Origin: a virus
Taxonomy: Duplodnaviria > Heunggongvirae > Uroviricota > Caudoviricetes
Strand: one strand, 5' to 3'
DNA: 64,000 nucleotides
IMG/VR virus record: IMGVR_UViG_3300032007_000008
Below the pieces are notes generated by a model. The model saw only the letters and a list, made by a program, of their open reading frames with translations. It was not told where the DNA came from and did no database searches. A program made the position numbers and the translations under genes. How positions within the stretch are numbered: the first letter of the stretch is position 1; the number at the start of each line of letters is the position of its first letter. Shown here piece by piece: positions 1 to 64,000 of this stretch.

Positions 1-2
1 AC

Positions 3-674
3 TGTGGTAGATAAACCGTATTGACAACTATCATCACCTGTAAAATAAACTGAATCCTGTTTACCTGTACGCCAATGCATCTCTTCATTTTCTACACTGC
101 ATTCCCCCCAATAGTCGGAATGATGATTATACAAATTAAAATAGAGATTTGCCGTATCGCATATCACAACACCTATCGGGTCATTATAAGAATTATATCT
201 CGCGTAATAGGTCGTAGTTTCAGATGGTACTATCGAATTGATATTTATCTGTTCTCCACCTTCGCTCTGTGTCGTGTACCATCCTGCTAAGTTCGGTTTA
301 TCCACAGGACCATTAGCTTTAGGCAATACGCCAAAAGATACTCCGGGATAGTATTTATATGTATTCTCTTCAAGAGTTCCGCCGTTTGCGGTAGCATTCC
401 ACGTTATCTCTATCGGGTCAATCCAATGGGCATGCAATGCAATAGTTTCCAAGCCTGCGAGAGAGTCTTCAGTGACTTTGCTTCCGCCTGTTTTTTCAGT
501 ATACCATCCATTGAAATATTTATCGCCGAATGTTGGAACAGGCAATTCGCCAAGTTTTATTCCAACCGTAGCGTTCATCGAATGGATAGGCGTTACTCCC
601 CCATTCGCATCAAACGTCACGGTAAAATTAATCTCGTGTACGCTCTTTGAAACCAGCATTACACTATTTTGCAT
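3..674 (-). CDS. InlB B-repeat (Listeria-Bacteroides repeat) protein, 3' end runs off the window
   Basis: Not in the ORF track because it has no stop in the window. Manual translation from ATG 674 gives MQNSVML..VTFDANGG..LPVPTFGDKYFNGWYTEKTGGSKVT..LHAHW, then ITWNATANGG..LAGWYTTQSEGGEQI..TYYARY: two B-repeat units. Confidence 0.75.
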   Translation of the reverse strand, partial: MQNSVMLVSKSVHEINFTVTFDANGGVTPIHSMNATVGIKLGELPVPTFGDKYFNGWYTEKTGGSKVTEDSLAGLETIALHAHWIDPIEITWNATANGGTLEENTYKYYPGVSFGVLPKANGPVDKPNLAGWYTTQSEGGEQININSIVPSETTTYYARYNSYNDPIGVVICDTANLYFNLYNHHSDYWGECSVENEEMHWRTGKQDSVYFTGDDSCQYGLSTT

Positions 675-685
675 GTAGATTCTCC

Positions 686-3600
686 TTAGTTGCTTGCAGA
701 AGCCATTTCCGTGAAGGAGAAGAGATTTGAACCAGCCTCAACCGTAGCCCATTCTTCATCTGTTGATTCGTAGTCAACAACCTCGTTGTTATATCCATAG
801 AACGCCACCTGTGGAGGCTCGGAAACAGTTACCGCAAGTCTTACTATAAAATCTCTCGCACGGCCATCCTTGGCTTTTGGAGGAAGATATATGAATACAG
901 GCTTGTCGTTTCTGTCTATCTCCACCGTCGTTATGGCATAATCATCGACTGAAGCTACATAGCAATCTATGTCTGTTCCGCCAATGGTGACAATAGAAGA
1001 CTGCAACTCCCGTGATACTAGATTATATCTGGTTCCTACATTGTATCCTATCTGAGCCTTTTCAGAATCGGACAACTGCTGCTCAGAAACCGTCACAACA
1101 TCAGTGCGAAGCTTATCCTTGAGGGATTGACCGTACAATACGGCGCATTCAACATCAAACGGTATGTTGCTTCCAAGAAACTCTTCAATACCATAGTCGC
1201 ATACGGTAAACAGGTCGGCATATTCTTCGCCGAGGCGGTATTTCCTTGGCGACTGCAACGCGAAAAGTATTCTTTCGGAATCATATGAATATGGAACGCC
1301 CATGGAAACCACATCACTAATATTCTGTGGCGTGTATTCAATACTGCTTATGTTCTGCGTATATGTGAGATTTCCAAAGTTAAGTTCATCCTTGACGTTT
1401 CCGATTGAAGGAATGCCGTATACTCCGGTTGGAAGAGTTACCTCTACAGGTTCGTCTCCGCTGTTGTCAATTGCGACAAGCGGTACGGGTATGGTATACT
1501 CTTCGTAATCCTCGTAATCGTTGAGACCTTCAGAATCGCGCCAGTTGACTGTTCCGCTCCACCTTGGGTGTACGCAAAGTCCATCAATGCTTGTCGTCGA
1601 GATTGCGAGATATCCGTCTTCATCGAACTGATAGTCCTTTATGAGCTTATTTCCGGCTCCTCCCTCGACTGCATCTTCTGACAATGCCGTATTTTCCTCA
1701 AGTACGGTCATTCCTGCCGTGCTTGCAGTAGGAATCTCGGAAGTCCAGCAAACCCTATCAAGCGAAACAGTTCCGTTGTAAATCTGGTATCCATTCGCAA
1801 GACCTCCCACAACGTGAACCCATGCGACATAACTTCCTTCTGACTCAACAACGTTTCCGCTTGCGTCTATCGCATATCCTTCGATATACTGAGCATTTGG
1901 GAACTGCTCGGAACCCTTGTTGAACTGATTGAATCCTATGGCCCTGAATGCGGTTGGCTGTATTATGCTGAGAGTCTCGTCGTATTTCTCGGTATATTTT
2001 ATTAGAACAGTATCATTGTCTATGGGAGTTCCATTCACGGTTATTCCATAGTCAAGAGGAACTACCGGATTGTTGTCGTCAAACAGCCAGCTGTTGTTGT
2101 ACAGCTTATACAGATTCCATTCGCCAGCCTCATAGATGAACTTGTACTGTCCGCTGTCAGAAATCAGAGACTTGAATACATCACCGTCGAACAGAACGCT
2201 AAAATGCTGACGCTCAGATGCAGTTACGGAAACGTTACGCAATGTTGTTTCGTCAGCTTGCGTTATCGTATATACGGCCTTCAGAGAATCTCCGTCCATC
2301 GCATAATTCTGCGTAGTTATGCCAATGGTCGAAAGGTCAATATCGGATTGAACCGGCTTATCGCCACTTCTATCGGTGTATGTCCACCTTGTGCCAACAT
2401 AATTGAACACATATTCGCCAGCCTCAGAGCCAAACCTTCCGGCAACCCAGGCATTCAAGTCAACCTCGGGATTCAATCTCGACTCTTCCGAAAAGGCAAA
2501 CGTAAGCGATTCCGGAATGTGCTGAGGAATGTTCGCGACACCGCGTACATAGGAAAGATGCGCATCTCCATTTGTTATGGAAGCATCGCCTCCAGCCGTC
2601 CTGAATATAAAGCTTGAACGTACCTCCTGGTTATCGGAGGAAATGAGGTTGTTTGCATAAGGAACCTCATTCAGCGAAAGCTCTCCATTGGACTCAGGCT
2701 TTTGTCCGTTTATGGACTTCACTACTTCAGAATCAGAAGCCGCGCCTATGTTCTTTCTCGCCTGCGCCTTCTGCGAATCGCTTTTTTCAAGAGCGGCCTG
2801 GTTCGAATAGGTCACGACATCCGTGCGAAGCTTGTCGCGAAGGTTGTCTCCATACACGATTCCAGTCTTGAGAGGGGCATAAATCTCGCCTTCGAACATC
2901 TCGGTACCATAGTCGCATACCTCGTAGGAACTTGAAATGTCAACGTTGTATGTTACATAGTCGCGAAGAACATAAAGAATCTTGGCTTCATCGTAGATGA
3001 CCGTATCGGACTGAGACTGCGCGTATTCGAGGTTCGCATCGCTGAACGGCAGATACCCAATCTTCTTGATATACTGCTTCGTGAGTAGATTCAGCATATC
3101 GCAGATGTCCCCTATTCCTGGCATACCGTAGGAAGCGGTAGGAAGCTCGTCTCCATCCACGCTTTCAGTAGGGATTTCGATTATGGAATCAGTATAGGGT
3201 TCGTAATCCCTAAACCCTTCAGCGTCTCCCCAATTGTTCTTTCCGCTCCAGCGTGGGTGAACGCACAGTGTTTCGACATCGCTCGTGACTATTACGAGAT
3301 AGCCGTTCTCTTCTGCGACATACACGTCGTTCTTGGCTTCGGAAAGAATGTCGTCCTTGGCAAGTTCTGTTATCGTGGATGCGAGCGTAGGAATCTCAGA
3401 GCACCATCCCACCTTCACCACTCTTCCGTCAGGATTGTAAATCTGCCATCCGCGACTGTCGCTCACAGGCATGCGAACGTGGCAGAGCTTGTAGTCTGCA
3501 TGGTCGGAGTCGAAGTAAATCTTTCCATCGCTTCCAAAGTTGTTGTATCCTGCGATAATCATCGTCTCCGAATTGAACGCATTGAATCCTATGGATTTGA

Positions 3601-5167
3601 ACTGCGTTGGCTTGGAGATTGAAATTTCAGTCGTATCGGCATCTACGGAAATTGAGCCTTCAACACGAGCCAGAGTCGCCATTCCGTTATTGATTGACGC
3701 ATCTCCGCCAGACGTTCTCACGATGAACGCGCTTGTGTCCGAGGTGTTGTCGCTAGAATACAGGTTCTCCGCATATTCGACCTTCTTTATCTGAACGTCA
3801 CCGCTGCTGTCTGGCACGGTTCCGTTTACGCTCTTGACCGTTTCGTCGTCTGCGGCTGCTCCTATGTTCTTGCGAACCTGCTCCTTCTTGTGTTCGGTAA
3901 GGGACATCTCCGAAATCGTAACGACATCCGTGCGAAGCTTGTCGCGAAGGTTTGGCAGATATACTATAGATACCTTTACGTTGATTTCGGAACCCGAAAA
4001 CTCTTCCGTTCCGTAGTCGCAGACCGTGTACAGTCCGCTTGTCGATGCCGGAAGCTGATAGTCAACCGCATCCTCGTCCTTCAGAACGTAGAAAATCGTG
4101 GCAACGCGGTCTGTCTCATAGCGTGTTCCGTACTGGTTAACGAAAGACATGTTCGCTGGCGTGTAGTCGAGACGGCCAATTCTCTTATGGAACACCTGAG
4201 CGTCGAAATCAAGCTCGTCGCGAACATCGCCGACAGCCGCCATACCGTATGTTCCCGTAGGAATGGCCGTTCCGCCTATGTCAACCGAAGGTATTATCAC
4301 CGTTGACGCGGAGTATTCGGTATAGTCCTCAAGCTCTTCGTCTCTCCAGTTCGAAGGGCCTGACCAGTGCGGGTGGACGCAGAGCATGTTGAGGTCTGTC
4401 GTCACTATGGCGAAATATCCATCCTCGAAAAGTCCTCCGTTCGCAAGCTCTATGAACTGATAGTTTGAGCATCCTTCGACAGTTGAATCCTCCGTAGCTG
4501 CAAGGTTCACCATCTGAACGGAAGTTCCAAGGGATGGTGCATTTGCACACCAACCAACATACTTTACAGCTCCGGCCTTCGCATGGACGGTATAGCCTTT
4601 CGACAGGTCGCCTGCGACCTTGACGAAAGCGACCTTGTACATTGCGCGTACATCCGTCACTATCATTCCGTCCTCGATTGTCGCGAATCCACCTATGACA
4701 TCCGTAGGATTGAACTGGTTGAATCCCTTTGCTATGAACGACACCGGCTTTGCGGCAACCAGCATGTCCGCGACATAGCCGATGTTTCCGTAGAGCTTCT
4801 TCAAGAACGCATTTCCGTTCGTAATGGAAGCATCTCCGCCTGCCGCCCTGAATATGAAACCGTCTGAAGGCTCGTCAATCGTCATATCGGACGAATAGAT
4901 GTTGTCCGCAAACGGCACCTTTTCAAGAAACACGTTTCCGTTTTCGTCCGGCTTAACGTCATTTACGCTCGTCACGCTGTTCTTCAGGTTTGTGACGGTA
5001 CGCTTGTCCTCGTCGGTATAGTCGTTTGTCGAAAGACCCTTGCCTTCAATCTTGTCAACCTTTCCAGCCTCGACCTGAGTTGCGCGTTCGTATTCCGACT
5101 GTATCGCTCGCGTATTCTCCTGTATTGCTCTCGTGTTCTGAGATTCGAGTTCTGATGCTGCGCTCAT
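686..5167 (-). CDS. 1493-aa virion/tail-associated protein made of three ~400-500-aa internal repeats
   Basis: N-terminal KVDKIEGKGLSTNDYT phage motif. Three copies of VxSVNxxxPD..GGDASIxNG..HPxWSG..LRDKLRTDVVT. Late promoter upstream. Confidence 0.65.
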   Translation of the reverse strand: MSAASELESQNTRAIQENTRAIQSEYERATQVEAGKVDKIEGKGLSTNDYTDEDKRTVTNLKNSVTSVNDVKPDENGNVFLEKVPFADNIYSSDMTIDEPSDGFIFRAAGGDASITNGNAFLKKLYGNIGYVADMLVAAKPVSFIAKGFNQFNPTDVIGGFATIEDGMIVTDVRAMYKVAFVKVAGDLSKGYTVHAKAGAVKYVGWCANAPSLGTSVQMVNLAATEDSTVEGCSNYQFIELANGGLFEDGYFAIVTTDLNMLCVHPHWSGPSNWRDEELEDYTEYSASTVIIPSVDIGGTAIPTGTYGMAAVGDVRDELDFDAQVFHKRIGRLDYTPANMSFVNQYGTRYETDRVATIFYVLKDEDAVDYQLPASTSGLYTVCDYGTEEFSGSEINVKVSIVYLPNLRDKLRTDVVTISEMSLTEHKKEQVRKNIGAAADDETVKSVNGTVPDSSGDVQIKKVEYAENLYSSDNTSDTSAFIVRTSGGDASINNGMATLARVEGSISVDADTTEISISKPTQFKSIGFNAFNSETMIIAGYNNFGSDGKIYFDSDHADYKLCHVRMPVSDSRGWQIYNPDGRVVKVGWCSEIPTLASTITELAKDDILSEAKNDVYVAEENGYLVIVTSDVETLCVHPRWSGKNNWGDAEGFRDYEPYTDSIIEIPTESVDGDELPTASYGMPGIGDICDMLNLLTKQYIKKIGYLPFSDANLEYAQSQSDTVIYDEAKILYVLRDYVTYNVDISSSYEVCDYGTEMFEGEIYAPLKTGIVYGDNLRDKLRTDVVTYSNQAALEKSDSQKAQARKNIGAASDSEVVKSINGQKPESNGELSLNEVPYANNLISSDNQEVRSSFIFRTAGGDASITNGDAHLSYVRGVANIPQHIPESLTFAFSEESRLNPEVDLNAWVAGRFGSEAGEYVFNYVGTRWTYTDRSGDKPVQSDIDLSTIGITTQNYAMDGDSLKAVYTITQADETTLRNVSVTASERQHFSVLFDGDVFKSLISDSGQYKFIYEAGEWNLYKLYNNSWLFDDNNPVVPLDYGITVNGTPIDNDTVLIKYTEKYDETLSIIQPTAFRAIGFNQFNKGSEQFPNAQYIEGYAIDASGNVVESEGSYVAWVHVVGGLANGYQIYNGTVSLDRVCWTSEIPTASTAGMTVLEENTALSEDAVEGGAGNKLIKDYQFDEDGYLAISTTSIDGLCVHPRWSGTVNWRDSEGLNDYEDYEEYTIPVPLVAIDNSGDEPVEVTLPTGVYGIPSIGNVKDELNFGNLTYTQNISSIEYTPQNISDVVSMGVPYSYDSERILFALQSPRKYRLGEEYADLFTVCDYGIEEFLGSNIPFDVECAVLYGQSLKDKLRTDVVTVSEQQLSDSEKAQIGYNVGTRYNLVSRELQSSIVTIGGTDIDCYVASVDDYAITTVEIDRNDKPVFIYLPPKAKDGRARDFIVRLAVTVSEPPQVAFYGYNNEVVDYESTDEEWATVEAGSNLFSFTEMASASN

Positions 5168-5268
5168 GTGTAGATAAATCCTTGTTATGGTACTATTTAG
5201 TTCGAATAAAACTTTAAGTATATGCCACTCTTTTTGGAGTTGCCGTCATTTTGAAGGTACAAGCCGTA

Positions 5269-6249
5269 CTATGACGCCATTGTCCGTCTTGTTACGAGAA
5301 ACTTGTCTTTTACGTATTCCTCTATTGAAAATACGCAAAAAACGCCTGCCGACAAAGACATGTTGGATGAATCGCCGTTCGCAGCACGGAATTGACTTCC
5401 AAATGCAAACGACGGCAGATTTCCTGCGGACGATATTCCTGTGCAGTCTACGACCAGGCTGGCTTCCCTCATTGGCGGAGGGTTTCCGAACGACGGCGAA
5501 GCTGACGACATTGTAACTTCTGTGACAGCAGTTCCTGCTATCGCCGTATATGAATTGCACGAATACGGTGAAATCTGCAACGTTCCAGACGAGAATTCTC
5601 CATTTTTATAGTTATGCGGATATGAAAGTCCGCTTATCCACGAATAAAAATGAACGGTCATCACAGGCACCCATGTGTTGGAGGTGCCGAAATAACAGTC
5701 CTCGTTGCTCGAAGATGCGACATAAAGCTTTATTCCGAACGTAGAAATGGCAGCACCATCTTCGGTTTCGGAAAAGTCTATGTAGTAATAGTTTCCATTG
5801 TTCACAAGAACCAAAGGCTCTTCAAAGGTAAATGTAACGTCAGTGTTTATTGTATTTGGATACGTCACCGGTTTCGATATTCCTACAACCACGTTGTCCG
5901 AATATCTCTTCATTCTTGCATATACAGTGTCAAATGGAGTTAAGCTAGATTCCTTTGTCCTAAGTACAAAATCCTTAAGAAGGTCTCCGTTCTCCATTCC
6001 GAAAAATCTGGGTCTAAAATACAGACGCTCGCCATTGGACTGGTTATCCGTCCATCCGGTTTTCTTCTGTATTGTAGACGAACGTGCGACAAGAGACGAC
6101 TCTATGTCAATCTTCTCTTCAACTTCGGAAATCTTCTCTTCAACTTCGGCATTGGTTGCGAAATTTGTATTTTCCGTAACTTGTAGCGAAACGGTTTTAC
6201 CGTCTCGCTTAAGTTCAAAAGGCTCATTTTGTGCAAGTGTTATTGTCAT
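5269..6249 (-). CDS. Hypothetical tail-associated protein (326 aa)
   Basis: Clean ORF in the operon with GGA upstream; beta-rich; C-terminal module resembles that of the 1493-aa neighbour. Confidence 0.6.
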   Translation of the reverse strand: MTITLAQNEPFELKRDGKTVSLQVTENTNFATNAEVEEKISEVEEKIDIESSLVARSSTIQKKTGWTDNQSNGERLYFRPRFFGMENGDLLKDFVLRTKESSLTPFDTVYARMKRYSDNVVVGISKPVTYPNTINTDVTFTFEEPLVLVNNGNYYYIDFSETEDGAAISTFGIKLYVASSSNEDCYFGTSNTWVPVMTVHFYSWISGLSYPHNYKNGEFSSGTLQISPYSCNSYTAIAGTAVTEVTMSSASPSFGNPPPMREASLVVDCTGISSAGNLPSFAFGSQFRAANGDSSNMSLSAGVFCVFSIEEYVKDKFLVTRRTMAS

Positions 6250-6275
6250 ATCATATTCCTAGTTTTGTTTCTTAG

Positions 6276-8699
6276 TTATATGCAGATTTCTTTCGAATTT
6301 GCAGGCTTGAACACGGTATTGATTGTCTGGCCTCCGTCGGTATCATCGTAAATCTGCTTTACAGCATCAGAATTGTTAACACCGGCCTTAACCGTCACAT
6401 TTCTATATGGCGATGGCTCTGTTATATTGCCAGTAAGGTGAAACTCTATGTTTTTATTTCCGCTTTCTATAATCACATATGAAACAAAATCTTGATTATT
6501 ACCGGCATCATTTAAAAAAACAATTGAACTGCAATCTTGGCCAAATGTATTGGATAGATATTTCAATCCAAACGTATTGTTAAAGCAGCCGTTTTCGAAC
6601 GTGTTGCTAACGCATCTGTTTCCTAACGTGTTGATGTAGCAGCCGTTTCCGAACGTGTTGTTGTAGCAGATGCTTCCGAACCTGTTGCTAACGCATCTGT
6701 TTCCTAACGTGTTGCTGTAGCAGCCGTTTCCTAACGTGTTGCTGTAGCAGCCGTTTCTGAACGTGTTGTTGTAGCAGAAGCTTCCTAACGTGTTGCTGTA
6801 GCAGCCGTTTCCTAACGTGTTGCTGTAGCAGCCGTCTCCTAACGTGTTGTTGTTGCAGTTGCTTCCGAACGTGTTGCTGTTGCAGTTGCTTCCGAACGTA
6901 TTGTTTTCACAGCCGTTTTCGAACGTGTTGTTATTACATTTCGCTCCTTTAAATACAATACAATTCAATTTCTGCTTATACGTCTGCGTGAAATAAAAAT
7001 TAATATGATTTCCAAATATAGAATTATTAAAACCATTAAGAGACAAATCGATGTTTTCTATTTCCGAGCCGCTATCGAAAGTATAGCGATATATTCCGCT
7101 TCCTTCACCAAACGCAAGAAATTGCAAACCTTTGAAATCATATGGACAATCGTTTCCAAACTCGTCAATAAGTCTATAGACTATTCCTTTGCAGCTGGAC
7201 TTCGCCCAATCGAAACGGTTTCTGTCGTTATCCATGCAATACCACACCTTCCAAGCGGAAAGCTTGCACCCTTCGAAGTATTTCCTTCGAACGTCGCCGT
7301 CCACAATATCATCCGGAAGGTTTCCGTCATGTATTGCTGCCCTTGCAACTTCGTTCAGCGCATTTGGCGAATCCGCAACCACTATTATGTCGAAACTGTG
7401 TTCCGCGCTGCGGCTTTTGCTATTTCCGTTCGTGACGGCAACATAATCCGTTATCCTGTATGACGCGCCAGGCACGAGCTTTCCGGCATCGCGTCTCTCC
7501 TTCAATTCGGAATACGTCAACGACTCCATCACCTTTTGATAATCGTCAAATGTCTCTCCGCTGTCTGTCAGCATACCGTTTTTGTCAAACTTCGGTATGT
7601 TTCCTTCAACAGCCGATTCGACCTTATTAATCTTCGAGGCACCCATAGTCTCGAATGCCGAAAAGATACCGCTAGACTTTACTGGATTTACGCTTCCCTG
7701 TGTCGGAACGCTGTCGAATGTCAGAGTTCCCTGCTTATTCTTGAGAAGCTCGTCAACATCATCTTTCGTATAGCACTTTCTGACAGCCTTTGTAATCGCA
7801 GCGTTCGCCACTGGATTTGTACTGTTTTCGCTCAACGTTAAATCGACAGTGACACGGCCATCTCCATCCTTGTATGTTCTTTTTGCCGGATTTCCACTGT
7901 CTATGAGGTCGGCAAGGTTTGCGGCGTTTTCCGTAGCGTTCACCGCTATCTTGACATCTTGCCTATAATCGTCGTTGATTTGGTATATCCAACACCAATT
8001 CTCCACGTCATATTCGCCACGTACTGCATACGTCAGATACCATTTTCCGTAATGTCTGTCGTAGAGAGGAAGCCATTCGATGCCTGACCGTCCTATTGAC
8101 TTAACATCATCCAGAGTAAGGGTATGCCCCTTTGGAAGAGAAATTCCCTCGGATTCAAGAGTTATGTCGTTATACAGAATCTGACCGACGTACAGATGCT
8201 CTATTATGTCTCCTTCATTCGTATACTCGACATGAACTTGCGTCATGTACTTTTCGGATGTATAGTCAGAAGAATTGTTTACAACGATGAAGTTTCCGTT
8301 TGACGCGCTAGACAGCGATTCGGCGGAAGACTTAACATCGCTCCAATCCGCGAATTCCCCTATGAAGGAATTTCCTCCGTCTAGGTCGGTAAGTAGCCTA
8401 TGACCGCCTTCACCTCCTATTGTCACACTCAGGTCTGCATTTATCTGATTTAGCTTGCCTGAATAGTCTAATGATGAAATTGTCGGAAGCGAAACGTTGT
8501 TGTTTTCGTCAGGTCTTACTCCGTTTATGGACTTTACAGTTCCGAAGTTGCCTGAAACGCTGCTTACTACAGCCCATACGTATCCACGTGTAGCAAGGTT
8601 GTAGGTATTGTTGCAGTTTACGCTTACGTCTATGCTGCTCAGTCCGCAGTTGCTTTCCGAGCTTGCCAGTGTTGGAATGTTGTTATTTGCCGAAGCCAT
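6276..8699 (-). CDS. Tail fibre / receptor-binding-like protein with C-terminal 9-aa Asn/Cys repeats
   Basis: VKSINGVRPDENNNVSL and LTFDSVPTQGSVNPVKSSGI fibre motifs, about 14 NT(F/L)GxxCxx repeats, late promoter upstream. Confidence 0.65.
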   Translation of the reverse strand: MASANNNIPTLASSESNCGLSSIDVSVNCNNTYNLATRGYVWAVVSSVSGNFGTVKSINGVRPDENNNVSLPTISSLDYSGKLNQINADLSVTIGGEGGHRLLTDLDGGNSFIGEFADWSDVKSSAESLSSASNGNFIVVNNSSDYTSEKYMTQVHVEYTNEGDIIEHLYVGQILYNDITLESEGISLPKGHTLTLDDVKSIGRSGIEWLPLYDRHYGKWYLTYAVRGEYDVENWCWIYQINDDYRQDVKIAVNATENAANLADLIDSGNPAKRTYKDGDGRVTVDLTLSENSTNPVANAAITKAVRKCYTKDDVDELLKNKQGTLTFDSVPTQGSVNPVKSSGIFSAFETMGASKINKVESAVEGNIPKFDKNGMLTDSGETFDDYQKVMESLTYSELKERRDAGKLVPGASYRITDYVAVTNGNSKSRSAEHSFDIIVVADSPNALNEVARAAIHDGNLPDDIVDGDVRRKYFEGCKLSAWKVWYCMDNDRNRFDWAKSSCKGIVYRLIDEFGNDCPYDFKGLQFLAFGEGSGIYRYTFDSGSEIENIDLSLNGFNNSIFGNHINFYFTQTYKQKLNCIVFKGAKCNNNTFENGCENNTFGSNCNSNTFGSNCNNNTLGDGCYSNTLGNGCYSNTLGSFCYNNTFRNGCYSNTLGNGCYSNTLGNRCVSNRFGSICYNNTFGNGCYINTLGNRCVSNTFENGCFNNTFGLKYLSNTFGQDCSSIVFLNDAGNNQDFVSYVIIESGNKNIEFHLTGNITEPSPYRNVTVKAGVNNSDAVKQIYDDTDGGQTINTVFKPANSKEICI
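6550..6935 (-). repeat. In-frame 27-bp tandem repeat array (~14 units)
   Basis: Minus-strand unit aac acg tt(c/a) gga aac ggc tgc tac agc repeated head-to-tail with substitutions. Confidence 0.95.
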
Positions 8700-8736
8700 C
8701 TGAAACTAAGCCGTGATTTTTCTACTATTTAGTGTC

Positions 8737-8774
8737 AAAATAAAAAGAAAGATGGGCTGACGCATCAGCCCATC
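8737..8774 (-). terminator. Rho-independent terminator
   Basis: 10-bp stem GATGGGCTGA/TCAGCCCATC with a 4-nt loop, followed on the minus strand by TTTCTTTTTA. Confidence 0.8.
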
Positions 8775-8792
8775 CATTCCATTTGCTCAGTC

Positions 8793-9125
8793 TCAAGACT
8801 GCTTTTTCGTCTTTTCGAACAGTATATCGACAAGCAGTTTCACAGCAGCCTCCGGTATCTTGAGCTTCAGTTTGGCAAGCTCCTCAACAGCAAGGGACAC
8901 TATGATTCTCTTCTTCTCGTCTTCAGTCTTAAGAGAATACCTGACAGCTCCGTTCACACTGTCTATAACCGTGCGAATTACGTTCTGATACTTCGTATCG
9001 TTGATTAGAGAGCTGTTTTCGACCGCATCATCAACAAGCTTGAAATATGTGCTTGCCTCTTCACTTGCGAGAAACCCGAAAAGCTTGCCTACTGCGGTGC
9101 AGCACCAATTCCAAATCTTCTTCAT
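8793..9125 (-). CDS. Small helical protein, possibly LL-H-type holin-like
   Basis: Start reassigned to MKKIW (ATGA overlap with the upstream stop). EDEKKRIIVSLAVEELAKLKLKIPEAAVKLLVD loosely resembles the LL-H holin C-terminus. Function weakly supported. Confidence 0.4.
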   Translation of the reverse strand: MKKIWNWCCTAVGKLFGFLASEEASTYFKLVDDAVENSSLINDTKYQNVIRTVIDSVNGAVRYSLKTEDEKKRIIVSLAVEELAKLKLKIPEAAVKLLVDILFEKTKKQS

Positions 9126-9316
9126 ACCGCTCCAGCCCCTCCATCCGAAACAGACTGACCGTAGACGTTCTGCAAGCATTCGCACATGTGGTTTATGAAC
9201 TTCGATTCTATTGCCTTATGCAGAGAATGCTCTGCCATCTCGCGGTCTCCGGCCATGAACGAATCTATGGCGTCGGAAATATGGTCGTCAGAATTTTTTA
9301 TAGTCATGTTTTCCAT
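9122..9316 (-). CDS. Small protein resembling T4-like prohead core protein (gp67/68-like)
   Basis: ISDAIDSFMAGDREMAEHSLHKAIESKF fits the I-x-AI-xx-GD-xxx-A-xxx-F/L-xxA-I-xxK pattern I recall for small core proteins. Confidence 0.4.
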   Translation of the reverse strand: MENMTIKNSDDHISDAIDSFMAGDREMAEHSLHKAIESKFINHMCECLQNVYGQSVSDGGAGAV

Positions 9317-9340
9317 TGTCGTATCTCTTTCTGTTAAGCG

Positions 9341-11215
9341 TTATCCAGGAAGCTTTGCGCTCTTGTATCCTATAGAGCGTCCGCTGCCAGATGTCTGTGA
9401 AGCTCTCGCGTTCGTCGGCAGGTTTATCTTGCCGGATGTTGATGTCGTAGCTTCGTTATACCATATCGTAGAGAGAAGGGTATTCGAATCGGACGGAAGA
9501 ATCTTGGACATATAAGACTCAGACGGAACGTCCACTCCATCAACTGTCGGATTGGATGGGGGGTTATACCCACGGAAGAAGAAATAGCTCTTCTTGTCGT
9601 TTCCGCTCCCCTCTGGACACAGAAGGGTTATGTGATATCCTCCAAGATTTCTGTCATTCATGCCATATGCCGCAAGATATTGTTCGAGAAACTTTGGATT
9701 GTCCTTCTTCTGTCTTTTCGCAACCTCTTCCATTCTCCATTTTTCTATATCTGGATTGTATGGAAATCCGAAGCATACTCCGCTTATCTTTCTGCACGTG
9801 AATTTCTTCGGTGCTGTGCCATTTAGGACTCCGCTGTACCTTTCATCCGAGAAGAACGGAGTAAAGTCAAGCTCCTTTATGTCACTTTCAACGTTGTCTA
9901 TTACAATAAATTCCCTCGTAAACCCTATCGTTCTCTGATTTACAACCTCCTGCGACAGAACTATCTCCTTCTGGCGGCCTTTCGTCAGGAACGTAACCAC
10001 CCTTCTGCTCGACTGCTGCTTTGCGGCAAGCATGGAAAGGAAGAACTGCTCGTTCCAATAGTCTCCTAGAACATTGCCGGTCTCCTTGTCGGTAAGTCCT
10101 GAAATTGCCTCGTCAACCTCTCCGTCGATGGATTCCGAAATCTCGCCATTGTTGTAGGCGGTATAAATCGCAAGGTCTTTTTCGCAATCGCCAGCCCTTG
10201 GATTGTTAAGCGGAACCCACACATATGTCTTGGACGGGTCTGAACACATCATTCGTCCTATGACAAATTCTTCGAGAAATTCGTCAGGCTGTACGGAACC
10301 GGCCTTCAGCAGCTCTATGAACTTCTGCACATCTATGCGTCCATCGTCCATGACACAATCATATTTTGCGAAATAGTCCGTGAACTTTCCGTAGTTCGGA
10401 TTTCTTCCGTTTTTGGGAACTCCTATGTTCTCGACGCTCACACGATTGTTCTGAACTATGTTCCTTACGTTCTCGATAAAACGTATGCATCCTATCGTGC
10501 CTGTTATTCCGCACTGCCACGCAACATCGTTTGCAGTCATTCTTACTAGCTTGCAGACTTCTCTGTTCTTTTTGCGGTTTGGTGCCTGCAATATGCTTCC
10601 ATGATAATCTGGATTTATGACTAGGTTTCCATCTTCTCCGATGTCATACACCTGCTTAGACACGAGATTCTTCGCCACATTTGCGTAGTTCTGTGCGACA
10701 TCGCTGAGTGGATTGCCGTAGCTGTTTCCCTCTCGCCTGTCGGTTATGGCTATTTTTGGATGGAAAATAACATCTTCGGTGGTTATGATGTCTGAAAACT
10801 TCTCCCTTTGCTTGGCGACGGCAGAATCCAAGCTTACTGAATTCTTCTCGTAAGTATCTCTGGAAAAACCCCTTTCGAAACCACTTGCAGCGGCAAGTCC
10901 ATCCCACAAAGACGCTCCGACGATATGTGAAAACGGATAAGGAAGTGCATCCCCCCAATCAGGCATTGGAGATTTTTCATCCTTCAATGCGCTCTTAACC
11001 TTGACGTTGACGTGGAAGAACTGAGGAAGAACGTCGTACTTTTCCAGCCTAAACGGAATGGCCTCTCCGGTGTCGATTTCCGCCTCTGACACATTTTCCG
11101 TATTATCTGAAACCTGCTGTTTGGAACTGTTTTTCTCAAATGCACTTTCGCATATTCGCCTTATGCTGCGAATAGGATTGCATCTGTAAATAGTATCTTC
11201 CTTTTTAGTTGCCAT
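9341..11215 (-). CDS. Hypothetical late protein (624 aa)
   Basis: Long ORF with CTAAATAG directly upstream; N-terminal ICES and VSEA candidate protease sites; no family recognised. Confidence 0.7.
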   Translation of the reverse strand: MATKKEDTIYRCNPIRSIRRICESAFEKNSSKQQVSDNTENVSEAEIDTGEAIPFRLEKYDVLPQFFHVNVKVKSALKDEKSPMPDWGDALPYPFSHIVGASLWDGLAAASGFERGFSRDTYEKNSVSLDSAVAKQREKFSDIITTEDVIFHPKIAITDRREGNSYGNPLSDVAQNYANVAKNLVSKQVYDIGEDGNLVINPDYHGSILQAPNRKKNREVCKLVRMTANDVAWQCGITGTIGCIRFIENVRNIVQNNRVSVENIGVPKNGRNPNYGKFTDYFAKYDCVMDDGRIDVQKFIELLKAGSVQPDEFLEEFVIGRMMCSDPSKTYVWVPLNNPRAGDCEKDLAIYTAYNNGEISESIDGEVDEAISGLTDKETGNVLGDYWNEQFFLSMLAAKQQSSRRVVTFLTKGRQKEIVLSQEVVNQRTIGFTREFIVIDNVESDIKELDFTPFFSDERYSGVLNGTAPKKFTCRKISGVCFGFPYNPDIEKWRMEEVAKRQKKDNPKFLEQYLAAYGMNDRNLGGYHITLLCPEGSGNDKKSYFFFRGYNPPSNPTVDGVDVPSESYMSKILPSDSNTLLSTIWYNEATTSTSGKINLPTNARASQTSGSGRSIGYKSAKLPG

Positions 11216-11251
11216 CGTCTGCGTCGAATATTTGATGACACTATTTAGGGT

Positions 11252-11581
11252 TTAATCGAGAAGCTTGTATTTAAACAAAAAATACAGAAATACGGACATT
11301 AAAACGGAAACAAATGACAATATGACAAAATCGAGAGACCCTATTGCAAATTTCACAAATCTTCCCACGCTTATCGACATCTTGTCGGACAAGAGAAGCT
11401 CGTTTTCTGTTTCGTCAGATATCAGTGCATCCATTACGCTGTCACTCCCCCTCGTCATAGATGGAGGAAAAACGCGAGATATGATTCCGTACACCATATG
11501 AATCATCCACACGCACATATTGTACAGTATGCCTGAAAAAACGTTCAGTTTTTTCGGATTGTACTCGATTTTCCTTGTCAT
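11252..11581 (-). CDS. Small membrane protein (two hydrophobic segments)
   Basis: ILYNMCVWMIHMVYGII and FAIGSLDFVILSFVSVLMSVFLYFLF; GGAG and a late promoter variant upstream. Confidence 0.6.
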   Translation of the reverse strand: MTRKIEYNPKKLNVFSGILYNMCVWMIHMVYGIISRVFPPSMTRGSDSVMDALISDETENELLLSDKMSISVGRFVKFAIGSLDFVILSFVSVLMSVFLYFLFKYKLLD

Positions 11582-11666
11582 GTCCGTGTATCATCTCCAA
11601 CCCCTCGCAATTCCACCGAAGGCGAAGTATAAGTGTTTTTGTGGATATTATTTAGGGTTTTTTGCT

Positions 11667-12305
11667 CTATCGCTGTAGATATTCAAATCCACAGAAATCG
11701 GAATATTTCCCAGTTTTCGCCACAAAGCATGGGATATCCATGAATTCTTCATGAGACATAAGTTCTTCCATCCTCTTGTCTGCGCACATGAATACGCCGG
11801 ATATCTTATGCTCTGTCATGAATCTCTTCAGCATTGAACAATACTCAGGACCGGAAGTCTTTGGTTCATACTTGAGAAGCAGCCTTTGCATGAAGTCATA
11901 GTCTTCACCCGATGGCCACACTATTCTGCTGCTATATCCGTTCAATATCTCTTCAAGCTGCTCGTAATGGAGAAAATCTAGGCAAAGCCACAAAGCGTTC
12001 TCAGTATAGGAGTTAAATGCAGAATCGTCAAAGCATCTGTCTATAAACCTGTCCATCACCGAGTAAATTGACATTTCTTCTCCCAAAAGAGAATCTGAAA
12101 ATTCCATCAGTCCGACGGCCACCACAGAATCTGGCGCGTTTGCGTACATCCCAACCGTTCTGTCGAATTCTCTTGACACCACATAATGATTTGGCGTCGT
12201 AAACTTTATCTTCCACAGCTTCGATTTTTCATCCTGCTCTATCAATATTATATCTTCATTTCCATATCTATAGAACGAATTGTTTCTCTCTATATTTTTA
12301 GCCAT
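11667..12305 (-). CDS. Hypothetical protein (212 aa)
   Basis: ORF in operon context with GAAGGA upstream. Confidence 0.65.
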   Translation of the reverse strand: MAKNIERNNSFYRYGNEDIILIEQDEKSKLWKIKFTTPNHYVVSREFDRTVGMYANAPDSVVAVGLMEFSDSLLGEEMSIYSVMDRFIDRCFDDSAFNSYTENALWLCLDFLHYEQLEEILNGYSSRIVWPSGEDYDFMQRLLLKYEPKTSGPEYCSMLKRFMTEHKISGVFMCADKRMEELMSHEEFMDIPCFVAKTGKYSDFCGFEYLQR

Positions 12306-12330
12306 GTTGTTTTTCCTTCGGTTTGTTTAG

Positions 12331-13023
12331 TTATACAATTTTCAGCATGTGGCTGGAATACCACAGCTTGTGCTCCTTGTTCCACTTGTCTTTAATTAAT
12401 TCCATGAATTCGACATAATCCATTCCTTCGGCATCTTTCTGCGACAGATTTTTGGATATTGTCAGTTCTTCAATAGATGATTTTATAAAAGACAGCTCTT
12501 TTCTCGTGACATCGTTGTTTATGAGCTTGAAGAACGATGCAGGATTTACGCTGAACTCAACATCCTTGGAATACGTGCAGTCGCATTTGTACATTATCAC
12601 GCATTTATCTTCCACCGAGCAAAAGCCGTGAAGAAAGCCCCTTGGAACCCAAAGTTGCTTGTGGTTCTTGCCATCAAGGGAAAAAATGGAAAAATGATTA
12701 AACGAGGCAGAATCTGGACGAGCGTCTATTATGATGTCTACAATTCTTCCCTCAACGCACTCTATGAGTTTTCCCTGAGTCTTTGGCGCAGCTTGAGCAT
12801 GAAGACCCCTGAACACAAACCTAGATGAGGACGACATGTTTATCTGCTTGCACCAACTCATGTTCTCAAACCCATAACCAAGAGTTCCATCTTTGTAATT
12901 CTCGAAGAAATATCCCCTTTCGTCCCCGTGTATATCAGGCTCTGCGACGAACGGAATGTCACGCACAGGACGCGGACTTCCATTGGAATAGAAACTATAC
13001 TTCTTTATTTTCTGTATTTTCAT
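12331..13023 (-). CDS. rmlC: dTDP-4-dehydrorhamnose 3,5-epimerase
   Basis: GDERGYFFE, QINMSSS, FRGLHAQ, QGKLIECVEGRIVDIIIDARPDS, QLWVPRGFLHGF and YKCD are RmlC motifs. Confidence 0.93.
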   Translation of the reverse strand: MKIQKIKKYSFYSNGSPRPVRDIPFVAEPDIHGDERGYFFENYKDGTLGYGFENMSWCKQINMSSSSRFVFRGLHAQAAPKTQGKLIECVEGRIVDIIIDARPDSASFNHFSIFSLDGKNHKQLWVPRGFLHGFCSVEDKCVIMYKCDCTYSKDVEFSVNPASFFKLINNDVTRKELSFIKSSIEELTISKNLSQKDAEGMDYVEFMELIKDKWNKEHKLWYSSHMLKIV

Positions 13024-13071
13024 TGTGACTCTATTTTAATGCAAACTCATCAAGACGCATATCAAAACAGG

Positions 13072-13536
13072 TCAGAAAATCCGCACGACATGTGGCATAA
13101 GCTCAAACCTCTTGTCCGTGCTGTCAACCAACGATAGAACCGCATCCGATTCCGAAAACGCAAGAAGGTGACGGAAAAAGTCGTCATATCTCAAAACCTC
13201 GCCCTTGTCCATATCGTTAAGCCAATTGACAAGACTGTCGTGAACAAAGTCACCCTGCCACATGTCAATCAAACGAGAGGCCATGCACGAATCAAGCTTT
13301 GCGTATATCTCGTTGTTAAGATAATAATCGAAAACGTCGTTGCGCTCGATGTCTTCACAGGCATCATCCGCATCGAACACAAACATGAAGTCAACGCCGA
13401 ACCTCTTGTCCTTGTCATCCCTTACGGTAGACTCGTTGATTCTGCGGTCGATGTCTTCGGTGATTGATATTCCATAGGATTCAAGCATCATCCTATCGAC
13501 TTCAATCTCGTCTGGCAATACGTCTTCGGTCATCAT
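13072..13536 (-). CDS. Acidic hypothetical protein
   Basis: Start moved to ATG 13536, just after the upstream stop. Contains MLES, ITED and INES candidate gp21 sites. Confidence 0.6.
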   Translation of the reverse strand: MMTEDVLPDEIEVDRMMLESYGISITEDIDRRINESTVRDDKDKRFGVDFMFVFDADDACEDIERNDVFDYYLNNEIYAKLDSCMASRLIDMWQGDFVHDSLVNWLNDMDKGEVLRYDDFFRHLLAFSESDAVLSLVDSTDKRFELMPHVVRIF

Positions 13537-13540
13537 CTCA

Positions 13541-14314
13541 TTATTTAGTTGACGGTTCGAGATTTTCCGAAGGTTCAAGATTTACCTCGGACTCTGCCGT
13601 CGATTTTCTGATTGCATCCACTATATCTATCTGACTCCACGCCACACCTTCTGAATTGCCGTTTTCTGGCGTGACATCTATGGCCTTGGCTTTCTCCTCG
13701 GCCTGCTTCATTTCCGATTTTCTTTGAGCTTCCTTCAGCCTAAGTTCGGATTTGAAATATTCAAGTTCAAGCCTATGCTTTTGTTTCAACCTCTCGGAAT
13801 CCATCGCAAGCCTGTATTGGTGTTCAAGCTTCATCTTCTCGGTGTTGTAGTTTATTATGTCGGCTATTCCGATTCGTATTCCCTCTATTATGTTTGCGGT
13901 TGACGATACGACATCCGGGTCTATGAGGTCTGTGGACTTTATGGCATCGACAAGCTGCAACATTATGTCCTCGCCGGTATGGATTAGGCTGGTCATGGCA
14001 TCCAGAGACTGCTTGAATGTCGTTATGGCGGTTATTGCATTTTTCTTGGTGTCGTCGTTTGAGGTGAGGGGGTTGCTGTCCGCTTTGATGGCGGCATCCA
14101 ATTCGCCAGTGGCGTCCTCGACATCCTGTTTCTTTTCCGCTATGGATTTGCTGAACGCCTCAAACTCTTTTCTTGAGTTAGCGAGCATCTCCTCTACGGA
14201 TTTGACCTCATATGCCGAAAATAGGGAATCCCTATCGGTTATCCCAAGCTTTTCGTTAAGCTGCTTCAACGCCTCGTTGGTCGTGAGCATCTTTCCTTGC
14301 TCGTCAGTTTGCAT
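13541..14314 (-). CDS. Coiled-coil protein, possible terminase small subunit (gp16-like)
   Basis: LIHTGEDIMLQL..DPDVVSSTANII helical core, then a coiled coil, then C-terminal AWSQIDIVDAIRK, echoing the gp16 xGSxxELxKxL tail. Confidence 0.4.
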   Translation of the reverse strand: MQTDEQGKMLTTNEALKQLNEKLGITDRDSLFSAYEVKSVEEMLANSRKEFEAFSKSIAEKKQDVEDATGELDAAIKADSNPLTSNDDTKKNAITAITTFKQSLDAMTSLIHTGEDIMLQLVDAIKSTDLIDPDVVSSTANIIEGIRIGIADIINYNTEKMKLEHQYRLAMDSERLKQKHRLELEYFKSELRLKEAQRKSEMKQAEEKAKAIDVTPENGNSEGVAWSQIDIVDAIRKSTAESEVNLEPSENLEPSTK

Positions 14315-15047
14315 CGCTCTCTACCGTCTCTTCGTCCTTTTTCTCGGTAGGATTCAATATTCGTCCTATCGCTATCGACAGCTCGTTGATTACCATGTCG
14401 GCATAATCCTTAGAAGCTTTAAACAGTGCAATCTGCGACTTCTTTTCGTTCGGAGCCGCGAACCTCAATGAAGACGACGCTACTATGTTTATTCGATTCT
14501 CCTTAAACTCGTCCTTTGTCTTTGGAAACTCGAACACGTCTGGAAGCTTTTTGTCCAGGTCTCGCTTCATGAGCCTAAGAAGTTCGTTCTGAATCTTCTC
14601 GGAGAGAACCGCCATATACCACTGCTTGAAGTATTCTTGGTTCTTCTGCATCTTTTCGCCGTCAGGCAGTATGGAGAATACATCGAACACGTTCCATACG
14701 TAATAAAATGGATAGTCCTTGTAGTATATGAAATGCTCTTCTTTGTCGTCTTTATTGTGAATCTTCTTTATTATTGGAGACTTTATGTCCACGTCAACTG
14801 ACAATCCTCGCGGCAATTCATGGGTTTCGTAATTCACCTTCCACTGCTGAGAAAAAACCTCCCTCGACACATCGCTCGCAATCCTTCCGACGGCCTTGAG
14901 AATTTCTGTGGAGATTTCGCGGTATTCAGCCCCTCGCTCTATCCTGTCCATCCATTTTAAGACATCCCTGTTCTGAAACGTCCAATCCTTCGCGGTTGGA
15001 TTTATCGTTTCCATTGTCTCGCTATCTATCAGCTTCTCTTCTTCCAT
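14304..15047 (-). CDS. Hypothetical protein (247 aa)
   Basis: Clean ORF overlapping the next gene by 11 nt. Confidence 0.65.
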   Translation of the reverse strand: MEEEKLIDSETMETINPTAKDWTFQNRDVLKWMDRIERGAEYREISTEILKAVGRIASDVSREVFSQQWKVNYETHELPRGLSVDVDIKSPIIKKIHNKDDKEEHFIYYKDYPFYYVWNVFDVFSILPDGEKMQKNQEYFKQWYMAVLSEKIQNELLRLMKRDLDKKLPDVFEFPKTKDEFKENRINIVASSSLRFAAPNEKKSQIALFKASKDYADMVINELSIAIGRILNPTEKKDEETVESDAN

Positions 15048-15067
15048 ATGTAAATTATATCCTTCTC

Positions 15068-15712
15068 TTAATTTTGCTTCGGCAGAAATACCGGATACAC
15101 GGTTGCGTATTTTGAATGTCGCTCGGTAAATGGCCGTCTATAGACATAGTTTTCCGAAATGGCATATTGGTAGAAATCGCCGTCGTTCATGTCACACACT
15201 AGCATGCTTTTCACCGATTCGCATCTCTCCACGACATAATCGAAAATCCGTTCGGCAAGATAATCCAACGTGTAGCTGCTTGTTCCATAGAAGAATACGG
15301 CGACAGATTTTTCGCAAAACGTCTCTTCGGACGAGCGATTTCTGAATACAGCCGAAAACATACTTCCGTCGAACGTCAGAGAAAACGTGTCGAAAACATC
15401 GTCACTTGACTGATATTCTCTTTTGAGTTTTTTCACTTCCGCATTGATGGCATCAGAAACGAGCAAATCAAAGGCGGTATCCATTATGGACGGAAAAACA
15501 ATTACACCACCCCTCCACCTACCTTGTAATTCGTTCGAAAAACGTATGTTTTTTATATTGTCCTTGCAAGTCTTGACAAAATCTTCATCGCATCCGTTTG
15601 ACTGCGCAACGGTGTAATATCCGTAAGGGTGGAGAAGATGGAACCTGTCGGATTTGAATGTTCTTATGTTACTGTCAGAAAATATTCCCAAATGTAGACT
15701 CTTTCCAAACAC
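15068..15712 (-). CDS. Hypothetical protein, possible distant SAM-lyase-like fold
   Basis: WRGGVIVF..EKSVAVFFYG..LDYLAERI..SMLVCDMN; sigma70-type promoter directly upstream; GTG start uncertain. Confidence 0.55.
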   Translation of the reverse strand: MFGKSLHLGIFSDSNIRTFKSDRFHLLHPYGYYTVAQSNGCDEDFVKTCKDNIKNIRFSNELQGRWRGGVIVFPSIMDTAFDLLVSDAINAEVKKLKREYQSSDDVFDTFSLTFDGSMFSAVFRNRSSEETFCEKSVAVFFYGTSSYTLDYLAERIFDYVVERCESVKSMLVCDMNDGDFYQYAISENYVYRRPFTERHSKYATVYPVFLPKQN

Positions 15713-15717
15713 CGTTG

Positions 15718-15746
15718 ATTATATCATATTTGCAGAATTTTCGCAA
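15718..15746 (-). promoter_or_regulatory. sigma70-type promoter TTGCGA-17-TATAAT with extended -10 TG
   Basis: Exact 17-bp spacing read from the sequence. Confidence 0.7.
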
Positions 15747-15749
15747 CAC

Positions 15750-15784
15750 AAAAATAAGAAGGCTGTCAGAATCTTCTGACAGCC
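15750..15784 (-). terminator. Rho-independent terminator after the major capsid gene
   Basis: Stem GGCTGTCAGA/TCTGACAGCC followed by TTCTTATTTTT on the minus strand. Confidence 0.8.
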
Positions 15785-15813
15785 CCTTGACAAAACTCCT
15801 TTCGGAGCTTTTC

Positions 15814-17280
15814 TTACTTGAACATCGTGAACTTCTTCGTCTCGTTGATGCCGGGAACGTCACCGTTGAGGCCCTCAAGCGCGAGGAAGTAGTAGTAGTT
15901 CTCCGAACCCCAAACGTTGTCAAGTACGCCATAACGGGTACGAGCACCGAGGATTGGGCTGAAGGTACGTGGGTCAACAGCCTTGAGCATCTGCACAGGG
16001 ATGTAAGGGCAGAAGATGATACCAGTATCACCCTTCTGAGAACCCTTGTATCCAAGGAGCAGGTAGTCACCCTCTGCGAACGTGTCGCGAATGAGGAGCT
16101 GGTTGCCGTTGTTAATCATTCCAACCTTGAGGAGCGAACCAACGCCAGTGTTTGGCACACTAGGAATCTTTCCATTCTCGTTGGCCTGGAAAGGCGTGGT
16201 CTGGAAACGCTGGATAAGCGAAGTAGCCTTTGTGGAGGCAATCGCAAAGTTGGCCGAACCCCTACGTGTGTTCTGCGCGATTATGTTGGAGTAGTAATTG
16301 ATGTCCGTAATCAGCGTACCGAGACGGGACAGCTGGTCGTATCCATCAGCCGAAGCAGGCGTCCATGTAGCAATCTTGTCGCCGTTGATTGCAGCAAGAA
16401 TCTGCGAAGAGAGAATCTGACGGTCGATTTCAGCTGCGAGTTCGTAGCCGATTCCGCTCATCATCTCTTCCGAGATGTCGATTCCCTGCATTGCATTCGC
16501 ATCTTCCTGCACGTCAAGCGACCAGTGAGCCGCGAGCTTGCGGGTCTTTGCAACAACTTCCTTGTGGAGGAGGTTGAACTTGACCTGAGGATAGATAGGA
16601 GCATCAGTTCCGACACCTGCCCACTCGCCGTCCATCGTGTCAACGCCGGTTCCGTAGAGGTTAGCGTTCGTTCCGGCATACGCCTTCCACGCATTGGCCT
16701 TGGCATCGGCGCCAGAAGGAGCAACACCGGCCTTACCCGTGAAGTTCGCATACATGTTATTGTATCCGAGTTCGTATGGGTCGCCAGAGATACCCTTTCC
16801 GCTTACAGACGATGGGTTGAAGCTTCCATCAATCTGACCCTTCTTTCCGTACATCGCACGATAAGCAAACGCAAATCCGACAGGACCCGTCATAGGCTGT
16901 ACGGACACCGTGTCGTGAGCCATCAGCTCAGGGAAGATACGGCGAACCATTGGAATAATGAGCGTAGGAAGAACGTTGTTCTGTACGCCATTGGCAACAG
17001 CTCCAGCGCCAGTGTATCCGGAGTTCGTTCCGAGTACGCCTGAACCTGCTGCTGGGGTGTTAAGACCCTGAATACCTGCCACTCCGACGTTCATCGCGTC
17101 AGTGCGGTCGAAAGCCTCGTTTACCGAAGCAAGCGTTGGCTTGCCCAGTGCGTTGCGTTCCGTGTTCTCAAGCACAACCGCAGTATCAAGGCGCATGTCC
17201 TCGTCTTCGATGTGCTTCGTCGCTTCGAGGACCGGAGTCCACTTCGTAAGCAACTGTTCTGCTAGTTCTGGTTTTATCAT
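15814..17280 (-). CDS. g23: Major capsid protein (T4 gp23-like)
   Basis: KWTPVLE, AVVLENTE, IPMVRRIFPELMA, VQPMTGPVGFAFA, AKTRKLAAHWSLDVQED, AAEIDRQI, FCPYIP and RTRYG motifs. Confidence 0.97.
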   Translation of the reverse strand: MIKPELAEQLLTKWTPVLEATKHIEDEDMRLDTAVVLENTERNALGKPTLASVNEAFDRTDAMNVGVAGIQGLNTPAAGSGVLGTNSGYTGAGAVANGVQNNVLPTLIIPMVRRIFPELMAHDTVSVQPMTGPVGFAFAYRAMYGKKGQIDGSFNPSSVSGKGISGDPYELGYNNMYANFTGKAGVAPSGADAKANAWKAYAGTNANLYGTGVDTMDGEWAGVGTDAPIYPQVKFNLLHKEVVAKTRKLAAHWSLDVQEDANAMQGIDISEEMMSGIGYELAAEIDRQILSSQILAAINGDKIATWTPASADGYDQLSRLGTLITDINYYSNIIAQNTRRGSANFAIASTKATSLIQRFQTTPFQANENGKIPSVPNTGVGSLLKVGMINNGNQLLIRDTFAEGDYLLLGYKGSQKGDTGIIFCPYIPVQMLKAVDPRTFSPILGARTRYGVLDNVWGSENYYYFLALEGLNGDVPGINETKKFTMFK

Positions 17281-17330
17281 AGTTGTGTTTTCCTATTTGT
17301 TAGAAATCATTTTTGGTGGTTTCTGATTTT

Positions 17331-17338
17331 CTATTTAG
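17331..17338 (-). promoter_or_regulatory. T4-late-like promoter CTAAATAG upstream of the capsid gene
   Basis: One of ~17 copies, all intergenic, oriented with the downstream gene, and resembling T4 TATAAATA. Confidence 0.8.
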
Positions 17339-17368
17339 TCAAATCAAGTTTTTATCATTTTTCTATAC

Positions 17369-18400
17369 TTAGAAACGCATGTATTTGCACCCTGCAACAT
17401 ACCCGTCCATAAGTGTAGGAGTCTTCTGTGCAGCACTCTGCGTACTTTCGTTTACAGCAGTCTTGTTCGATGCAGCCGTTTTTTCAGAAGCCTCTTTAGC
17501 AAGTGTCTTCACAACAGTCGATTCGGAAATAACGTCGTTTACAACAGGTGTCGTATGACCGCGCTTGCGAAGCATCTTCTGATACTCCTTGTCGAAACAT
17601 TCGTTAATCTGTGCGACAGATGCTCCCTTGAAGGATTCGAGCATTTCCTTCTGCTCGGAAACTGGAAGGGAAGATACTTTGCGAAGAAGATAATTTTCAG
17701 CACGGACAGACTCAAGCATCTGCTCGGCTGCAATTCTCTTCTTTGTCTGTGTCTGCAATCCGTCCTTGGCTTCGTCAAGTTCTTTCTGAACTGCCTCCTG
17801 AGCAGCCTGACGAGCCTCGCAAACGGTTTCATCATTTACGGCGAACGTGTGCTGCATGGACTCGAAAAGCTCCTCAAGCTTGTTCAAACGGTCGTAGTTC
17901 ACAATCATCTTTTGTGGGAAGGATTCGTTAATCTTCTTTTCCACGAACTCGGATACGGCCTTCTTTGTCGATTCCTTGAAATATTCCTTTGTCTCGGCAT
18001 GCGTCGCAAGTTCGACAAGCTTGGATGATATGTCGAATTCCTTGCAAAGTTCCTCAAGCTTTTCTATAAGCTGTTCCGAAACTTCGTTCTCATGTTCGTC
18101 ACGCTCCTTGAAAGCCTCCTCTTTTCCTGCCTGGAATGCCGTCTCCTCAACACTCTTTATCGTGCTTTCACACATTTCCTTCGCGGAATCCGCGCCGTGC
18201 TTGAAAGACTTAACCTTTTCCTTGCGAAGCTTTTCCTCAGCAGCCTTTGTGCATTCCTCAAGAGCTTCTGCCTTGTATTTGTTGAATGCATCTTCAAGTT
18301 TCTTGTGTACGTCTTCGGTCAAAACGTTCTTTTCATCCTCCGTAAGAGAACCGACGTTTACCGATTCAATAAGCTGCTTTACATCTTCTTTTGTGAACAT
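17369..18400 (-). CDS. g22: Prohead core/scaffold protein (gp22-like)
   Basis: Lies immediately upstream of gp23; acidic coiled coil with many xxE(S/T) sites; ends LMDGYVAGCKYMRF, like the gp22 MxxY tail. Confidence 0.85.
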   Translation of the reverse strand: MFTKEDVKQLIESVNVGSLTEDEKNVLTEDVHKKLEDAFNKYKAEALEECTKAAEEKLRKEKVKSFKHGADSAKEMCESTIKSVEETAFQAGKEEAFKERDEHENEVSEQLIEKLEELCKEFDISSKLVELATHAETKEYFKESTKKAVSEFVEKKINESFPQKMIVNYDRLNKLEELFESMQHTFAVNDETVCEARQAAQEAVQKELDEAKDGLQTQTKKRIAAEQMLESVRAENYLLRKVSSLPVSEQKEMLESFKGASVAQINECFDKEYQKMLRKRGHTTPVVNDVISESTVVKTLAKEASEKTAASNKTAVNESTQSAAQKTPTLMDGYVAGCKYMRF

Positions 18401-18426
18401 TGTGATACTATCAAATAAGGATGCTT

Positions 18427-18434
18427 CTATTTAG
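18427..18434 (-). promoter_or_regulatory. Late promoter CTAAATAG for the scaffold gene
   Basis: Exact motif about 27 nt upstream of the ATG. Confidence 0.8.
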
Positions 18435-18485
18435 TCTCCTGAAAAATAAATTTTTATATTGACATAGAAACAGACTCGCATCCGC

Positions 18486-18493
18486 CTAAATAG
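18486..18493 (+). promoter_or_regulatory. Late promoter CTAAATAG on the plus strand with no ORF downstream
   Basis: Exact motif, divergent from the gp22 promoter. Confidence 0.6.
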
Positions 18494-18591
18494 AATCAGT
18501 TGCGAAAGAGATGTAAGCTGCTTTTCTGGGCACGTTCGCTTTCCGAAATTTGTTAGAAATAGAAAAGGCTTGGGGTTTCCCAAGCCTTTTT
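18494..18591 (+). ncRNA. Candidate ~95-nt late small RNA
   Basis: Bounded by the late promoter and a terminator ending in TTTTT; possible internal hairpins; no coding capacity. Confidence 0.35.
18563..18591. terminator. Bidirectional terminator
   Basis: AAAAGGCTTGGG-GTTT-CCCAAGCCTTTTT. Confidence 0.85.
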
Positions 18592-18619
18592 GATTCTTAG
18601 CATTATTCTATGCGGTTAA

Positions 18620-20167
18620 TTAAAACTGCATCTTTGCTTTCCAAGTCTTAAAATCTGTACAGTTCTTTACCTTAATTCCATTCTTTTTGGATTCGGAAGT
18701 AGCCTGTACGGGTTTTGGCTGTGCAGCTTGCTGAGGCTGCTGGACAGGCTTCTGCTGTGGCTGTGCAGCTTGCTGAGGCTGCTGAGCCGTAGTCTGCTGA
18801 ACAGGCTTCTGCTGAGCTGTTTGCTGTGTGGTTGCAGTTGTTGCAGTCTGTTGTAGCTGTGCAGCTTGCTGAGGCTGCTGGACAGGCTTCTGCTGAGACT
18901 GCGCCGCAGTGTTTGCAGGAGCGGCAGTTGGTGCGGCAGTTGGTGCGTCTTCGAATATGTTCTCGTGTCCTGCATCCAAATCAGCTATGCAATCTTCAAC
19001 TTCCTGCCAACTATTGAAGGCGTATATCTCTCCATCTTTATTAAACACTATGGCATCGTTTCCTGCATCCTCGAATGAGAATCCATGACCCTCCATCTTT
19101 TCAATCATATTGTCGAACACCGATTCGTCGATGACAATACTGGATTCGTCGCAACTTTCCGCAGCTTCTTTTTCCCCCTCGGAATTTCCAAATTTGTCCT
19201 TGAAGTAGTCGTATGCCTTTTTACCTCCATATACGAGAAGGGGTGTAGCCGCTAAAGCGGCAGCTGCATATGGATGATTTTTCGCGAACGTCAATGCTGT
19301 CTGTCCAGCCTGCTTCATGTTTGTAAGCACTTTAGAGCCAGCCTTGGAGATATACTCTCCAGGAGCCTCTTTGAATTTGTCTATTTGAGCAGCTACATCC
19401 TTCTTAAAAGTATCGACTTTATTTTTCAAGTCGTTTCCTATTTTCTTCGCAACGACATAACCGCCGCCAGCTGCGGCAGCAGCAGTTCCAGTCGCTTTTG
19501 CTCCGCCCTTTACAACTTCTCCTCCAACTTTAGCCACGGCACGGCCAATTGGTTTTGCAACCTTCGTGGCCGCAGTTGCAACAGGCTTTATTACCTTTGA
19601 GCCAACCGTTGCGACAGGCTTAAGAATAGTACCGGCCTTCGGAAGAACTTTTCCAACTGTTCCTATAACAGGCCCACCAGGAATAGGAGTCATCAAAGCG
19701 ATAGCATCTCCGGTAAGCTGAGCGGCTGTTTTGGTATCGTCAGCCCAAACAGCAGGCGTATCCTTCGTTACTATGATAGGTCTATTTCTAAAAGAGCCGT
19801 GGTCATTCCAAGAAGAAACATCACGATATGGTTTCACTTCGAGTCCGCCATGCGTTGTGTATGAATCGAGACCGTCTTCGTTTACAGTCTGCGATTCGCT
19901 GCCGGTTTTCTTGAGTTCGCGAGCCTTTTCTACTGCACTTTCTATAGAATCCGTGATTTTAACAGAAGACTCCTTGTCCTTTTTAACGGCATCGACCAAC
20001 GCTATAAGTGCATTTGCAACCGCTATGACATCTCGGCCATGCTTGCCGACGAATCGTATGGTGGACATTGCACCACGCCCTATCTTTGCCAACGGAATTG
20101 CTTCGTTAACGCCTGTGGATTCGGCAACCTGCATGTATGCCTGCTCAAGCTGTAGCTGTGTGTTCAT
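18620..20167 (-). CDS. Putative internal head/ejection protein A (515 aa, low complexity, DFKTWKAK terminus)
   Basis: Own late promoter (20193-20200); QAYMQVAES N-terminal motif; VNEA, VNED and IDES sites; Gly/Ala hydrophobic segments; Q/P repeats. Confidence 0.6.
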   Translation of the reverse strand: MNTQLQLEQAYMQVAESTGVNEAIPLAKIGRGAMSTIRFVGKHGRDVIAVANALIALVDAVKKDKESSVKITDSIESAVEKARELKKTGSESQTVNEDGLDSYTTHGGLEVKPYRDVSSWNDHGSFRNRPIIVTKDTPAVWADDTKTAAQLTGDAIALMTPIPGGPVIGTVGKVLPKAGTILKPVATVGSKVIKPVATAATKVAKPIGRAVAKVGGEVVKGGAKATGTAAAAAGGGYVVAKKIGNDLKNKVDTFKKDVAAQIDKFKEAPGEYISKAGSKVLTNMKQAGQTALTFAKNHPYAAAALAATPLLVYGGKKAYDYFKDKFGNSEGEKEAAESCDESSIVIDESVFDNMIEKMEGHGFSFEDAGNDAIVFNKDGEIYAFNSWQEVEDCIADLDAGHENIFEDAPTAAPTAAPANTAAQSQQKPVQQPQQAAQLQQTATTATTQQTAQQKPVQQTTAQQPQQAAQPQQKPVQQPQQAAQPKPVQATSESKKNGIKVKNCTDFKTWKAKMQF

Positions 20168-20224
20168 ATGTGATGTTTAATATTGAATGTCACTATTTAG
20201 TAAAAATGACACATTATAAGACAA

Positions 20225-20248
20225 ATGGGCATCCATTCGGATGCCCAT
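20225..20248 (-). terminator. Hairpin, probable terminator
   Basis: ATGGGCATCC-ATTC-GGATGCCCAT 10-bp stem with a weak U tract. Confidence 0.6.
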
Positions 20249-20272
20249 CATCGTGTATCGTATATTCAGTCC

Positions 20273-22159
20273 TTAAAACTTCCTCTTAGCCTTCCAAGTC
20301 TTGAAATCGGAAAAGTCCTTGACAATAGGCTTTTTAATTCCTTTGGATTCGTCTGTCGCCGCCTTTGACGAAGATGCAGAACCTGTCGATGGCTTTACTA
20401 CGGAGGAAATCTTTTCGCCTCCCTTGGACACTGCGCTTTTAACACTATTTACTGCACTGTTCAACTTTGGCGCAACCTTCTCACCGGCCTTAGCCACGGT
20501 ATTTCCAACCTTTGTCGCAGCAGCGGAAAGCTTTGGAGAAACCTTTCCCGCGACAGCGTTCATCTTATTTGCCAAATTTGGTGAAATACCGCCTGCGGCA
20601 GCTCCGACGGCACCGCCTATTGCCGCGCCCTTTGCACCACCCTTGAGAACGTCTCCGACCAACGAGGAATCCTTGTCGGCTTTGCCTGTGATATGGTCTA
20701 CGACAGCCTTGCCAGCTCCTACAACCGCACCGCCTGCCGCTCCTATCGCTCCACCGACTCCTGCGCTCTGCAAATTCTCGTTTGCGTTCTGAACACTCTC
20801 GGAAAAGTCATCGTTCGAAATGGAATCTTCGCCGTCGGAGTCCATGGACTGGAACATGTTTTCAACAGCCTCATCGTTCACTACTTCCGAAGTGTTGTCG
20901 GAAACTCCCTCGTTCGTCTTCTTGTCACTCGTGCGCATCATCTTTCCGAGTGCCACACCTCCTATAAGACCTATTCCGGCTCCAGCTCCCTTCATGAGAG
21001 TGTTTGCATTTTTTGCAACTGAGCTGAAATCGGAACCGGCTTTCGATACTGTCGCATCAAAATTGTCCATCGAAGTGTGCGCTCTGGAAGTTACACCCGA
21101 AATATCGCTTCCGGCCTTTGATACTGTTGCGTCTATGTTATCAAGCGAAGTGTTTGCGCGATTGCCAAGCTGTGAAACGGTGCCAGAAATTTCTCCTCCG
21201 ACTCTGCTCACATTAGCGTCGAGATTATCCATTGATGCAGCCGCCCTGTTCTTGACGGTATCTATGGCATCCGACGCCTTTCCGCCAACGCTGCTTACGT
21301 TCGCATCAAGATTGTCCATCGAAGCCGCTGTTCTAGCCTTGACGGTATCTATGGCATCCGACGCCTTTCCGCCAACGCTGCTTACGTTCGCATCAACATT
21401 TCCAAGCGTCTGTCCAACACGACCGCTTATATCGTCAACAGCTCCGCCTAGCTTGTCGGATGTAGCCTTTACGGAAGAAGCCGCACCGCTAATGTTTTCC
21501 AAGCCATCTGAAACTGAAGAAGCCTTCTGCTTGATGCCTGAAAGTTTTCCTTTTACCTTGTCAAAAAAACCTGGCGACTTATCGTCTTCAGTTACCTGTC
21601 CGTCTTCAGGTTTTTTTTTTCCAATCATGTCGCCGACCTTATCTCCGATAAAGCCGCCTGCCGCCCCTCCAAGCATACCTCCGACCATGCTTCCGATTCC
21701 TGGGGCTACGGCATTTCCGACGAGCATGCCTCCGACAGAACCGGCTAGGCTTCCGACGGTATTTCCTGTAGCACCTTCGTCAACCTCCTTGTTTTCTCCA
21801 TCGGAATTATCGTCATCGTCGTTCGTGGAAGCATTATCGTCTCCGTCGGAAGATGGAAGACCGCCATCTCCTTCATTGTCTCCGCCACCAAGACCGTCGT
21901 CTCCGCCTAGACCGTCTCCTGAGTCAAGACCGCCTTCGCCATCGTCGGCATTTCCTTCTCCATCATCGTCAGAATTTCCATCGTCGTTGGTGTCTGAATT
22001 CTCATCGTCATCGCTCTGTCCCTCATCCTCGTCTTCATCATCCTTAAGGATTGGGTCGTCAGGCTCGATGTCAAGTTTCTCCATCAAAGAGTGGTTTCTG
22101 TCACGGAGTTCCTCGATAATTTTATCGAGTCCCGCCAACACGTCAGTTTCTTTCATCAT
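20273..22159 (-). CDS. Putative internal head/ejection protein B (628 aa, glycine zippers, 29-aa repeats, DFKTWKAK terminus)
   Basis: Own late promoter (22193-22200); acidic D/G N-terminus; GxxxG zippers; VDEG, VTED, TNEG and ANEN sites. Confidence 0.6.
   Translation of the reverse strand: MMKETDVLAGLDKIIEELRDRNHSLMEKLDIEPDDPILKDDEDEDEGQSDDDENSDTNDDGNSDDDGEGNADDGEGGLDSGDGLGGDDGLGGGDNEGDGGLPSSDGDDNASTNDDDDNSDGENKEVDEGATGNTVGSLAGSVGGMLVGNAVAPGIGSMVGGMLGGAAGGFIGDKVGDMIGKKKPEDGQVTEDDKSPGFFDKVKGKLSGIKQKASSVSDGLENISGAASSVKATSDKLGGAVDDISGRVGQTLGNVDANVSSVGGKASDAIDTVKARTAASMDNLDANVSSVGGKASDAIDTVKNRAAASMDNLDANVSRVGGEISGTVSQLGNRANTSLDNIDATVSKAGSDISGVTSRAHTSMDNFDATVSKAGSDFSSVAKNANTLMKGAGAGIGLIGGVALGKMMRTSDKKTNEGVSDNTSEVVNDEAVENMFQSMDSDGEDSISNDDFSESVQNANENLQSAGVGGAIGAAGGAVVGAGKAVVDHITGKADKDSSLVGDVLKGGAKGAAIGGAVGAAAGGISPNLANKMNAVAGKVSPKLSAAATKVGNTVAKAGEKVAPKLNSAVNSVKSAVSKGGEKISSVVKPSTGSASSSKAATDESKGIKKPIVKDFSDFKTWKAKRKF
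21050..21410 (-). repeat. 87-bp (29-aa) in-frame tandem repeats, degenerating distally
   Basis: A ~58-nt block starting ttgacggtatctatggcatccgacgcc recurs at 21252 and 21339; protein unit LDANVSSVGGKASDAIDTVKxRxAASMDN. Confidence 0.9.
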
Positions 22160-22216
22160 AGGTTGAATGCCTTAATAAGTATTTTGATGACACTATTTAG
22201 GCGAGAGACTTAAAAC

Positions 22217-23236
22217 TTACAGTTTACCATACAATGAAATCAACAGTCCAATCATCTGTAGGCTTGGGTCTGTAACCTGACTCATGCGATATGCAGAATC
22301 CGCAATCATCGGAATGGTGGTATGGCTGTATCCGTTTCGCATTACGGATTCCATGAGTGAACTTGCAAAAATCTCATAATCCCCAGAAAATATTTGTGTA
22401 TTGCCAGTTACAGTCATTCGCACAGTTCTGTAGTCCTTTCCATCCTTGACCATCTTGAGAATCTTATCGGCGAAAGTGTCAAGTTCACTTGAGGCAGTAT
22501 TTACCTTTGCGTCATCTTTTATTCGCAAAGTACCGTCAAAGCACATCAACTGTGCCGTATTGATTATTAGACGTATATCAGGCATGCTTGGAGCGACAAA
22601 TTTCTTCGTGAATTCAAGCGCGGTTTCACGGTCGTACTTTATCCCCTCGGCATCCCATATAGTCTTCAATCGGCATGCTACGTCCTTGAGCGTAAAACCT
22701 ATATGGAGTTTTGGGCAGCGTGAAAAGATAGGCTCGATAATCTTCTTCGGATAATTGCAGGTTATTATGAATCTCGTATCTGTGAAAGACTCCATCAGAG
22801 AACGCAACGCCTTCTGCATTCCATTTGCAGCCGCGTTTCCGCCTGACGCTGCATCGAACTCGTCCAGAATTATGCACTTAATCCTGCCAGACGAAGCCGA
22901 TTCACAGAAAGGCTGAATCCTATTCCTAACGACATCGACGGTTCCGTCAACGCCGCAGTTTAGAAAAAGGGTCTCAGCATCGACAGACCTAGCCAACAAT
23001 CTTGCCAATGTCGATTTTCCTATGCCTGCCGTTCCAAACAGCGTCATGCTAGAAATATCCTTGGATTCAATCATGGATTTCAGCAGGTCCTTCGTATCTG
23101 CGTTAAGAACCATGTCATCCAACGTTCGAGGGCGATATTTTTCAACCCACGAAACGCTTACGTTCTTTACCGTCTTGTCATCGTTCTCGTTTGTCGAGAA
23201 TATGTCTATCTTTTCTTCTGTGTTTTCTGTTTCCAT
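22217..23236 (-). CDS. g44: Clamp loader AAA+ subunit (T4 gp44/RFC-like)
   Basis: WVEKYRP, GTAGIGKST (Walker A), IILDEFD (Walker B), FIITCNY and SRC motif. Confidence 0.95.
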   Translation of the reverse strand: METENTEEKIDIFSTNENDDKTVKNVSVSWVEKYRPRTLDDMVLNADTKDLLKSMIESKDISSMTLFGTAGIGKSTLARLLARSVDAETLFLNCGVDGTVDVVRNRIQPFCESASSGRIKCIILDEFDAASGGNAAANGMQKALRSLMESFTDTRFIITCNYPKKIIEPIFSRCPKLHIGFTLKDVACRLKTIWDAEGIKYDRETALEFTKKFVAPSMPDIRLIINTAQLMCFDGTLRIKDDAKVNTASSELDTFADKILKMVKDGKDYRTVRMTVTGNTQIFSGDYEIFASSLMESVMRNGYSHTTIPMIADSAYRMSQVTDPSLQMIGLLISLYGKL

Positions 23237-23248
23237 GTCAATTCCGTC

Positions 23249-24799
23249 CTAAAAAATGTCAAATGAAGCGTCCTCTACGGATTTCGTAGGGTCGAACTTC
23301 GAATAGTTCATGATATTTACATAATTTTCGAGGGACTTTGTGAAAATCTTCTCAAACATCTTGTTGTAGTCCTGATGGAACATAGTCCTGAACTCGTCTG
23401 GAAATACACCCTTAAACCCGACAACATCAAGCCCATATGGATTGGTTGGAAGAACATAGGAATATCGCATTTCGTCTCCAATTCCTATATTGGGATATTT
23501 TCCTCCTATGTTAAGCTCTTCAAGCAGTCCATTGTATATGTTTGCAGCTCTCGCATGTACGCCCGCGCCCTTTTCCGACTTCGTAAGGCTTATTGCGGCT
23601 TTCGGCGTTCTAAGCTTCTTGTAGAACGACATATCGCCCCAATCCAACTTTATAAACTTCCTATACGCCTCGTTAACAGCCGATATGTAGTCGCTTTCGC
23701 TCCACCGTCTCGTCATTGTCGTTTCATAGATGTCCTTTAAAAACGTCTTCATCGAAGCTGGTATTTCAGCCTTCTTTACGGAAATGCCAGAATATTTGAA
23801 TTTATCGCACGGAAGGTCGTCCGAAATAATCTTGTGAACTATGTAATGCTTCTTCTTGAAATAGAACCCCTCCGCAGCAATATACTCCAACGCATACCTC
23901 AGCACACTCCCCTGCGTAGTGTAGCAGTTGGTGTTTATTAGCTGCTCGACGTTCGCGTTCACAAGCTTCATTATATTGTATGCGTCGTCTACGACGGCCT
24001 TCTTGACGTTTTCTGGAAGTTCGGAAAACCGCGTATCCTCTGAAATTCCGGCTTCGCGGCATTTGCTCTTGGTTATTGGAGAGAGGTTTATAAACTGAGA
24101 GTTGTGGACTAACACTCCATTCGCGTAGTATACATGCATCCCAGACTTGACTTCAAGGTCATACACCCAGCATCCTTGCTCGTTTGGGTCTTCTTCTACG
24201 GATTCTACCGTTGCGGCTCCTGTACTAGCATACAGTGAAAACATCGGGTCTCCACCGGCATAAGCATAAGATTCCTGCTCTCCGTCGAACACCCTTTTGC
24301 ATTCGGCCATTGTGAAATCCTTGGCCTTGTCTATGAATTCCTCAAGAACCGGAAGCTTGTCTCCTACCTTAAGCTCCTTGGCAGACTTGAACCCTATTAG
24401 GTTTTCTATTGAATACTTGTCTGGTTCATCAATGCATTCATGGGAATCTAGCTTCTCAAGCATCTCGTCGAACAAATCGTTGTAGTATGAACATGTATGG
24501 TCGTTCGTTGTCTTGAGAATGAATTTCTTTCCATCGGAAACGCGAGACGCACGGATTGTATATATCGGCTTTGTAACAAAATGCCTCGATATGCAAACCA
24601 CATCGGAATACGTGTCGGACCTTTTTCTATCAAACATGGAAAACACGCCAGAACCGTAGTCTCCTACGCGAACCTTCACCGTTCCGCTATTCGGTCTTAT
24701 CAGAAAATTGGAATTATCTCCGTTTTTAACCTCTTCCACATCCATTTTTGATGAAAGGATGTCCCAGAGTCTGCCTATGTTTAGATTTACGTCTTTCAT
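23249..24799 (-). CDS. g43: Split-intein C fragment fused to the C-terminal half of family B DNA polymerase
   Basis: Residues 1-233 carry intein blocks B (TTNDH), F (VYDLEV) and G (VHN). The extein starts SQFIN, the continuation of YGDTD|S, then KKKHY, KYSGISVKK and FEKIF polB motifs. Confidence 0.88.
   Translation of the reverse strand: MKDVNLNIGRLWDILSSKMDVEEVKNGDNSNFLIRPNSGTVKVRVGDYGSGVFSMFDRKRSDTYSDVVCISRHFVTKPIYTIRASRVSDGKKFILKTTNDHTCSYYNDLFDEMLEKLDSHECIDEPDKYSIENLIGFKSAKELKVGDKLPVLEEFIDKAKDFTMAECKRVFDGEQESYAYAGGDPMFSLYASTGAATVESVEEDPNEQGCWVYDLEVKSGMHVYYANGVLVHNSQFINLSPITKSKCREAGISEDTRFSELPENVKKAVVDDAYNIMKLVNANVEQLINTNCYTTQGSVLRYALEYIAAEGFYFKKKHYIVHKIISDDLPCDKFKYSGISVKKAEIPASMKTFLKDIYETTMTRRWSESDYISAVNEAYRKFIKLDWGDMSFYKKLRTPKAAISLTKSEKGAGVHARAANIYNGLLEELNIGGKYPNIGIGDEMRYSYVLPTNPYGLDVVGFKGVFPDEFRTMFHQDYNKMFEKIFTKSLENYVNIMNYSKFDPTKSVEDASFDIF
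24101..24799 (-). mobile_element. Intein C fragment, no block A, no homing endonuclease
   Basis: Ends HN at 24101-24106, immediately followed by Ser+1. Confidence 0.85.
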
Positions 24800-24802
24800 C
24801 TC

Positions 24803-25390
24803 TCAACCGTTAAATTTCACCGCAGGAAGCCTATAGTCGTAATCGAAATACTTCGTCTTCCCAAGAACATACATTGCATTATCTTCCGAGGAGTGGAGAG
24901 AAACCTTGTCGCCTATTCCATATCCCCGATATTCGCAACCTTCTCCTATCGACCTGACTATTCCATACGGGTCTATATCCGTAATCTGAATAAAGCCGTA
25001 TTCGTTTATAGTCTCTTTTGGCTCAACAGCCTCAAGTATTATTCTTCCCTTAAGGGCATGAACTTCATTTCCGTTTACATCTGTCCTAAAAAGCACGTTC
25101 TTGCAATTTATGAAAGAGATTGGAAACGTATCGGCAAAACGGGCAAGCATGTCAACATACACGTAGTCTCCAACATTTATCGATGTCTTCTCATTCACCT
25201 TCGCGCCTTGCTTGACAACCCTGTACCAGAACATGCGAGTATTCCTGTTGAGGGAGTCCACCATAACTATTTCACCGTTTCTCTGCTCTACATTTGGAAC
25301 CTCTGCACGAATACACATCATGTCGTCTCCCATTTGCCGTGGAATGACATCATATTCTCCGTCTGATTGTCCTATCTGCTGAATGTTCAT
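24803..25390 (-). CDS. Tandem two-domain GroES-like co-chaperonin
   Basis: Two units: ..GEIVM..RVVKQG..INVGDYVYV and LKGRIILE..GFIQI..GIVRSIGEG..IGDKV. Confidence 0.7.
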   Translation of the reverse strand: MNIQQIGQSDGEYDVIPRQMGDDMMCIRAEVPNVEQRNGEIVMVDSLNRNTRMFWYRVVKQGAKVNEKTSINVGDYVYVDMLARFADTFPISFINCKNVLFRTDVNGNEVHALKGRIILEAVEPKETINEYGFIQITDIDPYGIVRSIGEGCEYRGYGIGDKVSLHSSEDNAMYVLGKTKYFDYDYRLPAVKFNG

Positions 25391-25416
25391 ACTATTGCTC
25401 CATAAGCAATGGATAG

Positions 25417-25445
25417 ATTATAGCACAGAAGCGGTTTTTCCGCAA
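25417..25445 (-). promoter_or_regulatory. sigma70-type promoter TTGCGG-17-TATAAT (extended -10) inside an inverted repeat
   Basis: -10 at 25417-25422, -35 at 25440-25445; 13-bp arms AGAAGCGGTTTTT/AAAAACCGCTTCT at 25427-25439 and 25450-25462. Confidence 0.7.
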
Positions 25446-25489
25446 CAGAAAAAACCGCTTCTATCATTTTTATCCTATTATGGAGTCCT

Positions 25490-26320
25490 CTATCCGACAA
25501 GCTCTCTCGCATCGCATGGGTATTTCGACACGAAAATCTCGCCTGCGCAATTTCGGCTGTTCGCCTCCATTACGTTTGATGGCGGAGGTGCAATAAACAC
25601 GGACTCGCAAACTGAATTTTCCTTGAAGGTGAACCGTTTCATCGTCCCTTTGTCGAATGGACTGTCTTCGGCATTCACTTTGTTCAAAGAGGTGAAATAT
25701 TCCTGAGCTATGTCGTTCAGTTTCGCATCCTTCCCAAACCACCTCTGTTCAGTGCCAACAGGGTCTCCATTCGGGTACTGTGTCGTCACATAATAGTATG
25801 GGGCTTCGCCTGGGGGACAAATAAGAACCGATTCCTGACGATACTTCTGTCCAAGTGCTATCGCAGCCTTTTTTACGCGCTCAAATGGATTTTCGTCACT
25901 GTTTCCAGACTGCGCTGGAATAAGAAACGACCTTTCGAACACATCTTCGCCAGGAGTTACCTCAGGATGTTCGTTGTCGCGACCTTCCTTGTATCCTCCA
26001 AAAACCTGTACATATCCAAGTCCCATGCTTTTGAGGTCTGACTGCAACTCCTTGGTCTTCACGTTGTTCCAATATTTCGGATTGACGTATGTTGACTGCA
26101 AATTCTTCGATAGAGCCTTAAACTCGTCGCTATCGGTTCCACCAAGCTTTCCAACCTCATATGCAGCCCAGTCTCCCCTGCATGCGGAAACTATGCAGTA
26201 GCCAACATCCTGCTTTCCGAGGACATGAGCAAGTGACGCTTCGCTAAGCTCTGTCGCACATGTTGATTCAACGACCTGCTTATACGCTTCAGCTATTTTC
26301 TTGTTAAACAATATATCCAT
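25490..26320 (-). CDS. SAM-lyase-like protein (T3 SAMase/Svi3-3 family) with an N-terminal extension
   Basis: CIVSACRG..NNVKTKELQSDLKSMGLGYVQVFGGYKE..ERSFLIP..LGQKYRQESVLI parallels the VSAFR..GxYxE..ExS..QDxVL pattern I recall for this family. Start set at MDILF; GTG 26341 is the alternative. Confidence 0.65.
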   Translation of the reverse strand: MDILFNKKIAEAYKQVVESTCATELSEASLAHVLGKQDVGYCIVSACRGDWAAYEVGKLGGTDSDEFKALSKNLQSTYVNPKYWNNVKTKELQSDLKSMGLGYVQVFGGYKEGRDNEHPEVTPGEDVFERSFLIPAQSGNSDENPFERVKKAAIALGQKYRQESVLICPPGEAPYYYVTTQYPNGDPVGTEQRWFGKDAKLNDIAQEYFTSLNKVNAEDSPFDKGTMKRFTFKENSVCESVFIAPPPSNVMEANSRNCAGEIFVSKYPCDARELVG

Positions 26321-26346
26321 AAGCCTATTTTTCCGTAACACCGTTA

Positions 26347-26375
26347 AGTATACTACATTACTCAGTTTTTGTCAA
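26347..26375 (-). promoter_or_regulatory. sigma70 promoter TTGACA-17-TATACT
   Basis: Near-consensus boxes with exact spacing. Confidence 0.8.
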
Positions 26376-26377
26376 TA

Positions 26378-27073
26378 TTAAATCTTCTTCAAAAGAGTAT
26401 CCCACGCACCAAGTATTATTTCCTTCTTTTTTGCGGAATCGAAGGTTTTTGTTGAAGAATTGATTGCTCTCTCGTATTCCTCAAGAGTACATTCCACTAT
26501 CTGACCATGTGTATCAATCATGAAATCCTTCGATTCAAGCACACCTTCGCAGAACAGTCCTATGCTTGGGTCGCATACTAGGTCAATCGTGCTGAGCGAA
26601 TAGTTCCTTACATAATCTCCAACTATTTCCCCTACACCTCTTGTTGACATGCCCATCGGAGTGTCGTAATCTATATAAGCCTTTGCGAGGTCTGCGGCTG
26701 GAGTTCCCTTTTGGTTGTGAGCTGGGTCGCTATACATCAAAGTTGCCACTCCGTTCCAAACCTTGTTTTCGGGGTCAAGTTCTAGGTCGAGTATTTTTAT
26801 CGCAGCCCTTGAACGGTCAACCTTGTTGTCCGTTGGATGTTCAAAGTCTCCAAAAGCGCGAGATGGTCTTACAGAATCTTCGATAAACTTGTCAACCTGC
26901 GGTTTCAGTTCATTGAAATCGTACATCCTATGGTTTCTGTTCAACTTGTCGGCAACTATGAATGTTCCACGAAAATTGTATGGATGAAAACCGTCCTCAC
27001 GAGCTTTCGAATTATCGAAAGTCACTGCCCTTTCAAGAGCGTCTCTCGTATCTTCAACAATAAGCTTAAGCAT
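26378..27073 (-). CDS. g21: Prohead core protein protease (gp21-like)
   Basis: LNRNHRMY, GDFEHP, GMSTRGVG and IDLVCDPS motifs; late promoter variant at 27096-27103. Confidence 0.93.
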   Translation of the reverse strand: MLKLIVEDTRDALERAVTFDNSKAREDGFHPYNFRGTFIVADKLNRNHRMYDFNELKPQVDKFIEDSVRPSRAFGDFEHPTDNKVDRSRAAIKILDLELDPENKVWNGVATLMYSDPAHNQKGTPAADLAKAYIDYDTPMGMSTRGVGEIVGDYVRNYSLSTIDLVCDPSIGLFCEGVLESKDFMIDTHGQIVECTLEEYERAINSSTKTFDSAKKKEIILGAWDTLLKKI

Positions 27074-27132
27074 GGTTTGAAAATGTTTTATGTCATTATT
27101 TAGGGTTTATTAACAGAAATGACATAATGCAA

Positions 27133-29748
27133 TCATTTTTCAAACATGGTGTCGAGACTCTTTTCCAGCGATTGATGCTTCTGATAATGGCCTGCATGTT
27201 TTATGCCAAACTCTCTTTTGAACACCCGCGAAAGAGTCTTTCCGCCTGTGGCATGGCCACCCTTGAACTCTTTTCTAAACACCGAACTTAAGCTCTTTCC
27301 ACCCTTCGAAGAGCCGCTTCCATCACCGAACACATCGTTGAATACGTCTGCCAGTGTCGTGGTTTTGGATGAAGCCTCTCCTCCATCTTTTCCAAATTCA
27401 GAATTGAATACGTCGGTAAGTGTTCCCCTTGATTTATCGCGCTCCGACTGAGTTCCAAAAGAATCCTTGAACGCATCATGAAGCGAACCGTTGCGTTTTG
27501 AATGTTTCGTGTTTCGTCCAAAGGAATCTTTAAATACGTCGGAGAGAGTCTCCTTTCCGTCGAAACCGCTCAATCCTCGTATTCCACGTTCCGTTTCAGG
27601 ATACTTCTTCGCCCCACGGTCAGATTTCTCTCTGTTACGTTCTCCGAAATCGCCAAATTCTGGATTTTCCGGCATTTCGCGCTCAGCCGAGGTCTTTCCG
27701 GAATCATCTCTAAGGTCAAGCTCGTCAGCAGTTGTCTGTGTTATGTTTCCGCTGTTTGCGAATTCATCAAATCCTGCATCAGCAGCAGCGTTCATCTGTT
27801 CAGAACCAAGGTCAAGGGAGTCGCCTGCCGCAGGAGCGGCTGTCATATCAGTGGCTGGAACTTCAGCCGTTCCACCACCCATTTCCGGTGCAGGCGCGGC
27901 ACCTGCGTCAGCTGGAGCAGGCGCTGCGCCAGCCCCCATGTCAGCCGGTGGTGTTCCTCCACCCATGTCGGCAGGCGGTGTTGCGCCTCCGGCGGCCATA
28001 CCATCTGGATTGTCAAGATACTTCTCGTTGTCAAGGTAAATGTTGGCATTTGCCTTTGCAGCTCCAATCTGCTGTGCCATCCATTCAGTCTGTGCCTTGA
28101 ACAATGCCTCTCTTCGTACCTCTACCTCATTTTCTTTTATTTCGCTATCAGTGAAATTGAACACTTTTTTCAGAAGAAGATTCTTGCTGAGAAACTCCAC
28201 GGAAGCAGCAGAATTCACGATATCGAGAGCGTCACGGAATCTTGTCTGCGCCTGATAGTTTTCAAAAAGTGCAGGTGGAATCATCTCCACATCTATCTCA
28301 CTTTCGTGAAGGTCGTATTTCGTAAACAGACCCTTCATCCTGAGGTGAGTTATAAATGTCTTCTTGACCGCAGCCGCAAACATCGTCTGATATCTCACGA
28401 TACTCTGCGCGAACGAATATTCTTCGTTCTGTATCGACTGCTTGTCCTGTCGGTTCGCCGCATTCTCAGACCACCTCTGCCAAGGAATTCCGAGAAACTT
28501 CAGCATTCTCTTTAGAAAATATTCTACGTCATGAAGCTCGTTGTAGTGGCTAGTTGAAGCAAGGCTCGTTACTGACGTTCCTGCACCTTCGCCTATCTTC
28601 CAAAAATAATATGCATCGAGCATGGTTTCGGCGTTATAGACATTTGTCACCGCTCCGCTTCCCTGAACGGCCTTTCTCGACTTATGAGCCATCGCCATTT
28701 CACGAACCTTCTGCTCGGCCTTCTTAGCTGGCATTCCAGCAAGGTCAACGTTGAACACAAGCTTCTCAGGTGCTCTTGTAATCCTATATATCACGATTGC
28801 ATCGTGCATGAGGAGAAGCTGACGTGTTGGAACTGCAACTTTCTCGATTACCGGAAACACGACAGAACCGTCTTCCGAAAGAACGCCAGAATTCATGTAA
28901 GTAACCTGTTCGAACGGCATGACGATTTTGTTCTTCATGTCTAGCGAATATGTATACGAATATGCAGGAATCTGCCTTATGGCGTTGAACACCGTAGACG
29001 ACTGACCGGCATATGACGTTCCGCCGTATGCTGAAAATTGTGTATACGTCTTGAGTCTTTCGGGGTCGAGATACAGCCCCTCAATCTGTCCGGTTCGTCT
29101 GTTTCTCAAAAAATCATAGAACATGGTAGGCATATACTTAAACCCTATTATACCATATTCTGGATGATTGTGGTCTATGACATTCTCAAAACACAGTTCG
29201 CCTTCTATTAGGAATTTCCTAATCATGTTGAATCCTGTGGTCTTAAGGTCGTAATGAGATACTAGATTCTTAAATTCTTCTTGAAGTACTGAATCCTCTC
29301 CAGACGAGAACTTCGAATCCGCGCACTTAAACTTGAGCCTAAGATAATCTCCATTTATGTCTGCGTGAAGAAAATCATTTGCAATTTCGTTTATGCACCA
29401 ATCAAGCTCAGGATATCTTGCAAGATTGTCGTATGCCTGAATTCTTGCTATCTTGTTTGTATCTACAGGAAGGGCAAGTCCGAGTTCCGTATTTCCGAAT
29501 GACGAATCCGTGTTAGTATTGTTTGCAAGAACACCGGCCGCACCAAACGGATTTCCTCCCCTGTTAAACGAATTGTTTCCAATTACGAGGGAATTCGCCG
29601 TTACCGAAAATTTGTCTATGCTTTTTCGAATTGAGCTTTTAACAGAATCCATGAACTCGCCACCGGCTGGATTGTGCGGTATGTCGGTAACTCCATCCGT
29701 GGAAACAGGCTTTGTTCTCCTGAAGAATCTGTCGATAATGGATGCCAT
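27133..29748 (-). CDS. g20: Portal protein (gp20-like) with a long C-terminal extension
   Basis: YPELDWCINEIAND, IYRITRAPEKLVFNVD, VEYFLKRMLKFLGIP and EEYSFAQSIVRYQ motifs; 871 aa. Confidence 0.93.
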   Translation of the reverse strand: MASIIDRFFRRTKPVSTDGVTDIPHNPAGGEFMDSVKSSIRKSIDKFSVTANSLVIGNNSFNRGGNPFGAAGVLANNTNTDSSFGNTELGLALPVDTNKIARIQAYDNLARYPELDWCINEIANDFLHADINGDYLRLKFKCADSKFSSGEDSVLQEEFKNLVSHYDLKTTGFNMIRKFLIEGELCFENVIDHNHPEYGIIGFKYMPTMFYDFLRNRRTGQIEGLYLDPERLKTYTQFSAYGGTSYAGQSSTVFNAIRQIPAYSYTYSLDMKNKIVMPFEQVTYMNSGVLSEDGSVVFPVIEKVAVPTRQLLLMHDAIVIYRITRAPEKLVFNVDLAGMPAKKAEQKVREMAMAHKSRKAVQGSGAVTNVYNAETMLDAYYFWKIGEGAGTSVTSLASTSHYNELHDVEYFLKRMLKFLGIPWQRWSENAANRQDKQSIQNEEYSFAQSIVRYQTMFAAAVKKTFITHLRMKGLFTKYDLHESEIDVEMIPPALFENYQAQTRFRDALDIVNSAASVEFLSKNLLLKKVFNFTDSEIKENEVEVRREALFKAQTEWMAQQIGAAKANANIYLDNEKYLDNPDGMAAGGATPPADMGGGTPPADMGAGAAPAPADAGAAPAPEMGGGTAEVPATDMTAAPAAGDSLDLGSEQMNAAADAGFDEFANSGNITQTTADELDLRDDSGKTSAEREMPENPEFGDFGERNREKSDRGAKKYPETERGIRGLSGFDGKETLSDVFKDSFGRNTKHSKRNGSLHDAFKDSFGTQSERDKSRGTLTDVFNSEFGKDGGEASSKTTTLADVFNDVFGDGSGSSKGGKSLSSVFRKEFKGGHATGGKTLSRVFKREFGIKHAGHYQKHQSLEKSLDTMFEK

Positions 29749-29788
29749 CTGCGAAAAAGTTCTCTTATGTTAAATTATACAACGTGGA

Positions 29789-30760
29789 TTAGAACGATAT
29801 GCTATTGTTAAGCACAGCATTGTTAAGGGACTCTTCTCCGAACTTCTGCCAGTTCATAATCATCCTCAACGCATCCTGGTTGTTTAACTTCTTTGCAAGA
29901 GAAACGACTGTCTCGCCATCCTTCGTCTTGTATTCTAGGTCCGAAACTGGAAGAATTTCGGCAAATATGTTTGGTGTCCATATTGAACCCCCACCTCGCC
30001 TCATAAGACATACCATGAGAGCGGAATACTGACCGTCCCTATATCCACGGTCTACACCTCCGGCTTTCACTATCTCACGAGCAAATTCATATGGGTCTAT
30101 TCCTGGTATTTCCGCGACGGCCTGTAATGGTCTTGCTCCAAATCCGTCTTTGTCGTTCACAAGCTCTCGTATTTCTGGAACTGCGAGCACCAGCTTTAGG
30201 CATTGAAGATTCTTTCCACGGATTGCCGCAGTTATTGGATTCAATCCGCTATATCTCTTCATCGCCTTATATCCGGCCTTGAGAATCGCCCTTACGTTCA
30301 TGTCGTTACCCATGAGACACTGCCATGTAAGAGCATCGACAAGACCAAGGTCTATCGAAGGAATATCCTCATACAACCCAGAATCATTAAGCCACATTGG
30401 AATATGACTGCTTTGTACGGGACGATTTGTCGATACGCCCTGATTCAACGCAGCTTCTACCGATGTTATATCCTGTGCGAACACGCCGCTTTTAGAATTG
30501 CATGTGGATGATGTTTTACAAAACGGAGAAACTAGAACCTTTTCCGAAAATTTGGAGTTTGGATGCTTTTCGGTGTCAGTTCTGACAAATCTATTGGTTG
30601 CATCGCCACCCTGTCCAATAACCGTCTTCTCGCTCTTATCGCCATCGATGTTAAACTGTCTGTCCTTAATCGCCTTTTTGTGAAGAGATTCGGCTTTTCT
30701 AGTATTTTCACATACTAAACGGTATGCTGCATAAATGCTTACTGGCTTTTCCATGTGCAT
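29789..30760 (-). CDS. Ankyrin-repeat protein
   Basis: GLNPITAAIRGKNLQCLKLVL, DGFGARPLQAVA, DGQYSALMVCL and DGETVVSLAKKLNNQDALRMI repeats. Start moved to ATG 30760 because the late promoter occupies 30778-30785. Confidence 0.75.
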   Translation of the reverse strand: MHMEKPVSIYAAYRLVCENTRKAESLHKKAIKDRQFNIDGDKSEKTVIGQGGDATNRFVRTDTEKHPNSKFSEKVLVSPFCKTSSTCNSKSGVFAQDITSVEAALNQGVSTNRPVQSSHIPMWLNDSGLYEDIPSIDLGLVDALTWQCLMGNDMNVRAILKAGYKAMKRYSGLNPITAAIRGKNLQCLKLVLAVPEIRELVNDKDGFGARPLQAVAEIPGIDPYEFAREIVKAGGVDRGYRDGQYSALMVCLMRRGGGSIWTPNIFAEILPVSDLEYKTKDGETVVSLAKKLNNQDALRMIMNWQKFGEESLNNAVLNNSISF

Positions 30761-30777
30761 GATAAAATGATTTGACA

Positions 30778-30817
30778 CTATTTAGTCAATCATATTTTAG
30801 CAAAGAAGTCTAAATAA
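30778..30817. promoter_or_regulatory. Divergent pair of late promoters
   Basis: CTAAATAG on the minus strand (30778-30785) and CTAAATAA on the plus strand (30810-30817). Confidence 0.75.
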
Positions 30818-30841
30818 TGGCATACATATTGTTTAATCCTT

Positions 30842-32563
30842 ATGGAACAGTTCAAAAGAAACGATTTTAGAAACATCTGCGAAGCATATGAACAAATGAA
30901 TTCCGTAGATGAAGGAGTTTGGGATAGCACAAAGGAGCTTGCTCGAAAGGGTGTAAGAGGCGCGGAACGTCTAGCAGGCGATGCCATAGCCGGTACAGGT
31001 CGGGCTATTGGAAGGGGAATAGGAGGAAGCGTCCGACTTGCAGGACGTGGATTGGCCGATGCTGGCCGTTCCCTTGGACGTGGAATACGTTCTGGCGCTG
31101 AATCGCTTGGTCGTGGACTTGGAAGATTTGCAAGTGCAACTGGCGAAGAGGGGGTAAAAGCAGGAGTTGGAACTGCAAAGGTATTGGGAAAAGGACTTTG
31201 GGGAGCTACAAAGCTTGCTGGTAAAACTGCACTGGGAGTTGCGACTTTTAACGGAGACAGGATAAAACAGGCGTGGAGCGATGCCGGTGATGGTTTTGGA
31301 AAGACGGTATCTGACATAGAGAAATCAGCAGGTCGCGTTGCCGATAGGATAGGCGGAGGACTTGCCGACGGCGCAAAGGCGGTTGGCAATGGGCTTGTCA
31401 ATACAGTAACAGGAACTGGCGAATACATAGGCCGTCAGGCGGCTGATGGAGTAAAAACGGCTTGGAGGGGTGTAACTCAAACTGCATCTGGAATCGGAGA
31501 CACTGTGAGCAAGGCAGCGCACAACACGATGGACAACATCCATGCGGAAAACGAAAAGCTTCGTGCTGAGCGCGATGCCGCCGATGCGGAAAAATCCGCC
31601 AAGAAAGCTGCCGAGAAAGCTGAAAAAGAAGCAAAAAAGAAAAAATACGACAATCTACGAAAGAAATTTGGAGCCCGTGTGAAAGTAAAGAAGAACATGG
31701 ACAAGATTGATGCACGTATAGCAAAAAGAAAGGAAGACGCAAAGAAACAGGCCGAAGCCGAAGCCGCAAAAAGAGAAAAGATTTCGAAAAAGGCAGACGC
31801 AGCTCTCGCAAAACACGACGCAGATGAGAAGAAGGCCGAACAGAAACGTGCTGAAAAGGCCGCTGCTGCTGAAAAAAAGGACAGAGAAGACGCAGAAGCC
31901 GCAAAAAAGAAGGCAGCGCAAAAAGCTGAAAAGGAAGTAAAATCCGCATGGAAAAAGCGCAATGATGGAACAGCGTCTGAAATTTCCGACGAAGAAAAGA
32001 AACGACAGGAAGAAGAAATGTGGGACCAGCATGAACGCGAAAACGCAAAGGCCAATGCTGCGGCTGGAGCCGAAATCGAGCATATCCATGCGGATGCCAT
32101 GAAAGCTGACGATGCGAAGAAGCGCAAACACGGAATAAGCCTGTTTCAAAGATGGAAAAAGCGCGGTGAAGAAAAGAAGGCAGCTCAGAAAAAGGCGGAA
32201 GAGGAACAGAGGGCTGCGCTTAATCGTGAACTCAAAGGTGAAGAAAAATACAACGATGCTCTTGCCATGTCAGAATCGACAGGTGTCAATAGCTTTTCGA
32301 TAAAGATATTCAACACAGACCTTGATGCAATATATTCGAATTCAATATCCTGTGATTGTGAAAATCTTCCATCAGCCGCCGAAAGGATACTTGGAGGAAT
32401 AAAACTCGGAATCCCCTCCGATGTCATATCCGACATAAAGGAAATGCTGAACGGAATCACCGCTGAAGATTGGGTTGAGATGAAGCAATCAAAAGACCGC
32501 GTAAGCTATGAGTTCGTGTCTGACGATTACGGCGAGCTTGAAATATCCATAGAGGCCGAATAA
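30842..32563 (+). CDS. Putative internal head/ejection protein C (Gly-rich amphipathic region, then K/A/E coiled coil)
   Basis: Only substantial plus-strand gene; own late promoter and terminator; ICEAYEQM..VDEG N-terminus. Confidence 0.75.
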   Translation: MEQFKRNDFRNICEAYEQMNSVDEGVWDSTKELARKGVRGAERLAGDAIAGTGRAIGRGIGGSVRLAGRGLADAGRSLGRGIRSGAESLGRGLGRFASATGEEGVKAGVGTAKVLGKGLWGATKLAGKTALGVATFNGDRIKQAWSDAGDGFGKTVSDIEKSAGRVADRIGGGLADGAKAVGNGLVNTVTGTGEYIGRQAADGVKTAWRGVTQTASGIGDTVSKAAHNTMDNIHAENEKLRAERDAADAEKSAKKAAEKAEKEAKKKKYDNLRKKFGARVKVKKNMDKIDARIAKRKEDAKKQAEAEAAKREKISKKADAALAKHDADEKKAEQKRAEKAAAAEKKDREDAEAAKKKAAQKAEKEVKSAWKKRNDGTASEISDEEKKRQEEEMWDQHERENAKANAAAGAEIEHIHADAMKADDAKKRKHGISLFQRWKKRGEEKKAAQKKAEEEQRAALNRELKGEEKYNDALAMSESTGVNSFSIKIFNTDLDAIYSNSISCDCENLPSAAERILGGIKLGIPSDVISDIKEMLNGITAEDWVEMKQSKDRVSYEFVSDDYGELEISIEAE

Positions 32564-32584
32564 AAACATCATCGGTACAATAAC

Positions 32585-32617
32585 AAAAAAGAGAGCGGAA
32601 TTCGCTCTCTTTTTTTT
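32585..32617. terminator. Bidirectional terminator between convergent genes
   Basis: AAAAAAGAGAGCG-GAATT-CGCTCTCTTTTTTTT. Confidence 0.9.
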
Positions 32618-33173
32618 AATGTCCGTAAATCATCCGCTTCAACTGGTCAAGCTCTCGTTCGGTTACAACTAAAAACTGCGCCCCTATGTTCTTTGCTATT
32701 TTTGCAGCTGCCATCCACTTGCAGTAGTTCTTTATCCGTATCTTCTCCGAAATCATGGCATTCTTCGTTCTTCGTTTCGTCTTGTTGACCTCTATGTCGT
32801 GAATCGACTTCACTTCAACCCAGTACGTCTGTATGCCTGTAGCGGACTTAAGCTTTATTATAAAGTCTATCACGTACTGCCGAACAGGATTGGTGCGTCT
32901 TCCGCTTCTGTCAAGTTCAAACGACGATTTATCAGTATAAGGAATTCTTCTGGATTCATACTCCCACGAAACGACATTTCCCGCTTCCACCGAATCAAGC
33001 ATCAACATTAGCCGCAGTTCGAGCTTCGACCGAAATATCGGCCTTTTCGCAGGCCCTTTGTAAGGACCGCCGACGCGAGGATTGTAAGTCCCCTGCAAAG
33101 ACTGATATCTACCGTTTGCCGACTTCTTTATGGCTGAAAAAACTGATATTCCCTGAGACGGAGAAGGCATCAT
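32616..33173 (-). CDS. g4: Head completion nuclease (T4 gp4-like, TnsA fold)
   Basis: GTYNP..YKG..FRSKLEL, WEYES..IPY, YVIDF, VEVK, KWMAA and FLVVTE motifs. Start at the TAATG overlap with GGAG upstream. Confidence 0.85.
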   Translation of the reverse strand: MMPSPSQGISVFSAIKKSANGRYQSLQGTYNPRVGGPYKGPAKRPIFRSKLELRLMLMLDSVEAGNVVSWEYESRRIPYTDKSSFELDRSGRRTNPVRQYVIDFIIKLKSATGIQTYWVEVKSIHDIEVNKTKRRTKNAMISEKIRIKNYCKWMAAAKIAKNIGAQFLVVTERELDQLKRMIYGH

Positions 33174-34744
33174 TAACTCCTGTCGTACAATATTGTCGGT
33201 TTTGCCGTCTTTCCATCGTCTTCGGTTTCCGAAGATGCAAATGCGCAAAGCTTCTTTTCGCCAAATGAATTTATGGCAACCCTGTTATTCTTGAATATAT
33301 AATATCCGTCGCGATTTCTGTATCCGACATCCTTGTAAGTAAATCCGTCAATATAGTCGAATCCATCCTTGAGAACATTTGAAAACTCTGTAAGTGTTAC
33401 TGTCGTTTCCAGGTTTGACGTGGTAAACACAAGCTGTCCGTTAAGCACTCGGAGATACATCATGTTCTTCGGCTTTCCTATGATGGCCGTCGGCTCATCT
33501 ATGTTCGTCACCTTGACTCTCCACGTCTTCGAACCCCAGTATATGTTCCATCCATTCGTAAGAAGCTGTGTTTTGTCCGAAAACTCACAGATGATTAGAT
33601 AGTTGTCGTCTGTGTATTTTCCATCATCCCATCCATCTTCGTAGAGGTCATAGTCGAATATCTCATCGACAGGCTTAGAATATGGACTGCGCTGTTTTTT
33701 CTTCTTGAACGTGTCCGCCTTTGAATATCCACCATATACGTCTGAATCTATGGATGCCGATGGAGACGACCAATCAAAATTGTTGCTGTCTATAACGTCT
33801 GAACGATTCTGCGAGTAATCCATTATGTTGTCTCTGCTCTTCTTGGATGCCTCTTCGGGTTCGAGAGATTCGTGAGAGGATATGCGCCTTACGGCTGCGC
33901 ACTTGTAAACGTATTTACCGACAAATGGAGAAAGGCCGTCGGCATTGGTTGGCTTTCTCGAAATCACTTCAGTTATCTCATACTGCTCCTTGACCCCATC
34001 TTCGGTCTTGTAGTCGATTTCTATTATGTCTCCGGCATTTGGATGTATCTCGGATACCACCTTTTCGTTTTCGAAGAAATTAGAATAAAGAATATCTCCA
34101 TGGACGCTATATTTCACACGACTGCCTGACGAAGAGTCGTAGTCAACATATATGTTTGCAGAATAGTACCCGTCCCTGTAGTCTGTCGAAAAACTTCTGT
34201 ATATGAAGGGGTTGTAGGCAACCGAATAGCATGGGATGCTCGCGTTTTTTATTATAGGCTCTGCGTTCTCCACAACCTCATTGTCTGGAACGTCAAGAAC
34301 AAGATTTCCGCTCATCACATCCGAATAGAACGGCATCGTTATCTGGTTGTTCTTTCTCAGCGTATAGCCTGATGTTGCTGATATAGGATAGTTTTTGAAA
34401 CAACCTATGTCATCTACGAAAGAAACTGCGAACTCGTTTATGCCAAAATACAATATAACCTTATCGGACGGAACGAAACCCTCTCCGTTCAATATGAAAT
34501 TATAGTCGTTAAACTCTACGAAAGCCCTTATCCCAGTCTTTTTGCTAAACTTAGGGTCGCTCTTATAGCCATATATGGCTTCTTCCGTAGAATTGGACAT
34601 GTAGTCCGTATCCCTGCGATAGTACGTAACATCATAACCATGCTGACGTATGATGTCGTTGTAGTAATTGTTCATCAAAGCTCGTTCCTCTTTTACGGAA
34701 TCGAGCTTTGCGTAACGCAGTTCTTGTGGACGGTAAATCGACAT
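33173..34744 (-). CDS. g14: Neck protein (gp14-like) with insertion and C-terminal extension
   Basis: IIRQHGYDVTYYRR, IRAFVE, PNAGDIIEI, YEITEV and YVYKCAA motifs; late promoter at 34751-34758. Confidence 0.75.
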   Translation of the reverse strand: MSIYRPQELRYAKLDSVKEERALMNNYYNDIIRQHGYDVTYYRRDTDYMSNSTEEAIYGYKSDPKFSKKTGIRAFVEFNDYNFILNGEGFVPSDKVILYFGINEFAVSFVDDIGCFKNYPISATSGYTLRKNNQITMPFYSDVMSGNLVLDVPDNEVVENAEPIIKNASIPCYSVAYNPFIYRSFSTDYRDGYYSANIYVDYDSSSGSRVKYSVHGDILYSNFFENEKVVSEIHPNAGDIIEIDYKTEDGVKEQYEITEVISRKPTNADGLSPFVGKYVYKCAAVRRISSHESLEPEEASKKSRDNIMDYSQNRSDVIDSNNFDWSSPSASIDSDVYGGYSKADTFKKKKQRSPYSKPVDEIFDYDLYEDGWDDGKYTDDNYLIICEFSDKTQLLTNGWNIYWGSKTWRVKVTNIDEPTAIIGKPKNMMYLRVLNGQLVFTTSNLETTVTLTEFSNVLKDGFDYIDGFTYKDVGYRNRDGYYIFKNNRVAINSFGEKKLCAFASSETEDDGKTAKPTILYDRS

Positions 34745-34791
34745 TTGTCACTATTTAGTGCCAAATGTGACGCTTTTACGTTATTGTACGT

Positions 34792-35550
34792 CTATTCTTT
34801 TATCACCGTACCGTATTCATAACCGTCATCTATGCAATAATCAGAATAGTCTATTCCAAGTTTTTTATTTACTTGGTGTATGGAATTTCTATTTTTATCA
34901 GTCACTATGCCCTGAGAGTTTGAAAATGACAATTGGCAACATGGAACGACGACAGATGCATACTTGTTGAACTTTTTGGAATCAAGATATTTTGAATGAT
35001 TTAAGTCGGCTATCTTCAGTTTTATCTCGCAGCTATACAGAATCTCTTTCATTGCTCTTCTCGACAGGGCATAGCATCCTGTGCTGTGGAGCATATCATA
35101 TCGTGAAAAAAACTCGTTTACCTTTGGCTTGCAGCATTCATCAAGAGTTTTTCCGTCTATAATATTTGGATTGTAATTTACCGCATCATAATCGGAAGGC
35201 GTTGCATCGAATATCTGCTCAATCTTGCCAATGTCTCTAAGAAATCGTATATCGTCTTCTATTATAAGGACATTTCTGCATCCTGCCATATACGCAGATT
35301 TTATGCATTCAAAATTAGCCATCGCAATATTGAACTCAGTCTGTGTTCGGCACTCGGTATATCCACGTTTTTTCATCGTATCAAAAAGAATCTGATACAT
35401 CGGACAGGCTACCGTATATTTCCAGCTAAAGTTTGGCAACCCCAAAATACCAATCCTCCGAAGCTCGGCTTCCATGCCGCGTCTTCTTTCGGAATACGCT
35501 GAAAAGTTTATGCAGAATATTCTGTCAAATTTTGAAGTCCAATCAATCAT
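34792..35550 (-). CDS. Glycosyltransferase, GT25-like
   Basis: IFCINFSAYSERRRGM, LIIEDDIRF and TGCYALSRRAMKEIL motifs; start moved to MIDW. Confidence 0.8.
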   Translation of the reverse strand: MIDWTSKFDRIFCINFSAYSERRRGMEAELRRIGILGLPNFSWKYTVACPMYQILFDTMKKRGYTECRTQTEFNIAMANFECIKSAYMAGCRNVLIIEDDIRFLRDIGKIEQIFDATPSDYDAVNYNPNIIDGKTLDECCKPKVNEFFSRYDMLHSTGCYALSRRAMKEILYSCEIKLKIADLNHSKYLDSKKFNKYASVVVPCCQLSFSNSQGIVTDKNRNSIHQVNKKLGIDYSDYCIDDGYEYGTVIKE

Positions 35551-36367
35551 AATACCCCACCTTCGGTATGTAGCATTTTCCATATCCGTCTTTTTGCATG
35601 CTCTTGAGGCAATTTCCCTTCCATTCCCTATAACCGTCATCAGAATCTGGTCTATGGAGAATCTGAGGTCTTTCGTCAAACAGGAACATGCACACCTTTC
35701 CGTAGCTTCTCCACAGCTTATTCTCAAGCATCGAATCATCGCCGCCGTACAGTGCAATGTTTCCGCCATTGGCCAAATCAGTAGAATATCCTCCTATTTC
35801 AGAAAACATCCCAACACGCATGGCCATCAAAGCACCACCAAGAAAACCCCCAAAATTGTCAAGAGGGTGATATTCAACACCACATAGAGGAACGGCTATA
35901 TCATGACGTATGTGGATTCCCTCGGCCATCTTATGGTAACTGGACTTCTTGGAAAAAGCCTCATCTTCATAATATTCAAAACCGATAAACCCAAGTTTTC
36001 TATTGCTCGAAAAAACTTCAATCAGCTCATTTGCAAATTTTCCATTGTGTATGCATATATCGGAATCCATGGATACAAGTATGTCCATCGGCATCGCATC
36101 GTATATGTTTCTTGCGAACGTTGCAAGCACGTTCAAGGCATACGCCTTCCCCATATTCCTATCAGACAGAACCAGATTATCTATGATTCCTTTGCTCTGA
36201 TAATCCTTCAATATGTCTTGAGAACCATCTGAAGAAGCGTTATCCCAAACAAGTATTTTCGTCTCATTTGTTTTTAGGCGTTCCAGAGATTTCATAGAAT
36301 CGGCAAGAGAGCCGTTTCTCTGAGCATTATAGTTGCAGACGATGAAAAAAATCTTACTACGTTCCAT
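35543..36367 (-). CDS. Glycosyltransferase, GT2 (GT-A fold)
   Basis: IVCNYNA, VWDNASSDGS, NMGKAYALN, SMDSD (DxD) and GGDD motifs. Start at MERSK; 36397 is the alternative. Confidence 0.85.
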   Translation of the reverse strand: MERSKIFFIVCNYNAQRNGSLADSMKSLERLKTNETKILVWDNASSDGSQDILKDYQSKGIIDNLVLSDRNMGKAYALNVLATFARNIYDAMPMDILVSMDSDICIHNGKFANELIEVFSSNRKLGFIGFEYYEDEAFSKKSSYHKMAEGIHIRHDIAVPLCGVEYHPLDNFGGFLGGALMAMRVGMFSEIGGYSTDLANGGNIALYGGDDSMLENKLWRSYGKVCMFLFDERPQILHRPDSDDGYREWKGNCLKSMQKDGYGKCYIPKVGYYD

Positions 36368-36393
36368 GGTGTAAATTATACCAAAAGAACGAA

Positions 36394-36903
36394 TCATGCT
36401 TCCATAGATGCTTTTATACTGCTAATCTTAGAAAGCCTATCGGAAACCTTTATTATATGCTGGTTCGAACTTCCAACCCACGGAAGGTCAACGCTTCTCA
36501 AAGACTCGACATACTCTCCATCGATTATGACATCTGCGTACTTCAATATGTCACGCATGGTTTCATCATCGACAATTTCGTCCCAACGATAGCCAGTATA
36601 CACACATATGCTCTTTTCCGGAAACCTCTCCTTGACCTCCTTCGCGAAATCTATGACCTCTTTTCGATTTGCCTCAAATAAGGGGTCTCCTCCGCTAAAG
36701 GTAATCCCCGCGCACCAGTCTTTCGCAAGCTCTTCGAATATCTCGTTTTTTGCATTGTCGTCAAATCTAACTCCGCTCGACGGGTCTTGTGAATATGGAT
36801 TTTGACATCCCTTGCAGTTGTGAGAGCATCCAGAAACCCACAATACTACCCGCAAGCCGTCATAATTGAGTTGGTCGCATTTGGATATAGTGAGATAGTT
36901 CAT
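36394..36903 (-). CDS. nrdG: Anaerobic ribonucleotide reductase activating protein
   Basis: GLRVVLWVSGCSHNCKGCQN (CxxxCxxC), GITFSGGDPL, IIDGEY and GSSNQ motifs. Confidence 0.96.
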   Translation of the reverse strand: MNYLTISKCDQLNYDGLRVVLWVSGCSHNCKGCQNPYSQDPSSGVRFDDNAKNEIFEELAKDWCAGITFSGGDPLFEANRKEVIDFAKEVKERFPEKSICVYTGYRWDEIVDDETMRDILKYADVIIDGEYVESLRSVDLPWVGSSNQHIIKVSDRLSKISSIKASMEA

Positions 36904-36904
36904 C

Positions 36905-39079
36905 TTACATCGACTTTCTTTCGGAGAACTCGACAAGCTTGTGGTCGGAATACATGGTGCGTCCACGAACCTTGGAATATGAGAGATACCCGTTCATGCG
37001 CTCAATTCTTGTTATGTGCTCGCTTCCGCATTTTGGGCAAGTGTCGGAATCCGTGAACGAATGGCCGCAATCTTCACAGAAGTCAAGCTCGAAGTTTATT
37101 CCTTCGTAGAATCCCATCTTCATAGCCCGTCTAACGAGAGTCTTTATGGCTTCCTTGTTATAGCTGAGACGGTACCTCACATACTGTATGTGGCCTCCAT
37201 TGCATAGATGGAACATCGGATATTCTATGTCCTGTTTCTCTATGGGGGTTATGTCATCCCTTACGCAGCAATGGAAAGAATTTGTGGTGTACTCGTGGTC
37301 TGACACGTCTTTTATTATTCCATACTTTGCACGGAACTGCTCGACCTGTGTATGGCACAAAGACTCTCCTGGAGTTCCATATACGGCATACAGTATTCCG
37401 TCAATCTTTTTGTACTTGTCGGCATATTCGTTTATGTGCTTCATCACGGATATAGCCCACGAATTGTCTTTTGCGATAGACTTTCCAGTTTCGAGAATTG
37501 AAGCTTCATTAAGACCCATTATGCCAAAGCTTATCGTCATCGGCTTTAGGAAATCCAGCCCAAGCTCGTCCTCAGGGTTAAGATGCCCTCCGTAAAACCC
37601 TCCTTGACAGAACCCCAGCGGATTTACGCCTGCTTTTAGATGCGAAAGGTATTCGACCGTTCTCTTGTGGATTCCCCTCGCCATGTCGAGATAATAGTCG
37701 AGAACCTCGAAAAAGTCCTTCTCCTCTTTCTTTGCCTTCGCCACAATCATTATGAAATTCAGAGAGATTGCTCCCATATTAAACCTTCCGTCGAACACTG
37801 GGTAGTCTTCATCGTCGGCTGGCGACATTCCTCCACGAACATACCATGCGGAAGTTGCAGCTCTGCATCCCATCTTCGATACCGCAACTCCATATTTCTT
37901 GTACATGGACGGAGTGAAACCGTCGCCTGTCAGCGATATGAAATCCGGGTACATGGCTTTGGACGAGCAGTCTATCGCCTCGTCGAACAGCCACTCAAGC
38001 GGCTTGCCCTTTCCGTGAAGATTTTCGTCATAGAAAAAGCTTAGCTTTGGAAACAGAACGGGATGCTTGAAGCCAACCTTACCCTGTCCGCCCTTGCGCA
38101 CTTCCATAACGACAGAAGAACACAGCGTTTCAAAACGTCCGGTGCCTATTCCAAAAGTTATGGCGGTGAATGGATAGTCTCCACGTGACGATGCTACTGA
38201 ATTGAACTTCATCTCCCAGCTCTGGAAACCTTGCTCGAAATCCCTCTTCACCTTTTTCATCGCATATTCGTCTGCAAGCTTGCGTATTTTTTCCGTCGTG
38301 TCCTCGTCGCCCTCCTTCTGCCACAGCGTCTGGTTTAGGTTGTTGTAGCTCTGCCAAAACTCGGACACGTACATATCATATGATTTCTGCGCATATGGTG
38401 CTAGAAGTTTATCCACCTGCGGAATCGTGAAACCTCCGTATTGGCATGATGCGGCATTCATCGTAACGTCGCCTATGAGGTCGAATGCGACAGCAAGAGT
38501 CTTTGGCTCGGAATAGTCCAGGTTTCCCATGAAAAATCCTCCTTCAAGAAGAGATTTCATGTCAAAGATGCAGCAATTCATAGTGTCAAGACGAGAACCA
38601 CGGTCATGGATGTAGATGTATCCGTCCGACATCGCACGTTCTTCCCTTGTCGTAAGGAAGAACTTCTTGTAAAGCTCGCTGTTAAGCTCGTTGTACACTA
38701 TCGCCTTCTTGGTCGTTACGAGAGACGAATCGGCATTAGCGTTGCTCCTGTCTCCGACAAAGTTCAGACTTAGCTTCTTGGAATATACCTTGTCCAACAT
38801 GGAAGCGAACTGCGACTTGTTATCCCGATACTCCCTGTAGGATTTCGCAACATTCTGATTTACCGAATCCAGCGCAACTTCAACCATATTGTGTACGGTG
38901 GAAACAGGAACGGCTGTTTCGTTGTACTTCAATTGATTCCTTACGGAATCAACAACTTTCTTTTCGTCTTTGTCGGATAGCTGAACGCAAACACGCTCAG
39001 CGGACTTCCTTATAGCTCTCTTGATTTTCTCGCCATTAAACGGCTGCTCTTCACCGTTCTTCTTAAGTATTTTAGTCAT
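36905..39079 (-). CDS. nrdD: Anaerobic (class III) ribonucleoside-triphosphate reductase with ATP cone
   Basis: N-terminal ATP cone, IYIHD, MNCC, MGCRA, YGTPGESLC, CxxC..CxxC and RMNGY glycyl-radical motif. Confidence 0.97.
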   Translation of the reverse strand: MTKILKKNGEEQPFNGEKIKRAIRKSAERVCVQLSDKDEKKVVDSVRNQLKYNETAVPVSTVHNMVEVALDSVNQNVAKSYREYRDNKSQFASMLDKVYSKKLSLNFVGDRSNANADSSLVTTKKAIVYNELNSELYKKFFLTTREERAMSDGYIYIHDRGSRLDTMNCCIFDMKSLLEGGFFMGNLDYSEPKTLAVAFDLIGDVTMNAASCQYGGFTIPQVDKLLAPYAQKSYDMYVSEFWQSYNNLNQTLWQKEGDEDTTEKIRKLADEYAMKKVKRDFEQGFQSWEMKFNSVASSRGDYPFTAITFGIGTGRFETLCSSVVMEVRKGGQGKVGFKHPVLFPKLSFFYDENLHGKGKPLEWLFDEAIDCSSKAMYPDFISLTGDGFTPSMYKKYGVAVSKMGCRAATSAWYVRGGMSPADDEDYPVFDGRFNMGAISLNFIMIVAKAKKEEKDFFEVLDYYLDMARGIHKRTVEYLSHLKAGVNPLGFCQGGFYGGHLNPEDELGLDFLKPMTISFGIMGLNEASILETGKSIAKDNSWAISVMKHINEYADKYKKIDGILYAVYGTPGESLCHTQVEQFRAKYGIIKDVSDHEYTTNSFHCCVRDDITPIEKQDIEYPMFHLCNGGHIQYVRYRLSYNKEAIKTLVRRAMKMGFYEGINFELDFCEDCGHSFTDSDTCPKCGSEHITRIERMNGYLSYSKVRGRTMYSDHKLVEFSERKSM

Positions 39080-39103
39080 AAATTCTCTTAAAGTCTAGCC
39101 AAT

Positions 39104-39111
39104 CTATTTAT
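39104..39111 (-). promoter_or_regulatory. Late promoter variant ATAAATAG upstream of nrdD
   Basis: One mismatch to CTAAATAG, about 25 nt from the ATG. Confidence 0.5.
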
Positions 39112-39181
39112 TCGTCGAAGAGGCTAAAAACGTGTCAACATTTGAATTCAGATGTAAGCATAAGAAGCATTTTTGTCAACA

Positions 39182-39625
39182 TCAGTTTCCTATCTCAACA
39201 CAATCTTGAACCGCAACTTTCGGTATGGAGACATCGCCCATTCCAACAAGAAAAGGTGAATCGTTCCTGTTGTTCACGACAACCTTGAAACTTATCTCCT
39301 TGCCAGTTTTTGAAGATTTCTCCATAGCCCATCTTACCATACCGAGCATTGCCATAACCTGCGCTCCTGTAGGCGCATCAGTAAGAAAATTAACTGGAAT
39401 AACCTTTGGAGGAAGAGCTATGTCGTTCAGCTTGTTCCCTGCGGAAGATATAAAATCACGCATTTCTGGGTCTATCTGCATCAAAAGTGCAGTTTCCTGT
39501 TCCCTAACCCCTTCATCAAGCTGCTCAATGTCAGAAAGCATGCCAAAATCATAATCCTGATTTTCATCCGTATTCTTTCCAACTATGCTTTTATAGGCTT
39601 TTACTATAGTGTCTTTGAAACCCAT
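39182..39625 (-). CDS. Hypothetical protein (147 aa)
   Basis: ORF with a sigma70-type promoter whose -10 lies 7 nt before the ATG. Confidence 0.7.
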   Translation of the reverse strand: MGFKDTIVKAYKSIVGKNTDENQDYDFGMLSDIEQLDEGVREQETALLMQIDPEMRDFISSAGNKLNDIALPPKVIPVNFLTDAPTGAQVMAMLGMVRWAMEKSSKTGKEISFKVVVNNRNDSPFLVGMGDVSIPKVAVQDCVEIGN

Positions 39626-39632
39626 GCAGCAT

Positions 39633-39661
39633 ATTATATCACAAATGCCATTTTAACGCAA
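39633..39661 (-). promoter_or_regulatory. sigma70-type promoter TTGCGT-17-TATAAT (extended -10)
   Basis: Exact spacing; geometry predicts a leaderless mRNA. Confidence 0.7.
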
Positions 39662-39665
39662 GAGC

Positions 39666-40394
39666 TTAAGACATCAAAGATGACAAAATCGATGCCGCGT
39701 CGAGAAGCTCCTTTGCAGCATACTCATCCGTCAGAAATTCTGGCATCTCAGCAGCATAATCCACACAAAACAATGCAACAGGTTTTCCGTCGAGACTTAC
39801 TATCGGAGCGTATAGCATGTGTTTTATGCCCCTAGACAGCAAAAATCCTCTTGTCGCAGTTGTCGTGACAGAATCCGTATCGACACGAAATACTCCATGG
39901 GTTGAATCGCTGTCCGCATTGAGCATCCGTATGCCATCTGCAATATCATTCTTGTCAAAAACAGGAGCTACAATCTGAATCACATTTGCTATGAGTATGT
40001 CTTTTGTCTTCTCGGCTATGGAGACTATTGCCGAATCAGTAGACTCGTGCGTAAGAGAGACTTTCCACACAGGAGCGTTGGTGGAAAATGCGGAACCGTC
40101 ATGAAAACGCAAAACATACGCCCTAGACGCTATGAGCTTTGCCCTATTGGACGTTACCAATCTTGCTATTTCCGATGATTTTGGTATGTCCGTTTCAATC
40201 CTGTCAACACTGTGGTCTATTATGCTTTCTATACGTCCAACCTTTTCCGATATGGTTTTAAGCACACTTCCTACTGACGACTCGAACTTGGCTCTGACGA
40301 AATATGATACTATCAACTCGCGTATGAACATAAGAAGGCATACCAAGGGAATGCCATATGCTAAAGCGCATTTTAATAGAAAAGTCACGGTCAT
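39666..40394 (-). CDS. Putative T4 T-like holin (N-terminal TM helix plus GAF-like domain)
   Basis: TM segment at residues ~5-30; RAYVLRFHDGS..SLTHE and LYAPIVSLDGKPVALFCVDY GAF-type strands; late promoter variant at 40425-40432. Confidence 0.6.
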   Translation of the reverse strand: MTVTFLLKCALAYGIPLVCLLMFIRELIVSYFVRAKFESSVGSVLKTISEKVGRIESIIDHSVDRIETDIPKSSEIARLVTSNRAKLIASRAYVLRFHDGSAFSTNAPVWKVSLTHESTDSAIVSIAEKTKDILIANVIQIVAPVFDKNDIADGIRMLNADSDSTHGVFRVDTDSVTTTATRGFLLSRGIKHMLYAPIVSLDGKPVALFCVDYAAEMPEFLTDEYAAKELLDAASILSSLMS

Positions 40395-40441
40395 GTCATC
40401 ATTAGTCTTTCAAATTGACAGATAATATTTAGGGTTGCCTG

Positions 40442-41122
40442 CTATTTTCTCGTCAGAAGGTTCCATACCACCTTAATCTGCTTCTGCGCATCTTGTACAC
40501 GACCGTTACGGCATATGACATATCCTGAACGATGATAGTACACATGAAACTCTTCATAGTTCTTGGGGGTCTCGGTCCTGTCAAAATTTATAACTCCGGC
40601 CGACACGAAATTGTCTTTGAAAAACTCAGGTTCTGTCGCAGGTTTGCTGTTTGCCGTCCTGAACGCCTTCTCCTCGTATCCTAGAGGAACGAAATAAACA
40701 TTCGAGTAGACGACATTATCAGGCGTGTCGGTAATCTTCTTTGCCATATTCTCCCCAAGTCCGACAAGAAACTCTCCGTGACTCCACTCATAGTTCTTGG
40801 AAAGCGGAAGTTTTCCTGTAAGCCTATAATTCTTCTTGTTTTCAATATTCAATGAAGATATTGCATCAAGTATCACCTTGTTGGTCACAACTGCATTTTT
40901 ATCTCCATCATCCGATATCAAATCGTCAACAGTGGCAAGCCTAACAACCCCCCATTGGCTAGGCGTCGCCTTCTGTATTGTCGTAGATATGTTTATCGCA
41001 CGTATGTTTTCGAGAAGCTTCATCATGTGCGCATTGAAATACGCATAAGTCAAAGGTTCGTCATTTCGTATCCTAACGTCCGATAGAGCATTGTTTGGTA
41101 ATCTATTTCTGCTGTCCCCCAT
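40442..41122 (-). CDS. Tail fibre/baseplate-associated protein
   Basis: KATPSQWGVVRLAT is a T4 gp12/gp34-type fibre repeat. Confidence 0.65.
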   Translation of the reverse strand: MGDSRNRLPNNALSDVRIRNDEPLTYAYFNAHMMKLLENIRAINISTTIQKATPSQWGVVRLATVDDLISDDGDKNAVVTNKVILDAISSLNIENKKNYRLTGKLPLSKNYEWSHGEFLVGLGENMAKKITDTPDNVVYSNVYFVPLGYEEKAFRTANSKPATEPEFFKDNFVSAGVINFDRTETPKNYEEFHVYYHRSGYVICRNGRVQDAQKQIKVVWNLLTRK

Positions 41123-44100
41123 TAGTATTCTCCTCCGCCGGTAAAATCAACATTTGTTACAGATTCGTATATTTTTCCTTCAACAGACTCATATAGTGCA
41201 TATTTGTATGTTCCACCATAAACTCGTCTTACTGGTATGAATTTTCTCTTAAGTATGTTGGATTCCCATATTTCACAGCCGTACAATCTCACTTTTGATA
41301 TATTGCTGTATTCATCGCCTACTTCAGAACTGTGAAGTGCGAACAACGCCATGGTTTTAGTACACCTAAACTTCGAGTAATTGGTGACTGAAGCCAAATT
41401 TGAAGACATTGCTCTACGATTGTTTACTATCAGATTAGACGTTATCGCATTTGCGTCAAGTATTATTTCGGAAATATTGTCGCTTTCCGTAAGACTTCCA
41501 ACAGTGTTTGTCTGAGCAATACCTTTTGTCACGGTGACATACGATGTTTGAAACGCGCCAACATTTGCAACTATTCTGTTGTCTGTTGACTGGTTCTTTA
41601 CGCCAAACCAATTACCAAGTCCCTTGCACCCAAAATATCCGCATTCGGTATTCGTGGAAAAAAGAATTCCGTTAAACTTCACTGTCGTATTGTGGCATGG
41701 GAAATAGAGTGTGTCAATTACAGCACCTCGTCCATTATAATTGTTGTCTATGTATTCGACTACATGCCAGTCAACACCATCAACAACGTAACTGTCCTTA
41801 TTCGACAATATTCTCAAACCGTACAGGTACACGCCATAACTAGAGTTAAACGTCTTTGCTGAAAACATCACCCAATCATCATAATGGTTGCGGTCAAGCT
41901 TAAACGTATAGCGGTATGGAACGCTTCCCGTAACAACGTCAGATGAAGTGATAAGTTGCGTATTAACCGTTGTATCAGACTTAGACCGATGTACAAGTGC
42001 GTTTCCGGACGCAGAGCTATTGGTAGTGGTATTTCCGTAGAACTTAGCATATATCTCGGCAATTGCCGTTCCTCCCTCTGGAAAACCTGACAGTGTTATT
42101 CCAGTTTCCGAATCGGTTGAGATAACGCCAAAAGACTTAAAACCGCCAATTGCATAATCAAGCTTGAATGGACTCAAATCCTCAGACGTGGAAGACACAT
42201 ATCTAAAATTCGTATGAAGTGTCGGGACATTCTTCAGAATTGATGCTGTATCATATGATTGCAGACAATCCTCAAACCGCTCAGATGAGAGATATGAATT
42301 CCAATCCATGCAACATGCAATACTGCTGTCAAGGCGCAGATTTTCAATGACACTGCTCCTGTTTATTTCTCCAATGCCAACAACACCTGAAAAAAGTTTA
42401 GTTCCATTTGTTCTCGTATTGTTATATCCAAGACGGTGGATGTTTGTCGTCGAAAGAGACAAAGACGACAGATTAAGGCTGTCTGTGCATCCATCGAACA
42501 TGTTGGAATACGAATAAAAGTTATTTTTATAGTCAATCAGAAGATATAGAGATGAAAGATTCTCAAGCGTGGCCATAGGGCAGTTTTCAAACATTCTCGA
42601 AACTCCCATATTTGCACGTGCTGGATACGAATTACTATCTTCTGCGAGTTCGGACTGGCATATTTTCAGTTCTGAAAGCGAGCCAAAATCAGAGTTATAG
42701 CATCCGCTAAACATGTTTTTCGCATCAACGGTTCCGTTTTCCGATGAAACAACTATAGAAGCTCCATCAGAAAAATCAAGTTTGGAATTTGAAAAAAGAA
42801 AATTAGAATATATGTCGTAACCTGCCAATACCGATACTGATGAAAGTTCTGAAGCACTTTCAGAAAATCCAGATGCGGCATTTACAGAAGAACCCCTAAT
42901 CGAAATATGGTCATTTTGGAAAAGATTGCCTGTATAGTTCACCGGCTTCTGTTCAGCCTTCAGACCTTTGCTTTCCATAATGTCAGTAGTACCATCTTTG
43001 GCAAACTTAAAATTCCTGAATATGTACTCATTCCCTTCTGATGACAATTTTATGTGAGGAATAATAACGCCATCTTTAGCATAGCTGCCATAGCAATAAT
43101 GAACAATTTTAATGGACGACAAACTATTTCCACTTGCAGTCCAATTAGCTTCTTTATTACCAGTACCTGAATATTTTGCAATACTAACGTAGCCGCCTCC
43201 CGTAAGCATTCCAAATATTTCGAAATACTCATAACTATTACTATTATACATGTTGCATGAACATGGTATAGACACAGATGTGACGTTGGAAGGAACGCCT
43301 ACAGTAAACACGGATGTAAGATAATTGGAAGTCGAATTATATTTCTTAAGACTGAATTTAGGGATTCCATATTCAGTATCGTCAGACTTATGCTTCAGGT
43401 ACAACGAGGCAACATTATCGAATGTGACAGAAGAAGAAGATTCGCCATTATTGAGCTTGATGCTTATTGACGGAGAAGCGTTGTCGGCAATATATCTGCT
43501 AAAAGACTTTCCACCGCAACGAATGACACCATTTGCAGTTATGTCAACGTTCGGTATATGCGCTAAACCTGAATCCCTAAACATATAAGACATGACAACA
43601 TCAGAGATTCCGTTGACATAAATGCCGCTGAGTTTTTCAAACGTTGCCATGTCGCATCCGTCAAACATCCTATAGAAAAGGTTATTCCATTCGGTATTTT
43701 TCGTTGACGACACAAACGAATTAGACGAAAGCGAATCATTTGTGTATTTCGCATTTATCCTTATGGACGAAAGATTGGAAAATGTCGCATTTTTACAGTT
43801 TGAAAATGCACAAACAGCATTGGCAATGTTGCCGCCTATGCTTGTCACATTCTCGAAAGTTGCCGATTGCAGGTTGTAGAACGCAAAAGGCATATTCACG
43901 GAACTTATATGCTTTAAGCCCTTAAACGTGGCGTTTGAATAGCTGTCATTATCGCAATATTTGTCTGTTGAACTTCTGTTCGCGCTTGTTGTTATTGTAT
44001 AAAGGTTGTTTCCATAAACTCTCGCATCACTATAATTTTTATTATTTGTGTATTCTGCTGGAGCACCGTCTGACTTATAGTATCTTAAGCTAGTGGAATA

Positions 44101-47100
44101 TTTCGATAGCATTGGGAGACAGAACATGCATGTCATGTTGTCGCCATCGAGTCCCGACAGAGAATCTAGGTCAACGTCATTTGTATATTGGGAAATCTGT
44201 TCTATTTCAGAATTGTATATCTTCATGAACGTCTTCGATATTCCGTCTGGAAGCTGAGAAGACGTATCCTTTCTAAGAGTATATCCATATGCGTCGGTGG
44301 ATGAATATGGAGCAAGTATGTTGGCAAATTCACAGCCTTCGGTAAACCACTTGCTAATGTCATCCTTAAGTCCAGAGAAATGGGTTTCCCGTGGATTTTC
44401 AGAGTTTCCACAGAAAAATGTATAGTTCTTGTTTCCGTCGCTCCAATATACTCCACTCCTGTCGATAATATGCGAAAAACAGTCAAACGTAAAATCTGAA
44501 CCCTCAAAATAGTCGGACGAAAGATTTTTAACGCTAAGCGTCAAATCGCAGTCGTTGCCTCTCATACTGGCAAATCTCGCGCCTTTCATCCAATCCGTGT
44601 GATTGTCTGCAAGCTTGTCTGAAAAATATACCGTTCCGCCCTTATAGTTAGGAGAATCGGTAGTAGAAGCAAACGCCATCGGTATTCCGCTGCTTGACAA
44701 TTCGGCGGAATGGTAGAACATTCTGTTCGCGCTCGTAAGCGTTGGCGGTATCATCACTATGGCTGAAGTAAGTGAAGCGTTTCCTCCAACTGTCACGTTC
44801 TCGTACATTCCGTCAGCCTTTTTCGCGGCATGCGGTATGTGCATGGAATATTGTGAATATTCAGGCATCGATGAGTCTACGTACTCTACGTTTCTGAACA
44901 GCCTTGTAGCCTTTTCGCCTCCCATATGCCTGTTGGTGAACATATACGACACGTCTGACACATTGCTTTCTCGCAAGGTATCTACTGTCACGGTAGAACC
45001 TTCTACTACTCTGCTGAGTATTCTCTCTATTCCGCGTCCGCCGTTGACATCAACGCCGAATATTCCATCGGAAAGATTGCGTGTTACGTTGTAGAACATA
45101 TAGGACGCGCTTTCGAGATTTTTTGGGAATATGCTATGGCCATATTTTACGAATACGCTTGGGGATGTCACGTTCCTGAACATGTAGTCCATTCGTCTGC
45201 ATGCCGTATTTTCATCGCTTGTCAGCATTCTGCTATCGGTCGAATCAAGGGACAGTACTCCAACCGTGTCGAACATTCCGTACATATCGCTGTTGTTTGC
45301 GAATACGTCTCCGCTTATGGATACATTTTCGGCATTTTTGAACGCATTTACCATATTTGCGTTCATTGGAGATTCTGTTCCTGTTCTATCTCCAAAAGAT
45401 TTTATCGTCACGGATGAAGCACCCTCGAAGATTCCCTCTCCGTCATAGAGAGAACGTCCAAGTGTTGCAAGCGTTACAGAATTACTACCGGCAAACATAT
45501 AGCCTGCCGAATTTAGCGAATTTAGCGTGTCCGTAATGTTAAGATTCAAGTTTTCGCATTCTCTGAACATCTCAGATGAATTCTTTAGCAAATCACCCAA
45601 TGAATGGAGATTGGAAAAAGTACCTTTGGTGCATCCATAGAACATCCTCCTGGCATCCACAGGTCCCTTTGCATTTGCATAGGTGTCTGCCCCTGTTCCC
45701 TTTATAGAAGCAAGACTTGAAAATGTCGATTTTTTGCATCCCTCAAACATGGATTGTGAGGAATATCCAAGATTTCCCATTCCCAATGTGGTTAATGCGT
45801 CAAACGTTGCATTTTCCAAAAAGATGAATGCGCTTGCGGCATTTGTCTGTCCGTTGTAGCCGCTCCATATCGATGCAAGAAGCTTGAATGTTGCGTTATC
45901 GCATCCTCTGAATATTTCCGTCATGTTTGCCGCGTTTCCGTCAATTGTTCCAAGTTTTGCAAACGTGGCCTTTGGGCAATTGAAGAACATCCTAGACGAA
46001 TCGCCGCATATCTTCAGAGTCTCAAGGTTTCCGAACTTTGAGTTTGCGCAACCATAAAACATAGAATCGCATCTGCTCGCCATTGGAAGCGCAACGGACG
46101 ACAGTGCATCAAACGACGCGGAAATGCATCCTTCGAACATCGATTCCACGGATATGGCCTTTGCAAGAGAAATCGATGATAGAGATTCGAATGTGGCGGA
46201 CTTGCAGCCTTTAAAGCAGTTCTTTCCGTTTCTCAAAACATTCGAAATATGCTCAAGCACAGGAAAAACGGCATTTTCGGAATTTTCAAACGCACTCTCG
46301 ACATCTTTTGCCTCATTAGCTGCAAGCTGTCCGTTATCGTAAGTGTCCAAATACTTGAACTTTGGCAGCGTAAGTGGTGTACCGTCAATCTCGCTTATAT
46401 TTTGCTGGAACCTGACAAAACTGGTCTTGCCGTTGGACTGCCCTAGTCCGATGGCATTATTATCGAACGCGACATCTGGAAGAGTGTATGTAAACACTAC
46501 AAAAAAGTTAAGCGAATATTCGGAATTGTCAAGCTTGACGTATGTTCCGTACTCTGCGTCTTCATCATCTTCAAGAATTCTTCCTGACGACTTGTCTATT
46601 CGTATTGATTCGGATGCGTCGTTCTTCGTTATGGATTTTAAAAGTATGCTGTTGTGGCTCTTATCAAGATATGTTATCTCCGTAGAGCATACATCTTCTA
46701 CCATGTCCATGTTTTCGGAGATTCTTTTTACTCCGCTTCCATATCCATTCGATATGCCGACAAACTTTATCTCGTCAACGTTCTGCATGTGAATCAGGTC
46801 GTTCGTGACATCTATCTGCAAAACATTTTCCTGTGTCATTCCATCATTGGCGGAGAACGTTATAGTTCCAAAACTCACGCCAAAGCCGGAGCACAGAAGA
46901 TACGACGTGTACTTGACTGTGGGTAGAAAATTGGATTCTATAGTGCAAGTTCCGTTTACGAATGGCCCGGCTTCTTCGCTTCCTAGCAAAGAAGAGAACA
47001 CCAATGGATATGTCGGCGAATACAATGTTTCGACAGTCGGAACGAATTCGTTGACAACGGTATCCATTCCATATTCGTAGAATCCTGTCGCAGAATTGGA

Positions 47101-47409
47101 AGACAACGACTCTTTTCTGTAAACATTTATGTTCAATGGACCGGAATATGTACGACGGACAACTCCGCTGGAAAGCTGACTCGCACCAGTCAAATTATAA
47201 ATCGAGTATTTTTCAGAAGTAAGCGCATTGTCGCACCCATTCTTGTAGAATGGGCTGTCTGGATAGTTTTCAGACGTTTCGGCCACCGAATCGCTCGCCA
47301 ACTCCTTCGTGAAATTGAATATATTTGTTATGCAGCGGTTAAGCGAATTGCTGTCAACCGCCTCTTCTCTCAATAGTATGCAGTCTTCTAAATCCATATT
47401 AAACTCCAA
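41122..47409 (-). CDS. 2095-aa tail protein with DUF285/BspA-like LRR repeats and a C-terminal lectin-like domain
   Basis: Many xxMFxGCxxAxFxxLxxI repeats; C-terminal YID..IDT..LFA..RLYGCEIWE..RKFIP..LYESVEG domain typical of phage tail proteins. Confidence 0.7.
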   Translation of the reverse strand: MEFNMDLEDCILLREEAVDSNSLNRCITNIFNFTKELASDSVAETSENYPDSPFYKNGCDNALTSEKYSIYNLTGASQLSSGVVRRTYSGPLNINVYRKESLSSNSATGFYEYGMDTVVNEFVPTVETLYSPTYPLVFSSLLGSEEAGPFVNGTCTIESNFLPTVKYTSYLLCSGFGVSFGTITFSANDGMTQENVLQIDVTNDLIHMQNVDEIKFVGISNGYGSGVKRISENMDMVEDVCSTEITYLDKSHNSILLKSITKNDASESIRIDKSSGRILEDDEDAEYGTYVKLDNSEYSLNFFVVFTYTLPDVAFDNNAIGLGQSNGKTSFVRFQQNISEIDGTPLTLPKFKYLDTYDNGQLAANEAKDVESAFENSENAVFPVLEHISNVLRNGKNCFKGCKSATFESLSSISLAKAISVESMFEGCISASFDALSSVALPMASRCDSMFYGCANSKFGNLETLKICGDSSRMFFNCPKATFAKLGTIDGNAANMTEIFRGCDNATFKLLASIWSGYNGQTNAASAFIFLENATFDALTTLGMGNLGYSSQSMFEGCKKSTFSSLASIKGTGADTYANAKGPVDARRMFYGCTKGTFSNLHSLGDLLKNSSEMFRECENLNLNITDTLNSLNSAGYMFAGSNSVTLATLGRSLYDGEGIFEGASSVTIKSFGDRTGTESPMNANMVNAFKNAENVSISGDVFANNSDMYGMFDTVGVLSLDSTDSRMLTSDENTACRRMDYMFRNVTSPSVFVKYGHSIFPKNLESASYMFYNVTRNLSDGIFGVDVNGGRGIERILSRVVEGSTVTVDTLRESNVSDVSYMFTNRHMGGEKATRLFRNVEYVDSSMPEYSQYSMHIPHAAKKADGMYENVTVGGNASLTSAIVMIPPTLTSANRMFYHSAELSSSGIPMAFASTTDSPNYKGGTVYFSDKLADNHTDWMKGARFASMRGNDCDLTLSVKNLSSDYFEGSDFTFDCFSHIIDRSGVYWSDGNKNYTFFCGNSENPRETHFSGLKDDISKWFTEGCEFANILAPYSSTDAYGYTLRKDTSSQLPDGISKTFMKIYNSEIEQISQYTNDVDLDSLSGLDGDNMTCMFCLPMLSKYSTSLRYYKSDGAPAEYTNNKNYSDARVYGNNLYTITTSANRSSTDKYCDNDSYSNATFKGLKHISSVNMPFAFYNLQSATFENVTSIGGNIANAVCAFSNCKNATFSNLSSIRINAKYTNDSLSSNSFVSSTKNTEWNNLFYRMFDGCDMATFEKLSGIYVNGISDVVMSYMFRDSGLAHIPNVDITANGVIRCGGKSFSRYIADNASPSISIKLNNGESSSSVTFDNVASLYLKHKSDDTEYGIPKFSLKKYNSTSNYLTSVFTVGVPSNVTSVSIPCSCNMYNSNSYEYFEIFGMLTGGGYVSIAKYSGTGNKEANWTASGNSLSSIKIVHYCYGSYAKDGVIIPHIKLSSEGNEYIFRNFKFAKDGTTDIMESKGLKAEQKPVNYTGNLFQNDHISIRGSSVNAASGFSESASELSSVSVLAGYDIYSNFLFSNSKLDFSDGASIVVSSENGTVDAKNMFSGCYNSDFGSLSELKICQSELAEDSNSYPARANMGVSRMFENCPMATLENLSSLYLLIDYKNNFYSYSNMFDGCTDSLNLSSLSLSTTNIHRLGYNNTRTNGTKLFSGVVGIGEINRSSVIENLRLDSSIACCMDWNSYLSSERFEDCLQSYDTASILKNVPTLHTNFRYVSSTSEDLSPFKLDYAIGGFKSFGVISTDSETGITLSGFPEGGTAIAEIYAKFYGNTTTNSSASGNALVHRSKSDTTVNTQLITSSDVVTGSVPYRYTFKLDRNHYDDWVMFSAKTFNSSYGVYLYGLRILSNKDSYVVDGVDWHVVEYIDNNYNGRGAVIDTLYFPCHNTTVKFNGILFSTNTECGYFGCKGLGNWFGVKNQSTDNRIVANVGAFQTSYVTVTKGIAQTNTVGSLTESDNISEIILDANAITSNLIVNNRRAMSSNLASVTNYSKFRCTKTMALFALHSSEVGDEYSNISKVRLYGCEIWESNILKRKFIPVRRVYGGTYKYALYESVEGKIYESVTNVDFTGGGEY

Positions 47410-48625
47410 ACAGCAATATCTGCAATTGTGACTTGGCGTTAACCCCCCGTATCATACCGTTCATCGACGGGTCATCAGCCGAACCTGCGAAAAACTTAAG
47501 CGATATGTCAAGCGTAAGCATGTTGTCCTTTACTTTTCCCTTTCGCATGTATGCATTTTCATACTTTTTCAATATCACCGACCCTCCAACAGGCGAAACA
47601 TTTAATGGCCGTCCTTTAGTAGTCAATCCGATGGCGACTTCACTAAGGGGCTTTTCCGTAAGAACATCAACGTTGTCGAATGTACTGTCTCCTTCATCTG
47701 AAGTTTTTCCGATGAGCACTGACGGCCTACTGTCATTATTGTACATACATAGCTGAGACAGTATTACGGGTTTCTCCGAAAATACGTATTTCGACCTCGG
47801 AAATTCCGTATTCGATTGTTCGGTCGTGGATGTGCCGGATTCATTATAGATAACTTTCGAGGTATATCCATAAAGCCTTTCGTAAAGTTCGGCCACGCTG
47901 ATGTAAACCGTAAAGCTTACTTCAACATACGACTGCTTGAATGAAGAGTACGCAGTATAGTTGCAGTCGTTATAGTGTATAGAACCCCACGTATTGAACA
48001 TGGAATCATATTCAAGAGAACGGTCAAAAAGAGACGTAATTGGTAAAGAGTCGGCGGTCTTCAACGAATCTATTGATTCCTGAGACGACGAATCATTAAC
48101 GAGGGTCGTTGGAAAACCTACAATTCTCCTAGAACTGTCGATGCTTCCATGATATACGCCATTACCGAACATTACTGGAACATCATTGAGAGAAACGTCC
48201 GTTGTGAGTATTACCATACGTATGCCGTTCGGCATCGTAAGAAATTGACAACCGCCCTCGTCAAGCCCTATCGTCAAAGATGTATCAGCGTTTGGTTGAG
48301 CACTAGTAACCTGTAGTGTCTTCGAAAAATTTGTAGAATTTGACTGCTCAAAGGCGAATTTTGACAAAGCCGTTATTCCAAGAGGCTGTTCATTGAACTC
48401 GGCTGCGCCACTATCGTAGTATATGAACGATTCTGGACTCTGATTGCTTATCTTAACCAAACCATACTCTGTGCTTGTGGCTTCCGTTACGGTTATTTTT
48501 CTCTCCTCTTCGGAAAGCTGCTCAAGCAATCCGTGCAAATTCGATAGAGGTCTATTGACTGTAAGCTTGTCAACCGACTCGTTAGGATATAGCGTGTATT
48601 CCTTTGTTGAATTTGCTGCGACCAT
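47399..48625 (-). CDS. Tail fibre/baseplate-associated protein (408 aa)
   Basis: EATSTEYGLVKIS fibre repeat; late promoter at 48658-48665. Confidence 0.65.
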   Translation of the reverse strand: MVAANSTKEYTLYPNESVDKLTVNRPLSNLHGLLEQLSEEERKITVTEATSTEYGLVKISNQSPESFIYYDSGAAEFNEQPLGITALSKFAFEQSNSTNFSKTLQVTSAQPNADTSLTIGLDEGGCQFLTMPNGIRMVILTTDVSLNDVPVMFGNGVYHGSIDSSRRIVGFPTTLVNDSSSQESIDSLKTADSLPITSLFDRSLEYDSMFNTWGSIHYNDCNYTAYSSFKQSYVEVSFTVYISVAELYERLYGYTSKVIYNESGTSTTEQSNTEFPRSKYVFSEKPVILSQLCMYNNDSRPSVLIGKTSDEGDSTFDNVDVLTEKPLSEVAIGLTTKGRPLNVSPVGGSVILKKYENAYMRKGKVKDNMLTLDISLKFFAGSADDPSMNGMIRGVNAKSQLQILLFGV

Positions 48626-48676
48626 TACGTGGAAATTATATGTTTATGCTCTTTCCACTATTTAGTGTTCCATGGC

Positions 48677-51600
48677 TTAGCTCAGTATAACGTCGAACAA
48701 CTCGGTCTGTGCTGGCTTCATTCCATCAACTATGTCTGTCACATGGTTCTTTATCCATACGGAAAGCTGACGCTTCTGCTCATCCGTCAGATAGGGGCTG
48801 TCATCTATGCCAAGGCCATCTATCCTCACGCTGAAAAGATTGGATTTATGTATATTCTGCGACGTGAAACGGTTCAACGAGTATACCGCCTCGACGTTAT
48901 CATACGTCTTGAACGAATTTACGTTTTCTCCCTGGTACTCATCGACTTTTGTATGCAGCGACACTGACGGGTCGTCAGTCCTCAGGTCGGTCATGGTCAT
49001 GGCTATGGCATATGCATTGTCAGAGATTTTTATGCCATATGGAAGCGACGCGGAACCGGCAACACGGTCTGCTGTCATGTACCACATTCCATGGTTTCCG
49101 ACACCAAAAACCATCCTGTTTCCGTTAGCCCTTATGAAACTCTTGTTTGACGAATTTACGACAAGACTCCCTATTTCCTCATAAGTATTCAGTTCGAGAA
49201 TGTTGCTATTTCCAAAAAGACTTGGGATGCTGTTCGATGCCACTACAGATACGGATATTGGATTTGGGTTAACAATCGGAAGGTTTGCTCCGTCAAATCC
49301 GCGCATGCCGAATGTGAAATTGCTTGATTTATATTCGTCAAATCCATGCCCCGAGTCATCGTCGCCGGTAAGGTTTACAGTAGTACTCCATTCAAACTCT
49401 ATCGGCTTTCTCACGAACGAATAGCTGGAAATAGCCTTAGTCTGCTGCAAGTTGGCCGTTGCAGGCACTGTATTATTCGAAGTAGATGCACTCAACGCTC
49501 TCTGGTTAGCAGTGGCTGTGGTGAGGATTTTGTTTGAATATCCGAAAATGGCTGGAACAATTGTCTTAAGATGCACCGAAATCGAATAGTTGTTGTATGT
49601 CTGTGGGCATACTGTCAATATCGATGTAGTAACTACGGATGACGTACTGTATGTTGGGGTTCCTGATATCGATATATTCTTTGTCTCCGATTCGGTCCTA
49701 TCTCCAACTTCCTTCAAAAATCCATCCATACTTTGAAACATAGTTGTTGTTTCATACGTATGCGTCCAAGAGTTACTCTCCGAAAACTCAATTTCCTCTT
49801 TGTCGGCCCTGAAGTATATTGGCTGTTTTCGCGTCTGTGAACCATATATCCTCTTGTTGCGTTCCGCAGCGGTATTTGGATATAAAGGATGCCAATAGTC
49901 CGTTCCACTGCATCCTGCCGTCTTTACGGTTTCCTTGCTGCTGAGTCCATGCGTAATAAGCGTGGTGAAATGTCCTATCACCGCTCCACTAGTCTCCGTG
50001 CATCCACTGCATGTTATTGTAGAGATTTGCCCTGTGATATCATCTTTTCGAACTTTGACGAGTTTCACGAGCGGACAACTACTAATACCTATGGTCCATA
50101 TGAGCCTGCTAATCTCCTTTTCGCCATCAGCAGCAGACTTCGACGATTGTCCCCTTGTAATATAATCGTCAACATCCGCAGAATAGTTTTCGAAAAACAA
50201 AGACGACATGTTCATGGTATTTATATATGTATCATATGAAAAACCAGAATTATCATATGAATTCATTTCAGCGGATGTTCCGCTTCCATAAATCGCGCTA
50301 GACAAAATCTGTTCGGTTACGGAACGTTCGTCTGGAGTCGTGCGAGATAAGAGACCGAAGTACAGGTATCTATCATTGTACGCCAAATCCATGTCAAGAA
50401 CTGTATAGGAACTATTGGATGACGTAAATGTTGAATTCGCGGAGTTGACGGCAGAACATGTGTCATATACTATCTTGTTTCCGCTCGTAAAATCATAATA
50501 TCCGTTTATTGCGAGATTTTCATCATAGAACAACACAGAGCGTATATTTCTGCCGCCGTCCTTCATAATCTTGTAGTTGGTGAACGTAAATGCCGAAGTA
50601 GATGCTGCATCCGTCATGAACAATGTCTGTGGAGAACCGTTAACACTACTTACATACGCTAAATGGTAGCTGTCGCTTCCTATCTTCTCGTCGTTTGCTA
50701 TGAACGAGAATCCGCTGACGATTGCGTTCCGTCCTGTTGGCATGATGAACTCATGTATTCTGTATTCTCCGTCTGTATTATCTGGATAATCGCATTTTAC
50801 ACCGTTTTTATATACATAATCACAGCTAGAACCGCTAGAAAACACCATGAACTCGTTGCCTGAGAGAAACGCCGTCCTGGCCAGTCGTTCTCCATCGTTG
50901 ATTATCGAATCCGGCAGATTTATCCCCGTGGAAACAAATGTACCGCCGGTCGCTGGAACCGTTTCATATGGATATTTGGTATTACTACTGCCATAAGAGC
51001 CATATGTCTTGCGGTAATCTATTATACAAAGTGGATAACTGTTAGACGAACGCATAGCGACAAAATCGATGCAATTCTTGTTGTCAGTCAAATTCCAAAT
51101 GCCTGCATCAATTGCACTCCACTTTGTGCTTCCCGGATTAAGGTAATATAGGTGCGCAACGTCAACGGCGGATGCCGTGTCTATCTTGGAAAACAGCTCT
51201 CCGCACCTGAAAGAATAGCCGTTTATGTCTTCATAGTCTCTCGACACGAGAAGGATATTCCTACTCTTGTCATATGCAAGGCAAAACCTATCATTGCCTG
51301 TAGTCTCAAACGAGTTTATGAATGTGTAGCATCCTGAGGTTATCTCTTCGGTATCGAACGTAACGCCTATGACATTATTGTCACCATCTCGCGTTTCTAC
51401 AAGGTTTTTAACTATTCTTGCGTTCTTGATAGGTTCATTTATGGCCTTATACTTTATACCGTTTCCATCAGCCGTTTCCGAATACTTGTCGTCCGTAAAT
51501 AGAAAAGCTTCATCAAAAAGGTTAGCTATTCCAGAAAGCGGCACAAGCTCATCCTCGTTGTCATACTCAGATGTAAGCTCTGCATCATCCTGCGCCGAAG

Positions 51601-54600
51601 AGTATCTCAATATGTAATTTCCACGATTTTGCGCAGAATATGCCATTCCATTTGTGTTCTCCATATCGATGATACGTCCATTCTCCGACTTTTCAGAATA
51701 TACGTAACTATTTCCAATCAGTTTCTCGGTGACAGGAGCACCAGCATCTGGTAGGCTTATTGTCGTAAATATATTTCCAGAGTATCCAACAATATTTTTA
51801 CCGCATTTCTCGAAATTGACATTAGTAGGATTCATCTCGATTATGTCGTTTGCGGTAGAAATCTCCATGTAATGCCTCAAAACGGACATTCCGCTGTAAA
51901 ACCACTGTAAGCCTTCGGAAGTCCAAATTACTTCGTTGGACGACTTATCCTTTACAGGAATAGAATATTCAACAACTATAACTCCGTCAAAAAACCTTAT
52001 GTCCTCAACACGTCTATCATTTCCAATAGAAACCGGAGTTTTTTCATTAAGAAGTGAATTTGTCTCTATAAGTTCAAAATATTCGACTTCTTTGCCAGTT
52101 TCTTCTTTGCTGAGGCTTATATAGTAAAACCCGTCATGATATTTTACGAATTCAACATGATATCCGGCGTAAAATGGTTTCCACTCTTCACCTTCGTTTG
52201 ATGCAGGATACACATGAAGACCTTTCTTTGGGGCTATCCTGAACAGGTATCGGAAATTGCTTCCTAGAGTTTCTCCACTGGACATGACTTTTTCTATTTC
52301 ATATAGAGACTGTGTTGACCTCATGTCCTGAGAGCTGTTTAGGTTTACGACAACATATCCGCCTGTAGGATATTTTGGAACAGGATTGTCATATCCCCTG
52401 CCACCGTCCGGTATATCACCCTCTGTCACACTCTCGGCATTCACAGAATAGTTCTTGACTACGAGATAGTTGTTGACAAGCTGAATATCGTCAAGCGTCA
52501 TGCTCTTGTCGAGCTTTCCCTCGAAAACCTTAAGTCCTGTTCCAGCCGTGATAAAATCCCAATATGACGGAATAGGATATGCGTAACCACGCCTATCGTG
52601 AGACATAGATGTAAAGTCTTTCACGCTTGCAACTGTGCCTGGTGTACCAATCGGGTGATTGCTACATCTCCATATCCCATTCATACAATACCAACCGTCT
52701 TGCGTGTACGACGAATACTTGTCGCAGCCTTCTATATAAAATTCGTAAGATATTCCGCCATATTGTAGGCACAGACCTCCTAGTGAATTAGATGATGCTG
52801 AATCGGAATAAAAATCGTCATCCAAAACGCATGTTCCATCATCGGTATTCCATTTGACAAGAACCGGCCCTGCGTCATGAAGTGGAGTATGTGGCAGAAT
52901 GCTCTTTATTGAAACCGCATTCGAACGGTCTATCGGATATCCATTGACATAGGTGTGATTGGATATTCCAACCTGTTCTATATCTGCGCTTGCAGAACCA
53001 AAAAATGCAGCAATAGGTTCTCTTACTCCTATTGGCAAAAGAGTAAACGTCTGAAAATACCGATATTTATCTCCATCTTCAAGTGAATATGTTCCAAGAA
53101 GGGCTGATTCGGCATACGTAAACTTGTCGAGACTCTTGTATGATGCCAACGGAAACGTTATTTCGCTAACTGTCTTTGCGGCTGCGCTGGATACATTTGT
53201 CTGCAAAGTAAATTTCATTTCCCTGCAAATCGGTATTTCGCCGCCAACGGCAGCTGTAAGGCTTTCCGATTTGTTGGACGGTCCGCAATATCTGGTGGGA
53301 ATTCTATTTTCATCGCGAAATATGTCATCCTTGGAGCACATTCCGACAGTTCCGTCATCGTACTGTATGAACACGTAGCTTCCGTTGTCAACACTAAACG
53401 AACTCTTAGACTGAAGTTCAAAATCTCCATCGTCCAATTGAACTATATTGTCAGGCTTTATGTCGAATATGTACTTTCCTCCTGTAGATGCGAGAGTTAT
53501 ATTCGAAATGAGACCAAAGTCGTATTCGCAAGGACCGCCTTCGCATGTGTCCATATACTCCCATTTAAGGGTATGCATTTCATTTCCGGACGCTTCATAC
53601 GTGTATGACTGGAATGTTATCGTTCCGTCTTTTCGAGTTTTCTCTGAACCTCCAACGCCTTCAGTATATGAACCAGACTTCGTATGGCTAAAAACCTTTT
53701 TAACCGTAAAAGCACCATAATCCACAGAATCGTAGAATCTTAATGGATTATGGCCGAAAAATTCCCTCAATGCCACGGAAAACGTAATCTTGAACGGTGC
53801 TGGAACTTCCATAGTCGCATAGGTCGTCCTAGAAATCCCATTAAGCTCCATTCGTATGGAGTTAAAACCATTTAGTTTGTGAGAATCATCTATTCTCCAA
53901 GCTCTCTTTGTCTTGGATTCCGGCTTCAGCACAAATGCTCCGTCAAAATCACCGATGGAAATTGGGGAATAATCGAATATCGGAGTAAATCCGACCAGTG
54001 AATTTCCAACCAAATCTCCATCAAAGGTTATGCTGCTTGGTATTTCTGACGATGGATGGAATGTCGCGGCAAAATAGTTTCCAATCGGATATTTGACATT
54101 TGCGGTATCGGTGAAATCCTTTGACAAGTAAATCTTGCATGACGTTGTTTCGTCGCTCACAAAATATTTTTTGACTGCAAGAATGTCCTCTCCATTGTAG
54201 AACACGTCCGTTCGCCCATCCGTATCGTTGAACGACGGATTCCTAAGCCCAACGTAGCCGGGATTTTGAGGACAGCTTCCAAGTCTAGGACCGATAAATG
54301 GGTCGAATGACATTTCAGATGTCTCGTCTGGATTCAGGGGATTCACATAGCCATAATCCCTAGATACGACATTTATAGAACCGTTGTTGCGTGTGCCTAT
54401 GAACACAGACGATTCAAGTTCGATAAACGTCATGTTATCGAGAAGTTCTCCTCTAATTTCCCCATATTCGTCTGCATCATGCTTAAACTTGTAATAGTAT
54501 GGAGTACTAAATCCTCCAACTTTCGGTATGTAGCACAGTTGCGTGACTCTGTTGTATTTTGCTAGATGTTTGGCCTCGGATTCGTCATCCCCTCCTGCCA

Positions 54601-55603
54601 TGGCATACAGTATAAACGACTCGTCCTTCGGCTCGAAAGAGCGAAGAATGCAATAGCTGTCGGAAGTCGCCAAAGCAAACGTAGAGAAATAGTCGTTGAA
54701 CCCATACGAAAGATAAGTGCGATATCTGGTATAGGTCACGTTTTTAGATACGGCTGCTGCTATTCCAGAAATACGCCCAAGAGTCCAAAGGTCGAACACG
54801 GTGTCCAGGTTAAGCTCCTGCTTTGGCCTATAGAATCCATATTCGTTGCATGTTCCCCTGAGATTGTTCCTGAAAACCATGTACAGAGTGTCGCCGGTAT
54901 GTCCTATTCCATAATATGTTCTGAAATTGTCGAACGATATTGTCTGTCCGTCATCCGTATGGCCGTTTACAGAAAAATTTTCATCATAAAAGTATTTCGT
55001 CAGAAAAGAATCGGAAAATACAGTTGGAACATCTATGAGAGTTCCATCTTCATCAAGCTCGTTGTCTCCGAAATCCGAATAATACTTTCCCATCGGAAAC
55101 TCCGTCACATACTGAACCCCAACGTTGGGATGGTATGTCAAGTCTGGAGCAATGGTATCCGAATCGTCCGCCGCTACTGAGGACAGATAATAATATTGAC
55201 AATAGTCTGGCAACGCCTCATAATCGAACGAATCCGAAGCTTTGGCATGAAATCTCGAAGTCGTAGGATTTGAGAGTGAATACCCAATATCCCCAACCTG
55301 GCACATTCCGCAATAACTACCGGCGTTCGGCATGTACATCTCCTCATGCCTGCGCTTATTTCGTGGAGATAGCTTGGAACCGTTCTTGAGGATTTGAGTT
55401 CGGAACAAAAATGCGGAGCTGTCGTAAAGATTGCTTATGAGCTTTCCGTCCGAAGTGTACAGGTTCCACGGATTAACGTCTATCGATTCGGCGAAATCGG
55501 CAGTTGACGCCACGGATTCGATATCCGCGACCATCTGCTTGTCGCCGGACAGAACAAACACGTTCTTGTCCGTAATCAGTATGTCATCGACTTTTAGTGG
55601 CAT
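48677..55603 (-). CDS. 2308-aa putative baseplate wedge protein with a large beta-rich body
   Basis: C-terminal ..VTDIVDGMKPAQTELF resembles the KPAHT motif of baseplate wedge proteins; late promoter at 55625-55632. Confidence 0.6.
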   Translation of the reverse strand: MPLKVDDILITDKNVFVLSGDKQMVADIESVASTADFAESIDVNPWNLYTSDGKLISNLYDSSAFLFRTQILKNGSKLSPRNKRRHEEMYMPNAGSYCGMCQVGDIGYSLSNPTTSRFHAKASDSFDYEALPDYCQYYYLSSVAADDSDTIAPDLTYHPNVGVQYVTEFPMGKYYSDFGDNELDEDGTLIDVPTVFSDSFLTKYFYDENFSVNGHTDDGQTISFDNFRTYYGIGHTGDTLYMVFRNNLRGTCNEYGFYRPKQELNLDTVFDLWTLGRISGIAAAVSKNVTYTRYRTYLSYGFNDYFSTFALATSDSYCILRSFEPKDESFILYAMAGGDDESEAKHLAKYNRVTQLCYIPKVGGFSTPYYYKFKHDADEYGEIRGELLDNMTFIELESSVFIGTRNNGSINVVSRDYGYVNPLNPDETSEMSFDPFIGPRLGSCPQNPGYVGLRNPSFNDTDGRTDVFYNGEDILAVKKYFVSDETTSCKIYLSKDFTDTANVKYPIGNYFAATFHPSSEIPSSITFDGDLVGNSLVGFTPIFDYSPISIGDFDGAFVLKPESKTKRAWRIDDSHKLNGFNSIRMELNGISRTTYATMEVPAPFKITFSVALREFFGHNPLRFYDSVDYGAFTVKKVFSHTKSGSYTEGVGGSEKTRKDGTITFQSYTYEASGNEMHTLKWEYMDTCEGGPCEYDFGLISNITLASTGGKYIFDIKPDNIVQLDDGDFELQSKSSFSVDNGSYVFIQYDDGTVGMCSKDDIFRDENRIPTRYCGPSNKSESLTAAVGGEIPICREMKFTLQTNVSSAAAKTVSEITFPLASYKSLDKFTYAESALLGTYSLEDGDKYRYFQTFTLLPIGVREPIAAFFGSASADIEQVGISNHTYVNGYPIDRSNAVSIKSILPHTPLHDAGPVLVKWNTDDGTCVLDDDFYSDSASSNSLGGLCLQYGGISYEFYIEGCDKYSSYTQDGWYCMNGIWRCSNHPIGTPGTVASVKDFTSMSHDRRGYAYPIPSYWDFITAGTGLKVFEGKLDKSMTLDDIQLVNNYLVVKNYSVNAESVTEGDIPDGGRGYDNPVPKYPTGGYVVVNLNSSQDMRSTQSLYEIEKVMSSGETLGSNFRYLFRIAPKKGLHVYPASNEGEEWKPFYAGYHVEFVKYHDGFYYISLSKEETGKEVEYFELIETNSLLNEKTPVSIGNDRRVEDIRFFDGVIVVEYSIPVKDKSSNEVIWTSEGLQWFYSGMSVLRHYMEISTANDIIEMNPTNVNFEKCGKNIVGYSGNIFTTISLPDAGAPVTEKLIGNSYVYSEKSENGRIIDMENTNGMAYSAQNRGNYILRYSSAQDDAELTSEYDNEDELVPLSGIANLFDEAFLFTDDKYSETADGNGIKYKAINEPIKNARIVKNLVETRDGDNNVIGVTFDTEEITSGCYTFINSFETTGNDRFCLAYDKSRNILLVSRDYEDINGYSFRCGELFSKIDTASAVDVAHLYYLNPGSTKWSAIDAGIWNLTDNKNCIDFVAMRSSNSYPLCIIDYRKTYGSYGSSNTKYPYETVPATGGTFVSTGINLPDSIINDGERLARTAFLSGNEFMVFSSGSSCDYVYKNGVKCDYPDNTDGEYRIHEFIMPTGRNAIVSGFSFIANDEKIGSDSYHLAYVSSVNGSPQTLFMTDAASTSAFTFTNYKIMKDGGRNIRSVLFYDENLAINGYYDFTSGNKIVYDTCSAVNSANSTFTSSNSSYTVLDMDLAYNDRYLYFGLLSRTTPDERSVTEQILSSAIYGSGTSAEMNSYDNSGFSYDTYINTMNMSSLFFENYSADVDDYITRGQSSKSAADGEKEISRLIWTIGISSCPLVKLVKVRKDDITGQISTITCSGCTETSGAVIGHFTTLITHGLSSKETVKTAGCSGTDYWHPLYPNTAAERNKRIYGSQTRKQPIYFRADKEEIEFSESNSWTHTYETTTMFQSMDGFLKEVGDRTESETKNISISGTPTYSTSSVVTTSILTVCPQTYNNYSISVHLKTIVPAIFGYSNKILTTATANQRALSASTSNNTVPATANLQQTKAISSYSFVRKPIEFEWSTTVNLTGDDDSGHGFDEYKSSNFTFGMRGFDGANLPIVNPNPISVSVVASNSIPSLFGNSNILELNTYEEIGSLVVNSSNKSFIRANGNRMVFGVGNHGMWYMTADRVAGSASLPYGIKISDNAYAIAMTMTDLRTDDPSVSLHTKVDEYQGENVNSFKTYDNVEAVYSLNRFTSQNIHKSNLFSVRIDGLGIDDSPYLTDEQKRQLSVWIKNHVTDIVDGMKPAQTELFDVILS

Positions 55604-55639
55604 CGCTTGAAAATAGTAATGTCACTATTTAGTGTTTCG

Positions 55640-58600
55640 CTACCGCCTAATCAGCAGAGTTTCATACCATTCTTTCGGTATAGCACTTCTGTAATCGACC
55701 TTTCCGCTATCATACGAAATGGACGAACCGACATCAGGAATGTCTTCCACCGAACTTCCGTTGAATATACTGACGGGATGCGCCCTAGAAGACGTTACCT
55801 CGTATACGCCCCTGCATGCGTCGTGATATCCATTTATGTATATTCCTTCAGACCATGCGCCTGCATACCTCTTTCCTATGAAGTTTCCGTTGATGTCATA
55901 CACGAGAACTCCAAACAGAAGAGATGCCTTCTGAATCCAGTTGTATGCTCGATATATGCTGCTCTCTTTGGTCTTCGATTTCAGAACATTCCATGGGTCT
56001 GTGCGTCCATTCACCCAATCGTTGTGATTTACATAATACGCAGATACATTAAACAGAGCGTCAAATCCATCTGGGGTCAGCTTTTCTTCGCCTGAGGCAG
56101 TCCATGGAGCAAGCTTTACGACTTTGCCTGCGGAATTTTTGTATGGATAGTACGGAACCAGTATGAAGTAGTCGCTATTGGACTGAAGTTGACCGCCATA
56201 GCGGATAAAGCCGTTTGAAAATGCCCATCTCATGTAATCTGAATCCAGTCCATACCGAACATCGTCCGTTGGATTGTTGAAAGAACAGTATCTAACGGCG
56301 CCGGTTCTTTCGCTTATGCCGTTCATGTCATATATCAACTGGTCCAAACCGTCTATGCATTCACTTGTTGCTATTACGATGCTTGCAGGAAATGCATGTG
56401 AAAAGTTTTTTTCTGTCGGTGTCGAACCGGCACTTTCGACGGTATTGGCTGTCTTCTTTACGAGAACCGACAGGTCGAAATCGTCCTTTGTCGAATACAG
56501 CTTCTTGACATTGTTAAACATATACGCGATGCTCGAAGGCTCATAACCGTCAAGAGTTGTTGTTTTATGGTATGCATCTTCGAATGCATGGAAAGGAACA
56601 GGCTCATCGCTCTCTTCGCAAAGCATATATTCTCCGCGATGACGTTCGTCAGGCTCGCTGTCTCCATAGTCCTTTACTGTTATCTCGGTAACGCCTGAAC
56701 GGTATATCTTGTATACGTCATACCACGAAAGAGGTCTTCCGCTCTCATCTGAGCTTTCGACGACGACATTTCCTGTAACTATGTCGCAAGGAAATGTCTT
56801 TCCTTCTAAAATCCTCCTATGTCCTTCGGAAATTTTAGTTCCACGGGGAATCAAAACTCGTCCTGTATAGAGGTCTTCATCAAGTTTTTCGCCGGCAAGT
56901 CTATCAAACGCCCTCCAGGTGGTTATTCTGTCACCCTTGGAGAACGCTATTATTTTATTGCTCTCGTCATCCCTATCCGTTATGACTACATCTGATGTGA
57001 AAGTTCTTCCAGAAATCGCATAGAAGTCATTTTGCACAAACTGATGACCTGATTCAAAAGACTTAACTACGCTGCCTGCTGCAACAATGTCGTTTTTCAG
57101 AGGATTTTCAGCATATACCTCCACAGTAGTTATAGGCGTACTCTGTGCCGCCAAAGCGATTGCGTCTTCCCTAGACAAAACTTTGTTCTGATAGTAATTA
57201 TAGCGAACGCCTCCCTTATATACATTTGGTATTGGTGTGGCAAGATATCTTCCGTCAAGTGAATCGCCGTACACGGTTATGGAGTTAATCGACGCTGCCC
57301 TGCATCCATCTATAAACGATATGACATCCTCCTCATCCTCAGGAATCTGAAATTCCTTCGGGTATGCGGTGTTTTCTACAGCCAACATCCTTCCCGCGAT
57401 AATGTCATCGTTGTATATGTCTACTGTAAACACTCCATGAGAATACATATCCTCGATATCCGACTCGTCAAGTTTATGGCCAGACGGATAAATTTTGCTC
57501 CCAGACGGATAATTTTCATCATCTATGGAAACGTCGGAATACAAATACTCTCCTGCTATATCAGCATCTACGGCTACCGTTGCAGACAAAGAAATCTCTT
57601 CCGTAACATTTAAAGTTTCCGTATGGCCATGATATTTGAGCTTATCGTCGAAAATTTCTTCTGTTATCTCAGTTCCTGCCTCAATGACATTCTGACTTCC
57701 ATCAACTACATCCTCGGCAAGCCACTTTCCGACAAGCTCTCGCCGTGTGCTCTTTAGAACCGTAAGAGTCTGTTCAGGATTGTGTTCTACAAAATCTCCG
57801 GTTGTGATGACCCTTCCATTTTCCAGCCTAAGAGATATATTGGAAATGCACCATTCACGTATGTTGTAATAACCACCGTAAGAAACATTGTCATGGGTCA
57901 TTATCCTTATCATGTGTCTTCTCGGCGGTTCACCCTCTGCAAGAAAATCATTTGTCGCATACTGTACATTCTCCCATGTATCGACATTCTCCTGAGACGC
58001 GACGACACGTCTATCGCATATGCGGTATCTCTCGCTGTCATGTATATAAACATTGGAAACCTTATAACCGTTTCTTCCGTCCATAACGGCATTTGCGTTG
58101 TGTAGCCTTATTGCATCAAGGTCGTTCTTGGTGAAGGTGTGCTCCGCCTCGAAAAACGTCTCGTATATGCTGCTCCATACAGCATGCTCGCCATTGGAGC
58201 TTCCGCTTATGATATCACCATTTGCAAGATTTTTTACACTAGTAGATATCCACGAACTCCCATTTTTCCGAAACACAGAGGTAACTCTATGATTGACTAA
58301 TTCCTCTTTGACATATGTTGCATTCGTTATGACATATTTTGCCGGATACAGCATCTTTACATATCTAAGTGGGTTTTTAAGGGTCATCCCCTCAAGGCTT
58401 AGATTTATGTTTCCTGCATCTCCGCTTCTTTCAACTTGTTCCCAAGTGCTGTATGGATAATCAATCGTATCGTCTATAAGGTAAATCAAGCCGTTCTTGA
58501 ATGGAAGTTTGCACTTCCAATAAAAGCTAAGTTCGAAATTACCGTCAACCGTAAAGGACAGTGTATCCATCTGCCCATATAAGGTGTTCTTACAAGTAAG

Positions 58601-61198
58601 AGAGTTGTATCCGTTCAAAAGTTCTCCATCGTCAACGCCCCACCCGTTCATCTCGCTCTCATTCCAGTCTATCGTGACATAGTTTATCATATACTGTGAC
58701 ACGCCTGCTGCCGATACCGCAGCATTATATGAATCTATATCCCGTGTGTCGTTCTTTGTCAAATAACGGTCTTTTTCCATCCATGTGGTAAGCTTGCCAC
58801 TGTATATGTCTTTCTTTGCAGGATAAGACGAGATTCTGTCTCCAACATTTATCGAATTTACCCTCTTGAGCTGGTAGGAAGTTCCATCATAATTATAGAC
58901 GTAGTATATATTGTTGGAGGAGAGAGTTTCTTTAACTCCAACAGCGTCATTTACGGTGAAATCTTTCTCGTAAAGTTTTTCATGCCTTTTTAAATCCGCT
59001 CCAAGAGTTTCGTCGTCAAGTGCAGACGCGCCATTTCTTATATATACGTTTCTGAGATAGCCACTCCTGTTGTAATAAGCTGAATATACGGTGACATATC
59101 TCACAGCTCCTCTGCTAATGAGATTAAGGTCTTCATCTGTTATGACGTGGCCTGCTCCAAACGATTTCGTTTTAAGCGTACTACCATCATAATAACTAAA
59201 TGCTATTGGCCTAGCCAACGTGCGTCCAACAACATTACTATTAACTGCGCACGTAACTGGAAAGTTCCAGCGGTTTCTCCTTCCGCGCCAATGCCACCAG
59301 GAACGGTACCATCCGCCGCGATACCAGCTTCCCCATCCATACCATCCGTAGTAGTAGGGGTTGTATCCGTACCATGCGTTGTAATACGCTGGATATGCAT
59401 ACCATCCGCCATACCATGTATTATAGTACTTGTAGTAGTTGTAATAGTATCCGTTGTACCACCCTCCGTAGTATGGATAGTAGTTTGTATAGTAATAGTA
59501 GTTGTTGTAGTAATATGGGTAATAGTACTGGTTATTGTAATAATAGTAGTAGCTTCCGTAATAACCGTAATAATTGTAGTAATTATAGTAATACGGATTG
59601 CTGTAATAGTAGTTATACCCATAATAACTATAGTTATATGGATAATATCCATAGTAATTGTAGTAATATGGATAGTAATAGCCATTATACCAATACGGAT
59701 GACGCACCCATCCGCCTCTCCACCACCACCAATTATGCGAATACATCGCAGAAAGAACCATTGTTGGGCAATGAGCTGGCTTTTCGCGCCTATAATGGAT
59801 GAACGACTTGCTTAAGTCAAGCTCAAGACTTGAGCAGTTATTGAACATTCTTTCATACGTATAGCCATAATTCGGTATGAAACCGTCAATCTTCTTTAAG
59901 TCTCCACAGTCCTCGAACATGCTTTCGTATGTTATTTTTCCGTTATAGCACGAACTTCCGACATTTTCCTCGGACATACAGCATGATATTCCACGTAGGT
60001 CTGCATACCTCGAAGACGTGTTCGAATACATGTTGGAAAAATCGTATACTCCATTAGGATATATCTCCAGCTCCTCCCCTCCTGCGCAAAACGCCTTTCC
60101 GTCAGGCAGATAATCCGTTGGGATGGTTTCTGAAATAAGCTTGAGGGTTTCTGAAATAGTTCCAATGTCGTCTGTTGATTTGGACATTATAAGAGCTGGA
60201 GCGGACGATGCTATCCACCTGTCGCCTGAAAACATGTCCTTCATGGAATTGACATAATTGACCTTGTTTATCAGTATTCTGCTTACGCCGTTATCTATAA
60301 GAAGCCTCAAAATCTCATCTGTTATAATCTCTCCGTTGCCGCATATAACATGGCTTTCAGAATCGGCTATCTCCTGTGCCGATATCTTGCCAACAATTTT
60401 CTCAGACACATCGACCGTTTCGGTAAGATAAACGTCGATAGTTTGAATATCTTTCTCGACAAGCATATCTATCTTGTCTTCATCGACCACTTCGCCAACG
60501 GACATTAAAAGCTCAACAGGGGAATATGTATCGAATGCGACCATTCTTCCGATTACCCGGTTTTCGAATTCGTCGTCATAGGAATCAATAACTATATTTT
60601 CAGTACTATACACTTCCACGCTAAACACGGAGCTTTCATTCAGTTTAACTATGTCGTTTATCGTAAGAACATGATTTTGGCCAACAATTCCACCCTCAGA
60701 CGCGCTTGCTGTCAGCCGTCCAACAGCGGATACCTTTGCTGGTATTATTTCCGTTTCCGGGTTGCCATCACCATCCTTAGCCACAACCTCGACACTAGAA
60801 AGTCCTTTAGAAACAGCATTTTCAACGGTGGATGCATTAAGTATGGAACATGATGCAAACAGTTGTTCCCCGCCTACGTAAATGCTTTTCGCTGAAACAC
60901 GACCATTAGATGCATTCACGCTTACGGATTCAGAATCGGTATATCCTACAAGCTGAAACTTTGTGTCGTTGAATGCAAACCGCGAATTAGTAAAAGCTTC
61001 GTCGCAATCAGACAACATGCTCATCCTAGACTTTTGTCCATCAAATGTAGTGCTACCCTCAGCACCGGCTCCATAAAACATGGAATCCATGTACTTCACT
61101 TTGTCCGATATGCTCTGGAAGTTCATGTTCGGTGCGTCTAGGCTTTCGCAGCCGTAGAACATGTAGTTTAGGTTTTCATATGCTTTGTCGTTTGCCAT
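55640..61198 (-). CDS. 1852-aa multidomain virion-like protein (DUF285-like repeats, RNAP-beta'-like modules, Tyr-rich tract, jelly-roll module)
   Basis: Long ORF with AAGGA upstream; domains read from the translation. Confidence 0.75.
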   Translation of the reverse strand: MANDKAYENLNYMFYGCESLDAPNMNFQSISDKVKYMDSMFYGAGAEGSTTFDGQKSRMSMLSDCDEAFTNSRFAFNDTKFQLVGYTDSESVSVNASNGRVSAKSIYVGGEQLFASCSILNASTVENAVSKGLSSVEVVAKDGDGNPETEIIPAKVSAVGRLTASASEGGIVGQNHVLTINDIVKLNESSVFSVEVYSTENIVIDSYDDEFENRVIGRMVAFDTYSPVELLMSVGEVVDEDKIDMLVEKDIQTIDVYLTETVDVSEKIVGKISAQEIADSESHVICGNGEIITDEILRLLIDNGVSRILINKVNYVNSMKDMFSGDRWIASSAPALIMSKSTDDIGTISETLKLISETIPTDYLPDGKAFCAGGEELEIYPNGVYDFSNMYSNTSSRYADLRGISCCMSEENVGSSCYNGKITYESMFEDCGDLKKIDGFIPNYGYTYERMFNNCSSLELDLSKSFIHYRREKPAHCPTMVLSAMYSHNWWWWRGGWVRHPYWYNGYYYPYYYNYYGYYPYNYSYYGYNYYYSNPYYYNYYNYYGYYGSYYYYYNNQYYYPYYYNNYYYYTNYYPYYGGWYNGYYYNYYKYYNTWYGGWYAYPAYYNAWYGYNPYYYGWYGWGSWYRGGWYRSWWHWRGRRNRWNFPVTCAVNSNVVGRTLARPIAFSYYDGSTLKTKSFGAGHVITDEDLNLISRGAVRYVTVYSAYYNRSGYLRNVYIRNGASALDDETLGADLKRHEKLYEKDFTVNDAVGVKETLSSNNIYYVYNYDGTSYQLKRVNSINVGDRISSYPAKKDIYSGKLTTWMEKDRYLTKNDTRDIDSYNAAVSAAGVSQYMINYVTIDWNESEMNGWGVDDGELLNGYNSLTCKNTLYGQMDTLSFTVDGNFELSFYWKCKLPFKNGLIYLIDDTIDYPYSTWEQVERSGDAGNINLSLEGMTLKNPLRYVKMLYPAKYVITNATYVKEELVNHRVTSVFRKNGSSWISTSVKNLANGDIISGSSNGEHAVWSSIYETFFEAEHTFTKNDLDAIRLHNANAVMDGRNGYKVSNVYIHDSERYRICDRRVVASQENVDTWENVQYATNDFLAEGEPPRRHMIRIMTHDNVSYGGYYNIREWCISNISLRLENGRVITTGDFVEHNPEQTLTVLKSTRRELVGKWLAEDVVDGSQNVIEAGTEITEEIFDDKLKYHGHTETLNVTEEISLSATVAVDADIAGEYLYSDVSIDDENYPSGSKIYPSGHKLDESDIEDMYSHGVFTVDIYNDDIIAGRMLAVENTAYPKEFQIPEDEEDVISFIDGCRAASINSITVYGDSLDGRYLATPIPNVYKGGVRYNYYQNKVLSREDAIALAAQSTPITTVEVYAENPLKNDIVAAGSVVKSFESGHQFVQNDFYAISGRTFTSDVVITDRDDESNKIIAFSKGDRITTWRAFDRLAGEKLDEDLYTGRVLIPRGTKISEGHRRILEGKTFPCDIVTGNVVVESSDESGRPLSWYDVYKIYRSGVTEITVKDYGDSEPDERHRGEYMLCEESDEPVPFHAFEDAYHKTTTLDGYEPSSIAYMFNNVKKLYSTKDDFDLSVLVKKTANTVESAGSTPTEKNFSHAFPASIVIATSECIDGLDQLIYDMNGISERTGAVRYCSFNNPTDDVRYGLDSDYMRWAFSNGFIRYGGQLQSNSDYFILVPYYPYKNSAGKVVKLAPWTASGEEKLTPDGFDALFNVSAYYVNHNDWVNGRTDPWNVLKSKTKESSIYRAYNWIQKASLLFGVLVYDINGNFIGKRYAGAWSEGIYINGYHDACRGVYEVTSSRAHPVSIFNGSSVEDIPDVGSSISYDSGKVDYRSAIPKEWYETLLIRR
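59265..59740 (-). repeat. Tyr/Asn/Gly/Trp low-complexity coding tract
   Basis: WWWWRGGW..YYYPYYYNYYGYY..GGWYRSWWHWRGRR. Confidence 0.95.
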
Positions 61199-61211
61199 TA
61201 TCTAAATTTCC

Positions 61212-64000
61212 TTAATTGAACGTGAAGTCTGTAAATAATCCGTTTGTGCATCCATAGAACGCGCCAGACATCGACTCCATGTCTGTCGGTATCGACGATA
61301 TACTCTCAAACCTGCACTTTTGGCAGTTATGGAAAGCATCGCTCATGTCAACTGTTCCAGAAGGTATCGTTATTCCATCCAATATAGCGTTTTTACAATT
61401 GAAGAACATGGACTTCATGCTCGTGAGAACTGAAGCGGATATGTTCGCAGATGGTATCGACGCGGAATAGCAATTCTCGAACATCGAACGCGCCTCCTTT
61501 ACATCTATCTTGGTTCCTTCTGGCCATGATGTCACAGAACGATTTACATCCTTTCTATGGAGATTGTCTATTCTCTTCTCTATATACAATGTTGAACCAA
61601 AATCCGCATTTATGCAATCCTTGAACATTTCATTATAGGAAGACAGCGTTGTATTTGGACTCATAAACACGAGATTGCTGTCTTTTACGAATGTCCGCAT
61701 GCCATCAGACGGAGACAAATGACCGTATATGCCGGAAAAAGACGCAGTATTTGAATATCCGCACTTTATGAAAGCGTCCAAAGACGAGATTTTCTCTGTG
61801 CCGTCAGTTGGATTGAGCTTTACTATCTCAGGATAATCATCTGGGTCTGAAATATAATCGGGAAGGCTGAAATCCTCGAAATCCTGATATACTGACGCAA
61901 ATCCGGTAATATTTGAGGCGGAAGAATACCCAATATGTTTTAATTCGCGTCTTTCGTCATTGAACCCATATGATATGTTAAGATAGTCCGCAAACACATC
62001 TTCATCAGGTTCGTAATGTTTATAAATGCAATATTTTGGAGTATCATCGACCGTTGCAAATGTGTAAACTATGGCATCGCTTCCGATATTGTAGCTCTTG
62101 CTCTTTAATACCATATTCGCATACCTGTCCTTGAACTTTTCTGGAACCTGTCCAACCGGAGTGGTTATTATCGTCACAGAGGAGTCCTTGATTGCGTTCA
62201 ATAGAGTAAACGTGAACTCATAGACTGAAACATAATCTGGATTTTGGTCTGTTCCTATATTTGTCATCACCTTCTCATATGTGACAAGTATTGGAAATCC
62301 GTTGTCTATCTCTACGACACCATAATCGTCTCTTCCCGTGAAATTGGTCTTGCAAAAGCTTACAGCTCCGCTCTCTGAAGACTCCCTCAACGTAAACAGA
62401 AGCTCGTTGTCTGGATAGTTGCCAACTTTGTCCGAATCGGCTATATCCATTGGGTTCTTAAAGGTATAGTAGTTCACGAACCGATTTGCCGCGCTATTAT
62501 ATGCCAACACGCGCTGCCCATTGCTTGGATACATCACAAGAGTTTTATTGACAACCTCAAACCCGCGATAGCTTACGGCCTCGTTGCCCAATTCCTCGTG
62601 TACGTCAACATATTCGAATCGAGTTTCCTTCTCGGTATCCAACACGTTTGTTATCCTTAGAACATTTGCGCTGTTTCTTGGGGACAGGAATACATCGCCG
62701 TCGAACAGGTACGAAGACGTATATTCTATTCCGTCATTATGGTCGAACGTGAACGTTTCGAAATCACCTTCAGCCTTTCCGACTGTTATCTCTATTGGAG
62801 ATTGTCCGTCCAATCCGCTCACGAGAACGATGGTTTCGTCGGAATAATCAACAAACATCTCCTCATAAAGATTTTCGGAGAAAATCTCCTTCTGCCATAC
62901 CACGTTTACGTAATGGGAATCGTCAACAGGCCATTCGCCTTCAGTATCGTAAAATCCATCGCAAGCCGCATAATCGGAAATTCCGTTTGTGAGGACTCTC
63001 CATTTGCAATTGCCAAACCTAAGTTCCTTTTTCCAGTTCTTTCCGTCCTCGGAGAACATCACATAGCGTCCGTCGATTGACTCTGCGTAGAATCTGTCCT
63101 TTCCGCATCCTATAAGTCTCTTCAAAGACCCTCTCGACTCTATTGCTCTATAAAAGTTCTTTCCGCCATCTGTCGAAACGAGAATGCTGTCTCCTCCGTC
63201 GGCTGCGCATATCACAGTATTTCCTATGGACATAGGCTGTCCAAGACTCATGGGAGCATATTCGGTTTCACCGTCGAAATCGTAAATCGACGACTTTTCC
63301 GAAACACTTCCGCTATATGCTATGTTCCTGTCAATCCAGCCGAGCTGAGAATATCCGTTGGCGTTTACCGCAACAACCACAAACGATTCGTTTTCGCAAA
63401 CCATGGAAGACACGGTATCAGACTCTGGATACTTCACAACGCCGTCCAGTGAATGTTCCATTCTTTCAAGAGATACTGTCCAATTTGAATCGGAATCTCC
63501 GAAATCTATCGTAAGTTTGAGAAGGGAATTGACTATATCTGAGCGCGTATGCTCGAAAGTGGCTATATGCGTAAGCTCTTGCGTCTCGGCATCTTTCTCA
63601 TCAGTATCGTCAACGGTGTCTTCTGGCGAATCCACGCCAAAAATGAAATGTGCCGAATTCTTGATATACGTTCCGCCGCAAATGCTTGTCGCAAAGCCAA
63701 GTGAATCCGAACTCAACCTCTTCTCAGGCCCTATCTTCGACAGTTCTACCTCGAAAACCTTTTCGCCATCCGATATGTACAAACCGGATTCAGATATGCT
63801 GCGGTCGGATGGGTTGAACCTTTTCAGAATCAACTTCTTTTGGGAATCAGAATCTCGCGTACCAGTTGACAGTGACATCAATGCGCAAGGATATTCAACT
63901 CCACGACTTTTCACCACGAACGTAAACACTTCACCGTCGTGGCTTCCAACATCGTTATCGGTGATTCCTCCCAAAGAGTCTACGGCAAAAAACCTTTCGG
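61212..64000 (-). CDS. Large tail protein, 5'-truncated, with beta-propeller (BNR-like) and DUF285-like repeats
   Basis: The frame is open to the window edge (ERFFAVDSLGG..), so TTG 63974 is not the true start. STDGGKNF and SEDGKNW are BNR motifs; the C-terminus has MFxxC repeats. Confidence 0.75.
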   Translation of the reverse strand, partial: ERFFAVDSLGGITDNDVGSHDGEVFTFVVKSRGVEYPCALMSLSTGTRDSDSQKKLILKRFNPSDRSISESGLYISDGEKVFEVELSKIGPEKRLSSDSLGFATSICGGTYIKNSAHFIFGVDSPEDTVDDTDEKDAETQELTHIATFEHTRSDIVNSLLKLTIDFGDSDSNWTVSLERMEHSLDGVVKYPESDTVSSMVCENESFVVVAVNANGYSQLGWIDRNIAYSGSVSEKSSIYDFDGETEYAPMSLGQPMSIGNTVICAADGGDSILVSTDGGKNFYRAIESRGSLKRLIGCGKDRFYAESIDGRYVMFSEDGKNWKKELRFGNCKWRVLTNGISDYAACDGFYDTEGEWPVDDSHYVNVVWQKEIFSENLYEEMFVDYSDETIVLVSGLDGQSPIEITVGKAEGDFETFTFDHNDGIEYTSSYLFDGDVFLSPRNSANVLRITNVLDTEKETRFEYVDVHEELGNEAVSYRGFEVVNKTLVMYPSNGQRVLAYNSAANRFVNYYTFKNPMDIADSDKVGNYPDNELLFTLRESSESGAVSFCKTNFTGRDDYGVVEIDNGFPILVTYEKVMTNIGTDQNPDYVSVYEFTFTLLNAIKDSSVTIITTPVGQVPEKFKDRYANMVLKSKSYNIGSDAIVYTFATVDDTPKYCIYKHYEPDEDVFADYLNISYGFNDERRELKHIGYSSASNITGFASVYQDFEDFSLPDYISDPDDYPEIVKLNPTDGTEKISSLDAFIKCGYSNTASFSGIYGHLSPSDGMRTFVKDSNLVFMSPNTTLSSYNEMFKDCINADFGSTLYIEKRIDNLHRKDVNRSVTSWPEGTKIDVKEARSMFENCYSASIPSANISASVLTSMKSMFFNCKNAILDGITIPSGTVDMSDAFHNCQKCRFESISSIPTDMESMSGAFYGCTNGLFTDFTFN

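Follow-up and report, generated by a model that had tools for sequence, protein, structure and literature searches.

A capsid targeting sequence (CTS) on the internal proteins of phage T4 was reportedly described by Mullaney and Black in 1996. The CTS is carried by IPI, IPII, IPIII, and Alt and has been reviewed repeatedly (PMC9026906, PMC3012670, PMC12373910), with targeting determined by residues 4 and 7 and processing by residues 8 and 10 (PMC9026906), and the T-even internal proteins, which have the leader alone in common, are injected anti-restriction factors (PMC12373910). When read from NC_000866, the leaders of IPII and IPIII are 10 residues long, with Tyr4 and Phe7 followed by Ile8-x-Glu10. 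In phage P1, a 10-30-residue N-terminal signal on DarB suffices to load this large anti-restriction enzyme into the head (PMC9024508), and in the giant phages phiKZ, 201phi2-1, and SPN3US, the ejection or inner-body proteins carry N-terminal propeptides that presumably serve in targeting and are cleaved behind a Glu (PMC5694885, PMC7411985).

We analyzed a window of 64,000 nucleotides from the 291,479-bp genome of a cattle-gut jumbo phage, where A-Y motif strings head four ORFs at 18620-20167 (minus strand), 25490-26341 (minus strand), 29789-30778 (minus strand), and 30842-32563 (plus strand). Orthologue comparison moved the true starts of the second and third inward, to 26320 and 30754, and after this correction, the A-Y pair lies at residues 10-16 in all four proteins. 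The sequence-only reading of this DNA had placed the motif at the N-termini of four otherwise unrelated head-cluster proteins, and both parts were borne out, as the strings are where it put them and BLASTP detects no similarity among the mature parts. The first leader (residues 1-16, 20120-20167, minus strand) belongs to a 515-aa candidate cargo, and behind its core come a V-x-E↓S site and a second V-N-E↓A site (the arrow marks the putative cut); the first 70 residues of this cargo are nearly identical in its orthologues P0031 and P0032. A SAM-lyase-like cargo (25490-26320, minus strand) carries 18 leader residues from the corrected start (26267-26320, minus strand), an ankyrin-repeat cargo (29789-30754, minus strand) carries 16 from its corrected start (30707-30754, minus strand), and a 573-aa Gly/Ala/Lys-rich cargo (30842-32563, plus strand) has a leader of about 24 residues (30842-30913, plus strand) with a Glu site at Y+8. 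We propose, at a probability of roughly 60%, that the motif forms the core of a capsid targeting leader which is specific to this lineage and would work like the T4 CTS, a reading that best fits the late promoter box, the clustering with head genes, the T4-like hydrophobic spacing, and the conserved modular core.

As in T4, a short N-terminal leader is the sole element common to unrelated proteins, an aromatic residue is followed three positions on by a hydrophobic one and then often by hydrophobic-x-Glu, the cargos look like anti-defense factors, and a gp20 portal, a gp21-type S77 protease, and a gp23 capsid protein are also encoded. However, the two leaders have no sequence similarity, since T4 has M-K-T-Y/F-x-E-F at the very N-terminus while the core starts at residue 6-13 here, and the present leader is longer (~16-27 residues), without a conserved Glu site. 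There are also about 17 candidate cargos instead of three or four, many of them large acidic enzymes and not small basic proteins as in T4, and the T4 CTS is experimentally established while this leader is a candidate signal. P1 similarly packages several anti-restriction proteins in its head, but it is not a T4-type phage, its signal is documented for one protein, loading needs helper Dar proteins, and no multi-cargo motif has been described. The phiKZ-type giants are likewise jumbo phages with a gp21-like protease that load many head proteins, although their propeptides are backed by proteomics, are mostly 80-130 residues long, are common to paralogues only, and have the cleavage motif (S/A/G)-x-Glu. 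The system had been put forward as the best candidate here for an undescribed one, but the principle is already known from the T4 CTS and the P1 DarB signal, so we consider this locus a variant of a known principle and not a new system.

Motif counts were made on a crude set of 373 genes from the whole genome. The pattern A-Y-x-x-[VMIL]-x-[ES] has 11 matches in this set, 8 of them at residues 6-25 (all within residues 10-19), against 0.5 N-terminal matches expected from shuffled controls (maximum 3-4; binomial P 2.6e-7), so the N-terminal enrichment that the sequence-only reading had suggested checking is present. Profile and relaxed-core scans with I-x-x-A-Y-x-x-hydrophobic extended the set to about 17 proteins headed by the leader, 15 of which have a conserved Ile at residue 6-13. 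The leader consensus is E-R-R-x-I-x-E-A-Y-x-x-(M/V/I)-(Y/V/L), and its hydrophobic positions 0, 3, 4, 7, and 8 fall on the same helix face. BLASTP among the mature parts found zero similarity outside the leader, ruling out paralogy of the leader genes, and synonymous codons differ at every motif position among them, indicating that the signal acts at the protein level and ruling out a DNA-level cassette. The motif is short, and chance, a trace of past gene duplication, or a cassette serving as a recombination or translation signal could each be invoked for it, but the enrichment, the unrelated mature parts, the codon variation, and conservation down to 38% identity refute such origins, which we regard as exceedingly improbable.

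The orthologues compared belong to three families, and 36 of 36 keep the I-x-x-A-Y core, a conservation as strict as that of catalytic residues. For the SAM-lyase-like cargo, 12 orthologues (38-98% identity) share I, E, A, and Y without exception, and in the ankyrin-repeat cargo, the core is invariant in 14 (47-98% identity). Three members of the SAM-lyase-like family, P0015, P0035, and P0039, have an extra domain inserted behind the leader, which still sits at the extreme N-terminus. Of the top 150 representatives of this family, about 10, the closest ones, have the leader, and about 140 lack it (0.012 expected by chance per protein), so it is a modular add-on. A relative with a portal 54% identical to this one (G001) has four other, unrelated leader genes within 19.6 kb that also hold its portal and protease. 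Portal-based searches yielded few relatives; in two distant ones (L015 and L016), no leader was found next to the portal, so the evidence is drawn from one narrow clade, and the seven loci with distant SAM-lyase-like homologues have no leader. Of the earlier claim of a distinct targeting signal, the part that stands in silico is a distinct, modular, N-terminal, protein-level tag that unrelated late proteins have in common, in a phage with a T4-type head; targeting itself is the proposal made above.

Each leader had been said to end at a gp21-type Glu site, and this was only partly sustained. A hydrophobic-x-Glu site within 23 residues of the core is found in 13 of 16 leader proteins of this genome, against a background of 31% (P 5e-5), and in 8 of the 16 it ends at Y+5; among the orthologues, the Y+5 site is kept in 13 of 36, and 11 of 36 lack any site within 23 residues, so the signal need not include cleavage. 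We rejected the invariant L-x-E↓A-S-L sequence behind the SAM-lyase-like leader as a real cleavage site because leaderless homologues have the same helix; the sequence is thus part of the enzyme domain and tells little about cleavage. The frequent protease-type site, together with the potential harm of several cargo enzymes to the producing cell, could also suggest a regulatory or stability element, that is, a degron or an inhibitory propeptide removed by the protease, restraining harmful enzymes with no packaging involved. We find this improbable, since an amphipathic helix set off by disordered linkers would be a poor general inhibitor across unrelated folds, and S77 proteases act inside proheads (PMC5694885).

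The prohead protease, presumed to be the processing enzyme, is encoded at 26378-27073 (minus strand; Pfam Peptidase_S77, phrog_207), with a late box at 27095-27103. It is 29% identical to T4 gp21, its catalytic pair is intact (His79 and Ser143 align with His85 and Ser140 of gp21), and it has an I-V-E site near its N-terminus, where the counterpart in gp21 is L-I-E. The portal (27133-29748, minus strand; Pfam Portal_T4) has a C-terminal extension of about 300 aa containing six L-x-D-V-F-x-x-x-F-G repeats per subunit, or about 72 per dodecamer, and these repeats co-occur with leader genes in relatives; it is speculative that this tail is a docking site for the leader. The gp23-type major capsid protein (15814-17280, minus strand; Pfam Gp23 at 6e-71) is 27% identical to T4 gp23; the alignment of the two puts no Glu at the T4 cleavage position. 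Our guess for a candidate maturation site is V-N-E55↓A, which has the same form as the sites after several leaders. With blastn, the capsid gene had no match in E. coli genomes, which is uninformative. A scaffold-like coiled-coil protein (17369-18400, minus strand), assigned from composition and from its position directly upstream of the capsid gene, had no family match in Pfam and PHROG searches and is presumed, by analogy with T4, to be the core that the leaders bind. Its C-terminal tail is shared with two genes upstream.

With these components, targeting by the leader would proceed during prohead assembly, when the amphipathic leader helix could dock either on the scaffolding core or on the portal tail with its repeats, and the attached cargo would thereby be enclosed in the head. 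In many cargos, the S77 protease would then cut off the leader a few residues past the core, at a hydrophobic-x-Glu↓Ser/Ala/Gly site. The proteins would remain in the head, enter the next cell together with the DNA, and act there before any phage gene expression, mainly against host defenses. A more specific arrangement, which we consider rather unlikely, is that an uncleaved docking helix plugs into the portal repeats and holds about 17 enzymes close to the portal, from where they would exit ahead of the DNA; if true, this would be a cargo-loading mechanism unlike the scaffold-core route of T4.

Promoter positions suggest that the leader genes are expressed late, when heads are built. The box CTAAATA(A/G)T has 43 copies where 7.5 are expected, and it lies about 30 nt ahead of structural genes. 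Of 16 leader genes, 10 have it, versus 29 of 357 other genes (P 2.5e-7), although some members lack it. Within the window, it lies at 20192-20200 for the 515-aa cargo gene, at 30777-30785 for the ankyrin-repeat cargo gene, and at 30810-30818 for the 573-aa cargo gene. The SAM-lyase-like gene is preceded by a sigma-70-like promoter (26347-26375, minus strand; TTGACA, 17 bases, TATACT), so it may be made early as well as late. In contigs from RNA libraries (runs X3 and X8), which are no proof of transcription and give no transcript ends, three cargo genes appear in pieces at a depth of 2-6 and the capsid-plus-scaffold region at a depth of 35.

The tag could instead be a handle for some other late process, such as assembly into the tail or the baseplate, interaction with a phage chaperone, or localization in the cell. 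Nothing physically links the tag to the head, some orthologues have no nearby protease site, and ten leader genes, seven of them in the 269-291 kb region and three in the 45-55 kb region, are outside the head module. However, six of the ~17 members are inside the head module here, as are four of four in G001, the geometry and the Glu-site enrichment fit the rules of a head protease, and the SAM-lyase-like, ArdC-like, GNAT, and ankyrin cargos are enzymes or effectors and not structural tail parts. We therefore consider such a handle unlikely. The cluster at 269-291 kb also lies about 3 kb from a gene for a generic 387-aa radical-SAM protein (genome 265.1-266.2 kb), which could suggest that a phage maturase recognizes or modifies the tag. 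Against this, the 387-aa enzyme adjoins a Dam methylase and is closest to the methyltransferase and methylthiotransferase classes, the other radical-SAM match is NrdG, adjoining NrdD, and no SPASM domain was found in the genome. As the leader genes are moreover scattered across 250 kb, and those of G001 lie beside head genes, a maturase site seems quite improbable.

The cargos had been described earlier as an anti-restriction enzyme, an ankyrin effector, and membrane-active proteins. The first two descriptions hold as predictions. The 25490-26320 protein is probably a SAM lyase: it scores 27.4 bits against Pfam S-AdoMet_lyase (PF23780; cut-off 28), several of its orthologues have PF23780 in precomputed matches, and its top Foldseek matches are the phage SAM lyases 6ZM9, 7OCK, and 8BB1 (E 3e-3, target-normalized TM 0.37-0.47). 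The 29789-30754 protein is probably an ankyrin-repeat protein: it scores 20.6 bits against Ank_2 (cut-off 27.3), two of its orthologues have PF12796, and its AF2 model has stacked helix pairs over residues 140-315. In the AF2 models of these two cargos, the leader is predicted as a separate helix before a low-confidence linker: residues 1-27 of the SAM-lyase-like cargo form a detached low-confidence helix, and in the ankyrin-repeat cargo, an N-terminal helix is followed by about 50 disordered residues and the helical-repeat domain. The membrane-active proteins were not upheld, as the top 19-residue hydropathy of the 515-aa and 573-aa proteins is 1.25 and 0.72, respectively, below the transmembrane range. 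The leader is also carried by an ArdC/zincin-like protein, a double GNAT acetyltransferase, and many ORFans. The cargos are mostly acidic (pI 4-6), whereas T4 internal proteins are basic, which counts against the targeting reading.

If the tag does load the head, about 17 pre-made proteins would be delivered with the DNA, far above T4, and the probable SAM lyase would deprive type I restriction and BREX of their cofactor before phage genes are read. The tag would then be a simple sequence rule that lists the injected effectors of an uncultured rumen phage lineage, and as the tagged proteins mostly have no known function, they would be a source of new anti-defense proteins. It would also provide a second, sequence-independent example of what capsid targeting needs, namely a hydrophobic stripe around one aromatic residue, and the leader could serve as a handle to load foreign proteins into phage heads.

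Two further ORFs of the window may belong to this set. A 147-aa protein (39182-39625, minus strand) has a weaker copy of the leader, with Ile at residue 7 and neither a nearby Glu site nor a late box, and is a possible member. Membership is doubtful for a 624-aa late protein (9341-11215, minus strand) that gave no match in a family search; S-A-F replaces E-A-Y at its N-terminus, and its late box lies at window position 11248.

The four N-terminal strings reported by a sequence-only reading are present exactly in the genes at 18620, 25490, 29789 and 30842, and enrichment of the motif at N-termini was borne out. In a crude set of 373 genes from the whole 291,479-bp genome, A-Y-x-x-[VMIL]-x-[ES] has 11 matches, 8 of which fall at residues 10-19 of a protein, against a mean of 0.5 and a maximum of 4 in shuffled controls (whole proteins, or the first 40 residues alone; binomial P 2.6e-7). 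A profile of these eight and a relaxed core (aliphatic-x-x-A/S-Y-x-x-hydrophobic) added further N-terminal members, for a total of ~17 leader-bearing proteins. Five map to the window, at 18620, 25490, 29789, 30842 and, as a weaker match, 39182; the others lie at 45.3, 46.2, 54.8, 193.0, 201.9, 269.3, 270.5, 272.1, 278.2, 279.6, 280.2 and 289.6 kb of the genome. With start codons refined, a conserved Ile stands at residue 6-13 in 15 of 17 members, and the logo of 20 members, numbered from this Ile, reads E(-4) R/N(-3) R(-2) x I(0) x E/K A(3) Y(4) x x M/V/I(7) Y/V/L(8) E(9) S/G(10), with Ile in 19 and both Ala and Tyr in all 20. Its hydrophobic residues 0, 3, 4, 7 and 8 share one face of an alpha-helix, and AF2 models of two cargos show the leader as a separate N-terminal helix, followed in the ankyrin protein by ~50 disordered residues.

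Different synonymous codons are used at each position of the motif, which rules out a DNA cassette, and the members share no BLASTP similarity with one another once the leader is stripped. The core is invariant in all 36 orthologues examined from three cargo families: for the 25490 protein 12 (38-98% identity) plus 7 further leader-carrying representatives, for the ankyrin protein 14 (47-98%) and for the 515-aa protein 3. Three proteins (P0015, P0035 and P0039) have an extra domain between leader and enzyme, and the leader is still at the extreme N-terminus. The SAM-lyase-like domain family has 1,155 representatives at E ≤ 1e-3; only ~10 of the best 150, those closest to our phage, carry the leader (0.012 expected per protein by chance), and the leaderless ones among the 150 begin right at the first helix of the domain. 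In G001, a 19.6-kb related contig whose portal is 54% identical, four leader-bearing genes surround the portal and protease (722, 642 and 368 aa, with a weaker one of 235 aa), and their products are not orthologous to the cargos of our phage. Chance, paralogy and a DNA-level origin of the leader are refuted; the motif is a real N-terminal signal, modular and specific to its clade.

The window covers bases 99,039-163,038 of one contig (GC 45%) from an uncultured phage seen in bovine gut metagenomes from several studies. Its head genes are of T4 type and lie on the minus strand: the capsid protein (15814-17280; Pfam Gp23 at 6e-71, 27% identity to T4 gp23, and no deposited phage above ~31%), the portal (27133-29748; Portal_T4) and the prohead protease (26378-27073; Peptidase_S77, 29% identity to T4 gp21), whose His79 and Ser143 align with the catalytic His85 and Ser140 of gp21. 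A C-terminal piece of DNA polymerase with an intein-like segment at its head (23249-24799, minus strand) sits within this cluster, between clamp loader and protease, as it does in a relative (L001, 11954-12700).

The T4 record gives ten-residue leaders for IPII and IPIII, with Tyr4, Phe7, Ile8 and Glu10, and a related 19-residue leader with Glu at the end for IPI. Residues 4 and 7 serve targeting and residues 8 and 10 processing; with Asp at position 10, processing is blocked while targeting persists (PMC9026906). The leader is the only part that T-even internal proteins share, and these proteins are injected inhibitors of restriction enzymes (PMC12373910; PMC3012670); P1 DarB carries its packaging signal in 10-30 residues at the N-terminus (PMC9024508). 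Like the T4 leader, ours has an aromatic residue, a hydrophobic one three positions on and then often hydrophobic-x-Glu, although the two lack sequence similarity and our core lies farther from the N-terminus; it is also much shorter than the propeptides of giant phiKZ-like phages (PMC5694885). Most likely, with a probability of about 0.6, the leader directs its cargos to the capsid as T4 leaders do and is removed, facultatively, by the S77 protease. It would dock during head assembly, a step that we infer along with all later ones. What had been put forward as a candidate for an undescribed system is more likely a clade-specific leader that would work on a principle known from T4.

The claim that each leader ends at a gp21-type Glu site held only in part. 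Hydrophobic-x-Glu occurs within 23 residues after the Tyr in 13 of 16 members (31% background; P 5e-5), ending exactly at the fifth residue after the Tyr in 8 and mostly followed by Ser, Ala or Gly. A candidate site of this form, V-N-E55|A, is present in the capsid protein, and I-V-E lies close to the N-terminus of the protease itself, comparable to L-I-E in gp21. Among the 36 orthologues, however, only 13 have the site at that fifth residue and 11 have none within 23 residues, and therefore the docking core is the conserved element; cleavage, though plausible in many cargos, is no constant feature of the leader. Alternatively, the tag could conceivably act in stability or as a propeptide. The invariant L-x-E|A-S-L behind the SAM-lyase-like leader is poor evidence of cleavage: leaderless homologues retain it, so it was assigned to the enzyme domain.

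A nine-base box, CTAAATA(A/G)T, has 43 copies in the genome where 7.5 are expected, usually ~30 nt upstream of a start codon. Genes with the box upstream include those of the protease, the giant structural proteins and other virion components, and we therefore read it as a probable late promoter, a variant form of the late box in T4. It is found at 10 of 16 leader genes and at 29 of 357 others (Fisher P 2.5e-7), for example at 20192-20200, 27095-27103 and 30777-30785 (minus strand) and 30810-30818 (plus strand), and is also in use in G001. Sigma-70-like promoters precede some leader genes as well, such as the SAM-lyase-like gene (26347-26375, minus strand). Six members neighbour the portal, protease, scaffold and capsid genes or lie between them. 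One metatranscriptome contig from run X3 (15800-18404; depth 35) matches the extent of the capsid and scaffold genes exactly and ends at the scaffold start, which suggests an abundant late transcript that begins shortly before the scaffold gene. Three cargo genes have small contigs at depths of 2-6, the range also of other head-cluster pieces; the depths are compatible with late expression and prove nothing. Targeting to a late structure other than the capsid is a further possible role.

That the tag marks proteins for a radical-SAM maturase is a weak proposal: a generic radical-SAM enzyme is encoded 3 kb away from one cluster of leader genes, but no SPASM domain was found in the genome, and one radical-SAM match is NrdG while the other is this generic enzyme beside a Dam methylase. 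The 387-aa protein (genome 265,058-266,218, plus strand; 994-2157 in locus L027), encoded directly after the Dam-family DNA methyltransferase, may be part of a DNA or protein modification module.

Under capsid targeting, the leader is of interest for its many cargos, enzymes among them, and its members offer a route to new injected anti-defence proteins. The product of 25490-26320 has a SAM-lyase-like domain (Pfam 27.4 bits, cut-off 28), and its top Foldseek matches are the phage SAM lyases 6ZM9, 7OCK and 8BB1. The product of 29789-30754 has ankyrin-like repeats, the cargo at 278.2 kb two GNAT domains, and that at 280.2 kb, on weak matches only, an "anti-restriction" region of zincin/ArdC-like type; the 515-aa and 573-aa cargos are of low complexity, rich in Gly/Ala/Lys, and the rest are ORFans. 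Most cargos are acidic. Membrane-active proteins had also been proposed, but neither the 515-aa nor the 573-aa cargo has a segment of transmembrane strength. In other phages, many leaderless SAM-lyase-like proteins (P0047-P0074) open with M-K-(F/I/L)-K or a similarly short basic-hydrophobic stretch directly before the enzyme domain; these stretches may be packaging tags that other lineages use on this enzyme family.

The portal has a C-terminal extension of ~300 aa (27133-28010, residues ~580-871), in which a Pro/Ala/Gly/Met-rich linker is followed by six L-x-D-V-F-x-x-x-F-G repeats ~21 residues apart. The repeats are present in two relatives with leader genes (L001 and L017), and two more distant portals (L015 and L016) lack both the repeats and neighbouring leader genes; a link between the leader and this unusual portal tail is possible. 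Upstream of the capsid gene, three consecutive minus-strand genes encode a scaffold-like protein (17369-18400), the 515-aa cargo (18620-20167) and a 628-aa Gly-zipper protein without the leader (20273-22159). All three products end in a similar basic-aromatic tail with Phe as the last residue, a tail seen in no other of the 373 genes, which may be a second, C-terminal signal for binding capsid or scaffold. In strains from other cattle samples (runs X4 and X5), the middle of the 515-aa cargo is swapped for unlike sequence of similar length and its Gln/Pro-rich repeat has indels (variable stretches 19317-19731 and 18786-18921), with leader and C-terminal tail unchanged, so that the payload varies between constant ends.

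Follow-up and report, generated by a model that had tools for sequence, protein, structure and literature searches.

How a phage may obtain a working replicative polymerase from a gene that starts inside an intein and encodes only the final part of the enzyme is the question raised by an open reading frame in the 64,000-nucleotide stretch of viral DNA analysed here (the window). The window corresponds to positions 99039-163038 of an IMG/VR virus record of 291,479 bp, 100% complete according to CheckV, that carries the T4-like core genes for portal, prohead protease, major head protein, a gp44-like clamp loader and NrdD (Pfam/PHROGs). Its source is an uncultured T4-like jumbo phage of 291 kb. 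The C-extein encoded in the window matches gp43 genes of cyanophages and other T4-like phages in INPHARED at 22-31% identity (tblastn), and no cultured phage in that collection covers the combined intein and extein architecture. As set out below, the phage very probably makes a single T4 gp43-like replicative polymerase from two separately encoded precursors that would be joined by intein splicing, a conclusion drawn by analogy with the PolB16 intein.

The two halves and their fit

The C-half gene (Table 1) runs on the minus strand, in correction of the sequence-only reading. That reading described an open reading frame headed by a 233-residue intein part with blocks B, F and G, and this is confirmed by alignment, by the lack of a block A in the frame and by the lack of any Pfam or PHROGs match to an endonuclease family within it. 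The intein part is only just discernible by profile, residues 137-233 matching the Pfam Intein_splicing family at E 2.8e-4 with 21 bits, below the gathering cut-off of 35.8, and it is likewise the sole match, again below cut-off, of a PF14890 scan of the genome. It should also be mentioned that the genome holds a second intein, in a UvsX-like gene, which that scan missed. The remainder of the frame is the thumb-side polB part that had been expected after HN/SQF: residues 234-499 match positions 581-839 of the 856 in phrog_262 (E 2.6e-29), and the C-extein comprises the end of the palm after DTD, a KKKHY motif and the thumb. The junction in the protein reads VLVHN followed by SQFINL, and N233, immediately N-terminal to Ser+1, is the asparagine that would cyclise. 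An alignment of 40 IntC-PolB-C sequences has S71, H73, T98, D100, H101, Y213, D214, H232, N233 and S234 as invariant columns. The T-x-x-H of block B, the aspartate of block F, the His-Asn of block G and the +1 nucleophile that characterize class 1 inteins are all found, as is the [R/K]-His pair of PolB16-type inteins in the form of R72-H73. Five cysteines with no catalytic role are present in IntC (two in PolB16), and the intein is thus cysteine-independent by virtue of its nucleophiles and not cysteine-free.

Table 1. Features of the split polymerase locus; positions are those of the window unless another reference is given.
Feature	Position	Strand	Remarks
gp44-like clamp-loader gene, directly downstream of the C half	22217..23236	-	Pfam AAA E 2.9e-15; phrog_168 E 1.2e-56
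IntC-PolB-C gene	23249-24799	-	516 aa; stop codon 23249-23251
C-extein, last 283 aa of gp43-like family B DNA polymerase	23249..24100	-	begins at Ser234 (+1)
IntC, 233 aa (residues 1-233)	24101..24799	-	blocks NX, B, N4, F, G; class 1, Ser1/Ser+1, atypically split
Blocks F and G, V212-Y-D214 ... H232-N233	24101..24166	-	invariant columns; aligned to PolB16 F/G
Block B (N3), T98-N-D-H101	24497..24508	-	T98, D100, H101 invariant; in modelled interface
Motif NX, S71-R72-H73	24581..24589	-	S71 and H73 invariant in 40-sequence alignment
195-aa gene directly upstream of the C half	24803..25390	-	TGA 3 nt before C-half ATG
Promoter-like site TTGCGG-N12-TGTGCTATAAT	25417..25445	-	26 nt upstream of Cpn10-like gene; genome pattern scan
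Promoter-like site TTGACA-17-TATACT, 11/12	26347..26375	-	heads 283-aa gene, Cpn10-like gene, IntC-PolB-C, clamp loader
Promoter-like site before N-half operon	genome 218493	+	precedes exonuclease, PolB-N, 278-aa gene
PolB-N partner gene, 645 aa	G000:C1:220092-222029	+	outside window; PF03104 E 2.8e-16, PF00136 E 6.4e-26

The 195-aa gene before the C half likely encodes a tandem Cpn10/GroES-like co-chaperonin. It gives feature and structure matches to Cpn10 clusters in the ESM Atlas (0.94, TM 0.68), which serve as a lead only, and it has a 51% identical homologue at the equivalent position in a related phage. The upstream frame is the same as that of the C half, the two being separated by TGA-GAG. 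An in-frame TGA two codons 5' of the C-half ATG makes an upstream extension of the C-half frame impossible. A read-through fusion of the upstream frame to IntC was considered and rejected, the product being Cpn10-like and its gene overlapping the C half in another frame in a relative.

The observation that the window encodes no exonuclease or palm partner holds, as only one locus in the entire genome was picked up by PF03104 and PF00136, the PolB-N gene outside the window. This is the separate gene that had been foreseen, one that ends in GDTD and a very short IntN, about 96 kb away. Its 645-aa product consists of a 628-aa extein holding the exonuclease, the finger and most of the palm, and ends in KFNITISGDTD followed by a 17-aa IntN, SVTEDMELQLRVSDDIV (residues 629-645), and the stop codon TAA. 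The insertion point between DTD and S had been placed correctly, whereas the motif that had been given as YGDTD reads SGDTD. Ser1 (S629) directly follows GDTD and provides the position-1 nucleophile of a class 1 intein, and the stretch SVTEDMELQL fits a block A-like pattern. A PDB sequence search with the PolB-N tail gave chance matches only. Among 24 N halves the residues G625-D-T-D-S629 are invariant, while position 4 of the IntN is glutamate here and glycine in all 23 aligned relatives. The split is accordingly atypical, with 17 intein residues at the C-terminus of one product and 233 at the N-terminus of the other.

The two halves fit each other. PolB-N matches positions 19-583 of phrog_262 and the C-extein positions 581-839, so that the halves abut at one profile position, and together they span this T4 gp43-like family B profile. 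The predicted spliced product of 628 + 283 = 911 residues reads SGDTD-SQFINL, with the predicted junction peptide FNITISGDTDSQFINLSPITK, and intein-less relatives of 881-900 residues read GDTD-SQF[IV]N at the corresponding junction. A tblastn search with both halves gave no second copy of either in the genome, and no match to PolA, Pol III alpha or a second PolB was found in the 291 kb; the split PolB is the only DNA polymerase found in the phage genome. A distance of 96,255 bp separates the gene starts at genome positions 123,837 (C half) and 220,092 (N half). The genes are divergently transcribed from opposite strands and, this far apart, cannot share a transcript. An exonuclease gene precedes the N half and a Cpn60 gene follows it, and the Cpn10-like gene precedes the C half. 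No endonuclease gene adjoins either half, and with the halves this far apart on opposite strands the layout is not that of a fractured gene.

The intein fold and its known counterparts

An AF2 model of residues 1-240 has a mean pLDDT of 86.4, and a Foldseek search of the PDB with it returned inteins for all top matches (best E 1.1e-6), among them Aes123 PolB1 at the top, RadA, TFIIB and PolB16, so the part as modelled has the HINT fold. By sequence, the best PDB match of the same residues is PolB16 (8cpn; phmmer E 1e-6), which aligns from Met1 to block G. The resemblance to PolB16 that the sequence-only reading had put forward is thereby verified, and the published PolB16 exteins, SGDTD and SQF, and its Ser1/Ser+1 pair agree with it. 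In a model of the complex between IntC residues 1-250 and PolB-N residues 606-645 the ipSAE is 0.84, as against 0.01 for the best control; of 80 solved complexes 58 attain this mark, as do 2 of 110 mismatched pairs. The runs show a contact agreement of at least 71% and a partner pLDDT of at least 56. The modelled interface joins PolB-N residues 626-645 to IntC residues 1-12, 39-44, 71-73, 95-102, 210-214 and 231-235 and covers the catalytic blocks NX, B, F and G, H73 included. As a fused PolB16 has already been solved, the pass may reflect likeness only and is no proof of binding. IntC is 65 residues longer than that of PolB16 by way of three loop expansions, one after the first hairpin, one after block B, for which the model gives helices at a pLDDT above 90, and one before block F (about residues 153-192) that is modelled with low confidence.

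The PolB16 OarG intein stems from a PolB gene in a sheep gut metagenome (PDB 8cpn/8cpo; Pasch et al. 2023, PMC10189870). It has the exteins SGDTD and SQFCN, the pair Ser1/Ser+1, an IntN of 15 and an IntC of 168 residues, it trans-splices in vitro in a pH-dependent manner, and it requires His68, which is preceded by Arg/Lys in a new motif NX and is specific to Ser1 inteins (PMC10189870). A paper of March 2026 states that no natural intein other than PolB16 is known to combine the lack of cysteine with an atypical split, that the 15-residue IntN of PolB16 is the shortest, and that its splicing is slow with C-cleavage side reactions (PMC13014065). The intein described here shares with PolB16 the host gene, the insertion site (between ISGDTD and SQFIN in the present case), Ser1/Ser+1, the atypical split just after block A and the [R/K]-His of motif NX, and blocks B, F and G align. 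Homology extends over the whole IntC, which matches a near-PolB16 IntC by BLASTP at E 1e-17 with about 29% identity and 35% gaps. It differs from PolB16 in its IntN of 17 and its IntC of 233 residues. As judged from sequence, it appears to be a second, strongly diverged example of the atypical cysteine-independent type known from PolB16 alone.

Other T4-like or jumbo phage PolB inteins are Aes123 PolB1, CP21 PolB1, MIJ3 orf153-155 and that of Salicola SCTP-2 (PMC11923092, PMC12707363, PMC6892783). Like the present intein these are Ser1, cysteine-independent inteins in phage PolB genes, and Aes123 PolB1 is the top structural match of the IntC model; they are nonetheless either unsplit or split canonically at the endonuclease position (IntN about 115-120, IntC about 39 residues), with adjacent halves, and MIJ3 has a fractured-gene layout with an HNH endonuclease. 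Fractured genes (Dassa et al. 2009, NAR, as cited in PMC6892783) are the likely ancestral state. Unlike such genes, the halves here have no adjoining endonuclease gene. Cellular genomes also hold replicative polymerases in the form of two distant genes. In the PolB of Nanoarchaeum equitans (Neq Pol) and in cyanobacterial DnaE (Ssp/Npu) the halves lie about 83 kb and about 745 kb apart. Rejoining by trans-splicing, which would apply to the phage polymerase too, is common to them, whereas their split site is canonical, their IntN is long and the nucleophiles of DnaE are cysteines; the present case is that of a phage with a 17-aa IntN.

Relatives in two clades

A single-protein query with the C half against IMG/VR loci found no relatives, whereas an alignment query did, and C-half relatives fall into about 40 clusters from many samples, with 431-516 residues, an IntC of 149-233 residues and the junction HN/SQF in all. 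Homologues of the N-extein number 103, and in 71 of these GDTD is followed by a short tail (7-39 residues, mostly 11-24); the rest comprise 27 contiguous intein-less polymerases, four with a long IntN (63-123 residues) and one with a contiguous intein. In a maximum-likelihood tree of these N-exteins (quick search, with SH-aLRT support only), the source phage belongs to a clade of 33 rows with a support of 93, and every one of the 33 has the atypical split. The sister clade interleaves split and intein-less forms, even between near-identical exteins (P0098 and P0109), and such a difference in presence between near-identical polymerases suggests a mobile element.

A locus of the sister-clade type, L014, has an IntC that matches that of PolB16 at E 1.6e-62 and an N half that ends in a 12-aa IntN. 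A gene for a 575-aa homing endonuclease (phrog_3339, E 6e-118) sits in the 1.9 kb that separate its halves, which is the arrangement of a fractured gene, and a free-standing endonuclease-like frame directly follows the N half both there and at another locus, L031. The frame at L031 was also considered as a C half and rejected, its protein being endonuclease-like. In the source phage, unlike at L014, 96 kb and no endonuclease separate the halves. A related contig of 280,907 bp, assembled independently from another sample, shows the dispersed layout as well: about 118 kb lie between its halves, which are on opposite strands and have the neighbours found in the source phage. The C half is preceded by a protease and a Cpn10-like gene, and the N half has an exonuclease on its upstream side and Cpn60 downstream. 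Two further relatives have no partner half within 4-8 kb.

The intein would thus seem to be mobile where the endonuclease is present and to have become fixed once a rearrangement had parted the halves. The dispersed form probably descends from a fractured gene with halves adjacent around a free-standing homing endonuclease. A single inversion that broke the DNA between them could have carried the halves apart and left the intein fixed in the clade. Such an inversion would give the divergent orientation seen. The gene orientations are, for their part, consistent with an origin by inversion. In a limited literature search this is the first genomic context found for a PolB16-type intein, and the hosts are T4-like jumbo phages. 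The contrast between a clade with halves beside a homing endonuclease and an intein that comes and goes, and one with halves tens of kilobases apart and an intein fixed in 33 of 33 N halves, shows how an essential gene can end up trapping a mobile element.

Proposed splicing, rival readings and regulation

By analogy with PolB16, from which both the occurrence of splicing and its chemistry are taken, IntN would dock onto IntC and supply the first strands that the horseshoe fold of IntC lacks. Ser1 would then undergo an N-O acyl shift aided by the NX histidine H73 and by T98 and H101 of block B, attack by Ser+1 would give a branched ester, and cyclisation of Asn233 would leave the exteins ligated in the 911-aa polymerase with motif C (SGDTD-SQFINL) intact. 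In favour of splicing, none of the catalytic positions varies over the 40 clusters, even though the identity of the intein falls to about 30%. Since PolB16 is slow and prone to C-cleavage side reactions, the efficiency of splicing in the phage cannot be assumed.

It could be argued that the halves form a two-subunit polymerase with no splicing at all, the intein fragments acting as a non-covalent clamp that holds PolB-N and PolB-C together, and in Aeromonas phage 44RR gp43 is reportedly split into gp43A and gp43B with no intein. The glutamate at position 4 of the IntN, where the 23 relatives have glycine, would suit such a clamp, as would the complex model, which supports association and cannot show chemistry. 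Residues other than glycine are however tolerated at this position by other active inteins. In addition, precisely the residues of the chemistry (Ser1, H73, T98, H101, D214, H232, N233 and Ser+1) are invariant while the intein is elsewhere about 30-50% conserved, and the homologous PolB16 splices, which together make the clamp very improbable. Still less credible, and close to impossible in our judgement, is that the locus is an artefact or a dead gene, be it a contiguous polB cut by mis-assembly or frameshift, or a decaying remnant. The upstream frame is a conserved and unrelated Cpn10-like gene that in a relative runs into the C half in another reading frame and within the same layout, the exact C-half protein is found on 2 contigs, about 40 clusters share the IntC-PolB-C architecture, and the genome contains no other polymerase, intact or otherwise, that might take its place.

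The notion that trans-splicing serves as a replication switch, with the halves differing in timing or level or with splicing dependent on conditions, stems from the proposal that they are distant and separately regulated. Distant they are, and the switch might draw further support from the separate transcripts on opposite strands, from a dispersed arrangement fixed in the whole clade, from the pH dependence of PolB16 splicing (PMC10189870) and from the chaperonin genes beside both halves. Separate regulation is nevertheless not what the promoters indicate, as those of the two operons belong to one class, sigma-70-like with an extended -10. The pattern, a TTGACA-like box, a spacer of 11-13 nt (12 at the sites noted here) and TGTGsTATAmT, occurs at about 40 sites in the genome, as against 0.8 in shuffled sequences, and many of these lie 5-60 nt upstream of open reading frames. 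The sites at 26375 in the window and at 218493 in the genome are identical at 25 of 30 bases, and neither has a closer match anywhere else in the genome. Sites of the same class stand at equivalent positions in the related contig. A common class and a closest pair would favour co-expression and argue against a switch, in so far as a consensus can tell. Fixation in the clade moreover has a simpler cause, since an intein whose halves have been parted can no longer be removed by precise deletion. We consequently hold the switch to be unlikely. A 30-nt element unique to the two operons was also entertained and rejected, looser scans having resolved it into the family of about 40 sites. The N-half operon ends in a strong terminator-like hairpin.

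Joining by splicing thus being the preferred reading, one may go further and ask whether the dispersed, endonuclease-less split intein has ceased to be a selfish passenger and become an obligatory, co-regulated step in assembly of the replicase, within a wider family that contains faster ultra-short cysteine-independent split inteins. We consider this rather doubtful. If it were true, the matched promoters and the Cpn10-like and Cpn60 chaperonin genes beside the halves would be signs of adaptation, and the wider natural family would amount to about 70 clusters with an IntN of 11-24 residues, to be compared with the one known example. Irrespective of this, the further N-half clusters, 71 in which GDTD is followed by 7-39 residues, mostly 11-24, are candidates for orthogonal or faster tools in protein engineering.

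Candidate IntN segments and longer N-half homologues

Among natural split inteins the shortest IntN described is that of PolB16, at 15 aa (PMC13014065). In PolB N halves of related phages the tail following GDTD is 11 aa (SFWGDTKIMLV) or 12 aa (SITKDTILYIRS) long, and judged from sequence these tails are candidate IntN segments shorter than this record. They are found in the homologues P0116, P0118, P0119, P0122 and P0123, which lie on contigs of up to 405,906 bp, and in the related phage locus L014. Furthermore, some close N-half homologues, P0052 and P0054-P0057, are longer by 70 to 430 aa, and the best local alignment spans no more than 48-65% of the query, which hints that their N-extein contains another insertion or is fused to something else.

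A second intein and signs of homing

The phage genome holds a second intein beyond the window, in a 602-aa UvsX-like recombinase (phrog_97, E 1.2e-39), which was picked up by tblastn through a weak block F/G match. This intein is contiguous, comprises about 230 aa and is sited within the P-loop, with junctions ..FYGESG|CVLPG ... IVAHN|SGKSLIV and Cys1 and Ser+1 as nucleophiles. In two related phage loci, L014 and L031, a free-standing endonuclease-like ORF is found directly 3' of the N half, and that homing is still ongoing among the relatives is suggested by the presence or absence of the intein between near-identical polymerases (P0098 versus P0109).

Genes and promoter-like sites around the polymerase halves

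The pairing of a Cpn10-like gene with the C half and of Cpn60 with the N half is also found in one related phage, and it may be due simply to synteny or be connected with how the split precursors fold. The 283-aa gene heading the C-half operon is, on its sequence, a candidate anti-restriction gene; its product falls just short of the threshold for PF23780, the S-adenosylmethionine lyase family, at 27.4 bits versus 28 (E 3.6e-6).

Promoter-like sites, defined as a TTGACA-like element, 11-13 nt and then TGTGsTATAmT (extended -10), number about 40 genome-wide versus 0.8 in shuffles, and one of the class found before the polymerase halves likewise lies just upstream of the UvsX-like gene. A near-identical sub-family, TTGACTTCACAATCCTG..TGCTATAAT, clusters at genome 3-40 kb, preceding small ORFs.

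A 628-aa protein in the window is acidic and rich in Asp and Gly in its N part, and it carries glycine-zipper segments as well as internal repeats, each about 30 aa long (..DNLDANVSSVGGKASDAIDTVK..); the 448-aa ORF that overlaps its gene in antisense is probably a by-product of low-complexity sequence.

Locations of the features discussed (G000:C1, phage genome; L029, a stretch of it)
Feature	Location	Setting	Match
PolB N half, 12-aa candidate IntN	L014:2-1111
UvsX-like gene with intein	G000:C1:195443-197251 (+) = L029:4444-6252
Homing endonuclease, 575 aa	L014:1229-2956	between halves of near-PolB16 locus	phrog_3339, E 6e-118
Endonuclease-like protein, 415 aa	L031:10040-11287	after N half	REase_MTES_1575, weak
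Cpn10-like gene	window 24803-25390 (-)	directly upstream of C half	Atlas, lead only
Cpn60 gene	G000:C1:223315-225015 (+), outside window	1.3 kb downstream of N half	Pfam, E 7e-54
283-aa protein	window 25490-26341 (-)
Promoter-like sites	window 26375-26347 (-), 25445-25417 (-)
628-aa protein	window 20273-22159 (-)

Follow-up and report, generated by a model that had tools for sequence, protein, structure and literature searches.

Arrays of predicted BBM2 modules, a domain known from RNA polymerase, in contractile-tail proteins of a T4-like jumbo phage and of a CIS locus

Why does a gene in the tail cluster of a phage encode a long series of modules that resemble a small surface domain of RNA polymerase (RNAP)? 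The gene in question, which encodes the protein P0001, lies in a 64,000-nucleotide stretch of DNA (hereafter ‘the window’) that corresponds to bases 99039–163038 of a virus record of 291,479 bp with a completeness rating of 100%. The phage is an uncultured T4-like jumbo phage: its major head protein, portal, gp6 baseplate wedge, tail tube and tail sheath match T4-type PHROGs, and its genome (G000) carries 38 tRNAs, a tmRNA, a GroEL-like gene and a DnaK gene (254117–266868, 223312–225015 and 261833–263869). A host search via the phage DnaK yielded at most ~62% full-length identity, with matches in unrelated phyla, and in GTDB there was no close relative among the matches listed. The minus-strand gene order is sheath, tubes, hub genes, gp6, a 2682-aa protein, the 1852-aa P0001, and then proteins of 2308, 408 and 2095 aa. 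The P0001 gene thus sits two genes downstream of that for the gp6 baseplate wedge, separated from its neighbours by gaps of just 13 and 36 bases, and this position after gp6 suggests that P0001 is a baseplate-associated virion protein. Comparison of P0001 and its orthologue P0039 with PHROGs, Pfam and NCBIfam matched no known baseplate family of the T4 gp7/gp8/gp9/gp10 type. Neither of the flanking giant genes (window 61212–64000 and 48677–55603, minus strand) has a family match; the upstream one has DUF285-like turns at its end, resembling those at the P0001 start, which hints at an LRR-type solenoid common to both genes.

P0001 is not a multisubunit RNAP subunit, as it contains no double-psi barrel with DFDGD and no Rpb1/Rpb2 domains. 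The first-pass annotation had remarked that the catalytic NADFDGD is absent; this extends to the whole 291-kb genome, where both the DFDGD motif and PF04998 have zero matches, and the phage therefore most likely relies on the host polymerase.

The repeats themselves are real but strongly diverged. Both peptides quoted in the first-pass annotation were located in the P0001 reading frame (55640–61198, minus strand), at aa 268–310 (60269–60397) and aa 1155–1183 (57650–57736). Modules are ~45 aa long, and conservation among them is confined to the first-strand Gly, the hydrophobic core, a Gly-x-x-Ile-Thr turn and a closing Val-x-Val strand. Since the copies average 19% identity, self-BLAST of P0001 barely detects them (best E 0.03), and we therefore used a leave-one-out profile test: for each module, a profile lacking it and its orthologues was evaluated, with 300 shuffles and windows of the module-free orthologue serving as background. 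In P0001 itself, ten modules are recovered with ≤1/300 shuffles reaching the score (A2, A3, A4, B1, C1, D1, D2, D3, D4 and D7), and A1 and B2 pass via the orthologue P0002 (21.0 and 12.2 bits, as compared to 3.6 for the top module-free window). B3, C2, D5, D6 and D8 are marginal (5–16/300 shuffles); B3 and C2 are better supported because block B2–B3 (aa 725–843) duplicates block C1–C2 (aa 934–1052), with 29% identity over 119 aa and an E-value of 1e-10. The count is therefore 12 solid modules plus five degenerate or marginal ones, up to 17 in all, distributed over inserts A to D as 4, 3, 2 and 8 copies (Table 1). Where about 10–14 modules had been claimed between 56660 and 60740, repetition is borne out and the number is close to that found here, with A1 left outside the interval. 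Russian-doll nesting of D5–D8 was considered and rejected: by eye there are no returning strands after D8, and D5–D8 are thus taken as truncated tandem copies. No DNA-level repeats link the modules, and the amplification is therefore old.

Table 1. Module-bearing inserts and scaffold segments of the P0001 gene, and the further module copy in the window (window coordinates)
Feature	Position	Strand	Description
Host gene P0001	55640–61198	-	1852 aa; ~990-aa scaffold plus four BBM2-bearing inserts; predicted baseplate-region virion protein
Scaffold N-terminus, DUF285/BspA-like turns	60929–61198	-	PF03382 E 0.011, under cut-off
Insert A	60257–60928 (aa 91–314)	-	A1 60779–60907, A2 60605–60730, A3 60425–60562, A4 60263–60403; none in P0003 and P0039
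Tyr/Trp/Asn/Gly-rich tract	59255–59743 (aa 486–648)	-	Part of scaffold, no module; present in all three orthologues
Insert B	58670–59254 (aa 649–843)	-	B1 59081–59239, B2 58886–59026, degenerate B3 58670–58852; P0003 has B1 only, P0039 none
Insert C	58040–58444 (aa 919–1053)	-	C1 58265–58402, degenerate C2 58040–58225; missing in P0039
Insert D	56645–57769 (aa 1144–1518)	-	D1 57602–57742, D2 57410–57565, D3 57266–57406, D4 57110–57265; missing in P0039
Insert D, rest	D5 57014–57109, D6 56903–57019, D7 56807–56905, D8 56669–56812	-	D5 and D6 truncated, D8 degenerate; P0002 lacks exactly D2
C-terminal scaffold domain	55643–56644 (aa 1519–1852)	-	Conserved; 50% identity to P0039; no Pfam/PHROG match
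Single BBM2-like copy	8049–8198	-	Inside fibre-like gene 6276–8699; 23.4 bits with a profile not trained on the copy, 0/2000 shuffles

On the agreement of sequence comparison and structure prediction, we identify the P0001 modules as BBM2 (beta-beta' module 2) domains. When a profile of ten phage copies, its seed modules picked by eye from the previously described motif, was run against the PDB, it matched two modules of RpoB beta-i4 (6j9e_C, E 1.4e-6), the Vibrio domain 3e7h (E 2.4e-4) and beta' ~835–880 (7ye1_D, E 5e-4), with everything else at E ≥ 0.2. Among 1.84e9 proteins the true non-self matches were mostly RpoB/RpoC module arrays; profile matches to repetitive proteins (PKD, TIG, Calx-beta and LRR: P0004–P0006, P0009, P0013 and P0019) were discarded as artefacts. 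Single modules are 44–52% identical to some RNAP copies, the RNAP set having been selected by the same profile. Pfam and PHROGs scans of the P0001 modules and an Atlas feature search of aa 95–315 returned nothing. A tree of the 44-column modules did not resolve: phage copies are 23% identical to RNAP copies and 20% identical to each other, and the tree thus cannot separate one capture from several.

Module A3, the only one folded, was modelled from 60 aligned copies of phage and contractile-injection-system (CIS) origin, from which polymerase rows were kept out so as to avoid circularity. The predicted model (pLDDT 83.5) consists of a short strand, a beta-hairpin, a helix and a closing strand. 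In Foldseek the best 50 rows were all RNAP beta/beta', with TM 0.60–0.73 and none at E < 0.001, such weak E-values being expected at 50 residues. VIA-align superimposed A3 on plastid beta'' with Z 6.4 (rmsd 2.1 Å over all 50 residues), on E. coli beta' 835–886 with Z 6.1 and on beta 242–294 with Z 5.5, and a wide structure search added MoeA (1uz5, Z 5.3), an Orn/Lys/Arg decarboxylase (2x3l, Z 4.9), gephyrin (Z 4.4) and uL10/P0 (Z 3.5), with the entry 1fc5 at Z 4.5. Taken alone, the Z values of this predicted model are middling. The two checks that the first-pass annotation had put forward – an HMM built from the repeats and Foldseek of a single module against RNAP structures – thus point the same way: the phage profile finds RpoB/RpoC BBM2, A3 shares the RNAP fold rather than failing to, and the suspected likeness to a small RpoB/RpoC surface domain is well founded. 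The further likeness it had seen to the N-terminus of HD-GYP proteins holds for the fold only (an HD-GYP-type protein in the Atlas, TM 0.75), and a family scan found the HD catalytic domain missing from P0001. Foldseek of A3 against viral models gave no credible match (best E 0.64), a result that does not show absence from other viruses. A single-sequence AlphaFold model of the eight-module array (aa 1150–1530) reached pLDDT 33 and was discarded.

To what kind of protein have the modules been added? The closest relatives, drawn from ENA and Logan metagenome assemblies, include three orthologues with conserved synteny, namely P0002 (1791 aa), P0003 (1425 aa) and P0039 (988 aa). P0039 is ~50–68% identical to the P0001 scaffold and has zero modules; P0001 is in effect a P0039-like scaffold plus inserts A–D, with seamless junctions. 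Together with P0001 the four known orthologues form a copy series of 0, about 9, 16 and 17, and differ by clean one-module and four-module indels: P0002 lacks exactly D2, and P0003 lacks insert A and B2–B3. Amplification, as proposed in the first-pass annotation, is thus upheld; the structural rod into which the domain was said to have been amplified is not, since there are four separate, optional inserts. Between P0001 and P0002, dN is 0.27–0.42 for the inserts and 0.07–0.17 for the scaffold, with pS of 0.68–0.92, near saturation. The inserts are therefore constrained, less so than the scaffold: they are under purifying selection, change two to three times faster, and amount to about 860 extra residues retained in frame beyond synonymous-site saturation. 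IMG/VR and JGI contig scans found no true P0001 orthologue, and L005 was rejected as one because its match was to a generic LRR. P0039 (L006 10001–12967) has a ~100-aa insert of its own at ~aa 160–260, not BBM2-like, where P0001 has few residues; this fifth site indicates that the scaffold accepts inserts generally.

The scaffold has few recognisable parts. PF03382 scores 16–19 bits on its N-terminus, as compared to a cut-off of 25, and the Atlas feature score for DUF285/BspA-like turns is 0.87 on P0039, to be taken as a lead only. The Tyr/Trp/Asn/Gly-rich tract, 163 aa in P0001, is shorter in P0003 and P0039 (about 105–122 aligned residues), and its dN of 0.17 between P0001 and P0002 indicates that it is under selection. 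The scaffold pieces on either side of insert C (58445–58669 and 57770–58039, minus strand) resemble what we take to be halves of a jelly-roll domain of carbohydrate-binding type, seen also in the reading frame 48677–55603; Pfam and PDB searches gave no support for this reading.

The module is not confined to P0001. Using profiles not trained on the copies in question, we found single copies in four other genes of the phage: the tail sheath (genome ~182219–182368) and three fibre-like genes, namely the one at window 6276–8699, a Listeria-Bacteroides-repeat gene (genome 95923–97566) and a BspA-LRR gene (genome 227772–233384). Each of these copies beats 2000/2000 shuffles, with reversed decoys at ≤5.1 bits, and all copies detected in the 291-kb genome fall within tail-type genes. 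The phage that encodes P0039 lacks the module in both genes that can be compared: its sheath is 71% identical and has a ~45-residue gap at the module site, and no copy was found in its ~49-kb tail region (best 4.1 bits). The distant sheath relatives G002–G006 also have no module, but their sequences are fragments. Between the sheath and tube genes of the module-free phage lies a DUF7487 gene on the opposite strand (L013 7123–9009, minus strand); the window's phage has no reading frame of similar size there.

A second, independent case is P0010 (L004 3196–17061), a 4621-aa TIGR02243 baseplate protein of a CIS, whose gene has CIS_tube/LysM, GPD, base_V, gp25 and P2-I genes in its neighbourhood. 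With the T4-like modules as its sole training set, a profile detected 27 BBM2-like copies in P0010; iteration raised the number to 37, and the copies lie within aa 35–3464. As in P0001, the module forms a large array, in frame, in a structural protein of a contractile tail, here close to the N-terminus; P0010 differs in its unrelated scaffold and in having one contiguous array that extends over ~3400 aa. P0010 is a singleton in the database.

What, then, are the modules for? We consider it probable that in this phage BBM2 serves as an optional accessory domain exposed on the virion exterior, used in the way that phages use Ig-like domains. A compact ~45-aa module of the BBM2/RMOD type was inserted in frame at four sites in P0001, at one in the sheath and into three fibre-like genes. 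Copy number shifts by whole modules or blocks, with at least one block duplication within the P0001 gene. By analogy with E. coli beta-i4, the inserts may form short beaded arms that extend from loops on the surface, at about 2.5 nm per module; given that the two-module cylinder of beta-i4 measures ~22 by 50 Å, an extended insert D might measure as much as ~20 nm. Such arms would add contact surface, either cementing neighbouring tail parts or providing weak multivalent binding to the host envelope or gut polymers. We know of no carbohydrate binding by BBM2. Consistent with a place on the outside, the three single-copy genes other than the sheath have BspA LRR, Listeria-Bacteroides repeats or a fibre-like build. 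On the sheaths of large phages, Ig-like and other extra domains are likewise located away from the tube, with proposed roles in adhesion or in stabilising and cementing the tail (PMC9230969).

Since a related phage manages without the module in both genes comparable, decoration of the virion exterior is most likely the better description than a polymerase decoy. The latter idea, raised in the first-pass annotation as a multivalent RNAP mimic, would have a cytoplasmic or pre-assembly protein titrate BBM2-binding host factors, for instance regulators of the DksA/TraR type or phage sensors monitoring RNAP. It draws on the best sequence matches being RNAP copies (including the profile-selected ones noted above), on the phage having no RNAP of its own and, as a precedent, on the contact of TraR with E. 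coli beta-Si1 (PMC6970531). A decoy should, however, keep a shared surface, and the copies conserve none: only core residues are kept, and in the register given by the alignments of the phage profile to the PDB, the columns that match beta R268/R272/R275 are basic in 5/30, 0/30 and 3/30 copies, the middle one being acidic in 18. Furthermore, the fold is not specific to RNAP, being common to MoeA, decarboxylases and uL10, and the same module is found in the sheath, and the sheath of a contractile tail does not enter the cell. Taken together, we regard the mimic as highly improbable. A role before assembly could also be imagined in which the modules work inside the cell as acidic tags, for solubility or spacing, and prevent large, sticky tail proteins from coming out of solution. 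Inserts A and D are indeed strongly acidic (net -21 and -33), and inserts flank the 160-aa Tyr/Trp tract, B directly after it and A about 170 aa before; however, the module-free orthologue retains the tract, inserts B and C are neutral and the sheath has a single copy only, which makes this explanation distinctly improbable.

Much of the same data is accounted for by nearly neutral accretion, whereby a self-folding, insertion-tolerant module spreads by recombination among late genes and, while bringing no benefit, is kept since a misfolded copy harms its host protein. The complete absence of the module from a close relative, the low constraint and divergence of the copies and the existence of truncated and degenerate ones all fit, as does the repeated insertion and multiplication of BBM2 in RNAP (PMC1586193, PMC2939025). 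Against it stand the retention in frame of the inserts past synonymous saturation and, suggesting a use for the module, the restriction to tail-type genes in this genome together with the independent CIS baseplate case; we judge accretion without benefit to be unlikely. It is also unlikely, in our view, that BBM2 is a general binding module whose arrays are displayed by contractile machines, a T4-like phage and independently a CIS, and hold on to one particular ligand, either a host surface or a protein. If true, this would explain what the BBM2 inserts of RNAP, HD-GYP proteins and MoeA bind.

An accessory domain on the virion exterior would have parallels on two sides. In RNAP, where BBM2 was inserted several times independently (PMC1586193) and occurs in beta-i4 as one to six tandem repeats (PMC2939025), it is likewise an optional insert with variable tandem copy number, with the same motif and fold (3e7h, 7egs and 6j9e) in E. 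coli beta-i4/SI1 (beta 225–343), Firmicute beta-i5 and beta' ~835–886. The phage copies differ in residing in non-enzymatic tail proteins, up to 17 at four sites (27–37 in the CIS protein), and in lacking the basic patch R268/R272/R275 that is conserved in beta-i4 (PMC2939025). The RMOD superfamily of Iyer et al. links beta', MoeA and decarboxylases (PMC7824862), families that the structure search with A3 also returned (1uz5, 2x3l and 1fc5); where the match is to MoeA or a decarboxylase, the module extends across a large insertion. The accessible part of that paper places the module in RNAP and enzymes only, as single units, and mentions no virion protein (PMC7824862). On the phage side, the Ig-like and accessory domains of sheaths, fibres and baseplates (PMC9230969) are likewise optional, sporadic, variable in copy number and located on the outer faces of large-phage tail proteins; in contrast to these beta-sandwiches, BBM2 is a small alpha/beta module.

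Both the BBM2 domain and the phage habit of adding accessory domains to tail proteins are thus known already. What appears to be new is the presence of BBM2 arrays in contractile-tail proteins of two unrelated systems, of which we found no description in the literature searched. A domain known from RNAP and enzymes would thereby join the mobile accessory domains of virions, alongside Ig-like domains. The orthologue series, together with a sheath pair that differs by one copy, offers a direct way to test how the module affects stability or adsorption. A resemblance to BBM2 is no proof of a function in transcription, a point relevant to the interpretation of uncharacterised beta-i4 and beta-i5 inserts. 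Among polymerases, P0015, P0025, P0032 and P0038 are divergent or fused beta/beta'-like subunits with BBM2 copies, possibly from phage or unusual bacteria.
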